A DNA stretch of 61,297 nt, filler included, from Sphacelaria rigidula (taxonomy: Eukaryota), in NCBI GenBank assembly GCA_964200075.2. It is 8 parts of 8 records of this genome, joined end to end, with 100 filler letters (N's around TTAATTAATTAA, not from the genome) between each part and the next. Parts side by side here need not be neighbours in the genome. Positions count along the whole stretch, not along the records: positions 7,676 to 15,250 come from CAXNAA020014272.1; 7 more parts are not named here. The stretch is one strand, 5' to 3'. Below the pieces are notes generated by a model that made no database searches, was not told the DNA's origin, and saw only the letters and a list, made by a program, of their open reading frames with translations. Shown piece by piece: positions 1 to 61,297 of the stretch. Numbering within the stretch: the stretch's first letter is position 1; each line of letters opens with the position of its first letter. The position numbers and the translations under genes were made by a program.

Positions 1-468
1 GACCAGGCTCGCACTCAATCACCAAGCGCGAAGCCCCGTGGTGTGTTCGGCGAGTCGCATGAAGGATGGGCTGCGTCCTGCTAAGTTTTTTTGGCCCGTA
101 CTGATTATTTTGCATTTGGGTTACAGCGTACACTGAGTTGCTTCATTATCTGGTATCGCCACTTCCAGAGATAGCCACGGCTTATACACTGCCTCATGGA
201 TGTCTCACTATCTCATCACTACGTAGTACGATCATCCCCACTGTGCGGAGTTGAGGTTCTCCCACGCCGCACATGATCTAGCTCGACTACCATCATGTTT
301 ACCGGGAAAAAAAACGCAAGCGCGAAAAAACAAATCGGTAGCCTGGTTGCCTAGCTTCCGCAGTGAGTGGCGTGTTTTACAGCGTCATCGCCAACCGACG
401 CCAACCCCGTCAGGGGCCCGCCTCTACAAAGGCGGGACAGAGCACGCCGGGTTCTCGCCGGACCGGGC
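1..468 (-). mobile_element. Poly(C)-tailed ~0.6-kb repeat, near full-length copy (3' tail lies beyond the contig start)
   Basis: Colinear with copies at 14345-14757, 38435-38940 and 45221-45820 (shared blocks such as ctggtatcgccacttccagaga and gttgaggttctcccac). The head abuts a G-run at ~469-487. Confidence 0.85.
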
Positions 469-713
469 GGGGGGGGGAGGGAGGGGTAGCGTGTCTGAAA
501 ACGAACTGTAGTGGTCACGCCCTCCTTGCAGAGAAACTCGCGTGCGTGAATCGTCCAGTAGCCGCGACGGACGGCAAGCAGGGCGACACGTCAAAATTCC
601 AGGCATGCTACTAACACTGTTGATAGTATGTACTCCAAAGCACATTGAACCGCAACTCTTGCTTGGCCTCCATAACCTCAACTCGACTTGCGATAAATAC
701 ACTCACAAATTAC

Positions 714-925
714 CTCGTGGTATCCGTTGTCGACGATGAGATAGCACCCGGTGCTCATGCGCTCCGTGCCATCCGCCTTTCGGAGTTTGTACTCCCTCTC
801 CGTGTCCTGGCTGTCCGTCCGGATCATCTTTACGGTGACTTCGTATCGAATGATTGTCTTGTCGTTGGTCGCGCCGCTGAAACCGCGGGTGAGGGCCAAA
901 ATTCGTTCGGCGTGGTCGACTGTGA
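714..925 (-). pseudogene. PIF/Harbinger-type DDE transposase exon
   Basis: Translates as VTVDHAERILALTRGFSGATNDKTIIRYE...GCYLIVDNGYHE, matching Harbinger GxxND and YLxxDxGY motifs. Bounded by ctttctAG acceptor and GTAATT donor (212 bp). Rest of gene missing or degenerate. Confidence 0.75.
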
Positions 926-954
926 CTAGAAAGACGAGGGTTAGAAACTCGAGT

Positions 955-2266
955 TGTCCCAGTGGACGCGGCCGCGGAAGCTGTCCCGGTGGCGGCGGGC
1001 AAGTTCACGGTGGGGGTGGTACGTTGAGGTGTCCGTGGCTGCGCGGGTGCGATCCCAGTCCGGGTGCCCCCATCGAGTACTCCCCGCATCATGGTACCGA
1101 TAACATGTTCCTCACGCCGCGTGTATGGTTGTGATTGGGCTACTTTCACCCTCTTCTTCCGCTGTTCGGGTGAAGAAGAGGAACTCTGCTTCCTCTTCTT
1201 CTTGTTTGTCGCAGTGGCGGCTGAGGCGGTCGATTCCGGTCGATTTGTCCCCGTGAATGCGGTGGCGGAAGTTGTCCCGGTGAAGGTGGGGCAAGGGATC
1301 ATGGTCGGGGTGGTCCCTTGAGGTGCCTGCGGCTGCTGCGCGGTTGCGATCCCAGTCCGGATGCCCCCTTGAGGTAGGTGCCTGCGGCTGCTACACGGTT
1401 GCGATCCCAGTCCGGGTGCCCCCATCCTCATCACCAGTCCGGGTGCCCCCATCGAGTACTCCCCGCATCATGGTGCTGCCAACCTGTTCTTCACACCGCG
1501 TGTTTGGTGGTGATTGGGCCACTTTCATCTTCCGTTGTTCGGGTGAGGAAGAGGAACTTTGCTTTGCTTCGGGTTGGTCTGCTGCGCAACGGATGGGGGA
1601 GTGTCTGATGGAGACGGCACCGCCACATCCCGATAGGGCGCCACATCCCAATAGGGTGTCTGTGGCGGTGCCGTCTACTCAAGACACTCCGTCATCCGTT
1701 GCGCAGCAGAACAACAAGAAGCAAAGCAAAGTCCCCCTTCTTCACCCGAACAACGGAAGAAGATGGAAGTGGCCCAATCGCTACCAAACATGCGGCATGA
1801 AGAACAGGTTGGCAGCACCATGATGCGGGGAATACTCCAAGGTGATGAGGATGTGGACACCCCGACTGGGATCGCAACCGTGCAGCAGCCGCAGGCACTT
1901 CAAGGGACCACCCCCACCGCGACCCCTTGCCCCGCCGCCACCGGGACAACTTCCGCGACCGCGTCCACTGCGACGAATCGACCAGAATCGACCGCCTCCG
2001 CCGCCACTGCAACAAACAAGAAGACGAGGAAGCAAAGTTCCTCTTCTTCACCCGAACAGCGGAAGAAGAGGACGAAAGTAGCCCAAGCACAACCAAACAC
2101 GCGGCGTGAGGAACAGCTTGTCGGTACCATGATGCGGGGAATATTCGACTGGGGCACCCGGACCGGGATCGCAACCGTGCAGCGACGGGCACCTCAGCGT
2201 ATCACCCCGATCGTGAACTTGCCCGCCGCCACCGGAACAACTCCTGCGGCCGCGTCCACTGGGACA
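955..2266. repeat. ~1.3-kb inverted repeat (arms ~955-1627 and ~1661-2266), each arm internally duplicated
   Basis: ORFs 703-1452(-) and 1763-2302(+) give near-identical peptides (PESTASAATATNKK.RKQSSSSSPEQRKKR...GTMMRG). Centre reads ggcaccgccaca...tgtggcggtgcc. Confidence 0.9.
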
Positions 2267-2304
2267 GATGGACCAGAATCGACCGCCACTGCGACAAATT
2301 GACC

Positions 2305-3231
2305 GCAATCGACCGTCGCCAACGGGACAAGTTCCGCGACCACCGCAACTTCCCTGCAACCGCACCAGGCCACCCGGACCGGGACCACTCCACACCAGGC
2401 ACACGCACACCTGGCGACCACTCTTACGGGAACCACCGGGATCCCGCAGGGAACCACTGCCACCGTGACCACGGCGATCACCGCCGCGATAACTTCGGCG
2501 CAGCTGCAGCCACGCCAGGGGACTGCTCCCACCGGGACACCAACGTGGACGGTGGGACACGGGGCGTCGTAGGTTGAGGGGGGGCTGGTGCCCCGGTGCG
2601 GGGAGATTTTTGCCCCCATATGCTGTAAATTGGTGTGCGTATCGGCGAGGGGTGTTTTCTTCACGTCGCACCTGTTCTCTCCAGGATCTTCATCTCCCCT
2701 TTCTCTTCTCTTCTCCACTTCCTTCGCTCCCTCCGCACACGTCGCCTTCTTCAGTTGCCGTGCACTGTGCCGGATACCGTCGTTCATGATGCTCCCCTTC
2801 GGGGAGTGATGTTTCCTTCGACATTTCCGCCCCGCATGACAGGGGGGATGATTCCGCGCTACATGACCCGGGAAACGAAAAACGGACGCGGGGGGGGACA
2901 GTGAGCATCTTCTGGCCAGGACCGGGATGGGGCACCGGCACCGATTGGTGTCCCAGCGGGAGTAGTCCCCTGGCGTGCCTGCGGCTGCGCCTAAGTTATC
3001 GCGTCGGCGGTCGCAGTGGTGGCGGTGACGGTGGTACCCTGCGGGATCCTGATGGTGTGGTGTGCGTGTGGCGAGGACCGGGACGGAGCACCGGTTGGTG
3101 TCCCGGTGGGAGTAGTACCCTGGCGTGCCTCCGGCTGTGCGAAAGTTGTCGCGGCGGCGGTTGCGATCCCGGTGGTGTGGTGTGCCAGCCACACGGTCGC
3201 AGAATTTGTCTCGGTGGCGGCGGTCGATTGC
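2305..3231. repeat. Second inverted repeat (arms ~2305-2545 and ~2945-3231, ~400-bp spacer) built from related modules
   Basis: gcaatcgaccgtcgccaacgggacaagttccgcgacc pairs with ggtcgcagaatttgtctcggtggcggcggtcgattgc; ~2436-2544 pairs with ~2945-3050. Confidence 0.8.
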
Positions 3232-3236
3232 CTGTT

Positions 3237-6020
3237 TGTAGGATATCAAAATATTTCGACATTTCCCCGTCTAGTATAATCGATCTGGGGTTTTTTCTCA
3301 CACAATGCCCAATAGTACAGAGTGACTACAGTACGACTTCGTTTAAAGTGGGAAATTTGATGATTTCTTCGTAATTGGCTATTTTCTTGGAATTTTTCGC
3401 TTGCCACCGCTCATCACATCGGGGACCTGAAGGTACTAGTATCCGCTCCACGTTCCAAGACAATAAAACATCTGTACTCAATATTGAGTAAATTACGGGC
3501 TAACCGGTCATCGGGGGTCCTACATCTTTTGCCCAGATTCTGACTCTTCGGTATTTTCGATTGATCGAGCCTGTCCCGATCGTACTCGCGAAGAAATGAA
3601 AAGCTCGTTTTCCTTCGATTCTCCCTACTGATTGCACTATTATTCTACTACTTATTGCAATGGAGCCGAATAACTGTTTCACGGTCAATAACACCCTCCT
3701 GATAAACGGGGTACCTACTCGTATTGCCCGATAACATCGACTGACACTAACTTGGGCACTGGGGGGGGAGACGATCTGATTATTTTACCAGAATCTATCG
3801 ACGCTAGCAAGTTCGAATTTTATCCAAGATTATATGTGAGAAAAATACCAACTTCAGCCGTGCCCATTTCGAACGTGGGGTACTATATATGTCGTGGGTA
3901 CAAAAAATTCGACTTGACGGTCGACAAGGGAAAGGGAGTGCTGGACCCCCCTCACGATGAAAAATAAGGCAAGCACCGCAGAAGGAAGGTGGAGAACTGA
4001 AACAAAGAAGATAAAAACTCCTGTGTTGGCTTTCGTCCTGTGTGACCCCGGCTGGTGCGCCCACATATACCGAAGGGTGTAGACCAACTTCCAAAATAGA
4101 CAGAATACAACACAACACACACAGGATCATAGCACTCTGCGCACATTCTGTCATTTTCTTCACCATTATCCACATTTTTCCTGTCATGCCAGTTTCCCAC
4201 GTCTTTTTCCATAGCTCGTTTTTCCATACTGTGTCAGAGGCCTTTTGTATGTCCAGAAAGAAACAGTACGTTATGAGCCCGGCGTCTTCCCTACCTTGAA
4301 CAATCTTACCTAATATATACACATGGTCCACGCAACTACATGTCGGTCTCAAACCTGCCTGCCCCTCGCTGATTTTTCCTTCCTTCTCTAGCATCGTTCC
4401 TACTCCTTCGTTCAAAAATCTTCCAGAATGTCTTCCCTACGGTGCACAGCAGCGTTATCCTTCTATAACTTCCCTGGTTCAGCCTTGTCTCCTTTCTTGA
4501 AAAGGTTTACTGCTGCTCCTTGTCTCCACCTCTTGGGTGTGTACTCGTTTTCCCACATTCAATTATACAGCATAACCATCATGGTAATCATTCCCTTTTC
4601 CCCGTGCTTTGGGAATTAGTTCACTCAAAATGTCTGCTCCTGCTACCTTTCTGTTCTTGAGTTTAGCTACACACTCCTCCACTTTCTCTCTGATGAAATT
4701 TCTCTGCAATTCGTTTGGGCCAATATCTTCCCGTTTCAATACCTCTACATTTGCCTCTGCCCACGCGTTGGTTTCTTCCTCGAATTTCGCGTCGAAACTG
4801 TCGGTAGTTGTTGGTGTCCCCAGTCTTTTGTAGTGCTCTGCTGGTACTTCTCTCTTTCCCTTCAAACTACTAACCATTTTACCGTTCTGTGCTCTCGAGG
4901 TAGCTATCACTTGTCTGTCTCTCCTGCGTTTGCCCATAATCCCTTCTGTCCCTACCCACATTTGTTTCACCCCGCCATCGACATCTTCATTTTCCTCATC
5001 AAGAACATATTCCCATATCCCCGTCTTTTTCTCCTCCACCATTTATTTCACCTCATCTCTAGCTTTAGCGTATTGCTCCCATCCTACCGTACTTTTCCTC
5101 GGTATACATATTGCGTGGGTCTCCCTCCTTACTGTTGTAGCCTTCTTTACTTCCGCATCCCACCATTTTACTGCCCTGCTGAATACGATTATTTTCTTCC
5201 CTATAACTTCACTTCTTGTGGTCTTGACCAACTACTCCCATCCTTCTATAATATGTGCTCCTGCTCGACCCCTTTCTATTCCGGGATCAATTGTACCTAC
5301 GCTTTCCAACAGCTCGGAAAATATAACTGCACTTTCGGCCATCTCTTCTTGGAATTCTCGCTGTTTTTCTTGTACTTTTTAGTTTTATGTATGATCCATT
5401 GGTACGACTTCCTACCCCGCCCAGTTTTTGCAACTCTCGTCTGTCGGCTTTCTGTCCATATTAGACAATGATCTGTAGTTCTCACGTCCTCTGCGCATAC
5501 ATGTACTTACATTTCCTTACTATTTCCATACATTTTATTACTGTGTAGTCAAGAATGGAGCTTTCTGTATTTTTTCCTTGGCGGTGTGTAGTCCTTGTAT
5601 ATTGCGTCTCTGACTTATGTGCTCTATCGTCCAACGTCTTCATCTCGTTATTTTCAAGGAACTTCATCACCTCTACCTCATTCATCGTCGCCTGCTCCTC
5701 CCCGTAACGCCCAATGATATCATCCGGCTGAATTGCTTTTCCTACCCCTTCATTCAAATCTCTCACTAACATTACTTTCCCTTGCCTTCTATACTTCGTG
5801 TGCATCTGCTACCCTCTCTCCAAACTCCCTCTGTATATCGTTCACCGTACTCTTCGATTCTGGGGGCATACAGATGTTCCCTACGAAGAAGTCTTTCGTT
5901 CCCCGCTCTCCTGGTACCTTTATCCATATGCTCTCGTCGAATTTCGTGTCCTTGGTCACTCTTATCATGTCGCGTGGGGGGTGGTAACCACCGAAGGATC
6001 GGCAAACTCCGCCTGTCGTC
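3237..6020 (-). mobile_element. Degenerate non-LTR retrotransposon (APE endonuclease + reverse transcriptase), interrupted by an insertion
   Basis: APE motifs LVRDLN, SILDY, TDHCLIW. RT motifs KLKNRKVAGAD, EGQAGLRP.CSCVDH, CFFLDIQKASDTVW. Many frameshifts and stops. RT resumes as LDGEMSKYFDILQ at ~3237-3277. Confidence 0.9.
3278..4128. mobile_element. Composite insertion splitting the LINE RT; includes a probable retroelement 3'-end fragment at ~3965-4122 with a (CAACA)-like tract
   Basis: The RT reading ...ECAQSAMI / LDGEMSKYFDILQ rejoins when this block is removed. Boundaries are approximate. Confidence 0.6.
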
Positions 6021-6627
6021 GTCTTGTCAGTACTTTGCTAAGATATGTGATACATTTCAATCGATCTCAAAATTGGTCATACTCGAAGCGTGCTGTGATT
6101 CGTCCTGAAGAAATGTGGGTCAAGTGTGCAGCGTTCAGCCCAAAAAATCGCGATATTCGTCATCATCTACGAAAATACGGAGGTGTTGATATTGATACAA
6201 AAAAAAAATGTTCTATAAAATACTGGATGTGCTCATATTTCGTCGAATGTAGATGATGGCCACAAATCTCCAAATCGATTGGTTTTTGATCGAGCAGCTG
6301 GCAGCCGAGCTACAGTAGGTGTGAACCAGTAGGTTTCAGCGCTTTCGTCTGACAGGGTCGTTCGACCTTATCAGATTGCCTACGTGCAGCTAGTTGCCTT
6401 GTCGCGGTGGTTACCACTTGCTCAGCCCATGATGGTTATCCTACATAGTGCATGATAAAACAACGGCAAGCTACCCATACCATGCGATCTATTAGCGCAA
6501 CAACCGACTGGTACTGACCGTACTCCTATTCGTTTCTTGCATGCCTGGAAACACATGAGCTTCCAGCCACTGACATTACGCGTGCTTGACATTTGAGCAT
6601 CTGCACCCCGTCCGCTTACTTTTCCAG

Positions 6628-6840
6628 GCGAAAACGGCGCTGGTCGTAAACGTGATTGGATTCTCTCTTCTAGAAGCCACCGGCAAACGCAGCTCCATCC
6701 TCACCGCATCCGGCACGTTGAACGCCTTCATATTAGGGATGATCCTGTGGGCAACCCTCGGAGGGTGGGGGTGGGGAACGGCGGTGCTGTACCTGGCAGC
6801 AGGGTCTGCCGTGACAAAACTGCGGAAGAAGAAGAAGGAG
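6628..6840 (+). CDS. Internal exon of a DUF92/TMEM19-family membrane protein (VTE6 phytyl-phosphate kinase-like)
   Basis: tttccAG acceptor, GTCAGG donor, 71 codons, phase 0-0. LTASGTLNAFILGMILWATLGGWGWGTAVLYLAAGSAVTKLRKKKKE follows the DUF92 pattern LT..G...A..LG...W..LG..G......Y...GS.VT......KE. Confidence 0.85.
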
Positions 6841-7513
6841 GTCAGGGGGGCATGGTTTGCATCGGGAATATAGGTGCTTGGTTCAAATGACTTAGCCGTT
6901 GAGCCGTGGGTTCCATTACCCAGTTCCCTCGACACGTGTTCCTCGTCAAGAAAACTCACCCGTAAAGGAGGGCATACGATTCCGTTGCTCCGCGTTGGGT
7001 GCCCGACCCAACACGGCAATGTTGAGCAGGGGGTGAAGAGTTTTGACATGCTCATGTATCTTGATACACGCAACACAGACACTCACTCGCTGTCATCGCA
7101 CGTCGCCCCCCCCTTGGATGTTGTTGCTCCAACCAGTCCATGGGGATTGCCGAGGGCAGAGGTGGTGCACGAGGGCCGGAAAACGTTTGGGGGTCAGCGG
7201 CGACAGGTGCGGGCACGCTGTCGAGAGTTCGGGAGATGACGGAGCGGGAGGGGAGGCATATTTCCATGTTTTCGTAGAGTTAGCACGCGTCAAATACACG
7301 TTTTCAACCGTGCTCAGCGTTCATCAGGTACACCACCTGGACAGTTTGATCATTCTCTGAGAGAATACCCCCACATAGGGCCGCCTCTGTGACTTTCGCA
7401 TGTTGTAGCGTACTCGGGGTTTGCATTCCGTTCCTGTGAGGCCACGTGTTTGACCTGGTGTTGTCGGGAGTACATACCACCGGTACAGTGGGCAAGAGGC
7501 TACGAAATGTCAT

Positions 7514-7575
7514 GGGGTGTACTCATGATCATGCATGCCATAGTCATAGGACCATTGACCTCGCATCCCTACGAA
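7514..7575 (-). mobile_element. 3' tail fragment of the poly(C)-tailed repeat at contig end
   Basis: ggggtgtactcatgatcatgcatgccatagtcataggaccattgacctcgcatccctac. Confidence 0.85.
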
Positions 7576-7675
7576 NNNNNNNNNNNNNNNNNNNNNNNNN
7601 NNNNNNNNNNNNNNNNNNNTTAATTAATTAANNNNNNNNNNNNNNNNNNNNNNNNNNNNNNNNNNNNNNNNNNNN
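7576..7675. other. Artificial contig linker
   Basis: N44-TTAATTAATTAA-N44; the 12-mer gives stops in all six frames. Confidence 0.98.
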
Positions 7676-7748
7676 TGAAGGGTGAGCTGCATCCTGCTAA
7701 GATTGTTCGGCCCGAAGCGTACTGATTATCTCGCATTTGGATGACAGG
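7676..7748 (-). mobile_element. Internal fragment of the poly(C)-tailed repeat at contig start
   Basis: gggtgagctgcatcctgctaagattgttcggcccgaagcgtactgattatctcgcatttggatgacag matches 60-125 and 45375-45445. Confidence 0.85.
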
Positions 7749-8874
7749 GGAAGGGATGGAACAATTCCATCTCTCCGGTGGGGCCGGAGGGCGAGTCATA
7801 CATGAACAGGATGTGGTTGCACATTCTAACAATACCTTCGTGTTTGGGCGCACCGTCATTCGAGTGTAACGTACCGAAATATTGAATAAAACCCCAAATA
7901 GAGCTGTGTGATCATATTTGGCGGGGGAAGCGTTCACAACATCCCTGGTTGTGTGCCGGTTGGGGGCGGTAAGGGACTGTTTTTCGTTATTTCTTTTTTT
8001 TGTACGAGTTTGGGTCCAATGTTTCGAGAATACTCTCATCAATACAAATTCCAACGGCATCATCATTCTTGCATTATGACCTAAACTGTAGATATCACCC
8101 CTAGGGCAACTATTTTCAAATCCCCTACGCCACCATACACGTCTCGCCACGATCCAACTTTACCGATGTTCTTCATACGCTTCTAAGAGCTGTCTATCAA
8201 GTATTGGGCCCTTGAACGCGCTTGTCATGTGTTGAACTCGGCCTGGACGACCGCGGAAGGATAGTAGTATAGGCACGAATAGGGGTACATGTTGAGATGA
8301 AGTGAGGTCAGCCTACGGCAGTTGGGTGTGCACTAAAAGGATCAGTCAAAAAGTTACTACAGACAGTATTCCCACAAGTAGCCCTTCGCGGACTGGGGTA
8401 ACAGTCTGAACTGTCTCTTGATAACGCTTTAACTGCGAGCGGTGCTCCATTTGTGAATCGGCATCACTTTCACCTGAACAAGGAATGGAAATTTGTGGCT
8501 TTTACTCGTGGGCATAGGGTTGAGAGATTACATGTAGCATGGCAGGGCAGCGAATATTCAAAACTCCTGCAGCTAATGCCCGTGCCTTTGCGTGCCGCTT
8601 CGCATACGAAAATGTACCCCGTGGTATCATGCGTGTGTTATTTATCAGGGAAGGGGTTGAGCTTCGATTATTGAGAATGCTGCACAAAGCATTCCGCGAG
8701 CGCGCCCCGCCATGCGACCATCTTTTTGACCTTTTCTCAGCGAAATAGCATTCAACAACGTGGCCGCCAACCGAGCAGAGCAAATCGAGGTCGTAAAATA
8801 TTTTTCGAAATGTATCATTCGGGGGGTGTTATATTCCGTGACATTGGCTAGAACTTACTTCCGCGATTACAGCT

Positions 8875-8934
8875 GCCAACAGAGAAACCACGCTGAGACC
8901 AGGCGCCAACAGAGAAACCACGCTGAGACCAGGC
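8875..8934. repeat. Perfect 30-bp tandem duplication
   Basis: gccaacagagaaaccacgctgagaccaggc x2. Confidence 0.95.
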
Positions 8935-10086
8935 GCGTTGAACGTTGGCGTGGACAGTGAAAAAAACTCCGGTCAAGGAAATTCACCTGCACGACGCGAT
9001 TCAACTCAATCAAGCTCAGTGATGCTACCTATACAACATGCTGCTCATTACAGTCGGTCTGTAGATCAGATATACTGTACTGCTGTCTTTTCCCCGTTCA
9101 GTGAAAGTAGTATGATACAGTACTGTGATAGTACTCACTGCCCATGCACGTCTGCCCTGCACTCGCCGGCTAGATGGGTCTTTGAAACCTGTGATAAATT
9201 ATGTACTACATATTTTTACTGAGGGGTGCGCGTTTCGGAGGGGAAAGTGTGACTTTTCGACGCTCTCCACAAGAAGTAGCACTGATTACTGGTTCTTCTT
9301 TTCAAACGAATGACGAAGAGTTGGACCAACTTTCAAACTTTCATATTATTCGCTATCGTTTTCTGATTTTTTCCAATCAATTTCTCATAAAGGCCTAGAG
9401 AGAAAGTCCGCGAAGGTCGCGCTGGGAGGACCGGATTACAGACAGGTTCTCCAGACACGAGCCACACAACCCACACGTTCCATACGGTTACACTCACAGA
9501 AGCACAAAAAGAAGCTAGCGACCGTCTTCTCATCATGATGGCTCAATGCGGTCGCGTTCCCGCCGCCCCCCCCCCCCTCCGCCACAAGGGCACGGTGCGG
9601 CTTTCTCACCCCGGACTGATGACCAACGAAGCAAAAACCGAACCGCGCAAAACAACATGCGGCGTTTTTTGTGCCGGTTCGGTAGCAGGCGGCGCATGGT
9701 CGGTGCACGGCGCGCAACAGGCATGAAGAAGAGTGAGTGTAATGCAATGCCTTGCGGGGTTCCACTGTGGCCCGACAAGAAGGCAGATCACTTACTCTTC
9801 GTAGCTATGGAAAGTCCTCAAATTGTTCGGGCAAGCTACAGTCAACGTAACATTCTGCTCTGGAGTGTCCACCTCAACGCGAGTGAAACGCACCTTCGAT
9901 GGGGCATCTGGAGATGATCCACTCGTGGGGAACATGGAACGTTGAGCTACCGCACGGTGTGCTATAACAGCTGTTCGGCTGCTGGTACGCTGATTTTCGA
10001 GACGCGAGGCGGGGAAAAGACAGTAATCGGTGGAACGGTTTGGGATCAACACCAGAGTTTAACCGGCAGAATTTTTCGCGCAGCAG

Positions 10087-10262
10087 GACCAAACCTATTG
10101 GTGCAATCATCAACACCCGAGTCGATGTCCCTCGTGTTGGAGTGCGACACGGCCGAGAAAGTGCCCAGCAGGGAGGCGCGGCGCAGGAGGCAAGAGGCCT
10201 ACAGGAGGGACCTGAGTCAACAAATTACAGAGGATGCGAAGAGAAAGGCATCAGCGGCTAAA
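10087..10262 (+). CDS. Possible exon of a coiled-coil protein
   Basis: Pyrimidine tract + cagcAG, then ...SREARRRRQEAYRRDLSQQITEDAKRK. Donor site uncertain. Confidence 0.4.
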
Positions 10263-10436
10263 GTATTGCAAACCATTGAACAACTGCACGAGCTGAAGTC
10301 GGTGAGCATTGAAATGACAGGGGTCTTGTGATCATCACCGAACAGTGTGGAATGGAGTCTGCCACCCCTCCCTGTCGAACACCAAGATATCGGCCAGAAT
10401 TTTTTCGGATCACCACTCCTGTTACTGTTCACCAGA

Positions 10437-10871
10437 GAACAGCCGGTCATCGAAATTGAGGATGAAGCTCTTCATTGAGGTTGAGAACCCGGACGGTTAA
10501 CATCTTCGTATCCACACCAAATCGTCGAAATATAGTTCCATTCCTTCACCTACTGGTGGCCATTGACAGCTTCTACCCGCCCTACAAATTTGAACCTTCG
10601 ATAGCCGAACCCCTCGCGAAGAAACAATTTTGGGGAATGCAAGTGATCCGATCTGATCGCCGAAATTCCCGGGGGTTGTTTCGCTCACGACCCCAACATT
10701 TCGGTTATCGAAATCCAAATTTGCATGACGTGTAGTACTTGTCAATAGCTACCCGTAGGTGAAGGAATGGAACCATATTTCGAATATTTGGTGTGGATAC
10801 AAAGATTTTAGTCCTCCGGGTTCTAATCCTCATCGAAAAGCTCCATCCCCAATTTCGATGATCGACTGTTC
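10437..10871. mobile_element. MITE-like element with ~140-bp imperfect terminal inverted repeats
   Basis: 10437-10576 (gaacagccggtcatcgaaattg...tatccacaccaaat...ttccattccttcacctac) is the reverse complement of 10731-10871. Confidence 0.8.
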
Positions 10872-12952
10872 GAGGATAAAATACTGTAAAAGGTGGTGTG
10901 CGAGGGCGATAAAACTCGATTGGCGTAAGCGGGAGTCAAGATTAGTGCTGCTGCACGGTGGTATGGGAAGCAGCAAACTTGTGTGTTTAGACACAGGCGC
11001 ACGAGCGTTGGGCTGTGCGTGATGTCCCAGGTGCTGAACGTCCGAAGTCTTGTACGTTGTTTGCGTTTAACATCGCCCCACTCTTTCCGCTTCGCCGTGT
11101 CCCTGTCCGCATGCAGTCGACATACAATCCATGGGGAAAGCCCGGTTCTGGGGCACCCCTTCGCCATCCTAATGGCGAGCTGGTGACCAACGTCAAGTGA
11201 GTAATATAGAGTATAACAGAAGTATACGTACTCTAGGATGTTGGGGGTGGCCATCATGTTCGCACGACCTATGGTGAAGCTCACACAATGGCGAACTTCA
11301 TGCCAACAGAGAAGGACCCCAGGAGCGAGTCTTTTTGCGGCGTTTTCCCTTACGAAGTAGAGGATCTCCGCAGCTAAGCCCACTACCTGCCGCTATCTAC
11401 GGGCGATAACTACCGTCAAAGATAGTTATCAATTTCGCCAAAATGCGCTACGATGAACCGGTAATTGAGAGTTTCGGCAAAACGCATCCAGTTTTGTCTG
11501 TCACCCAAAGAGACTGTTGGGCTATCAAAACGAATCGTCAGTAGTCCCTCTGCAAAGTGTTGTCAGCGTAACACGGCATGACGTGGCTTTTCCCCCATTT
11601 GCCTGAGCGGGCCCGTACGGTACTGTATTTGGATATGGCATAATACGCACCACATGGTCACCGCGCGCCCAAATCTGCATTTCAGTAGCCCCCACAGATT
11701 GAGTGGGGCTTCGATGGTCGGATACTTCGTAGCCCAAGCCGATGTTTCATAGCTCAAACAGTGACGCTGTTGTCTACCTTCTGGAGTCTAGGTTTTACCG
11801 GATACAGAAAGTCCCGCCGGTACAGCTTGCCCTGTATGATAGTGAAAATGAGTCGTATCCGTCCGTTGCTGCTCTATAGACAAGGTGCATCTCAGACAAG
11901 ACTTTCTCTGTCGGTACTCGAAGGCGTGAGCTACAAGTAAACGACAAGTGGTTCATATGTCGGGGAAACACCCCTTGTCATGGTAGGATCATACCTCGCG
12001 TGTGCGTACAGTCGTACTGGCCGCAGACGAGTGAAGGAAATTTGAGACTTTTACAGACACCACCCCTGCCGACTGTGTACTATTGACTGTACCCCAAACG
12101 CGCCCCGAGCTCACAGCTCACAGCACGCCAATCCCCCAACATGTGGGCCACACCTGCAACAGCCAATCTAACGCTAGAGGTATCTTGGGTCATCAGGCAT
12201 GTCTTGAATGTTTCCATGGCCATTAGTTCTATGTTGTTCTAGTCATGCTGCCTCTACTGGCGTTGTAGCAAGCAGAGAACTGCAAAGTTGAATCATCCCT
12301 GCCTTAGACTTGCAGCGGTCAGTTCTTGACATTTTTGCTAGCGGAAGCAGGCAAATCTCGTTGTGTTGACAAAAACGATGTTTTCATGTTTCTGGTGACC
12401 GCAACAGCGCAGGTGTTGATGCTTTTCCCGGGCCTAAGGCGGACAAACGTCACGCTGAGGAAAACGCTTTATCGAAACTCTCATCTGAAAAACGGATATT
12501 CTTTCTTGTAAGATGTGTGCACTTCGCGTCCCCAACTCTGTGCATTCTATATCTCAATAACCCGTCGTCGTCTCGCTCGGGTGCAGAGCATATCACCGCG
12601 CAAAGCAGCAGGGGCTGATTGCGCAAGATCTTTCGCCAAATGAGATTCGAGACGATGAAAAGCCCTTCGGATTCACGCTATTGGATGCAGAAGGTGTGCA
12701 GTAGAATGCGGTGATCCATGCCCTACGACAAGACTTTAAAATCACAGGGTATGTAAACATCTTCGTTTTCGCGAACCATTTCCCTGCGAGCATCGTGTCG
12801 GCACAGAGATGTGTTTGTTATCCCCGCTGAGCACGTATCGCGGAAGAGATGGGTTGATTCTTTGAGACTACAAACTCTTAACGGGGCAGGGGAGGGGATG
12901 AAAGTTTGAAGGAAAAAGCACACAAAATTTTCCGTGGATGAACGCAGGGGGG

Positions 12953-12993
12953 TGTACTCATGATCATGCATGCCATGGTCATGAGACCATTGA
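12953..12993 (-). mobile_element. 41-bp 5'-truncated copy of the poly(C)-tailed repeat with an 18-bp target-site duplication
   Basis: gatgaacgcaggggggtg at 12937-12954 and 12994-13011 flanks tactcatgatcatgcatgccatggtcatgagaccattga. Confidence 0.85.
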
Positions 12994-14344
12994 GATGAAC
13001 GCAGGGGGGTGGGTACACCTTTTCGAGCGGAGCGGGGAATATTCGAGGACCCATGGACCGCGGAATGGCCCGGAAGACAAACGAAGTGATCACGTAACGA
13101 TTCAAAAGTAAGAATATGCTCCTGTACAAGGGGACTAGGTTGGAGCAACCCGCTGTTAAGTCGTATTTTATCATTTTCTCGCGACTTAGGACTCGCTTTT
13201 GCGCTGTCCATCTGCCTGTCTTGCCGTCAACTAACTGTTCACGACGGTAACGCACCGACTATTCAAATACGGGCCGCGTGCAGTGGTGAAGAGCGACGAC
13301 ACATTCTCTGACCGTACTCTTGCATGGAGCCTTTGATTATACACGAGAATTCTGGACACCCTTGTCTACAGTACAGACACTATGCGGTATGCGATAAAAC
13401 ACGGCACCGTACCGTCTGTACACGTCCAGAAGAGCTTGGACAATGTGGAAGCAGCCCAACACCAAAACATGCTTGCGCGTGCCAGCACCTCTGACAATAT
13501 CGGCACTGTTTGATCAGAGTCAGAGACTATTGTGCTGCTTGCATACATCGCAAGAGTAGAAGGGTTAGCGATCGCACACCACTACATGCGGATGGACTGG
13601 TGGTAGACAGCGAATGTGTACACACGACGTGGCTTCACCATGTCACGAGATTCTCCTAGACTTTGCCGTATGCAAACACGTGAACGTCCCCTTGTTCCTT
13701 CAGATGGGCGTCTTACGTCGCAGAAATTTGGCGTTATTTTCCCGTTAGCTCACACGAATCTTTTGCATGGGGTCTCTTGATCACTTGTCAGGGCACTTGA
13801 AAACGGACCTTTGATACACGTTTCCGCACGCTACGCCGACACAACCCGCCTTTTGGTTGTCAGACTGTACAACCTCATGAGATCCTGGTGGCAATGCGCC
13901 TGCAATATACAATACCATATTTATGTTGCCCTCTTAAGCTTGCTGTTCGGATACTTGGTGCGAAGATACTTTCAGTATGATGCGTAGATCCTGGACCCTT
14001 GTTACACCTGTAAGAAAACAGAGAAAAGCTGGACAATATCATGGGGCGGCGTATCCACCGTGTTGCTTGTACCTGAGAAGTCCTCTGTCCATGTCAGCGC
14101 ACGAGTTGTGGTGATGTTTGAGCCGACGTAAGGACACATGCAGTACACAATTGTGTACGCGTCTCTGCAAGAGGGGTGCGATGCAATATCGTCTCTAACG
14201 GTGAGATGCGCGTAGAACTGTCCGATACCTGGCGGTGTAAAAGCTCTGTCGTAGATATGCGTATTTTGGAGTTACCTCGATTTCCGGCTGTGTGGCGCAA
14301 ACAAGCACGGAAAAACAGCCTTTTTTCTTGGCACGCCCCCAAAC

Positions 14345-14757
14345 TAGCCTGGGCCGGCGAGAACCCGGCGTTCTCCGTCCCGACTTTGTAGGGGCGGACC
14401 CCCGATGGGGTTGGCGTCGGTTGGCGATGACACTGTGAAAATACGCCATTTACTGCGTAATCTAGGCAACCTTGTTACCGGTATGTTTTTCGCGCTTGCG
14501 CTTTTTTTGCGGTAACCAGGATGGTATTATAGTCGAACTAGATCATGTTGTGCTGCGTGGGAGAACCTCAACTCCGCACAATGGAGATGATCGTACTACG
14601 TAGGGCTTGAAGGGTGAGGCACCCATGAGGCAGTGTATAAGCCGTGGCTGTCTCTGGAAGTGCCGATACCAGAAAATGAAGCAGCTCATTGTAGACTGTC
14701 ATCCAAATGCAAAATAATCAGTACGCTCGGGTCGAACAATCTTAGCAGGATGCAGCT
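14345..14757 (+). mobile_element. Poly(C)-tailed repeat copy with intact head, 3' part missing
   Basis: Reverse complement of 60-468; starts at the same point (gcctgggccggcgagaacccggcg). Confidence 0.85.
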
Positions 14758-15250
14758 GCCGCGAACCCTCACTGCTCGTAACGGATTATGGATCATATAT
14801 CGTAGTGCATCCTGGAGATGATGGGATGGCCTGTACTGACGTATCACCCACTCCAACTCGCCAATGATAAAAAAGAGAGGTTAACGTGTCTTTGCATACG
14901 AATGTGAACGTGCATTGCGATGTTAGATATACAAATAATTAGCAAACATATAATTCATAGTACAGTAATGCACAGTATGGTCTGCATGAAGCTCATTTAC
15001 ATAAAAAAAGTGTACGGGAGGCATACGGTCAGTTTGCACGCTTCTGAGGAACGGTTTGCAGGCTTGTGAGAGACCGTTGATGGCCTTTGTAACATGGTCG
15101 GCTTCGGGGCATCACAACGCTACATGTCACTCGCGAACACGGTGGGGTGGCCTGTCCTGTCGTATTGGCGGTGAACTGCTCCAAAGCGATGTCGAGGCCC
15201 TGCGAGGATGTTTTGGTGCCCTGTTCCCCCCCCCCCCGCCCCCCCCCCCC

Positions 15251-15350
15251 NNNNNNNNNNNNNNNNNNNNNNNNNNNNNNNNNNNNNNNNNNNNTTAATT
15301 AATTAANNNNNNNNNNNNNNNNNNNNNNNNNNNNNNNNNNNNNNNNNNNN
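15251..15350. other. Artificial contig linker
   Basis: N44-TTAATTAATTAA-N44. Confidence 0.98.
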
Positions 15351-15420
15351 TTTCACCGACGGTCTGACTCGAAATTTCGAGCAACAAATGGCCCAAAATA
15401 CCCCCCCCCCGCTATCGTAG

Positions 15421-15476
15421 GATGACTCCATGATGGTGGGACATACCCACATCATGATAGACCAGGTCTTTTCGAG
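15421..15476 (+). CDS. Exon carrying the GHTHxxIDQxFS motif of a Sola-like/DUF7869 transposase-related protein
   Basis: cgtAG acceptor, GTGCGT donor. DDSMMVGHTHIMIDQVFSR joins in phase (AG|G) to 16271. Confidence 0.7.
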
Positions 15477-16270
15477 GTGCGTCGGGATATTCCTTGCAGA
15501 CAACAGTGACGAGTGGAGGAAATCATGTATCTTTGTGTCACGGAAAAAAAAATGGTCGTTCCTTACATGAACCGTAGTGAATCCAACCAAGTCGTTGATT
15601 TTATCCAGTACACGAACGGACCCACCCATCACAAAAACCGGTGATGGTTACATCATCTACCCGCGACCCCGCTGTTCCTCCCCGTGACCACGTCAAACTA
15701 AGTTGTAATTCATCCGCGATTACGACGGGGGGCAAGGAGACACCATCCCCACCGCACTGGAAGGGATGAACGAAGTTGTTCGCCTTCTACTGCGATACTG
15801 CAGGCGTGAAACCGCACCCATCACTCAATACTCCCGCCATATTTTGGATTCCTTTTTTCGTTCATCATGTTGTCTTATTTTTTTCAGACGAGATCTCTTA
15901 CTGCACGAGTACCTCTGCTGTTGTTGACACGGGTCGCACAAGTCATGCGTTGCCTCCACAGACGCGGTGGGCAAAACCCTAAAAGCAGATGAAATAGCGC
16001 CTCCGGCAGCGATATTCCACGTCGACACGGTGTCCATATATATATGCGATTTCGAAGCGCCGTACGTGGACTGGACGTGAATCCACGATAATCCACAGCA
16101 CACGTACTTACGCTCCTAAATACCATAATAACATGGGTCGAAGAAACCCGCCTGATTTGGTAGTGGCATATTCAGGGATATGTTTTATGCGTACAGCGAG
16201 GTGGCGATGAGAAGAAATTTAGATGTATATAGCAAGAACCGACGACAAAAGCATTGGAATTCTTTACCAG

Positions 16271-17570
16271 GATTTCCATGTACTGCAAGGAAGTTTGCCT
16301 GTTCACGAGAAGGCAGCAGGCGAAAGCTTTTCGCAAGGCATACAAGGCACTGGAGGTGTTCACCACCACTCTTCGCTCCCTCGACAACTTCAAAGGAGCT
16401 GTCGGTGGAGGTGGCCGTGTGCTGCCCACTCGTGGCGTGACTCAGCCCCGTTCATTCGAAATCCGCCCAGCGGGGACGGAGCAGGTGACCGTCAGCATGA
16501 AGAAGCACATGCATACTACAGTCTTCACGGGAAAGACGGCCGCCGGGATCTACGAGGGAGCCCCTCACCCGCTCTTCCGCATGGGTGTTCCAGATCTGGA
16601 GTGCGCACCTCCGTTCGACCTGAAGGAGGTGGATGCCGCACAGCGAGATAACATACTGGCTCGCTACAACGCCGTCCACAGTCGGCTAGCTGCCCTCTAC
16701 CCCCTCCGTGCGTTGCACCTCCAAGCACCCCAAGCGGTGACACTGTATCCTGATTGCTGTGTACTCTATTTATTTTGTTTTCGCTGCGGACGGCGGGTCC
16801 AAGTTTCTCACCCTATTTCTCAGATCATTTTCCCCACCGCAGGAGCGCATCCTAGCGCTGAATACCTCAGATGCACTGCCTCCACCCTCCCGTGCGACGC
16901 GCAGATTTCGACAAACAGCAGGCCATCAAGGACGACATGGCGACGTTCCACCGAAAGGCTCAGTGCCGTGGAACCTTCCGTGTCATTGGTTCAGCGTAAT
17001 GGCGTGCAGTCATCTGGAGGATCACGGGAAGAGAGAGCGGGGGCAGATGGGGATGTTGATGTAGTCGAGGGGTCTGTGGGGGGGCGGAAGCCGCCTGTCG
17101 GTGAGGATCCGGGAAAAGGTGGTGTCGATAACTCAGTGCTAGGTAGCGGGGGCGACGGAGATGGCCATCCAGCAGGGTATGTTCCCTCGTTCGACAAGGG
17201 ACATTTTGTTTTCTTTCTCGGTGACAAAAGTCCGTTTTTGGTGGGTAGAGTTACGGACAAGCGCGAGGGGACCGATGGCGAAGCAGGAGTTCAGGTGCGC
17301 TGGTGGTCGCCGGCCACCTCCGCCATTCGAAACAACGCTTCTGCCTACAACATCGGCGAATACGGCAAAGGAAAAATCACAGCGCATTACAAGACAGTGG
17401 GAAACAGTGAAGGGTGTACAATGGGCAGTAAGAGCAAGAGACGAAAGTTAGTGCCGGACGTAGAGTGGATGCAAGCAGAGCTGGTTATCGCTCCGTGCGA
17501 GAAGCTAAACGTTGGTGACAGGATTCACAAGCCAGTATTGGATACAATGGAGAAGAGGGCCAGGGGTTGA
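16271..17570 (+). CDS. Downstream exon(s) of the Sola-like/DUF7869 protein, with a C-terminal beta-rich (SH3/Tudor-like) region
   Basis: tctttaccAG acceptor, then ISMYCKEVCLFTR...LRSLDNFKG. Long open frame to 17570; probable intron ~16735-16842. C-terminus FDKGHFVFFLGDKSPFLVGRV...VQVRWWSP. Confidence 0.6.
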
Positions 17571-18314
17571 TGCGTAGCACTCCTGTTTTTTCCTCATCGC
17601 ATCAGGCACGGAAGATTGGGGGCTTCGACTATCGTCGTGATGTCGTGATTCAGCACGTGAGGCCTCCGGTTGCCCGGGTGGATCCCTAAGTGACCTGTTG
17701 GAGTGCGACCAGCATAATCAAGGGCCCATGGATCCGTGACGAGGTTAATCTATTTCTTGCTAAGAGTTCCTCCCACACTATCGCCTGTCGTAGGGCTGTT
17801 GTTGTGTCGAGTGGTCACCATTGCAGCGGCATGTATGCTCGAACCTGGTAAAATCCGCACGGATATTAGATATCATTGCCTTCTCTAGAACGCGTTGTCA
17901 CAATATTCCATGATATCCCATGTATAAATCCTGATTTGGTATGCGCTCGTCTCCGGGATAGTGAAAAGCTACTTCTCTCCTCATGCCCGTCAGTGACGAT
18001 CAGCTAGACGCCGTATATTTTCTGCTGGACACGGGCTCGAGGCACCACAGTGAGAACATCATGGACAATCAATCGCTCTCCCATGGACAAATTGTTGACA
18101 TGGTTCCCGCTTTTTCTTCTGACCATGGTGAAGTTTGACGCCGTCCGTCGCCCGCAGCTAACCAGGGATGGGCGGCATGTGAAACCACGGACGCACTTCC
18201 TACTCCTCCTAAAAATTGCGCATCAGCAATATCGTGCGGTACTCTTGAGGGCTTCTTGATGTTCAACGGCTAGAGTCTTCAAACCTCATTTCATTGATGA
18301 ACCTCATTTTATAG

Positions 18315-18932
18315 AGCCCCCTGTTATGGGCAGAGCAGCCGGACCAAGTCGGCATCTCTGCAGACAGCGTCGAACAGCTCCAACCACCGGCTGCCGCACC
18401 AGCTGTCGCAGGAGAACCGATTTCCGAGAACCAGGAACCAGGTGACGCGGTTGATAGACCAGGGCCCGAAATAATTGAAGAAGTGATCACCGGGGGGTCC
18501 CAGGAACCGGTTCTTGACAACGGCCAACCAGTTGTGGGACAAGAACCCATTCCCGAACCATTTCTCGACGGAGAACAGATTTCTCAGGTTCCGGAACCGC
18601 TCGACGAGGTTCAGGAACCGGGTCTCAACGTCCTTCACGAACCGGTTCTCGGGTGGGACGGCGTAGGCGCAGCGACAGCAGGGGTTCCGATGCGATGGGA
18701 AGCCGAACGAGAAGTCGACGTTGCTGAAATCTTCGTCGACGTGTTCTACGATGAAGTTCAGGCCGGGCGGGCCGTACTTTTCGCCGAGGAAAACCCGCAC
18801 TATACGGCCGAGCAAGCCGTATTCGCGGTCGAACGACGTGATTTGGAGCTGGAGAAAGTGACGAGGAGCATCACGAGCCCCTCATGTGAGTTGGATGATG
18901 ACCGTGTCGTGAACGGCTGCACAGTGAGGTAG
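18315..18932 (+). CDS. Acidic Glu/Pro-rich low-complexity exon/ORF with QEPxLD repeats, function unknown
   Basis: ttttatAG acceptor followed by ~205 open codons with repeated caggaaccg motifs. Confidence 0.45.
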   Translation, partial: SPLLWAEQPDQVGISADSVEQLQPPAAAPAVAGEPISENQEPGDAVDRPGPEIIEEVITGGSQEPVLDNGQPVVGQEPIPEPFLDGEQISQVPEPLDEVQEPGLNVLHEPVLGWDGVGAATAGVPMRWEAEREVDVAEIFVDVFYDEVQAGRAVLFAEENPHYTAEQAVFAVERRDLELEKVTRSITSPSCELDDDRVVNGCTVR

Positions 18933-19633
18933 AGTTCACTATATATTTAGCAGAAATCGCTATTGAATAATGCAGCTGCGTTGCTGTGGTCCATTCGGAA
19001 CAATCTACAGTATCCGGTACATTTTTCAGGTACGCTTGCCCGACCCCCTACATAGCAAGAACGAATCGCAAAAACGGTAGGGAACGGTACATTTGTCAGT
19101 ACCCGCAACAACGTTTAATCATTGCAGCGCTCAGTTGCTCAAATGTTCTTTGTTGGCTTGGGAATTTCCCATACCCTGACTAAGGTATGGTCAATAGATG
19201 CGACAGGAAGCGCATGTCCCGGGTACAATATAAGCCTATTGCATCTATTGATCATCTTATTGTGTCTAGGGTGTGGAATCTTCAGAGGGTTCGGAATAAT
19301 TGTTCTGTTGAAAACACAACGTCTCCGTAGAAATATGGAGATCTGGGTCCGCTGGGACGTTGCCGCCGAAAGATACATCAAAGCTTTCCATGTGCCGTGC
19401 AAAAGCTCTCGCATGACCCATGCCCCCCACCAGGCACAAGTGTCCCCCATACGATCATGTTGGAACCGGACGGCAAAAGCGAAACCCTCAAATATTTTCC
19501 CGTCTGGTGTGCCCAGCTCGCCGAAGATATATGCTCCACCACACATTATACACTTTTGTTCAAATGTCTGAGTAATGCACGTAAAACAACCAAGCCTCTC
19601 TCGCCGCTGTGTCATGCGTTTTTGCCGTTGCAG

Positions 19634-19793
19634 TGCAAGTGACGGCGGCAACTCTGAGGCAGGTAAATGCCGAGCGAAGGTGGATTAGCACGGCGGCCCG
19701 CGTTCGGCTGGACTGGAACAGAGGGGAGGCAGCAGCGATACAACGGCCAACTGCAGCTGCCTGCGCTCACCTCGTCGAGGCTCTGTATGGCAG
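19634..19793 (+). CDS. Exon of an unidentified gene
   Basis: ttgcAG acceptor, GTAACC donor; phase-2 end joins 20089 (LYGR|RYQLRS). Confidence 0.6.
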
Positions 19794-20088
19794 GTAACCG
19801 GCCATAGGGTGACAATGTGCAAAACCATGGCTTTTCTATTTCATTTCTCAATGCGTAATTTGTAACCACTAAATTGCAATATTGCTTCTCTCGCCAACTC
19901 ATCTTGCATACTTACATGATTACACCACCTACTCAACTGCCGTCGGACGGGAATCCCATGCAACATAGTAGCCACGCAATCGAGCTGCAAGTATTTGTCG
20001 CCTGAACCCCCCCCACCCTACCCCCGTCTTGTCGCCCTCTGAACGTCATTCCCGCTCCGCTCCCGTGGCTGTCCGGTATCCCTGCCAG

Positions 20089-20495
20089 GCGATATCAGCT
20101 CCGATCGACGACGCTCGGGGAGGAGGAGAGATTGGCCGATGCGTGGACGGCGCTCTGGGGGCGACGGTTGAGGGGCGCGTGTCGAATAAGCGGGGCTTCT
20201 CTGGCGTCCGACTTACCCGGTCGCCGAGCTGTGCAAACAGCGACAGCTGAAGTGAACTCGGGGAATGGCAGGAGGGGTGACGGGGTTGACGGCGATGTGT
20301 CAGCGGTAATCATGACGGCGGCGCGACGAGTAGCGTTTTTGGAAACGTACCCTGAGCACGCTTGTGCGGAGCAGGCTCCCATGATGAAGGCCTTTTCCAA
20401 GAATAACTGGGGTGCCGTGGAGCGGGCGGGGGAAGAGGCGACGGCGGAACGGGCGCTGGAGTTTCAGAGGATGTGGCGGAGGTGCTGGGGATCAG
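20089..20495 (+). CDS. Exon of an unidentified gene
   Basis: cctgccAG acceptor, GTATGA donor; only one open frame, and it is compatible with the previous exon. Confidence 0.65.
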
Positions 20496-21144
20496 GTATG
20501 ATCATTTACTCACTAGCAACGAGTGCGTGAACACCCGTGCAAAACTTGATGAATAGATCGATTGATTGTCCGCATGCTGAAGTAAGTGATCCCCGAGCGA
20601 ACTGGTCTCGGTCAAACCGTGAGGATGAACAGCCAGGAATCAGCGTCAATGAGTGAAAGGGAGAGGACCATGCAAGCTGTACGTTACTGGATGTGACGAG
20701 AGCGCACTAGATGCTAGTGAGGCACGATTCCTGGGCTGAATCATTTTGCTCTTTGAAACAGAGCGGCTCTGCCGAATGAGCGACCCCACACTCGGGTCGT
20801 AGGTGGAGGCAAGTCAACCCGCAAACAAACGCACAACGCAACCAAAGCAAGGCGCATACCAACCCCAGGAAGGGTTCGACAAGCACACGAAAACCAACTG
20901 AGAGAGCAACGGGTGTGTCTAGCGCACTCACCTACCCGGAGCAGCCGGCGGCCCGAGCGTAAACAGTCGGTGACGTAGCGGCCATCTACTCGTGCAGCGA
21001 GCGGTTGTCAGCAACTACCCTGAGCTCACGCGGCACATGCGCGGCAAGCATGAGGCAAAACCGTGGGTGGACATACATGTCAACTGATGATTTCTAGTTG
21101 AGGCAAAGTCTCTCAGGCACAAGCTGTCTCTCCCCCTCCCCGTC

Positions 21145-21255
21145 CTGCTCCGTCTCGGAAGGGATGCGTGGTCAAAAGCCACACGACCAAGGCAAGCAAC
21201 AAATGAGTACGTCCCCACCTCCACACGCCCCCAAGCTTCTCCCGTGAGATTGTTC
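21145..21255 (+). repeat. Dispersed ~110-bp repeat, second copy at ~32648-32757
   Basis: tgctccgtctcg.a...ga.gcgtggtcaa...acgac.aaggcaag.aa.aaatgagtac shared between contigs 3 and 5. Confidence 0.75.
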
Positions 21256-21381
21256 CAGTCAAGACTATGCAGAAAAATAACTGCTTCCGTGTCGGATCCA
21301 AGGATCTTCAACCCAATACCCTCTCACAACGTGACTGCACCCTCCTTCCCCACCCGTCTGTCATTTTGGTAGTTGTTGCAG

Positions 21382-21621
21382 GATTTCGACGGCTTCGACA
21401 GCGGCGGCGCCAGCGACGAGACATTTGAAAGGGTGCTCGATGCATACAACACACACACATCGCGTTGGAGAACGACCGGCCACTCGCGGTCGCGCTGGGC
21501 GGCTGGGGCGATTCGCTTTCTTTCGAGGACAGGCGAAGGTGCAGAATGGCCGAAGCCTGGGGGCGGCGAAATCGCAAAAGGATTGCGACTCAACGGTTCG
21601 GAAGGACCTTCGGAAAAGATG
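21382..21621 (+). CDS. Exon of probably the same unidentified gene
   Basis: ttgcAG acceptor, GTAGGT donor, 80 GC3-rich codons in phase 0 (DFDGFDSGGASDETFERVLDAYN...). Phase does not match the 20495 donor. Confidence 0.5.
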
Positions 21622-22051
21622 GTAGGTACAAAGATCGATCTGTCAGTCGGTTGGTTGATTGGTTGGTTGATTGGTTGTCTCACGTTGAAGATATTGGTAT
21701 CTTCAGTACAAGATTATTCAAGGAGGAATATATCTACAGTCATCTTCCAACACGGTCCCATTTGGTACGTGTACATGGACTCAAAATGACGACTGTACGA
21801 AGACCGCCGTCAAACGGGTGAGTGGTCGATCTGCAATGTATGATTCCAGTCGTTGCTACAACCAGATAGACGTACGTAGGTACATGCTTTCAGCGACGTC
21901 CATACCCAGAGCATTGATCGCATAAACGGGAACAGCTCGCCAGATTCAACGAAGAGATCTCGAGAAGAAAGTCACCGTACGAGACAGCGGCGTCTCACCC
22001 AGCCTTCGGGCTTGCCGCGATTGACTTCTGAAACGTTTTAGCATTTCATTT

Positions 22052-22167
22052 CTACACGGGTGGCCACTGGGGTGGCTGAAACCTCAAATTTGGACGTTAC
22101 GGACGTTGCACAAGGTCTGTAACGTCCAAACGTAAGGTTACAGGCACCCCAGTGGCCACTCGTATAG
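22052..22167. repeat. 116-bp hairpin (palindromic MITE or pre-miRNA-like)
   Basis: tacacgggtggccactggggtggctgaaacctcaaatttggacgttacggac pairs with gtctgtaacgtccaaacgtaaggttacaggcaccccagtggccactcgtata. Confidence 0.85.
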
Positions 22168-22925
22168 TGTTAAGTGTCTATTATGTATATTTCGCTCAAC
22201 AATGGGGTGCTGGTCAGTTGATTCCAAAAGTGAATACATGTGTGGTTTATGGGTGGATTCTTTTGTGAGTTATCATCTATACGGCAGTCTACAAATACAC
22301 CACAAAGATGGGCACAGGGTAACCGGAAGCGGAAATCCTAGGCTTCTGATCCAGACCTACTCTCTCTCTCTCTCTCTCTCTCTTACTATATTAAAAAACG
22401 TCGGTTTTCCGCCATCGATGGAGACGCCCGAAGATCCAAGAAATAAGTATATCTATACTACTGAAGCTTCCTCGCAGCATAGTAAGGTCTTGGCCCCTAC
22501 CGTACGACGCTGCTGCCCTTCGCCCCTCCACGCCGAGCACTGACTATCCTTCTCATTGTTCTCGCGCTTTTTCGCGTTTAATCTTGTTCACCGACCACGT
22601 CTACTTTTGTGCTTGCAATAGTTTTCACCACCACCCCCTCCTTCCCCCCCGCTTCACATCGCAGCGGTGACGACGGCTCCACTGCTGCACAAGGCAACCT
22701 CTACCTCTCTGCAAGTGTGTACATGCGGCCTGGAGTCCGCCATAAAAGATGCTGCAGCGTGGGTGCTGTACAATTCTCAGGAGTATGAAGAGGCGGTTTC
22801 TGAGATGAACAGGCGAGCTGCTTGTTGATTGAAAGGGAGGGAGGGGACGGGGGGGGGGGGGGGGCGTGCTCAGTTGTTGCTTTCCTTAGTCCTCTACCCA
22901 TTGCCCACCCCTCCCTTCCGAGAGG

Positions 22926-23025
22926 NNNNNNNNNNNNNNNNNNNNNNNNNNNNNNNNNNNNNNNNNNNNTTAATTAATTAANNNNNNNNNNNNNNNNNNN
23001 NNNNNNNNNNNNNNNNNNNNNNNNN
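22926..23025. other. Artificial contig linker
   Basis: N44-TTAATTAATTAA-N44. Confidence 0.98.
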
Positions 23026-23160
23026 GTTGCCTATGGCAAGAATGATCATGGGTACCCCCCCCCCCCCCCCCCCTCCGCCTTTGGTGACGCACCCATGAGG
23101 CAGTATAAACCGTGGATGTCTCTAGAAAGTAGCGGTACCAGAAGATGATACAAATCATCG
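23026..23160 (+). mobile_element. Poly(C)-tailed repeat: 3' end with a long C tail, followed by an internal fragment of another copy
   Basis: ctatggcaagaatgatcatgggta(C)n, then cacccatgaggcagtataaaccgtgg. Confidence 0.8.
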
Positions 23161-24384
23161 GAGAGTTTCGGAAAACGTTTTTCCCGTCTTGGAGTCAGAG
23201 TGGAAGGAAAATAGCCGGTAACGGTACATATTCCACTCTGATTTTTTTCAGAGTGAGAGTGTCATTTGCACAACTCCACTCTGTAAACTGTGTTCCTCTT
23301 CAGAGTTCATAGCGGAGCGGAAAAGAACCACGCCCACCTTCACCACCATGGTCACCTCCAGTCCGAAGTCAATAGACCCTGACATGCAAAGTGGAAGATC
23401 CATCATCCATCACAACTGCCATGCTCATCACAATGGCCCATTCACGACGTAGAAAGGCTTGGCATCGCAATGGTATCAGCATTTCGCGTGGTTGTGTTGC
23501 GTGAAAATTCAATTGCTCGACGGATACACGTTGCCTCGGGTGCAGTTCCTCACTTTTGCCTGCTTCAGCTGGGAGAAGACGGTGAGAACTATTCTTGGTC
23601 TTCAGCGCACAAGCAGTACTACACCTGGCTGTATTCCCATCCCGTGAGAGATCATGACGTGTTGCACCACGGTTATGTGTAGCATGTGGAGAAACTATCG
23701 CAATGTGGCCGAGGTCTGCTGTCTGAAAGAGCTGCGTACCGTACTGTTTGTACAACAGATTCTCTGTACGGTATCGCTGTACAAACTTCACCGCATCGTA
23801 ATGCACTGATTCAGGGTTCTGCATTGCTCTCTCTGTACTGCACTGTCCTCCACACTGCACAGCACTACAGTGTCTTGTAGTCCGCCGTGGTGGACTGAAG
23901 TACTGGAGGTGCAGTGAAGAAGCGCGGTGTACGGTGCGCGCGATGCCGCAGTGTACGGTACAGTCAGGGTTGTGTCGGCCTATGCACTTCAAAACTGGAC
24001 GCTGGTCGATCGTACATTTTGCGGAGCAACCTGCGGTCAATTACTGCGACGGGACAAAATCACGTCATCTCACCTCACATCAGCTTCCGCTGTGAACTTT
24101 TTAACGTCCACTACTGTGAAGTTTCGAAGCCTCCACTCTGCATTCCGATTCGATTATATAAAAAAAATGTTCCGAAACTCCCTTATGATGTATTTGACTG
24201 ATAAATTGTCGCAGTTGAACTGATCGTCCTTTGAGTCCAGCCGTGATCGCATGATAGACGTCCCCAAGAAAAGCAAAACTTGAACACTCGCTCAAGCAAT
24301 TGAGTCACAGAAGAAATGTCGAACAGAACAACATGGTAACCGAAGACATGAAAAAAAAAAAAAAACTTCAACAAAAGCAAAGCA

Positions 24385-24630
24385 CAGAAAGAAATGATCA
24401 TTGGAAGCTGTCATCCAAATGCAAGATGATCAGGACGCTTCGTGCCGAACAACCTTTAGCAGCGTGCAGCTCACCCTTTTCGACTCACCGAACATCTCCC
24501 AGCGCTTCCCGCTTATTTTTTTGTCGCAAGCCTGGTCCAGCGGAAACCCGACGTGACCTCCGTCCCCGTGTTGTAGGGATGCACGTTCAATTGTCATACG
24601 ACTACCGCATGAAAGATCATGAGTACCCCC
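24385..24630 (+). mobile_element. 5'-truncated copy of the poly(C)-tailed repeat
   Basis: ctgtcatccaaatgcaag...gcctggtccagcgg...gatcatgagtaccccc. Confidence 0.8.
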
Positions 24631-27600
24631 GCATCACCCGCCCACCCCCCACCCGCACTAGAGGCGTGCTTTGAATTCTGGGTCATTTCTGTGGCACATA
24701 TTCTTATTTTTATGAAATGCAGATTGGTGGCCATGGAAGATGGTACTACGACGATGTGTAGCGGGGGGGTTTAGCGAGTATGGATGGTGACGCAGGGCGA
24801 AATCGTACGGATGATGATGACACCATCTTGAAATACAAAATACACCGCGCGTGCGGTGTGGTTGCCTACTAGTGTGCGCACTATGCGTAAAGCATTGTTC
24901 ACGAAACCGTGCATCGCAGGACTTATCCTGTTTTGCGTAATGATGGATGGCGTAGTACCAGTGCACGATACCGCGGCCATCGCATGAAGCGACGTTCAAC
25001 ATACAGTACATTTGCACACGGTAGGAAAGCGTGTGCTTGACGGTAAAAGCGTCCGGTTGGGAGCTACGTGTGGCTTTTCGATCTTTTTTTCGATCAAAAT
25101 TCAATGACTGAATACTGTACACGTTTTTTTTAGGATTCAAATTTGTTTTCATATGCTCCTAAAGAAGGCGCTGTTCCTTTCTCCGGGAGGGAAATCGTTT
25201 TAAAAAACTGTCGAGATGGTAGTATGTGCTCTCCATGGCAAACACTGTACTCTTTATCCCCATTTCACAGTCTGTGAGACAATTGACTGCCCTTTCGCTC
25301 CTGCTTTCGTACACCGCGTCTGGTGCGTGTTTTGATGCGGTTCTTTCTCGCTTTTTGTTCCGCTGTCAGGGTCGTGCTCGCTCAAGACTGGTAAACTGTC
25401 CGCGAACGCTGGAGCCGGCGGGTAAGTAACACCTGCCATCAATGTTCTTCACTTTCCATGTTGAATGTACATGTACTCGATTACGTGGTGCATCGCAGGG
25501 TATAAACCTCCTCTGTCTCATGAGCTACGGATTCCTGGGTTTACACGGGTCCTTGATCGTGTTCGATTGCGAAAAAGTTGTTTGTAAGGTTGTTTTCTGT
25601 AGGATACGGTTTTATTGAGTACCCGGTGTGTTTGCCCGGGTATTACCCGTACCCGACTGTTTGGTGAGTTATGTGAGCCTCCCGCACCGGTACCCAATAG
25701 TTATGTGAGATATATACGGAATTTTTATTTGTGTTCTTTCGTGAGGCAAAACCACGAAAGTAATAGCTGCCGTTTTAGTCCATCTACGTCGCTTTCCTTT
25801 CTAAGATGACTCACTAGACACGTGGAGACGGTTCCATGGCATCTTGGTGTTTTCCTATTGGACCGCAGTTTTTCTGGCCAACCCTGCATAGTTGTCCAAG
25901 GATCGTGAAGCACAGACGGAACCGTCAGCTTTCTCTGGACTTCGACCGTTTTTATACAAAAGTGCAAGTTTGGACAGGAAAAAAAAAGCTGCAGCAACCC
26001 GAAAGCGCGAATGTGTCCTGAAATCGTTTTGAGGAGTGGAGCAAGTCGGTCCAAGGTGCCAGAATTCACCGAGCCCTCGTAAAGCGCTTAAAACGCTGCA
26101 GAAATATCGAAAAAGTAGCTGCACATATCAGATGGTTTCGGGAAACGATCCCTTGTTATTTCCGAGTGCAAATATCTCGAAATCAAAGGGCGAAATGAAA
26201 TAAGAAATCCAATCGAAAAAAGTTGAGGGGTCACCACATTTGACGAAAGGGAAACTAGTTTTCCTCTACATTCTGATCTCGAGATATTTGCACTGAAAAA
26301 TAAAAAGTAAGAGTTTCCATGATCTCTCTATTCTCATTTCGTTTTGCCATAAGAAGCGGCCTTATCCGGGGTACGGGTACAACCTTGTATATTTACCCGG
26401 ATGTGGGTGGAGGTTTCTGAGCAATCTCCATGATGTTCCCGACAGGTATGTACCTTGTGTGAGCATCCCATACTAGTACTCGACAGTTATGTAGTATCTG
26501 AAAGTTCGATAGTGGTACCCGACAGTTGCTAGTCTCACTAAGAAATATAATACCCTACCGGACATGTACCCGTACCCCACATTGCAAAACGTTTTTACAC
26601 CTATCGTTTTCTGAAATTTTTGGGTCGAAACCGATTAATGTACTTCTATAATCCTCATTCGCACCCCAAACGTCGACGAATGGCTGGAACAAAATCAGTC
26701 CGCCCGAAACTGGCCATATTTCGCCCCTATTCCGGGCGAAAAACCCGAAAATAATCAAGAAATGCTACCGTTTGCTCAAAAGTTGGCGGTCTTCCGCATC
26801 TCTGGGGCTTGATTCTTAGAGAGAAGTCCAGAAAAGAAGACGAAAGCAGTTCCAAAATATTTCCAGAATATTCCTAAAGGTGGTCAAGACCCAACTTTTG
26901 AACAAAAAGCGTGCGTCGCTGTTTTATCCTTAAAATGATACGAACTCGAGTATCGTGCATACATGCCTGTGAGATGATCGCTACTTGTGACCCCAAAGGC
27001 GCTCACACAGGGAACATACGAAGTACTACTGCAGCGTTTGCCCTTTTCCCTCGCTGCTTGAGCACAAACTCGACGTCGGTATTTTCCAGAGACACAAGAA
27101 AGCTGGCGATGTAGAAAAAGTAGCGTCTTCCGACACATCTCGACGAGACCCTTGCTCCGCTACTCGAACTGAACATGTATCTGTCGGTGTGATGGGTGTT
27201 GTTATGATCGAAAAGCTTTAGTTTCGAAACTGGCATACATGAGGAAGTACGATAACGGGGGGTGCTATGCGTCGAAAGTGGCGGCCTGATGTCTCTCCCC
27301 GTCATATATGCAAAAGCTGTGATCACTGAGTGAGAAATCTGGATGTGATTGCCTTGGTAAAAATGAGAAGTCCACGGTAGAGGTTTGCACCATTTCGGCC
27401 CAGGTGTGTCTTACTGAGGGGCTGATGAGTTTAGGAACTACGCAATAGCATGAATCGGGATATTGCCGTTTTGACATTCATCCGAGATGGCTATAGCTCA
27501 TTGGAAAACGAATCGTGGCGTGGTCACAAATATCTCGTGCGTCGTGTTTTGGATGAGTGAAAGGCCATTGAAGGAACAAAACGGAACCAATTAAATGTAT

Positions 27601-27993
27601 CGGTGTAAGTATATCGTTCTAGATTGCGTTCTGAAAAATGGCTGTGCTTGTCCAGAAAAAAGGGTTGCTGCTCGTCATCAGGGGAAGCTATTGATTTATC
27701 TTGTGCTCTGGTTGTCCAAAAGCGCTGTGGCGTGCTCGCCACCGAGTGATACAGCGATGGCACACACTGATACCTGTGTCGAGCGCAAAGAACCCCAGAC
27801 TCGTGAACGCCGAGTCTGATTTTTTCACCGCCAGGGTGGATTCTATCCCTTGCTTTTCCTTCTCCATTCTGTCATTATCTTCCACAGGTAGGAAAATATG
27901 AGCTACCTGACTATTTTACTCCTCATCAGTCTTCTGATCCGGATCATGACATGGCCCATCTGGCCCCATTTTTTTAGTCACTCCCCACAGCGC

Positions 27994-28120
27994 CGTAAAT
28001 TCGCGTTTGATGATTGAGTGCGAGCCTGGTCCGGCGAAAACTCGGCGTGCTCCGTCCCGGCTTTGTAGGGATGCGAGGTCAATGGTATCATGACTGTGGC
28101 ATGTATGATCACGAGCACAC
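27994..28120 (+). mobile_element. 5'-truncated copy of the poly(C)-tailed repeat with a 15-bp imperfect TSD
   Basis: cactccccacagcgc (27979-27993) vs cacaccgcacagcgc (28118-28132), 13/15 identical. Confidence 0.8.
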
Positions 28121-28660
28121 ACCGCACAGCGCTGGACGCCGACCACGCGGAATAGCGCGAAGTTAGGGCTTTGACTTCTCAGACCCGTCTTTCACGGATT
28201 TTGTGCTTTTGGACAAAAGATCCGAGAGTCCACTCCGACTCGTTGTTCAAGGTAGCTCATGAGCTGTTCGACGCGAGGGTCCTCTTCGATGAGGTCCTTT
28301 TTGAGCACTTCATGAGCGGTGCGACATGTGTAATGTTTGCCCTTTCCTTCCTGTGGAGACGAACCTATTGTCGCGAGGGATCAACCCACATCTTCCCTTG
28401 AAGCTCTTCATACCCTCGTGACAGTTTACGACCCAGGATTGGGTCAGCACCGAATCGCGTCGACTCGCTGTCTTTTTTCATGCTACCGACGTACTCGAGG
28501 TTCTAACGGCGGAAACGAGATACTGCCATGAGAGGGCGAAAAAACCCGTACGGATCGTACGTTCATTTTGGAGGATGACATTCCCGTGTTGTACATTCTT
28601 TGTTTCCGCGCAAGATGAATGTGGCTTACCTCACGAGACTGCAAGTGCCTCCGATTTCCT

Positions 28661-28745
28661 GTTGATTGATTGATTGATCGTCGCACTTTAACTGATCCTC
28701 CAGGGGTTCATCCGTGGTCTCATTATGGACGTACTCAAGAAAAAC
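28661..28745 (-). mobile_element. Retroelement 3' end with (ATCA)n tail; related ends at ~42185-42257, ~43470-43550 and ~49910-49972 (+)
   Basis: Shared gaccacgg.tg.acccctg...gtgcgac followed by aatcaatcaatca. Confidence 0.7.
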
Positions 28746-29459
28746 GGAATTCAAACACGCTGTAAGGGAGAAAAAAAACCCCTCTATACTGCAGTAATTA
28801 TCCCCAGGTTTAACGATTTACAATTGAGGTTCCCTCGGACAAGGTATGGTTGTCTTCAACTGATGAAGCAACCCACCGAAAGGGTACACCATACTAATTT
28901 CAAGTATACCAATGTGGCAGATTCGTGCACCGAACTAGAAGTGACGTTTCCCCGGCAACGAAAGCCCGCATATTCCACTTTGTGGATGATGACCGCGGTT
29001 GCATTCCACGAGGATTAATTGTTGTGCGATGATTCATGAATTGGTCAATTAAATCAGTCAAGTACCCCATTTGTTTTGGAATTATCGACATGCGTTTGTA
29101 ACTATTACACAGCAGTGACGGGTTGCGGTAGTGTGAGCTATTCCCATCAAGCCTCACTTGTCGAATACAAAAAAGCAATGAGATCCTTCAAGCACGCAGA
29201 ATAGAAGGAGCTTCCCCCGAGTTGGTCCGGGTGTGCTGAGATGAACAAACCGGATGTGTCATGGGTAACTGTTCCAAAATTATCGGAACTTCAGGTCAAA
29301 TACATGTAGGTGAAGCCACCAGTTGAGAACTCGGCAGTTGAGACCTTGATCCTTCACCCTTTCGAAATATACGGCCTTTGAGCACACACTCGATAGTTGA
29401 CATAATGTTCTCGGAAATTTCCGGTTTGTGACAGGTGCAGTATTAGATTTTAGTATGGA

Positions 29460-29668
29460 CACCGAAATCCGGATCTTTAAAGGGGCTACGCTCCTGGCGT
29501 GCTCCTAGCGTGCACAGAACGCGTCTTTGTCTGAATCGGCGCCTGGGGCGCCGATTTGAGGTCTGGCAACGCACACTTCGCCTAGCCAACACGTTCCCTC
29601 CCTTGCCCGAGGGTTCTTGGTATGTCTTCATTGGGATTGGGTAAGGGTAAGGTTTAGGGTTAGTGTTA
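29460..29668 (+). repeat. Dispersed repeat ending in degenerate (TTAGGG)n; related copy at ~33905-34090
   Basis: ggatctt...gggg...tcctg..gtgct...acg.gtctt...aatc.gcgcc shared; both copies end in TTAGGG-like tracts. Confidence 0.55.
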
Positions 29669-30119
29669 TTCGGAAAGCATCAGCACCTGCACAAACCATG
29701 AATTTCCGAGAAATATCTGTCAACTACCGAGTGGTGAAGTCACCTCTGAGCACAACCTGTGATGCCTGAACAAGAATCTCACACTAGAACATATATTGCG
29801 GCTGCTGGTAAGCCACAGATGAAATGAGAAATCAAGCCTCGGGCCACCCAAGAGGTTAAGTAGTGCCGCCCGGGCCACCCAAGATTAGTCAATGCCTTCA
29901 TCATGTTGTGTTTGTTGTCGTTGCTGTTGTTGGATTTTGGAAGAAACCCCATCCTCCGTTAATTTCTCGCTGTCTCTCGCTGCTTTTTTGGTTGGTCGCA
30001 GAGCTAAGTGCGACTGCGGGCCGGGCTGCTCCTGCGGCTGCTCCTGCCACAAGTGATGAAGCCCGAGAGAGAGGGATGGACGGCTGCTCACCATACTGTA
30101 GTTGATGGGAGTGTTCACA

Positions 30120-30329
30120 CCTCATCTCCCCCCCACCCCCCCCTGGTTGATGGAATGATTTGCAGCCTCGGTTTTCTTCCGTCAAACTGGCTCCGCGTTG
30201 CCAATGTTTTCTGTTCCCTATATCGATTGGGAGATGATCCGCTTCAAATATTTCCACGGCGTATATGTTGAACGGTTGAGCTTGCGGTGGCCTCGTGACT
30301 GCCTCAACCGACGACGACTTGTAGAGAAA
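30120..30329 (-). CDS. Possible exon with a C2-domain-like strand
   Basis: tctttctcAG acceptor, then FLYKSS...NIYAVEIFEADHLPID. Donor uncertain. Confidence 0.3.
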
Positions 30330-30600
30330 CTGAGAAAGACAAAAATCGTCGGTCAGTACGGGGGGGGGGAGGGGGTGATATAATACTCCCGGGTGCTTAC
30401 AGTACACTTGGAACGGAATTTGGGCGGCAGTACATGTTGACCACCGACCAGTTTTGTGGAAGCATGTTGGCAATTTTTGTTTCTCACGGATTGTTTTGTG
30501 TCAATCGGAGTGAGATTCGTAAGGGCGTCCGTCTGTTGGCATTGAGAGGGGGGACGCGGGGAATGGAGAGGGAGGGGGGGGGGGGGGGGGGGCCTCTTGG

Positions 30601-30700
30601 NNNNNNNNNNNNNNNNNNNNNNNNNNNNNNNNNNNNNNNNNNNNTTAATTAATTAANNNNNNNNNNNNNNNNNNNNNNNNNNNNNNNNNNNNNNNNNNNN
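30601..30700. other. Artificial contig linker
   Basis: N44-TTAATTAATTAA-N44. Confidence 0.98.
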
Positions 30701-31164
30701 CGGCACGATACACTACAGACTGCACAGCGAATATATGAGGCGTAATAATCAGGTGGTCGGTAACCACACCATCGTCTGTGTTATGACGCAACTATGTACC
30801 TCTGATGCACTCCCCGTCCCTTCCGCCTTTGAGTAGGCGTTTTGAGTTGCGACAAAGGAATCATTCTGAGCCCAAAAAGTGTGGTGTCTATCTCAGTCTA
30901 CCAGAGGGGGGGTCGCTGTCCAAGGGTTAAATTTTTGACAGGATATTTTCATCATCATCCCGCGCAACTCCATTAGGGGTGCGGACGAAAACAAAACAAA
31001 ACAGGAAGTCAGAGCGAGTTGAAGTTTCAGCAAAAACAGGAAATATGCTATAACTTTCGTAAAAAAAAACTAAAAAGGCCACGACGCTCCAATACACACG
31101 GGAACTCACGTCAACGACCTTCTGGTAATGTTTTCGGCCAAAAACACCTTCAAATGGGCGCGGC

Positions 31165-31380
31165 ATCGCACTTTTCGTGTGACACGGCCGCGCCGCTTTA
31201 ATTCAAGTGATACAGGAGACTCCGATGATGGAGGTCATGAGTTCGAATCCCGACGCATTCTCTTTTTTTCGTCTATCGTTAAGGGCATATATTATGCAGG
31301 ACATTTCCCTCCTCCCCCCTTAATTCAGCGGTGGTGCCGTGTATCACCAGGTTGGTCTGCACTTCACAGCGATATGCTCA
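31165..31380 (+). mobile_element. tRNA-related SINE-like repeat (copy 1)
   Basis: A-box-like taattcaagtga and B-box gagttcgaatcc followed by a T-run; colinear with 60455-60680. Confidence 0.6.
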
Positions 31381-31739
31381 AGTGGCGCTCAAGTGGAGAA
31401 CTCGAAAAGTTGGTTGTGGAAAGCGAATGCGGGATTTATTCCTGGCCCTGCTCGTGGAATTAGTCGGAGGTGTTGGAGGCAAAAGCTATGGACAGTTCGT
31501 CAAGTCATTACATTCTACATCGAGTCTGCTGACATGACTGTGTCTTGTCCTTGGAGGGGACAATTGATGTGTTTCAGCGAATACTTCAATATTGTTTGCA
31601 CATTAATCATGTTACACCCCGTGTGGGAATCATTTTCATGATTTACCCGAGCGCTCAAGATTGACTGAGGCCTGGGTATATCGCAATGATACTTTATATT
31701 TTCAAGGTCTTCCCGTATTCAAACCGTATCTGGGCTACT

Positions 31740-32170
31740 TGTAGTATTCAACTACCCTCCCTGGTCCTGCCAGAAAGAAGAGGTACCAGTAGTCGAGTGG
31801 AGGAGAAAGTAAATGCACAGTATTGCCCGTGCGGTGAAGTAGTAGAGAGTAAAACTCATACAGTGGTAGAATGTCAAATATACAAGGAGGAACGGCAAGT
31901 GCGAGAGGGGGGAATGTGGGTAAGCCCAAAAAGGTGGAACGAGATCGTTCGATGCATTAGACGGTAGCAAGAAAACGATGGCTACGCCAGGAGATAGACG
32001 GTGGCCACATACGGCGAAATAGGGCGGGGATAAGATATGAAGAAGGTTTCTGTTTGGTGTCTTGTTGTTGTCTTCACGATCAAACCGTTCCGATATATGC
32101 TCAGTACTCTGTACTGGGCATCTGATGCGGACGCCTTCCGTGGTCACAGGCTAACGACCCCCAGCCAGGG
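31740..32170 (+). mobile_element. 3' remnant of a LINE (C-terminal CCHC zinc knuckle plus 3' UTR)
   Basis: CPCGEVVESKTHTVVECQIYKEER matches the CxC...E...H....C motif; degenerate. Confidence 0.7.
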
Positions 32171-35100
32171 TAAAAGAAAATCATAAAATTAAACCAATCC
32201 CCGAAACAATGCACACAGACGCAATACAGAAGAAAAAAAGAAGAGAAAAAAATACCACGTAGTAAAAAAAACGAAAAAGACGAAAGTAAAAACACTACTG
32301 CTAGCCCTCTCAGGTCCGATGCCATATGCGACCATTCGGGCTACTGGAAGCAGGGCCATTTGGTCCACCCAACACGCGAGGCCAAACAGGAAGGGAGCCA
32401 AACTCGAGAGCCACGATTACCAGCCAAAGCGATACGAGTTGCAGGGTTCTTACCATATACCTCTAGAGGGACAGCTAATGTGCGAATATACTAGGCATAA
32501 CAGGAAAAGCACCACAAAACAACAAACACCACCACCTCGGGGGCCAGGGGGCGTTGGAGTCAGCAGTTAGTAGAAAAATATTAGTGTATGGAAGAAGCAT
32601 CATGAACGCTCAAATGTTGGAGTTGTCTCTATTACGAGTAGGCACAGTGCTCCGTCTCGAAAAGGACGCGTGGTCAATGGTCAAACGACTAAGGCAAGTA
32701 ATAAATGAGTACCCACCCCTCCCCCCAATCCTTCAAGGCTCACGGGTGAATTGGTACCTCATGCCTTCAGGAGGTGGGGTCACGTGGTCATAATGCGCTC
32801 CGCCACTTTCTGCCTGTACATGTGGGGTGCAGAGAAAAAAAATACTCGAACGGCGTGGAAACAAGAAAATCTACACTCATCGAATCGTCCTCATAATGTG
32901 GCCCCCAGGAAGTGACCCTAACGCATGTGGAGCGAGTCATAATGCATGCTGTACGATCAGGTCAAGAAATAGACGGATCTCCTCATACCGGAATATTTCA
33001 ACTCAAGACGGTTTTGCACTGTTCACTAGGTTCCCACCCGTTAGATGGGTTAGTTAGCCTTGCATTTTGACGCCGTGGATGTAGCAGGTGGACGGGTTGA
33101 GATTGAGATTTGGGCCTGTATGCGTAGCATGTGGAGAGATTTGCCCCTTGAGCGCGAAGCGATACATACTCGTTAACCACCGAGTTTTGTGTTTCTGTCT
33201 ACGGTTGCTCCCACATTAACAGAATCATAAAACTCATTCACTCTCAGTCAACGCTAGACTGGCAAAAACCTTTTCTGTTTTCTGGACATGCGTGATGTCG
33301 CTCCTCATTTTTCGTGTGGAAAAAGAGATGAAAATGACTGCAGACGCGGTCCGCTACTCAAAATACGCGGTCGAAGACTTACTAGCCTCTTCAATTTTTC
33401 TTCAGTGAAACATGCGGGCTTAGTAAGGGACGGTTTACTTGAAGGCCGCACGCCTTTCATCAATCAACGCAATGGGGGGCAGTGCAGTTCAGCGCACGCA
33501 TGCTTCAGGACGTGCAAGCTTCGACACAGTTCATGTTCCGCGCTGCATTAGCACAGATGTGATCCTAGCTCGTGCAAGCGGCATGGTCCTATCTGACGAA
33601 TACACATGAAACGAAGGAGAAAACTTGACATACGTCAACGCCTGTGATGAAACCGTACAGTGCCGGCAAAAAGACGCGCACGTTTCTAACGGACACTCTT
33701 GCCCAAGCTTCCTCTTTCCTGGAGTTTTAGAAAATGCGAAATCCGGATGCCCAAAGAAATAATAGCACCGTTACTATTAGAAGAATACCTCGCACTCTTC
33801 GTATGATGGACATGGCAGACGCACCTGAGAAGTGGTGAACAGGCTGTAGGGTTAGGGTTTACGCGAGTTCACCGTCAAGAACTCAATGATTTTTACTGCA
33901 GAGAACGAGATTTGGATCTTCACCGGGGTTGACAGTCCTGAGTGCTTCCTGTCTGCGCAACACGTGTCTTCGCTCAAAATCTGCGCCGGTTCGACACCAC
34001 CTGATGCACACTAGGCCCGACAAAACCCTCTTCACTCCTCCTGCCCAACGGATCTCGTTAGGGTTGGGGTTAACGTTGGAGTTAGGGCTGGACATACCTA
34101 GTTCGTGTCAACCATGATTGTTTTACGACCTCGCGTGAAAACAGGCCTCCACACCTTAAATCGCTAAGCCAATCAAAGACATGTATCTGGCAACCAATCC
34201 CGGTAACCCAGCACACCGTCAAAAGTTTTCAGGCCGTCCTGATGTTTGCCCAGGTTTCCGATCCGCCAAAAGTTGCTCCGAGTACAGTTTGGAGAGTAGC
34301 GGGGCGACGTGAGATGATTCTAGTGCCCTTCTGCGCAAATCGACACCGATTGTGTTCTCGTGCATGGTCAATCCCATACCTCTGTCGCGGGGAACTCTGC
34401 TCTTCTGTACTTGATCGAACTGCACGCCAAGATCTACAGCAAACACTATCGGCTACTACAATACAGTTTGACCTGCCGTACAGAGTACTTACCCTACAAG
34501 ATTTGTCGGTGGCCTGAACGGTGAGACGAACGTCGGATACCATACTTCACGAATGATTTTATCTGCGCGGGAGCAGCAGACGCAAGGTATTTCGGGGCCG
34601 TGCAACAGTGCCGCACCCGACCGCCCTGAACGATGTACCGTAGTTATCCCAACTGGTGTCGACCATCACGTAGACTACCGTAAACGGACCTAGAGTTCAT
34701 CATGACAGGCACATCGGAATAGACATGGCATTTCGCCACTCAACTGCTCCTGGGCTATCGGAGTCACACTAAACACTGTACCAACAGGCTTACCGCACCG
34801 TCCAGGTTTCTGTTGCGAGAAAAGCGCATGAAGGAGTTCGTATTTTACAACTGGGGAACCCCGTGTACTCTCACTACTGTACACGTCAACGTCAAGCCGA
34901 GCATCAACGCCCACAAGGACACCAACAACCCTTCAAGTCTGGGGGGGAAACATTCGTTCGCTACATAACTTGTTTCCAGGAAACCAGTGCTGTATGGGAG
35001 TGAGTTATGCGTAACATAGGACGAAGCGCGGCGACTGCAATGCACCTTCTTGGCTTGGGGTGTGGTACAACATCAGTACCAACCGCAATGGTCTATTGTA

Positions 35101-35542
35101 ATGACAGATGGTCGTCACGGCATGGCCGCCAAAGCTGAGTTTCCAGGATGTGATTTAAAAACCATTCCCCCCCGCCCCTTTGCTCTCCACACGAGATATC
35201 GAGGGCAGACCGGTAACAAGTTGTCAGTTCATCAGTATATGTACGTTTCGACTGGTACAACTAGACTTTCGTGGCGACTGAAGTTGAAAGGACGAACATG
35301 TAAGATGAAAGTGCGAGATGAATGAAGACAGACACGGTACACGGGCAGCCGGGGGGTCGGAGTGCCGTGCTGTACGACGGAAATCCGAAGTTATTTACTT
35401 CTAGTGACACAGGCATACTGTACTGTTGTACTAAACTGTGTCTATCTCGTTTCGAGACGCTTTACTTTTTTCTCTTGGGTCTACTATTGTCGGTACTGCA
35501 CGATATATACGGTTGTCTGTACTCTTTACTGTGTTTCCTCAC

Positions 35543-35668
35543 CTGACAAGACCAATACGCCGCTGAGCCATCCTCATCGCCCCCGCCTGCCCCACCCGCG
35601 GCCTTCGGGTTAGGCGTACCGCACATGTCGCACGCCACAGCCCCATCGGGATTGTGGAATGTGCAGGC
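35543..35668 (-). CDS. Exon 2 of a RanBP2-type zinc-finger protein
   Basis: taaccAG acceptor, GTGAGG donor, 42 codons: ACTFHNPDGAVACDMCGTPNPK...YWSCQ. Confidence 0.85.
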
Positions 35669-36208
35669 CTGGTTACAATTACGAACAGGAATGCCTTTGG
35701 TGACCGACGGTGATAAAAATGAAGCTCGACTTTTACCCGATATTTTCGTCCGCTCCCAGGGTGTACTAAAGTTGTGTTCAATACCGGACTGTGACCGACT
35801 GAAGCTGGCGTACCTCCTTCGACTGTCTGTGACCGACCACAGCTGACATCCCTCTGTAGCTTCGATTAAGCGGTCACTTGATGACATACCGAGTATAGAA
35901 TACCCAGGAGGCTCCCTTTGCACGGAACATATCCTACGTGTTCAACCGAGGACAAGGAACAACAGCTCCACGATAGAAAGGGAAGCCACCAGATACAGCT
36001 GCTTCACTGAACACATATAGCCGCCTGTACAAAATGACAAACGCCGTTTGAGGGGCCTCACCATAAGAGAGGAGAGATCCAGTCAGCGGTGAGGTCGCCC
36101 CTATACTACTGTTGTCGTGTACTGTGGTATCTGTAGTGAGTTGTCGTAGGTCAGCCTCAACACTCCATTATTCCACCACTTTTACACAGATCATTCCCTC
36201 CTTCTCAC

Positions 36209-36247
36209 CTCGCAGGCCCACGTCTTGTCCCCATCAGCCTCCACCAT
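36209..36247 (-). CDS. Exon 1 of a RanBP2-type zinc-finger protein
   Basis: ATG...MVEADGDKTWACE with GTGAGA donor. Splicing to 35668 rebuilds W-x-C-x2-C-x3-N-x6-C-x2-C exactly. Confidence 0.85.
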
Positions 36248-38217
36248 TGGTCCTGTCCTCAGACCTTCCGTATTGACAACGGTTAGGTGAAGCAGCAAGC
36301 GAATGAGGTTAGAGTGTCAAAGTAGAGTCGAAGGAGCCGACGGAGTCCGTGTTTCACACGCTGTACTGTTGTCTGTATTGTACAGTTGTAGTGTATGTAC
36401 TGATGCACTGTTATACTGTCTGCGCGTGTCTTTCTCAAAACCAAGGGCGCTTCTCCCCTCCTCCCAGTAATCGTGACCTTTAACAGACGACAAGCACAGA
36501 GTCCCCCCCCTGGATGATCGAGGTTTTCTCGCGGGATAATGGAGGAGAAATGTGTAGGACGATGTTTACTAACTACAACTACGTGTCTGCCAGACTGCAG
36601 CTTGCCCGGGTAAAGGGGGCGGTCCCTAGTACATCATTGAGAATTCATGAATATTCTTGCTAGACTTTGACACCACGGAGGGTACCCAGCTGCCATGGTG
36701 TCTGTATAAGCAGATAGGTATATCACACCGATCGCCGACCTTCAATTGAGTTTATACCAAGAGAGACAAACAAAGAGATAGAGGAGGAGGAGCAGGAGAG
36801 AGAGAAAGGGAGGAAAGACGACGGAGTCGCAGACGGAGAGGAAGGGAAAGAAAGAGGTGGGTGCAATAGTGCCTTGTGTTCTAGCTTCTCGCCTTTGTTT
36901 ATAGGTGTGAGTACAATAAAATTCGCAGAACATTTTTCGGTATCATGTACAGTGTGTATCGTGATGTCTACCAAGAAAGCAGAGAAAAATGCTCTCCGTC
37001 AGGGGAAGCTAATGGACTTGAGTACCCTCCGTCCCTTGCCTGTGTTGTGCTACCTAGGGAAGCAGGTTAAGAAAGGGGTACTTTTCGTGGCCAAGATCTC
37101 CGCTTCTGTTGGCGAATAATGTCTGATGGGAATGCCGCGCTCAGAAAGCGCCTTGATGTCGTGGTGAAGACCGGAGAAAATCGCTTTTGTGCAGACTGCG
37201 GAAAGCGGGGTGAGCCTCTCCGTGCAATGTTGTGTAGCATATGTTTCTAGCGTCTTGACTGCTATCTTCTGCTGTCGTGACCGAAGTGATGAAATGTCTC
37301 CCTGTATTCCGCCTCGAAATCGCTAGTTGGCGAGCATTCATTATCTATCTCTGCAATTAACCTCAAGGCTTCGGCGCACAACACCCGATCGCGGTTGGTA
37401 TAAAAACAGGCTGTGGTCAGTGTGGTTGATTCTCGGTCTAACTTTGGTTTGTATGCCACAAACTCAACAGCGGAGCATTTGTGTTTCCCAACAATGTAAC
37501 ACTAGTAGTAGTACCTGTATTATAGTGCAGATGTGCAGGCAACAGTAGTAGCACACTTCGTGTAGAGAGTAGTGCAATACATCAGTGCGACATGGTGCGA
37601 GACAAACATCCATGTTGGCATGTGGAGAAATCGCCCCCCTCCAGTTCTACATAACACGGTGGGCTTTCGACTGATGTACACGTGGTACCAGTATAGTGCA
37701 ACCATAGCACCAAGTTTGGTCTGTCTCCGCTCTCCGCTTCCAAATGTAGTCGTTGTGTGTAAGCCGGTTATCTCCAATGTACTTTCTGATTTTCTCACGG
37801 ATCGACATTTCACATTTTTTCTCGATTTGAATTTCACGTGCATGTTCGTCATGTGCAAGATTTGTTTGTTCAATCCTAAATAGATCCCAATTCTCGAGGA
37901 TAATTTTAGTTCGTTCCCCTTTGGAGTCTCAGAAGGAGCGGTTCACTAAGAGCTCCTTTCTCATGGAAGGATTAGCGGTACGGTATTGTACTGGAAAGGC
38001 GAGCCTGCGTCTGTAACCACGGGTTCGAGATATCGATCTATTGTGCAGAAACAAAAAATAGTAATGAAGATGACAATCGGTTACGCCCACTTTTTTTACA
38101 CCCATTTTCACTTTGAGCTTCGTTTCGGAACATTTTCATCTGCTGACAGCTCAGGAGCGGTCCATATCATATCTCATAATATCATAAATCACATGAGGGT
38201 ATTATGACAAAATCACG

Positions 38218-38256
<39 letters not shown>

Positions 38257-38275
38257 CGCAGCGACCCCACACACC

Positions 38276-38375
38276 NNNNNNNNNNNNNNNNNNNNNNNNN
38301 NNNNNNNNNNNNNNNNNNNTTAATTAATTAANNNNNNNNNNNNNNNNNNNNNNNNNNNNNNNNNNNNNNNNNNNN
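38276..38375. other. Artificial contig linker
   Basis: N44-TTAATTAATTAA-N44. Confidence 0.98.
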
Positions 38376-38940
38376 TGACTATGGCATGCAGGATCATGAG
38401 TACACCCCCTCCCCCCCTCCCCCCCCCTCCTCCCTACAGGATTGAGGTCGGTTGGCAACGACGCTGTAAAACACGCTACTCACCCCGTAAGCTACGCAAC
38501 CAGGTTACCGTTCGTTTCTCGCTTGCGTTTTTGCGTTGGCCATAATGGTGGTCGAGTTAGATCATTTTGTGGGGGGTGGAGAGATCCTCCACTCCGTGCA
38601 CAGAGGATGATCGTACTACGCGGTGTTTTAGAAGTGAAACACCTATGACGCAATGTAACCAGTGGCTGTCTCTGGAAGTGGCGATACCAGAAAATGAATA
38701 AACTCATCGTAGGCTGTCATTTATATGCGAGACACTTCGTGCGTTTCGGGTACAACAAACTGAGCAGGATCAAGCTCACCCCGCATGCGACTCGCCGAAT
38801 ACACCACGGCGGTTCGCGCTTGGTGATCGCGAGCCTCGTTGGGCGAAAACCCGGCGTTCTCCCTCTCGGCTTTGTGGCTATGCAAGGTCAATGGCCATAT
38901 GACTACGGCATGCAGGATCATGAGACCTTCCCCCCCTCCC
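38376..38940 (+). mobile_element. Two head-to-tail copies of the poly(C)-tailed repeat (tail fragment 38376-38433; ~500-bp copy 38435-38940)
   Basis: gatcatgagtacaccccc and a C-rich tract, then the repeat body ending gatcatgagaccttccccccc. Confidence 0.85.
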
Positions 38941-40656
38941 CTCTTCACCTTCTGGCCTTTGAAGATATATTTTACACAGCGGCCGACCGCTCTACAAATA
39001 GTACACAGGCCTCCGCAAGTGGCTGCACTACGTGCAAGAGTAATCCCACGTACACTAACAGCTAATTAAGTGAACTCAAGGTGAACTGGTCTCTTCCTAC
39101 GCCCCCCATAAAAGGGTGCTGCGCGGTCTCCACGCAACTCCATAACTTAGCCGTCTTACCGGTGCTCTTCAATCACTACATCAGTTTGATCTCTGTGACT
39201 CGGGGTTAACTCGTACCAACATATTGACACCAATGTGCGTCCTCGCCCCGAGAGTTCGGTAGCAAACTCTTAACATGTGAACCAACTTCAGTTTCAGAGA
39301 TGTGATTCTCTCTAGCAACCAATTACGAGGATTTAGAGTACCCCCCATCGCCCTTTTTCTCAAGGTTGGCTTGTTGAAGATTTTCGGACGTCGCGCAGTT
39401 TTCTACCTCTGATATGCCACCTCTTGTGTGAGGATTGCATTTTCGACTTCGGAGATCAGCCAGAGGACCACAGTTTTTGCCAATTTTGCGTTGCATACCC
39501 GCACTACCTACTACTTACTGAAGTTTGAAAACTTCTTCTTCACAACCCGTATCATCGCAAGAGTAGGAACAGGACAATTCGTAACGGTTCAAGTCAAAGG
39601 TTATGGCATACAGAGCTGATCTGTACGCTCTGTATGTCATGACCTGTGGTTCAGGTACAACCGTTTCGATCTACTGCTTAGCATAGTTGGTGCAACGAAG
39701 TACATGAAAGTCGAGTACAAAGAGGCACCTAGCAGCGACTGTATAGTTTGTAGCACAGAAATATCTATAGTAACGTAGGGATTGACTCGCAGGGAGCGTA
39801 ATTGTAGGGTTTGTACGAAGAGTTCCAAGTACAGTACAGTTGAACATACGAGCCTATAGCATGGAGAGTTGGACGTGCAGATTTGCAGGGACAAGGAGTT
39901 TGTTTTTGCTGAGAGTTTTATGACGTGATAGGGATTGCAGTTGCTGAGCTGTTTCGGGATACAGGCTGGCGGGTACGATGAGTATGTATATATTTATATA
40001 TATATATATATATATGGCGAAAAAATGAGCGCCCAACTGATCAACTGCACACCAGCTGTGTGGCTTCGGAAACAAGTACTTAATTGTCGCCATTGGATGT
40101 TAGATGGCGTGGAACTATACTGTCCGAGGATGGAAATCACTATGTACTTGAAGCTTGAAGTAGCTTTGTGACGCACAAGGTTTTGAGTTATGACTCTGAG
40201 TGGTGACATATCTTTGGGGCCCGATGGCAAGTCTCTGTAGGAGCCCCTCGGTCGCACTCTATCGCCGTTACTTTGATTTCAACAGTTCAGTAGAGATGAG
40301 TCAAAACTCTTCTTGCAGCGTCTGACATCTCTGCTGCACATTCAGCTGTTTCCTGCTTCGGCGACTGGGCCCTCGAGAACAAAAACTAGTCAGATAGTTC
40401 TTGAGTATATGATATAGTTTGATTTGATCCTGCTACTACATCTACATGAGCATTGTTAGAAAACACTCCCAGCTCACACCTCGCATGCTTGCAGCAGTCA
40501 AGGCTTTGATCCTGGGAAGGCATCACTCCTCTGTCTTTGGGCAGAAAGGGTGACAGCCCTACCACATTGCAGTTTACAGCTCGTGCTGGTCCGTACTGCA
40601 GTCACCCTCCTCCAACTATTTTCCCAGTTCCCTGTTGTAAGAAGGGACTGGGTGTC

Positions 40657-40742
40657 TTGTGCTCGTTCGATGGATTTCACCACTATACCAAGCAGTCAGC
40701 GCCGACTACTTGGTCTGGTGGTGAAATCCATCGAACGAACAA
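40657..40742. repeat. 86-bp near-perfect palindrome; shorter relative at 42334-42376
   Basis: cgttcgatggatttcaccactataccaagcagtcag-cg-ccgactacttggtctggtggtgaaatccatcgaacg. Confidence 0.85.
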
Positions 40743-41375
40743 AATGAGTGCTCTGGACTCGAAAGCCCCTCGACGCGATCCTCTGGGTACCCCCTCGCCA
40801 ACGCTGCAACGTACAAGATCCAGTGTTTCTTACGTATTTCTTTTACTATGGGAAAGACCTATCCAGCCTCCAGGGGAACCTACGTGCACCAGGGGCTGTT
40901 CCGCACAAAGGAAGACGGCGGAAATGATATGACTGCGGTGTAGAGGTGAACGATGCGTACGATTGGGACACTGCGGCGAAGAACATGGGCAAATGGCGTA
41001 TTGGAGTCGAAAAGGGAGGGGAGTAGTTTGAGGACACGTGGCGACGCGCGAACAAACGAGAGTTTGACCACCGTCACAAACGAGAGGCTGCTGCATAGAG
41101 GGCTTCCAATCGAAGAATCCTGTCTGCTCATATCGGTTGTTGATTGTGTCCTTAGTCGGTGGCTCTGCGGCAACCCCTGGTGTGTGTCTGTATTTACCCT
41201 GCTGCCCTGAATTCTTTGGGCCTCACTGCTGTATGCTCCCTCCCTCTCCTTCATCTCCCCCACATTTTTTTCCATGTAGGGTTCTTTGCTGCTGGTGTAT
41301 GGCAGAGCAGTGTGGCACCTCGCTTCATTGTGTTTCTTCGTGGACGAGAGGACCCACAGCCAAAATTAAGCATCA

Positions 41376-41823
41376 CTTCCTCTGTCCCATACGTCTGGTC
41401 GGTTATGTTTGTACGGGCCCTTAACGATGTCCGATCGTTTTTTTTCTCTAATGAACTTTACGGTGTTTTTGGGATTAAGAAAATGTGTTTAAAATTTGCA
41501 GCTCGTGCTTGAACCATGCCACCGAACGGCTGCAAGTAAGGTGGTCAGCCCAAAAAATGGGCGTTTTTTGCCCCTTTCCGAGGGAAAAAGTGTCGGTTTT
41601 TTTTCAACCGCGTGTGGCGTCCTGGCAGCTGCTGCCCCAGTGAAGGCGGGGGCAATTAAAATAAAATCAAGAATAACGACACTTTTTTTCCCCTCAGAAA
41701 GGGGCAAAAAACGGCCATCTTTGGGCCGACTATTTGTTTTGCAGCCGTTCGGCGGCATGGTTTAAGCACGAGCTGCAACTTCCAAACACATTTTCTTAAC
41801 CCCAAAAACACCGTAGCATTCTT

Positions 41824-41880
<57 letters not shown>

Positions 41881-41931
41881 CGTTTAGGGCCCGTACAAAC
41901 ATAACCGACCAGACTTATGGGACAGAGGAAG
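41376..41931. mobile_element. Stowaway-like (Tc1/mariner) MITE, outer element, ~55-bp TIRs
   Basis: CTTCCTCTGTCCCATA...TATGGGACAGAGGAAG flanked by CA and TA; contains (CA)n at ~41827-41878. Confidence 0.8.
41461..41813. mobile_element. Inner MITE with ~140-bp TIRs and a perfect TA target duplication
   Basis: TA|cggtgtttttggg...cccaaaaacaccg|TA. Confidence 0.85.
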
Positions 41932-42840
41932 TAGTAGATGAGTTGCAACATTTTCCTTCCCATGGCCTTCGTTTTCTACGACTGGGTATGAGTGTGGTTC
42001 TGCGCAAGACCTTATACGCCGGAGCCATATGGGAGAGACCGGCCGTTTTCTTTTCTGTTCTTTTCTTTCCTCTTTATTTCTTTTCTTGTATATACGTCTT
42101 GGTCTACTAAAATATTGTTCTGTACCAGTTGTTCTTGGTTCTTTTTCTCCAGCGAGTCTTAAAGTTAGGTTTTGTCTTGGGTACTTTGGGTACGTCTATC
42201 ATGTGACCACGGCTGGACCCCTGAAAGGTTCATTACAGTGCGACAATCAATCAATCAGTCCTTTCAACTTCATGGAAAGAATTGGTCGCACCGAAAATCA
42301 AACTCGGGTCCATTTCTACGGAAGAAGGATATCCACCACTAGACAGAGTTGTCAGCGCTGACTCCTTGGTCTAGTGTGGCGAAGTTCCTCTGTCGAACTC
42401 GGCAATTTGTTTTCAAAATGTCAAAAGAAATGGAAAGATCTTTTCCACAGTCGAGGACAGACGTCAGAGGAACTGATTGAACATTTCAAGCATGATTTGT
42501 TTCGCAGCAAAATCACATTAGTTCCCATATACAGAACGCTGGAGCAATCGACCATCCTGTACACTCTTGAGTACATTCAAATGGATTTCGAGGGTCGTAC
42601 AACTCGAGGCTATTGACTAGGTAGATACCCACATCGGTCCAGAGCCCTCTTGAACACAGTAGACACCTGCAAGACGAAACTCTGTTGGCCAGGCAACGGA
42701 AAATTGTCAGCATGACCCTAGATCCAAAAATACAGCTCAACCCCCGACAGTGAAGTGTTCTGCCCGTGCTGATGAAGACCTCCGAAGAGCACAAAACTGA
42801 ACTCCAGTCACGGCTACACCTTTTATGCCATTTTCTTCTT

Positions 42841-42850
42841 NNNNNNNNNN
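42841..42850. other. 10-N scaffold gap with a duplicated 70-bp flank (42696-42765 vs 42851-42920)
   Basis: acggaaaattgtcagcatgaccctagatcc... is repeated with 2 mismatches. Confidence 0.9.
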
Positions 42851-42999
42851 ACGGAAAATTGTCAGCATGACCCTAGATCCAAAAATACCGCCCAACCCCC
42901 GACAGTGAAGTGTTCTGCCCTCGCTTACCCCCCCCCCCCCCGGAAAAAGAAGGGCTCACTCTGCAGTAAGCACAATAAGGGTACCGAATTCACTGTCAT

Positions 43000-43850
43000 T
43001 CAGTCGTCACGATATGGGAGAAACAATACCCCTCTCTGTGCTGAGGACTGGCTCTTGTGACGTGAAGCTATGAAACTGCTGTATACATGGTGAGGAAAAT
43101 CGGTTGGGTCCGTCCTGTAAAATCGTTGACCTCGATCGAAGAGTTGTCCACCCTGGAGGATGTCTGCTGAACACTGGGTACGTGGGACCGCTTCGTCATT
43201 CATAATGGAGGTTCACAAGATCTCTTTTCACGGCCTTTTGTATCCAACAACTGGGCACGAGTGCGGTTGTGCGCAAGATCTCTTCCATCGAAGCCGTGTG
43301 GCAGAGACCCGCCACTTCTATTTTTCGTTTCTTTTTTCCCCTTTTTTCTCCCTTCTTCCATCATCCCTCCCCGTAGTCTCCTACGTTGTTCTGTTGTACT
43401 TCATGTGTTTCTTATTTTTTCGTCAGCGGGTTTTCCAGTTTTTGTTTGTCTCGGGTACTGTCTATCTTGTGGACAATGAGCACGGCTGGGTCATGACTAC
43501 CTGGGGGGGCAGTAAAAGTGCGACACTCAAGAACAAATCGATCAATCAAAGGGCATATAAACGGGTCAGGGCCATACTACTGAAGCGTAATTTGTGATGG
43601 AGTCATACCCATAGACTCTCCAGTATTTGGATACCGGTGATTCTTAATAACACTCAGTCGAATATATATATATTTGTGCGGTAAAGTAAGGGCTGTAATG
43701 AGAGGGTGGGAATTTCTCGTGTAAAATACACCCCCAGCAGGATACGGATACAAAGATGAGTAGAAGTTATCGCAGCCGAACTTAGTGCATGACCGATGAA
43801 AACCCGGCGTTATCGCTCCGTCAAGAGTTTGGAGGGACATGACGGGTCAA
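43000..43850 (-). pseudogene. Highly decayed RTE-like LINE RT C-terminal remnant, interrupted by an (ATCA)n-tailed insertion (~43310-43550)
   Basis: Fragments VFYTRN...IYIRLSV...GESM and MEEILRTT...MNDEAVPR...GG...RGQ occur in the expected order. Confidence 0.45.
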
Positions 43851-44044
43851 TACCGAAAGACTAAGGCGCGTGCTATCTTGAGCGCACGCCCCTTGAGAAT
43901 CTCTGGGAGTCGATGCGAGCATGTTCGTTTAAATGAAAGAACAGCACAGTACGCCAAATATACTGCAAACCGTGCCGAGTACGGAAAATGTGACATACTC
44001 TGTGAGAAGGCTTCGTTTTCACGGCCTAAGATTATCCCAGTTAA

Positions 44045-45094
44045 CCCCTTGGGGACCGGGCCTCCAGAACGACCAATGCGGCTAGTTAGGAATCACGTGT
44101 AACTGGCGTCTGCACGAACCAGTAGCTTTGTGTGAAATTCCACGCTTGTAACCGCCGCGTGCAGCGTCAGGAGGAAGACCGAAATTTTTCATCCAATCTA
44201 TTTTCAGGTGCAGATACAAACTGCCATTCGGATGGGGTGCGCATTAGGCGATGTACATCTGATAAACGAGCACTATGAGTCGCCGTAGAGAGCTTTCAAC
44301 AGGATGCAGCGACCGGCGGGCCGCTCGCCACTTGTGGCTTTGGATAATACCACTGTCCACATCACCTTGCCACACAGCCCTTTGTAGTCGGGGAGGGCCG
44401 CGAATTTTCCTCTTTGTTGCAAGAGGCATTTTCTCTTCGAAGGGTATGGGCGTTGCGGCGCACATACATGCAGTACAGTGCAGTAAGCATCTCCGATTGC
44501 AGCAGCAGCTACCGCTGTGTACTCCCTTGCACGTTTTGGGCATTTCTCAGCGACGGAGATCAGCTGCCTATGCACAGCTTGTTCCTCCCCGCCCACTACA
44601 TACATGTTCACAGTGTTCTGCAAGTCATCGGCAGAGGGATAAGCAAAGTTCATGACGGTAGCTCCTATCTTTCAACGGCCCACCTGGGTTTAGTGCCTCG
44701 TGAAAACGGCAACATTGTGGCATGTACACTCCTTTCCGGTTTTTCTCACTCCACCCTGTGTCAGTGTAATTACTACGTTTTAGTAGAGACTGGCGACTCC
44801 AAAAAACTCCCGTGAAATCCCGGGAACGCTATACTGAATGCAAGTAATACGAGGAGCCATGCTCCGAGCATCCTGGATCTGCACACCTGGGAAGGCTTGT
44901 CTGGGCCAGGGATGGGGCCCCCGCACGATCTTTGCAGTGACATCACACTCGGTAACAGTCCCCGCGCTGGTCGTTCCGGTCTGGTCGATAAATTTCGCCT
45001 CGCTGTGATTGGGCAGGTTGCTTCCTGACTTTTTTTCATTGTTTCACTGACATATGTTCAACCCCGTGTTAGTGGGGGGTCGGTCCCAAAAGGG
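44045..45094. mobile_element. Non-autonomous piggyBac-like element, 1,050 bp
   Basis: TTAA|ccccttggggaccg...cggtcccaaaaggg|TTAA: TTAA duplication, CCC/GGG ends, 14-bp imperfect TIR. Confidence 0.75.
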
Positions 45095-45220
45095 TTAAAG
45101 CCCCTCATTCTCGATGTTAAAATAGCGTCACTTAAAGTGACGAGTTAGCACGTAGACCACCAGATGACTTGAGCTAAATGGCACTTCTGCTTCGTCATGG
45201 GAACACCTCAACGTCGACGT

Positions 45221-45820
45221 GGAGGGGGGGTGATACTCATGATCTTGCATGCCGTAGTCCCAAGGCCATTGACCTCGCACCCCTACAAGGCTAGGACGGA
45301 GCACACCGAGTTTTCACCGGATAAGGCTTGCAATCACACAGCACGAAGCGCCGTGATGTGTACGGTGAGTCGCATGAAAGGTGAGCTGCGTCCTGCTACG
45401 ATTGTTCGGCCCGAATCCTACTGATTGTCGTGCATATGGATGGTAGCCTCGAACAAGTTGCTTCATTTTCTGGTATCGCCACTTCCAGAGACAGCCACGG
45501 GTCACATACTGCCTCATGGGTGTCTCACCATTGAACCGTTGAACCGCGAGGGCGGTCCATCTGGATAATTCATACGTTTTTCAAGTGTCTCAACAGACTA
45601 CCGTCTTTCGCTGTCCTAGTGTTAAACCCTTCGTAGTATGACAATCCCCTATGCGCGGAGTTGAGGTTCTCCACGTCGCAAAATACGATCCAAATCGACC
45701 ACTGTCATGGTTACCACAAAGGAGAACGCAACTGAGTAAAAAAAACGGCGACCTGGTTGCCTGGCTTACACAGTGACTGGCGTGTTTTACAGCATCGTTG
45801 CCAACCGACGCCAACCCTCA
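45221..45820 (-). mobile_element. Long copy of the poly(C)-tailed repeat, followed by stacked ~15-bp tail fragments (45843-45890)
   Basis: Begins gggggtgatactcatgatcttgcatgcc; gtggagggggg(g)tg occurs at 45219 and 45840 as a candidate TSD. Confidence 0.85.
45536..45621. mobile_element. Mini piggyBac-like MITE inserted into the poly(C)-tailed repeat
   Basis: Absent from other copies of the host repeat; TGAA|ccgttgaaccgcga...tcgctgtcctagtg|TTAA. Confidence 0.65.
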
Positions 45821-45949
45821 AAGGGGGGGTGACGGGGGAGTGGAGGGGGGTGTACTCATGTTCATGGGGGCGTGCTCATGTTCATGGGGGGGGGGGGGGG
45901 GGGGGTGGGGGGGGAGGGGGGGGGGGGGGAGGAGGGCGGGAGACATACG

Positions 45950-46049
45950 NNNNNNNNNNNNNNNNNNNNNNNNNNNNNNNNNNNNNNNNNNNNTTAATTA
46001 ATTAANNNNNNNNNNNNNNNNNNNNNNNNNNNNNNNNNNNNNNNNNNNN
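45950..46049. other. Artificial contig linker
   Basis: N44-TTAATTAATTAA-N44. Confidence 0.98.
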
Positions 46050-46176
46050 GATCTGTTCGGCCCGAAGCCTACTGATGATCTTGCATTTGGATGACAGCCA
46101 AAAATGAGTTGCTTTATTTTCTGGTATCGCAACTTTCAGAGACAGCCACGACTTTTACACTGCCTCATGGGTGTCC
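46050..46176 (-). mobile_element. Internal fragment of the poly(C)-tailed repeat at contig start
   Basis: tgttcggcccgaagcctactgat...ctggtatcgc...tgcctcatgggtgtc. Confidence 0.85.
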
Positions 46177-47835
46177 AACCGGGGGGGAAGTTATTGACCT
46201 CGCGGGAGGGTGAAGTTTGTTGCCGTACCAGGTATTGCTTGATCATTGCTGTATGTCCATTGCCGACTTTTTCATGTTGCCCATCGAGATGTGGAGCTGG
46301 AAGAGCGTAGTTATGTCCGACGTGTCACTTGATGTCTCACAGGATGGTACAGCAGACACGAGTGGAACCATGGACATTTTGTGGGGTTGGGTACTAAAGC
46401 AGCACGTACTGCCAGCTCTTAGGAATTGGCCACTTTCTAATAACTGACGAACGGGCAGCCAGTGCCGCCAGTATATACACGATTTACGTACGTCCCACAA
46501 TACGCCACAAAACCCAGTGGAAACCCATCCAAATTTCGCCGCCACGCCGCCTCAAAGGAGAGAACACACACCACACACACCACACACACCATACAGCAGG
46601 AGACCATTGGAACGATGCAAACGTTTTTTCACGTCGGGCAGTCCGCCGGCAGCAGACCCCGGCGGTGGTGGTACCGCGGGGCCTGCTGCGTCAGCAGTTC
46701 AACTGTTGCACCCGCTACGTCAGCAGATGCGGTGTTGATAGACGTTCAGGGCTGCTGTGTCTTTCGTTTTGGTTTTTATATGAGAAGTTGTCCTATGATC
46801 AATAATAAAAAGTGCTCATGCCTTGTGCCGTTGAGGGCTACTATAGACCTGCTCTCTCCATCTTTTACTCGGAAGTCCGAAGTACTCTGTACTTGCTTAG
46901 ACTAAAGGCACACCATACGCCCCAACTACAACGAATCACGTGCGAGCCTCGCCACGATGCTGGAGTTGAGGAGCATCGCAGCATATGTGGCACATTTATT
47001 ATTTTCTATTTTTAAATTTCCCTTGAGTTGAAAACAATTCATTTGGGCGTGGTACTAGACGTTGTCTCTCAAAATAGTGCCTCCTAGGTTGGTCAAAAAC
47101 CACTCGGTTTTCAGGCTACAGTGAAGCCAAATCGCGTTAAAAAGCGCCTCCGACAGGGCGCCTCCCCGGCGGGCCCCCCTCACCAACCAGGGGGGGTGTA
47201 CTCATGGGGGGGGGGGGGGTTGGTCGCGGATACGCCGCGATCACTCGGCTTCGCCGCGCAACCAGTGTACTGGTCGGATCCAGAATACCGGCTAGCTGCG
47301 CTCGTACCCGACCCTAACCTTTGGTAATGTTTTTGATTGCTCAACACTTCTTGGTTGACGGCGGATACGATGCTGTGTGAGTCGCGACGAAGTATTGCCG
47401 ATACGCTGGCGATACCAGTGTTCGAGACGGGGGGAAAGGCGGTTAGGTTGTAGCTTATTGCTGTATGATGTATACCGTAAATGTGCGCACCATCAAGGCC
47501 GCGTACGATGTTTTTGAAAAGGTGAAGTTCTCCCTGATATTGGGTTCAGACGTGCGATGACTCTGAGTCCGGTTCGATAATGGAACAAAATCGCTCGCTT
47601 TGTGATTTCTGAAGCGCGCCCGCGTGGAATGACACCGGCCCACACGCTACTGAATGACTGTACAGCGGCTTTACCGCACTGCTGGTGGATTCAGGTCTCG
47701 GGTATACTTCTCACACCATTATTACGTGTATGCACCAGAGTATTTGCGCACCGAGGCACAAAAAATAAAACACGCAGAAGCATACATGCATGCCCACGAG
47801 CAACGTGTTACGCCCGAGTATTTTGAATACGGTCG

Positions 47836-48227
47836 ACACTATTTTCGTGAGATTCAGAGTGTAGTTTCAGATTCAGAGCCAGAGCCAGGATTTCAAACGG
47901 AAGAACTTTTTTCTTGGTAGTCGATTCTTATGCGAAACAGTTCGCGTCACTTACCAACCAACATTGGAGGCTGTGAAAACACGCACGTTCATTACTCGGA
48001 TTGGTTGATTAGTGACGCGAACTGTTTCGCATAAGAATCGACCACAGAGAAAACAGTTCTTCCGTTTGAAATTCGTGTTTTCACAGCCTCCAATGTTGGT
48101 TGGTTAGTGACGCGAACTGTTTCGCATAAGAATCGACGACAAAGAAAACAGTTCTTCCGTTTGAAATCCTGGATCTGGCTCTGGCTCTGAATCTGAAACT
48201 ACACTCTGAATCTCACGAATATAGTGT
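47836..48227. mobile_element. Fold-back element with ~150-bp arms and an extra partial right arm (48001-48072)
   Basis: acactattttcgtgagattcagagtgtagtttcagattcagagcc... pairs with ...ggctctgaatctgaaactacactctgaatctcacgaatatagtgt. Confidence 0.85.
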
Positions 48228-49721
48228 TGGTCGTTTTGGTATCAAATACAGCAGGCTCAAATTGTGATCAAGATCATTCTTGAACAACCCAGGATTCCGA
48301 TGCATCATTGATACAAAACGCAGTTCCACCCCAAATTTCGGGAGAGTGTTGAGGTCGTCCCACTTCTACCCCTACTTTGGATAGTATTGAGATCGCAGCC
48401 AGCTCCACACAAGCTTTGCGGTAGAGTATGGACGGCGTCCCCAGTTCAACCATGACACAGGGAGAGGTCATATCCGGGTGCCGCGAGGATGACTTACTAC
48501 AGGTGCGGGTAAAGTATTGAAATCAACCGAGCGTTACACAACTTGTACGTATACAGCTTTAAAAACGTACCCGGCGACACCCATATTTGTGTGAAAATCG
48601 AGATCTTACCCAGTTTACCCAAAACTGAGATAGGATAAATACCCGGGTACATAGGTTGAAGCAAGGAATTTTCGGATTCGTCGGGCGTCACGTCCTATGT
48701 GTCGTCGGGTCGGTCTTTTTCGGAACGGGTTCTGTCAGTTTCGTTGATTGGGCAGGGTACAGGACAAAACGAATCTGTTGCTTCGCAAGATATTTTTGTT
48801 GTCAGCAGACGCTTGTGTCGACTGGCGGGGAAGTTTCTCACCGACGGGTCCGATGGTGTATCGAAAACAAATATGCGTGCTGGAAGGTTGTGTACCCTAG
48901 CGGGAAAGGGGAATAACTTGTCGGCGTATGTATCATCGAACGGTAAAGAACCCGGCCGCGTTTTCCCATGTTACAAACGGTGAAATCCCCCCCCCCCAAA
49001 TGCCCTATCCCTTTTTGCACCTCCCTTTCCTTCGCCGATAAACCAAAGGTTGTGTATAGGCCCCATATATTCGATAGCATCGGCCTACCGTCCGGGAAGG
49101 GCGCAGCGGGAACAACAAATCACAAAAATAGTACATTGGTCAGATGGTGTTTCGGTACATGGTGTTGTTATTTATCATACGAGTCCTTTCTGTTTATATG
49201 TCGCATCGAACGTCGAAAAATCAGTGGGATAGTTCGACCGACAGGTTGCAAGAGAGGGTCTGGCAGTCTGGGCTAATTTTGATGAGTAATGAAGAAACAA
49301 TTCCCCGAATTTTCTGTCTACCCGAATTTTTCTGAACATGATATTTGGTCCCCATCTCTGCCTTGTTCATCTTTTGTTCCTGGTGGTTTCTTCTTTTCTT
49401 GGTTGCTTTTGTGTCGTCTGTGCTTCTCCCCCCCTGCCCCCCCGCCGCCGGAACGAGCCCGGCTCTGTCTTCTTGTCCATTGCATTTCCTTTTTTTTACG
49501 TTCAATTATTTTTATTTTTATTTTCCTTTCTTTCATTTTTCTCTCATTTTTCTTTCATTTTTTTCATGTTGTCTCCTTTTTGTTTCTGACTACGAACTGG
49601 AGTGTTGCAATCAGCTACGTGATGCGCGATCATCTTTTTTGTCTTTGGTCGTGCTTGTGTTTGTGTTTGTGTTTGTCGTTATTTTGTTGTTACTGCTGTT
49701 GTTGTTCGTTCCTGTTGTTAT

Positions 49722-49756
<35 letters not shown>

Positions 49757-49787
49757 GCTGGTGGTGGTGGTGGTGATGGTGGTGGTG
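49722..49787. repeat. Compound (TTG)n-(GGT)n microsatellite in a T-rich low-complexity region
   Basis: Read directly; explains the poly-Q/H/C/V/L ORFs. Confidence 0.95.
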
Positions 49788-51425
49788 ATATTTTTTTGTT
49801 GTTCTCGCTGCCCCCTTTCTTTCCTTTCTGAGGCCTTTGCTTCGGTCGTTTTTCTGTTCCATTCTTTCTTTTTTGTATTTTGCTTTATTAGTCTGTTCTA
49901 TTTTTGCTGACCCTGACCACGGGCTGGGTTGTTGCAATCAGCTAATGTGAGATACTCAATTAATCAATCAATGATGAGATCGTTTCGATGTTCTGGCTTC
50001 GCAGATCTCTGATCCATATCATACTTACGACAAATCGTTTCTCCTGGGATTTTATTGTCGCACATCAACAAACTCCCGACGGCCCCCACCGATCTTCGCA
50101 ATATCGACGTATACATGGTCAGTAAAACGGAGATGCTCGCTAATGGAAATAAGTGGAGAAAACAACACAAAACAAAGGGAGTAACCTCAGGTACGACGTT
50201 CGAAACCAGTAGAAAATAATTGAATAAAAATCCGAGCAAGAACAGAAGAACGAAAACGGAGACGAACTCCTGTAGGAACAAACAATAGTGAACAAATGGA
50301 TGTAAGTGAGAAGCAACCGAAACAACACAGGAAGGAAAGAAGAAGAAACTTGAAAACAATAAAAAAAATAATTTTACCGACTCAACTAAGAACCACCGGA
50401 AACCAACACAGACACGATAAATATGTTATATGGGTAGAAAAAAATGGATGATTAGACAAACAAACGAAACAAACCCTGAAATAATCGTGAAGACAGGAAA
50501 CAAAATGAAACAACTACAGGAGATATACAAACAAACAAACGGCCGGACATGCTGAGAAACAACCGAAACCAACAACGAGGCAAGGGATTGAATGAAACTG
50601 GAGAAGAATAGATATGCAAAGGTTTCGGGGGCTCTCGCCGCCATGCTCAGCGGATCGACAGCCAAGATATACATGAGCACCGGGGATACCCATGTGCGTT
50701 GCGTAGTGGCACATGGCACAGTTTTGAGCAAACGCCGAGCAGCTCATAACCTAAGCACGTTGTTTGTGGCCTTGCGCGAATATTTGCAGATTTTGATGAG
50801 AAACGACGACCTGTGTGAGAAGCGCGTCCACCACACACAAAGAGGGTCAGCACCCGTTGAGCTGATGGTGTCGATTCAAATTCGAAAATGGAGTGCCGCT
50901 GAAGGGTTTGTTTTTACCCCACCCCGACGATACCGGGGAGAGCTGCTGTATTTCTCTTCTGTTTTCGTGACGTCTCTCCCCTTATTTTCAGCCGGTGTTG
51001 TTTTGTAATTTTGCTTTGCATTGTCTTCTTGTCTCGAGTCTGAGAGGGAACGATGAGATCTTGTAAGAAAATACAGGGACGGTATCGGAAAGATGGGCCT
51101 ACGTCTGTGACCGCGGGTTCGAGAGAGTGTGCTGATGTGCGAAAAAATAATGACAGTGAATCGCTGTGTCCGGCTGCTCACTTCTTGTTCCGCTTTTTTC
51201 AGCCCGAGGAGGAACGCGGATGACGGGGGCATGTACGAAGGCTTCACACAACCCCATCACAATCAAAAGTGAACCTGAGGAATTGACAGCCCCCGCACAC
51301 TAAAAAGACACAACTCAAGTCGGAGCTACTCATCGGATGAGCTGCTGGGGAAAGTATCAGCATCTGCTGACCTCTTCACCGCCTCTTTCCTCCGCTCGGT
51401 ATCTTCACCGCCATGGGCTTTGTGG

Positions 51426-51639
51426 CCCCAGACCGCGCGGGGGTAGTCATTTGGGTCGTGCATTACTTTTTCAGGTGAAATTGATGCCGATTCAACACAT
51501 GAACTCCTCTCGTGGTCTAAGGGTTATGGTCTAAGGGTCAACCCTTAGACCGCGAGATTAGTGTTTCTGGATCATGCATGCTTTCTTTCACTTGAAATTG
51601 ATGCCGATTCAACAGAAGACCAACCTCGCGGTCTAGGGG
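51426..51639. mobile_element. Two tandem ~98-bp piggyBac-like MITEs (51426-51523, 51542-51639)
   Basis: TCAA|cccttagaccgcgag...ctcgcggtctagggg|TTAA; both share internal tgaaattgatgccgattcaaca. Confidence 0.75.
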
Positions 51640-51649
51640 TTAACGGTGT

Positions 51650-52720
51650 CTGAAAAATACCACATCTTATCTCCAGCAATGACCGGAGCTGTGTAACGGT
51701 CTCCTTTGTAGGGTCGAAGAACAATAATCGATCTTCATTTCTTGCTGTCATTCTTACCATACGCCGACGGAGCTCACCACGGCGTTGATGATGCCGATTC
51801 ACATGAAAATTAGACCAATTCGTAAAAACCGGAACGATGGGGGCGGTACGCCAGGATTACTATTCCAATGTGCTGGGGATATCCCGACTGAATTTGCAAA
51901 CGGGGATGCCCTGACCCATATTCTTGTGCATCTAGAATCGTTGGGAGCCCCTGGACCAAACCAGATTTCGCGCAAAAAGTGCATCCCTACCGTAGCATTG
52001 CTCAATCACGGTGTAAGGATACCCCGCCAAACGCTACCCTGTTTGAACAATGATCTTCAACAGGCTTTCGTGGTTCGAGTTCCTGTTTGAAGTTTTACGT
52101 GGTCTTGAAAAGACTTTTGTGGTTTGGGACTGACACCCTACGAAAAAGAGCCAGTATGAGCGAATTTCGGTGGCCAGGACACGCGCCACAGGTATCAGAT
52201 GACACCCAAACCTGAACGGTAGTATACCGCTGCGCATTCTTCGTGCGCTGCAGAAGAAAGCGCGGGATAAAATGCCTTGCTGCAAGAAGAAACGCGGCGA
52301 AAGTGGTGAAAAATGTGAAATGATACAGGTACATACAAGGTTTCCCTTCGGGAGGTTGGTACGGGCCTCTTGGGGTTGACGCAAGTCGAAAATATGTGGC
52401 CAAGAGAGGTGTTGTATCTCAATGCACAGTAGTGACCGTGGCTGTACAAAACATCGCATGTGCTTTCGGATCGTGGCTCCGAATAAGGTTGACCAACTTG
52501 AGCAACACGGATGTGAAGGTTGAACAATTGTTGGGCAGCAATAATTTCGACAGGTGTGGCATATGCGTAGCTGCTCATTAGTTGCGCACGTTGTGCGTGA
52601 CCTTGCCCACATCTGTTCAGAATGCATTGAGAAATGATGGGTTGCGTGAGACTGCGCACACCACACGCTTATAAAACGGTCACAAACGACCCGTTTTCCG
52701 TTGTTTTTGACACGCACGCC
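51650..52720 (-). pseudogene. Degenerate coding region of unknown family (probably transposon-derived)
   Basis: One frame continues from ORF 52034-52717 into ORF 51572-51802 through four isolated TAG/TAA stops. Confidence 0.35.
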
Positions 52721-53623
52721 ACCGCCATTCGCCCAATACAGAACGGATTTCCGCCAAACGAAGACTGTCGTGGGTAGATTAGCAAGAGCTAGCAGTGAAA
52801 CTTATTATGCGTGTGAGTGGTGGGTGTCTGTGCGCGTGTTTTGTCGGGACTGAATGTGTAGATGTTGTCTTGTCTTGTTACGTCTTGCGTGCAGCACTAC
52901 ACAGACCTTGGACTAACGACCACTGCTAGACCCGCCGCATTTCTGAACCTGCGTGCAGATCTGGGGTCTAATATGTACCAAAGTGCTTCAGGATAGGACT
53001 CAGGACTGGTCGTTTGGGGGCCAATCCCCTGTCAAAGCGGATTGTGCAAGAGGGCATCATCCCCTTCGATGAGAAGGGCCCTAAGAGTTTGCATTTCTCG
53101 GGACAAGAGAGTGGCTTTGGCTGGCTGTTGGAATGCGTGGAACATTCCTGGCATGTTCTTTCTCACGTGGGAAGCTCGCGGACATGTTCTTTCAGTGCTT
53201 CGCTTTTATCTGCACATGAGATCTGAGTTTGTTTTCAAACCGGCCGAAGTTTTCACCGGACCTTTCCTGTTACAATTTTACGTGCTATGTGCTTTGAGTG
53301 ATACTATCCGCGCTTGTAGGGTACTGCATTTTCCAGCCCCGCCCGAGAGAGAAAACAGCGGTATAGTACGACCGAAGTGGACGTTTGTGGTTTTGCCAGA
53401 TAATGTCGCCAAGCTAACTAGTTACCCAGCCATATATTCCGGTCGCGTACGGTAGTCTTTAGTGCACGTGCATGGGACTATCCTTGTGTTCGGGGAGAAA
53501 CACCGGAGCCCTCCAAACCCATGATTGCGGATTTATTGTTCTGGACGGTCTTGTTTTAATTAATTGATCTTCGCATCAAGAAAGCAAGAAGAGGCGAAAT
53601 CTCTCCGCAGCTGTCGGTGTTCT

Positions 53624-53723
53624 NNNNNNNNNNNNNNNNNNNNNNNNNNNNNNNNNNNNNNNNNNNNTTAATTAATTAANNNNNNNNNNNNNNNNNNNNN
53701 NNNNNNNNNNNNNNNNNNNNNNN
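53624..53723. other. Artificial contig linker
   Basis: N44-TTAATTAATTAA-N44. Confidence 0.98.
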
Positions 53724-54379
53724 GGGGGTCCAGCTGCGCCCCTATATTGGCTCCCAACTCCCCTTTCCTAGGGGGGGAACAGTTTTGCTTGGCCAAGCCC
53801 CCCCCCCCCCCCCCCGGGGTCCGAATGCATAAAGTCACGTTTGACGTGCGCATGTCGAGTGAACGTGACCAGGGAGAAGTGGGGGGGTAGGGGCAGTGGT
53901 GCTGCAACGCGAACTCACCGCTGGGTGTTACTTGTCTTCGTGTTGATGTGTATCGTACCGTCGGACCCGCTCATGACCTCCTCTTGTGCCTCGCATATGT
54001 AGTGGGGCACGTCTATCATCGTCGCCGCGTTGTCATCGTCGCCGCACCAGACTGCAACTGAGCGTTTGTTGATGTTCACATCTGTGCAACATTATCAGGA
54101 ATAACGTAAAGGGGTGAGTGTTGTCCTCGAGCGATTGCGTGCGGGTAACATTGTGGCATATGATGAACGATCGCCCCCCAGGAACGGACGAGCATTACCG
54201 CTCTCGACATTCTGCGATAGCGCTGTGCGTGGGTGTGAGCATGCCGTCTTATGTCCAACAGCTCATGAAGCTTGCCCGTGGGTATTGAGCACACCCTTTC
54301 CTGGTTACAGAAACCGGCGATTGTTCGACATTTATTCAGGATAAACGCTGTGTGACAAACATAGGTGTAATGAGTATGA

Positions 54380-57300
54380 CAACCAAATGATGCGATGTAA
54401 GGTCACCGTTGCCCCTTGGATTCTTAGACACGAAGTGGGTACAGTTTTCCAGCATGCTCATTACTCACAGCGCGAGTATCCACGCATGCAGCACATGCAT
54501 CGTGTCCATGGTGAAGACAAGGCGTATGTTGCTTCTCAGTATGAGACATCGACCGCTTGTATCACGCGCCATAAAGAATAAACATTCGGGTCTGTTATCC
54601 TCCATCGAGGGACCGTGCCAACTCACCGGGTAGGGTGACTGCTGGTCCGCTAACAGGAGCAGCATCTTCCGGCGTCGCTACTGGATCGTCAACACCGGAA
54701 AATATGACGCCCTTGATGTACTCCCTTTCCATATCTGACAGGAAATGTGGCCCGTTATCGGATATCCGATGGTTGGGTGCATCACTGGCGAGAAGCTTCT
54801 GGAATGCGAGGGACTTCTCGCGCTGGAGGTGATCGACGACGGCTCGGAAATCGTCGCAGACCGTCATAGACTTCTCCCCCAAGTGTTGCGCGTGCAATAA
54901 TCCCAGCAGGGAAAATATCACGAGGAGTTTACGCTGGATTGCTGCCTCCATGCCATCCACGTTTTTCTTTTGTCCTTTCCGAACGTTATTTTTATTCCTT
55001 CCGTCACCTGCTCGCTAGCGTGGGGTGTGTAAGAGAAATGGCAGACGTATATCCAGTCCATAAATTAGATTATTTGAGCGGTGCGTGTGGGGTGCGCGAG
55101 CGTGAATCATGCCATAATTTTTTCACAGAGGCTTCGTCCGATGATTTCATGAATAAGGCTGTGGTGTGGATTGTAAAATTGGCATTCCGATCCTCTTTGT
55201 GTTGTAGTCAGGGTTAGATACACCAATTCCTACATCCTCTTTATTCGAAGGGTTGAGCAGATCGAATCGGCATGAGTACAGAGTCACCTTGCGCGTCGAG
55301 ATGATAATCGTCTTCTGAGCTGGAGTGACGCATACATCGAATTTCGAGTAGGAGCCGGGTCAAGCACGCAGGTCGGTTTCAGAAACCAGGTCGTGTATAT
55401 CGTACGCACTGACAAAAAATTGTAACAAATCTGCGTGCGTGGCTGGAGTGGCGATGGTACATTTCGTATTCCGATCGTACGAGTGCCATGCTGGTGTCGT
55501 GCTGGTACCGTGATACACCAAACTCTGCATTCTTCGTTCGACGGGCTGGATAGACAGGTGCACATACACATTTATACGTCGCGCCGAGACGGTTACTGTC
55601 TTCGGAGTCCGAGTGACGCATGCAACAAACGTTGGCTACGAGCCGAATCAGGCACACGGTTCGGTTCCGAGAAACAGGTCGTTCATATCGTGTCTGCTGT
55701 TATTATTTCGAATCCCGTTTTGTTTGGAGTGGTCGATTGTGATCCTCACTCAGTGTGTACGACTGTTGTTGGTAATAGCTCATCTGAATTCAGAAGGGCC
55801 GTACTTCATGTTAACCGGTCGCTAATATGGTCCTGTCATATACTCACAAACTCGTAGACGGTGATACCGTCGAAAGTGTACGGGTGCGCCCACACAGACA
55901 CATGGGGCACTTCTCCGACCCCCATCGCGAACGAGATCTTGTTGCTGTAGTGCGGGTTTATCGTCGTCAGCCTGCCCTGGGCTTTGGCCAAAGATACGAA
56001 CGTGACCCCTTTCAGTACGCCCTTGAAGACTCGGTGGTAAGCAGTGTCCATCCGATCTAAGATACCCGGAGTCGCTCTATTCCCTCCTCCCGATGTGTTG
56101 GGGTCGATGTCGGTGTAAGCGCATCTGTGAATGACATCTCACTCCCCTGGACAGTTATCCACGTCGCCGATGCCACGGCGAAGTCATACTGGCGTTCCTT
56201 GTATCGCAGGATCGCTAATTCTAGTTCGTCCGTCGAGGTTTCCTCCGCGTCACTTCCGCCATTCGCTATCTCAAGCCGCACCCGCAGGTCCTTGTGGATT
56301 TTCCCTAAGCCTTTATCGCACCCAGGGTCGATGTGTGTTCCGTTACAGAAGGTGGAGATCATGTCACCCACGAGATGCAACGGCTTCAATTCCCGGCAGT
56401 AGTTCATGACCGGTTTGCTCACACCATGCTCGGCGATCAGGGAGTGTAAGTGAACATCGCTCAAACAGCGTTTGTTGAGACCGAAGAGGAATGAGTAAGC
56501 TTGAAGATTTACCAATGACGGAGGCTGTAGGATTTGACATGCAGGAAACGGAGGGGGCGACACATGATAACGTCGGATGGTGTCGTACGTAATCGACTGC
56601 AGGCCGTATAGTCATTTTGACGTCCATCGATAGACAAACCACGACCGCCACATCACACGCATAACTTACATTAGCCCAGTCGTCCCCCACGTCGAACAAG
56701 AGGGCGGCGGGTGTCTCCGGTGTGGACGACAGGAAGGCCATAAAATAATCTGCACACCAGTGCAATCACGCGAACATTCGTCCACTATTCTCCGTCTCAC
56801 GTTTCACGGACATCACTCGCCGGCTTGATCCCTTCCTTTTCCTCGCGGGCGAAGCGCTCCAAGAGAACGTCTTTCAGTGCCCAATCTCTATCGCAAAGAG
56901 CCATGGCGAACACCAGCGTGACGAGGAGCGAGAGCTTGGGTGGATCGTTCTGCGAGCACTCACCCCCTAGGGATGTCAGGACGTACCTAATCAGATATCG
57001 TTTCGTATACTCGTTGAGAGTCTTCCACACACCGTCCGCCTTCTTATTATCAGTCCTGCTGTCCTTATCCGCCGCCGACAGGATGTCCCGCCAATTGCGC
57101 CCCAGTATGGCATCCATCTGAGCAGGTGTGCTGACGTTTGCTGTGCCGCAGGCTTGTTGGATGATGGGCATCAGGACCCCAATGGCTGAGCTCATGCACG
57201 GCTTCTGCATTTGAAGACGGACGCCCAGTACGTAGCCCGCCCGGGTTGTGATGTCGTTATAGCCAAAACGGGTTAGCCATATGCCACCAGTTGTTACGCA

Positions 57301-59640
57301 TGGCGAACGATGTATAGAGCACGAACGCGAACAGCAAATAAAATGCGCTTCGCAGGTTGCTGTTAAAATCGCACTGTCCCGGGCACCGTTCGTGATGATG
57401 TGAAAGCCAACCGTAAGGATCCATCACCCTGGGGTTTCGCATGGGGGGTATTGCTATATAACTTTCTAGTCAATAGTGACCGAGGATTGCATGTGTCCCG
57501 TCATACGGCCGGTTTCGGAAGCCGATTAATTTGGTGCAGTAGATGTGTATCGGACGACACGTCGAGATTACGGGTACGGCGACCGCCATCACGAAACACT
57601 ACACGTTCGCGTTCATTGTCAAGATGGACATGTTCGACGCAATTCCGAAACAACCCATATGACAACAAACGAATGCCATCAACCGTCGTTCGTTAACTGA
57701 TGCACATGGCTTACATGTAGCTCCTGAAATATGCATTACACGACACCAGTGCTTATATTCTGCTTCTGATTTCCAAACCCTACTTAGTGCTGTTAGATAC
57801 ATCCATATCGATGTACGAGTTACAATGAACTGTTGAAATGTTACATGCCCCTAGATTCGATAACCAATTGGTTTTTTGAGTCATCGAGATATACGAATCC
57901 TCAATGACATGTGATCTTGCAGACCGGTATCATCACCACATGGTTGATTTCGGAAACCAGCTCGATTGTGGCGTACACGCCGATGAACACACTTGCAATG
58001 TATATCGACCTCGAATATACTTTACACCTAATTCCCCAATGTGCTTAATATCCGAGTGACACCCAAAACCCGGGATCATGATGTAAAAAGGTTATCGTCC
58101 TGTGTATCGGAGGGCGTCACCGGTATCACAAGCATACGCGAATGTGTCGCCTGTGCCTGCGTGCTAAAATTCTGGAAGCGTAACAGCTCCCGTAAATTCG
58201 GTGTGTGACAATGGGTGCCATCGTTCGACCGTGTTGCGGTGTGATGTAGGAAAGGCGCCGGTGTATGCACGTCGGTGGAATGAACCGTCGCCATTACGGT
58301 CAAAGGAAGCTGGTTTTGGAAATCGGCCCATGTGTGTTATGAATTGAATTCCTTCACGAAACTGATCGCGTCAAGTAGTGCTTATGGGAAGCTGGTTTCG
58401 AGAACTGGCCGATATGGGTCACTAGTTGAGTCCCGTCACGAAGCCGGTGGAGTAAGTGGAGCGCTCTTGGGTAGGTGGTTCTGAAGAAGGTCTTGTGTGT
58501 GTCATGAAATCAACACCGACACGAATACGGTATAGTGGTGTAGCGCTCGCGAGGAGCTGGTTTGGAAACCGACTACTAGTGTGTGAAACATCATATTATC
58601 CTCTGGGTCGGATATATGATGTAGATACTGTGATGCCACTGTCTGGTATGGCGGATAGAATGTGTCTTGACAGTCACATTTTATTCGGAGAATATAGAAT
58701 AAACGATCCGAATATGGAGAATCTCGTGAGATGCGGAGGGTGTCCCCCGTTCGTTTTCTAAAGTTATGTTTCATTTTACTCTATAACTATGGTGCATTTT
58801 ATGACTGTGCTGCCTCCGACCCTCCCGCGAGTACTGGCCCTGACGCCGACCTGGGAAAGGGTGTGGGTAGGGGCTTGTAAATTGCAACACGTTTTCTGGG
58901 GTAGTTGTGCGTCCAGTGCTGCTACGATAGTGGTTGCACTTTTCTGACGGAACTGTTCATCGGGTGTTGAACGGATCATTTTGGGAATCGGCATCATTTT
59001 CACTTGCGGAAGATCGAAGATGATGCACATTGGCGACAAGGTCCCTGCGTGCATGTCCATATGCGCTGTCCGGGTATTTGGGTGACACAGTGCGCCGCGT
59101 ATATTTCGGCCGCTACACAGAATAGATCCAAAAACGCGAAGTGCGACCCCTATTGTAGCATGATTCATTTGGAAGACCTCGATTTAGGGCGTCGGGTGTG
59201 ACCCGCAACGACGCCACTCGGTGTGCTCCGGCGCTGTCACTCAAATCAATGGGCCCCTCCAATACACATAATTTGCTTGCGCTTCCGGCACGAATTTGCA
59301 ACCCTTGTTTTCAAACAGGCGACGACACCTGATGCCATTCTCCACGACACTGATAGCTATGATGTTCTTCCGCCTATCACTGGTGCCCCGTGCAATGTGA
59401 TATCTCAACGGGTAAATATTTTCATGCCACTCGCCTTTGATAGCTCTTCCGAAGCATGTTGCTCGTGACCTATTCGTCGCGCTTTTTCGTGCGACATCGC
59501 GTCGTATATCCGCACGGAAAACCCGGGGTGGTCGCTCCCTGCTGTGGTGTCCATGGCCCTCTTCAACCCCGCCATCTCTGCCTCCGCGAGGGAAACGCCG
59601 GCACCGAGCGTGATAGACAGTGCCCACAAGAAGGGATATC
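54380..59640 (-). pseudogene. Large decayed multi-exon gene of unknown family
   Basis: Phase-consistent exons 56670-56749, 56143-56524 and 55848-56056 (donors GTAAGT, GTGAGA, GTGAGT). Further coding blocks at ~56808-57424, ~54627-54960 and ~58800-59630, with scattered in-frame stops. Confidence 0.55.
58305..58590. repeat. Diverged tandem array, period 82-83 bp, ~3.5 units
   Basis: Units start at 58305, 58387, 58470 and 58552 with GGAAGCTGGTTT-like heads; CACGAA and AG(C/T)GCT recur at fixed offsets. Confidence 0.7.
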
Positions 59641-60454
59641 AGGGTTTATATGCGGGTACTGGTGGCGGCATTCACGATCGGCTGGGTGCAAACAACATGT
59701 GCACTTGAATCTTCAGCAGCTGTCGTGTCTCGGCGAATGTAATCTTCCTTCTCAGAGCGACTGACCGAAAATAAGTGTTTGCGCTGGTTGCGTGCGGCTT
59801 TCTAATCATTTGTGCGTACCTTCTGCGCTCGGCGGTGTCGCCCCATCTAGCACTCCAGCACACTACCGCGCGAGGTTGACTTCGTCCGCGTACACCATCA
59901 TGAAGAGAGCGCTTCTTGTTTGCCCTTGGATTGAGATAAAGCATGGTTTGTTCTCCATGAAATCCGATGGGGGTTGCCCGAACCGTTTGATGTCCTGAAT
60001 TGACCATACGTTGGTATCGCACACAATATACCAACCGGAATCAATGACAAGGCGTGGGCGATACGAATGTCCCCACTCTTGCTCACACCCTCTCGACCCA
60101 GTAGCACCAGATGCATCGCTTTACGTCATTCTTCCCGCGTTGCAACACTACGAGCTGAGCCAGCCAACACTAGGTAGTTTCCTTGCTCAGGCGACGCATG
60201 GCGTCAAATAAATGATGAGTTGAACGCTGCTATTTCGACCACAGCTTCTTATGATCGACATGCAAACTATCTCGAGAGCAGCGTAGGAAAAGGACAAGAA
60301 AGCAATAAATGGGGTTTTGAATGTCGGCTAAATCAAGATAACGTCATACGTCCAGTACAACACACGAGAATCTACGGCAGATCTCTCAGTGTTCTATGAG
60401 TTCAGAAAGTGTGCGTGAAATTCCAGCTCGAGACTCGTCGCATTGGGCCGGGCG

Positions 60455-60680
60455 CGCAGCGTTGGGTGTGACATGGCGGCGACGATATAATTCAAGCGGC
60501 GCAGGAGACTCCAGTTATGGAGGTTATGATAGTTCCAATCCCGACGGATTCGTTTTTTTCTCGTCCGTCGTTCACGTCTCGTATATTACGCAGAGCATCT
60601 GTTTTCTTTTTCGTTGTTCATTCAGCGGCGTCGCCGTGTGTTACGCTGTTGGTCTGCATTTCACAGTGTTATGCTTATAT
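60455..60680 (+). mobile_element. tRNA-related SINE-like repeat (copy 2)
   Basis: taattcaagcgg...caggagactcc...atggaggt...agttccaatcccgacg followed by a T-run; colinear with 31165-31380. Confidence 0.6.
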
Positions 60681-60735
60681 CGGATTGATTCGGGAAAGTG
60701 GGAAAGCTGAAGTATGAACAACTGGCCGCTGTTAA

Positions 60736-60835
60736 CCCTTTGACCGCGAGAGCAGGTCATCTGCTGATTCAGCGTCAATCTTTGGGGGAAAATGATTCAT
60801 ACTTCAGGTGGACCACGCGCACCGCGGTCGAACGG
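60736..60835. mobile_element. 100-bp piggyBac-like MITE with a perfect TTAA duplication
   Basis: TTAA|ccctttgaccgcga...ccgcggtcgaacgg|TTAA. Confidence 0.8.
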
Positions 60836-61297
60836 TTAAGCTGACCCAGTTCGTGCAGTGCCTAGTTCTCCGAATCCATATAGCGCGAGGGAATTGACTG
60901 CGGTCTCGCAACACTCCACCATCTCGGCGGCTCTCACCCACAGAGTGCAGCGCACAACTGCGTCCCATGATATCATGTTAGGCCTCAAGAGTTCCGTGAT
61001 CCCGCGGTTGTAGCTCTGTAGTGCTTCGGTGTGGAACCTCTCCTGGATTTTGCGTGAAAGGTCAACAACATTCACGCATGCCACAGTCAAGTGATAAATG
61101 AGACTGCCGCATGGATGCTGGATTCAGGCGAGTCAGCCAACGGTAGTGTTGAGGTATTTGCACAATGAAAAGAACTCGTGTGTGTGTGTCGATGCAGAGG
61201 GTGTGGAGGAGTCATGCTACGATGGTGGGAGAGGGGGGGGAGGGGGGGGGGAGATGTCAAGACTATGCCAGAAGGTCTGGAGACGAGGGAGAATGAG

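Follow-up and report, generated by a model that had tools for sequence, protein, structure and literature searches.

The window analysed here is a stretch of 61,297 nucleotides, filler included, from the brown alga Sphacelaria rigidula (GCA_964200075.2); it consists of eight whole contigs, each of 7575 or 7574 nt, joined via N44-TTAATTAATTAA-N44 spacers. One non-coding family of about 0.6 kb recurs in contigs 1, 2, 4, 6 and 7, the contigs in which the original prediction had placed more than ten fragments: BLAST and MAFFT on the window gave 13 fragments along with three mini-copies. The sense-strand end of the family, GATCATGAGTACA, occurs nine times in the window at two mismatches or fewer, versus 1.57 expected from shuffles, and none of 100 shuffles reached nine. 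A related subfamily, whose copies terminate in the same manner, is found in contigs 3 and 5, the last ~65 nt being common to both subfamilies. As for other content, a DUF92 exon lies at 6574-6870, with its best matches in Ectocarpus and Ascophyllum (62-71% identity), and a 445-aa ORF at 16233-17567 had no match in the protein search. The copies and their flanking features are as follows.

1-470, minus strand: long copy whose 5' end, GGTCCGGCGAGAACCC, is complete and directly follows a C-rich tract of 22 nt (465-486); the 3' part is lost at the contig start
7518-7575, minus strand: copy 3' end with the short tail CACCCC, truncated by the contig end
7676-7747, minus strand: internal part of a copy, 5' end ~210 nt from the 3' end; the contig start cuts its 3' side
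12937-12954: target-site duplication (TSD) copy adjoining the element 3' end, sense-strand reading CACCCCCCTGCGTTCATC; its first 8 nt are the element's CA(C)n end
12955-12993, minus strand: 39-bp, extremely 5'-truncated copy, TCAATGG...GATCATGAGTA, which matches copy 38432-38927 at its 3' end with 84% identity
12994-13011: TSD copy at the 5' junction, 18/18 match
14346-14757, plus strand: copy complete at the 5' end, where AGCCTGGGCCGGCGAGAACCC follows GCACGCCCCCAAACT, and without the last ~190 nt
21143-21213, plus strand: related subfamily, ~70-nt copy ending in ...CAAGCAACAAATGAGTAC and C-rich sequence, preceded by CTCCCCCTCCCC
22835-22925, minus strand: related subfamily, 3' end ...AACAACTGAGCACG with a C16 tail, truncated by the contig end
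23026-23079, plus strand: 3' terminus of a copy, GATCATGGGTAC, located at the contig start and followed by a C19 tail
23083-23169, plus strand: internal fragment that begins ~290 nt from the 3' terminus, follows the C19 tail in head-to-tail order and lacks a 3' end
24398-24656, plus strand: ~230-nt copy, C-rich in its tail; the 5' boundary is uncertain, and a TSD was not found
28000-28119, plus strand: 120-nt copy with a candidate TSD (27979-27995 / 28118-28134) and TAAA, four filler bases, at the 5' junction
32645-32725, plus strand: related subfamily, ~70-nt copy with the tail CCCACCCCTCCCCC
38376-38434, plus strand: copy 3' end at the contig start, whose C-rich tail of ~30 nt leads directly, head-to-tail, into the next copy
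38432-38943, plus strand: ~500-nt copy with a C-rich tail and a candidate TSD (38407-38422 / 38926-38941) in low-complexity DNA
45219-45850, minus strand: ~600-nt copy with a C-rich tail, a private 95-nt insertion (45529-45623) and a candidate TSD (45219-45229 / 45840-45850)
45851-45885, minus strand: two 16-nt mini-copies, CATGAACATGAGTACA and CATGAACATGAGCACG, with C runs after each and a long poly(G/C) tract on to the contig end
46050-46180, minus strand: fragment that loses its 3' side at the contig start; its 5' end directly follows CTTCCCCCCC and is ~290 nt away from the 3' terminus of the element
47190-47223, minus strand: 9-nt mini-copy (47197-47205) within a C tract, C14 - ATGAGTACA - C7

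Six of the 13 family fragments are cut by contig ends, and their lengths are therefore assembly artefacts; the fragment at 23083-23169 may continue at 24398, beyond a 1.2-kb insertion. Pairwise likeness among the copies is 72-88%, and the family is therefore not a young burst. Regarding coding capacity, ORFs of at least 95 aa overlapping the copies had no Pfam match, and the family tests as non-coding. A 94-aa reading frame through it resembles two unnamed ENA proteins at 65-66% identity, which are uninformative on species. Two patterns searched in metagenome_contigs and in genome_contigs gave 0 loci each for copies outside this genome; three viral_contigs loci for the 17-nt tail pattern were rejected as chance matches of 17-20 nt, without further similarity.

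Ends, C tails and flanking duplications

The copies share one end and differ in the other. Ten fragments have their 3' side within a contig, and eight of these end in ...GATCATGAGTACA plus a C-rich tract; the end is absent in 14346-14757 and 23083-23169. Measured from this end, the ten informative 5' ends lie at about 39, 120, 210, 230, 290 (two copies), 500 (two) and 600 nt (two). The fixed 3' end and the variable 5' truncation, here spanning ~39 to ~600 nt, were both part of the original prediction and are borne out.

As for the tails, they range in the window from C4 to C19, with C-rich tracts of up to ~30 nt, and C runs also mark the opposite side of the copies: the sense strand carries CCCCC within 25 nt upstream of 8/11 5' junctions, versus 2.6% of window positions (binomial P ~3e-11). 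The association holds family-wide: three DNA runs, as well as one run guessed to be RNA (X8), yield contigs in which poly(G/C) adjoins the fixed end. In runs X1, X2 and X8, the unmatched sequence before 45234 has a consensus of at least 20 G followed by TG, over 367, 366 and 59 contigs, respectively. None of the listed runs that contain the sequence is recorded as RNA, and the X8 contigs are therefore no firm evidence of transcription. There are 29 long C/G tracts in the 60.6 kb, several of them with no recognisable element beside them. Summed contig depth along the element peaks in the middle, at 45384-45507, and not at the tail, a measure that cannot rank the parts of the element. No convincing conserved hairpin was found in the last ~60 nt of five copies (alifold -7.2 kcal/mol, one compensatory pair among 17).

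Three flanking duplications had been claimed for the family. The clearest is GATGAACGCAGGGGGGTG, which occurs at 12937 and 12994 as a perfect 18-bp direct repeat flanking the 39-bp copy 12955-12993 exactly; read on the sense strand, the repeat opens with 8 nt, CACCCCCC, that equal the CA(C)n terminus of the element itself (12947-12954). The window holds 14 perfect direct repeats of at least 18 nt that are not of low complexity and are spaced by 1 kb or less, and the 13 others lie in tandem or dispersed repeats. The two remaining duplications exist, 14/17 identical at 27979/28118 and 11-13 nt, C-rich, at 45840/45219; they lie in C-rich DNA, barely above the control of mismatched flanks, so that the claim stands above chance for the 18-bp pair and is weakly distinguishable from chance for the other two. 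Overall, the five copies with both ends within a contig comprise one with the perfect 18 bp, one with 14/17, two with C-rich repeats of 11-13 nt (scores 13 and 11) and one with none; matched flank pairs score 18, 13, 11, 9 and 4, versus 4-10 for 20 mismatched control pairs. No empty site was seen, the single unique-flank junction examined (45071-45266) being occupied in runs X1, X2 and X4.

Head-to-tail junctions account for 3-4 of the 11 5' junctions in the window and recur in many public-run contigs, with an upstream partner that ranges from 9 nt to a full copy and with tails of varying length. In several contigs, 45526-45532 or 45259 is joined, across 4-14 filler letters, to the G tract and TGTACTCATG at 45845; these are head-to-tail truncated copies. 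The two mini-copies at 45851-45885 have a private variant in common as well as a 16-nt perfect repeat, which suggests that they stem from one event or from local duplication.

The fixed 3' end, the variable 5' ends, the 18-bp TSD with its 8 nt of tail identity, the enrichment of C runs, the family-wide poly(G/C) and the head-to-tail copies together support the insertion of a C-tailed RNA into C/G tracts by target-primed reverse transcription (TPRT), as had been proposed. The family is thus likely to be a non-autonomous, non-coding non-LTR retroposon of ~600 nt with the sense end ...GATCATGAGTACA(C)n, copied by TPRT, most probably via an autonomous LINE.

Element class and alternative explanations

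True TIR, LTR or Helitron termini, which the original prediction had named as evidence against it, were looked for and none was found on the copies; likewise, no hammerhead ribozyme and no tRNA, 5S or 7SL head was found in the family. Inverted repeats within a copy are absent, the only inverted pairs of the family being whole copies in opposite orientation, and a ~45-nt direct repeat, which pairs the 5' end with a segment ~55-100 nt ahead of the 3' end, is internal and not terminal. An LTR, TIR or Helitron element was rejected on the lack of such termini, the Helitron-type 5'-TC...CTRR-3' ends included, and the presence of the 18-bp TSD. Rfam gave 0 hits in the whole window at the gathering threshold and no relevant match at E values up to 10 for two copies, one of them with the full 5' end; ARAGORN gave 0 genes in the window. 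A SINE in the strict sense was rejected as well, the tRNA/5S/7SL Pol III head not being found with these two tools.

It is unlikely that the fragments are simply the 5'-truncated 3' ends of an autonomous (C)n-tailed LINE, with no separate non-autonomous family. Shared consensus continues beyond 45817 in 217, 208 and 179 contigs (X1, X2 and X4), and most family members are therefore longer than the two copies of 500-600 bp; moreover, a degenerate LINE fragment is present in contig 1. However, the two longest copies (1-470 and 14346-14757) start at most 5 nt apart, at AGCCYGG and directly after C-rich tracts, for a total of ~600 nt, the full length rebuilt from 14346-14757 and its missing ~190 nt; the two copies of 500-600 bp are ~57 nt short of this 5' end. 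The lack of a Pfam match in the overlapping ORFs also argues against a truncated LINE, as does the Ectocarpus counterpart, described as a 607-bp non-autonomous element in the entries of a curated library (PMC12477816). Less probable still is a Penelope-like or retrozyme-type element whose head-to-tail copies would arise in one retrotransposition event, as pseudo-LTRs or by rolling circle on circular RNA. The head-to-tail junctions, in the window and in the contigs, and the mini-copies at 45851-45885 are what it would predict, but neither a hammerhead nor any other ribozyme emerged from the Rfam searches above, the upstream partner and the tail length vary from junction to junction, and the Chlamys PLEs of Ectocarpus carry (A)n and not (C)n 3' ends, as listed in the same library (PMC12477816).

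Least credible of all is a dispersed satellite or segmental duplication without transposition, the poly(G/C) being a sequencing or assembly artefact. Many contigs do break off within the repeat or a long G/C homopolymer, and contig ends cut 6/13 fragments; yet several C tracts lie within contigs with unique sequence on both sides, a perfect 18-bp duplication of complex sequence surrounds the 39-bp copy, and different copies have unrelated flanks. In addition, contigs of three runs span the junction between unique flank and element at 45071-45266 with no or almost no differences (0, 1 and 3 other letters).

Proposed priming from C tracts and brown-algal counterparts

In TPRT of the L1/Alu type, the copies have a fixed 3' end, a homopolymer tail, 5' truncation and variable TSDs of 10-20 bp; tail and target are complementary, and older tails receive new insertions. 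The family considered here resembles L1/Alu in the fixed end, the homopolymer tail, the truncation, the tail-complementary target and the insertion into older tails, whereas it carries a (C)n instead of an (A)n tail, its presumed partner is a single-ORF RTE-type LINE, and a Pol III head was not detected; a (C)n tail cannot stem from polyadenylation as usually understood. Simple-repeat-tailed LINEs that target matching repeats are known as well, among them the microsatellite-specific R1-clade LINEs and Zepp of Chlorella. With these, the family shares a tail that matches the target repeat and the formation of head-to-tail arrays, the difference being that the repeat is here a C/G homopolymer.

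The retroposon reading would work as follows. An autonomous LINE with the same 3' end and a (C)n tail, corresponding to the RTE-X partner in Ectocarpus, would copy the family by TPRT: its endonuclease would nick a C/G tract on the G-rich strand, the ...GGGGGGTG-3' terminus released there would pair with the 3' CA(C)n of the RNA, and cDNA synthesis would be primed from this paired end. Early stops in reverse transcription would produce the 5'-truncated copies, and a staggered second nick the duplications of ~13-18 bp that start in C-rich sequence. Since every insertion would deposit a new C tract, the tails of older copies would become targets in turn, which would account for the head-to-tail copies and the mini-copies. 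We infer the RNA intermediate, the annealing-based priming and the identity of the partner. The window contains no autonomous LINE with the 3' end of the family; its only RT fragment (3807-4436, minus strand) ends before its own 3' end, and in the protein atlas it matched generic RT clusters only, at 0.88-0.89, under the atlas's bar of 0.9.

The closest counterparts are in the curated TE library of Ectocarpus published in 2025 (PMC12477816), whose entries describe RTEX-1 as an RTE-X LINE with "(C)n 3'" and a "C-rich" TSD, and RTEX-2, also an RTE-X LINE, with "(C)n termini/TSD". RTEX-N1, in turn, is listed as a 607-bp non-autonomous element with >6000 copies that "can be present in tandem", its "60 bp 3' end 83% RTEX-1/RTEX-2"; (CAA)n RTE and (CA)n CRE LINEs, further examples of simple-repeat tails that match the target, also occur in Ectocarpus, together with the Chlamys PLEs with (A)n ends (PMC12477816). 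By description in these entries, the Sphacelaria family is like RTEX-N1_Ec32 and RTEX-N2_Ec32 in its brown-algal host, its size of ~600 bp (607 and 604 bp listed), its non-coding nature and a 5' head of unknown origin; RTEX-N1_Ec32, given as its genome's most abundant single TE family, further shares the possibility of tandem copies and has partner LINEs, RTEX-1 and RTEX-2_Ec32, with a (C)n 3' end and "C-rich" TSDs. The last 60-100 bp are common to several families in Ectocarpus, and here the second subfamily has the same last ~65 nt. As for differences, the host is another brown alga, whose DUF92 exon is only 62-71% identical to the Ectocarpus and Ascophyllum proteins, and no partner LINE was seen in this window.

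On this likeness by description, the family is a new example of a kind already catalogued as the RTE-X/RTEX-N1 elements of Ectocarpus, and neither the mechanism nor the kind of element is new. PMC12477816 was the sole match of a literature search for RTE-X in brown algae, and no C-tailed LINE appeared in the non-LTR, poly-C and TSD literature, among the titles and abstract starts of the matches listed. Contig records matching the family at 80% likeness or more number 23,425 to 32,978 per DNA run; these 23-33 thousand records, which are not a copy number, suggest a family much larger than the ~6000 copies given for Ectocarpus.

A further step can be put forward tentatively, at somewhat less than even chances: the element would make its own landing pads, the pairing of CA(C)n with a nicked G tract, as in the 8-nt identity at 12947-12954, being needed and the fresh C tract of each insertion being the preferred next target. 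If true, the process would be self-reinforcing, even from abortive insertions of 9-16 nt, and it would account for the head-to-tail arrays, the mini-copies and the unusual density of C/G tracts in the genome; very many potential G-quadruplex or i-motif sites would also be seeded across a brown-algal genome.

In conclusion, pairs of (C)n-tailed LINEs and non-autonomous elements seem to dominate among brown-algal retroposons, and they appear far more numerous here than in Ectocarpus, with short-read assembly breaking at their tails. The family thus bears on why brown-algal assemblies fragment, and, left unmasked, a family of such size inflates the "unclassified" repeats in the annotation of these genomes. 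Finally, it could serve as a naturally occurring example of TPRT in which tail and target pair via a base other than A.

Copies and ends of the family

BLAST searches and MAFFT alignment gave one non-coding family with 13 fragments in contigs 1, 2, 4, 6, and 7, in agreement with the more than ten that had been predicted for these contigs. Regarding the 3′ end, three fragments lose it at a contig end, and the canonical end is present in eight of the remaining 10, with a C-rich tract behind it that varies from CACCCC through C19 to a C/T tract of ~30 nt; the motif GATCATGAGTACA, with up to two mismatches, occurs nine times in the window, against 1.57 expected from shuffles, with 0 of 100 shuffles reaching nine. 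The fixed end with its C tail is thereby confirmed. The two fragments lacking it are 14346-14757 and 23083-23169; the latter is colinear with 24398-24656 (same orientation, consecutive consensus positions), and both may be a single copy split by a 1.2-kb insertion. The 1.2-kb stretch between them, 23170-24397, ends in A15 and may be an insertion with a poly(A) tail within the family copy; its 223-aa ORF (23372-24040, minus strand) had no Pfam match.

As for the 5′ side, three other fragments lose it at a contig end, and the 10 informative ends are spread from ~39 to ~600 nt from the 3′ end, as expected from the variable cut points of the original prediction; the copies it gave as 500-600 bp are ~57 nt short at the 5′ end. 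The two longest copies (1-470 and 14346-14757) have their starts, at AGCCYGG, no more than 5 nt apart and right behind C-rich flanks, and contain the ~57 nt absent from those copies; within this 5′ extension, ~45 nt directly repeat a segment close to the family 3′ end.

Table. Informative 5′ ends (distance from the 3′ end) and mini-copies.
~39 nt: one copy
~120 nt: one copy
~210 nt: one copy
~230 nt: one copy, boundary uncertain
~290 nt: two copies
~500 nt: two copies, one spanning ~600 nt through a private 95-nt insertion
~600 nt: two copies
45851-45885: two mini-copies of 16 nt each
47197-47205: mini-copy of 9 nt

Eight pieces, each 7575 or 7574 nt long and separated by N44-TTAATTAATTAA-N44 spacers, make up the 61,297 bases; lengths this similar suggest that they are whole contigs from a fragmented assembly sorted by length. 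The contigs often start or end inside family copies or long G/C tracts; because many do so, fragment lengths at contig ends are assembly artifacts and not biology.

A second subfamily has the last ~65 nt in common with the main family and a different terminal 20 nt, ending in ...AAATGAGTAC or ...ACTGAGCACG and then C runs; it is present in the window as ~70-nt copies only, in contigs 3 and 5 (21143-21213, 22835-22925, and 32645-32725). The 3′ end common to both parallels several Ectocarpus families that have one 3′ end.

Contigs of four public sequencing runs (labeled X1, X2, X4, and X8; three probably DNA, one guessed to be RNA) were aligned to 44950-45870 at a likeness of at least 80%, with 23,425 to 32,978 matching records per DNA run for a stretch that also includes a second repeat (44950-45104). 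Before 45234, the unmatched parts have a consensus of at least 20 G and then TG (367, 366, and 59 contigs in X1, X2, and X8), therefore long C tails beside the fixed end are the rule; past 45817, 217, 208, and 179 contigs (X1, X2, and X4) continue with a consensus that agrees with the 5′ extension of 1-470 and 14346-14757. In several contigs, 4-14 filler letters link 45526-45532, or 45259, to a G tract and TGTACTCATG at 45845, and these are truncated copies placed head to tail. Contig depth is highest in the middle of the element, and such depth cannot rank its parts. The repeat adjoining the element, 44950-45104, is itself of very high copy, with a summed contig depth of 1.16 million in X1 versus ~70 for the unique flank 45136-45197.

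Insertion sites

The proposed insertion into C-rich tracts is supported by the 5′ junctions: eight of 11 have CCCCC no more than 25 nt upstream (sense strand), against a background of 2.6% of window positions (binomial P ~3e-11); the set omits copy 24398, with its uncertain boundary, and takes in the two subfamily copies. At 3-4 of the 11 junctions another copy's tail supplies the C tract, and these copies are therefore head to tail. The 60.6 kb hold 29 tracts rich in C or G (10 or more bases of 12), many with no recognizable family copy alongside (e.g., 38216-38253 (C36), 9559-9583, 30568-30592, 49428-49449, 53798-53815, and 61227-61253), which may be tails from further (C)n-tailed elements or insertions of a tail alone.

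Target-site duplications (TSDs) were scored as the best ungapped match between the 40-nt 5′ and 3′ flanks; the five matched pairs gave 18, 13, 11, 9, and 4, and 20 mismatched pairs, used as control, 4-10. The 39-bp copy 12955-12993 (minus strand) lies between perfect 18-bp repeats starting at 12937 and 12994, and this TSD is unambiguous; the window has only 14 perfect direct repeats of at least 18 nt, not of low complexity and spaced by up to 1 kb, and the other 13 are tandem or dispersed repeats. On the sense strand of the element it reads CACCCCCCTGCGTTCATC, with the CA(C)n end of the family exactly reproduced in its first 8 nt; as the TSD copy on the 5′ side has these 8 nt too, the target already had them when the element inserted. 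The repeat at 27979/28118 is a plausible TSD: its sequence is complex, 14 of 17 positions are identical, and its start coincides exactly with the element end, while TAAA fills the 5′ junction. Two other TSDs barely exceed the chance level of C-rich flanks and one copy has none; of the three duplications originally predicted, two stand out only weakly from chance. The target of the 39-bp insertion, 12994-13025, reads GGTGTACCCACCCCCC on the sense strand and resembles the family end GAGTACACCCCCC; speculatively, its C tract may be what is left of an older mini-copy.

Element class and proposed mechanism

Neither terminal inverted repeats nor long terminal repeats were found in the family copies of the window. 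No match to tRNA, 5S, 7SL, or hammerhead was obtained (Rfam and ARAGORN on the window; Rfam at E ≤10 on two copies), no ORF of at least 95 aa overlapping family copies had a Pfam match, and the consensus fold of five copies showed no hairpin that is convincingly conserved within the last 60 nt.

The family anatomy supports the original reading, in which an RNA with a CA(C)n end undergoes target-primed reverse transcription; here we infer the involvement of RNA, the annealing, and the enzyme. Nicking of the G strand within a C/G tract would free a ...GGGGGGTG-3′ end, able to pair with the RNA 3′ end and prime the cDNA, whose start at 12954/12955 would be TACTCATGATC; an early stop of cDNA synthesis would lead to 5′ truncation, and a staggered second nick to TSDs starting in C-rich sequence.

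Only one reverse transcriptase (RT) occurs in the window, in a degenerate non-LTR retrotransposon fragment at ~4080-6000 (minus strand), with frames broken by stops and cut off before its 3′ end; its RT domain stops after the early motifs near 4080, and an endonuclease-like stretch in the upstream frames was recognized by eye only.

Table. RT fragment and other features of the window.
3807-6000, minus: degenerate non-LTR retrotransposon fragment
3807-4436, minus: RVT_1 match, E 4.8e-4, below the Pfam cut-off
4001-6000: strong GC and AT skews, overlapping the RT fragment
681-1004, minus: weak DDE_Tnp_4 match (Harbinger/PIF-type transposase), E 1.1e-3, below cut-off
955-1366 / 1855-2266: 412-nt inverted repeat, 89% complementary, adjoining the DDE_Tnp_4 match
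6574-6870, plus: DUF92 exon (membrane protein), Pfam E 1.1e-8; protein search with only three matches (Ectocarpus fasciculatus, Ectocarpus sp., Ascophyllum nodosum; 62-71% identity), which assigns the window to Phaeophyceae, although not to a sequenced Ectocarpus
42696-42925: short local tandem duplication, 155-nt period, spanning a 10-N gap (42841-42850)
48001-48167: short local tandem duplication, 95-nt period
58305-58536: short local tandem duplication, ~83-nt period

Comparison with Ectocarpus RTE-X elements

The curated Ectocarpus TE library (Genome Biol 2025; PMC12477816) contains, among its RTEX entries, RTEX-1_Ec32, with a "single EN-RT ORF; (C)n 3′" and a "C-rich" TSD, and RTEX-2_Ec32, with "(C)n termini/TSD". 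The non-autonomous RTEX-N1_Ec32 (607/604 bp; "5′ head unknown"; TSD "C-rich") has a "60 bp 3′ end 83% RTEX-1/RTEX-2" and "can be present in tandem"; RTEX-N1 outnumbers every other single family, at more than 6000 copies, and RTEX-N2_Ec32 (188 bp) has a similar 3′ tail (PMC12477816). As far as these entries go, they cover every feature that had appeared unusual, the likeness being drawn from their descriptions. Scans of viral, metagenome, and genome contig collections with short patterns, for further family copies, returned nothing useful.

In conclusion, compared by description, the element belongs to a kind cataloged in Ectocarpus in 2025 and is an additional example from another brown alga, with family numbers apparently much larger than in Ectocarpus. 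What is added here is a clean 8-nt identity between tail and target at one young-looking insertion, a measure of how strongly C runs are enriched at 5′ junctions, and a hint that tails serve as targets for later insertions.
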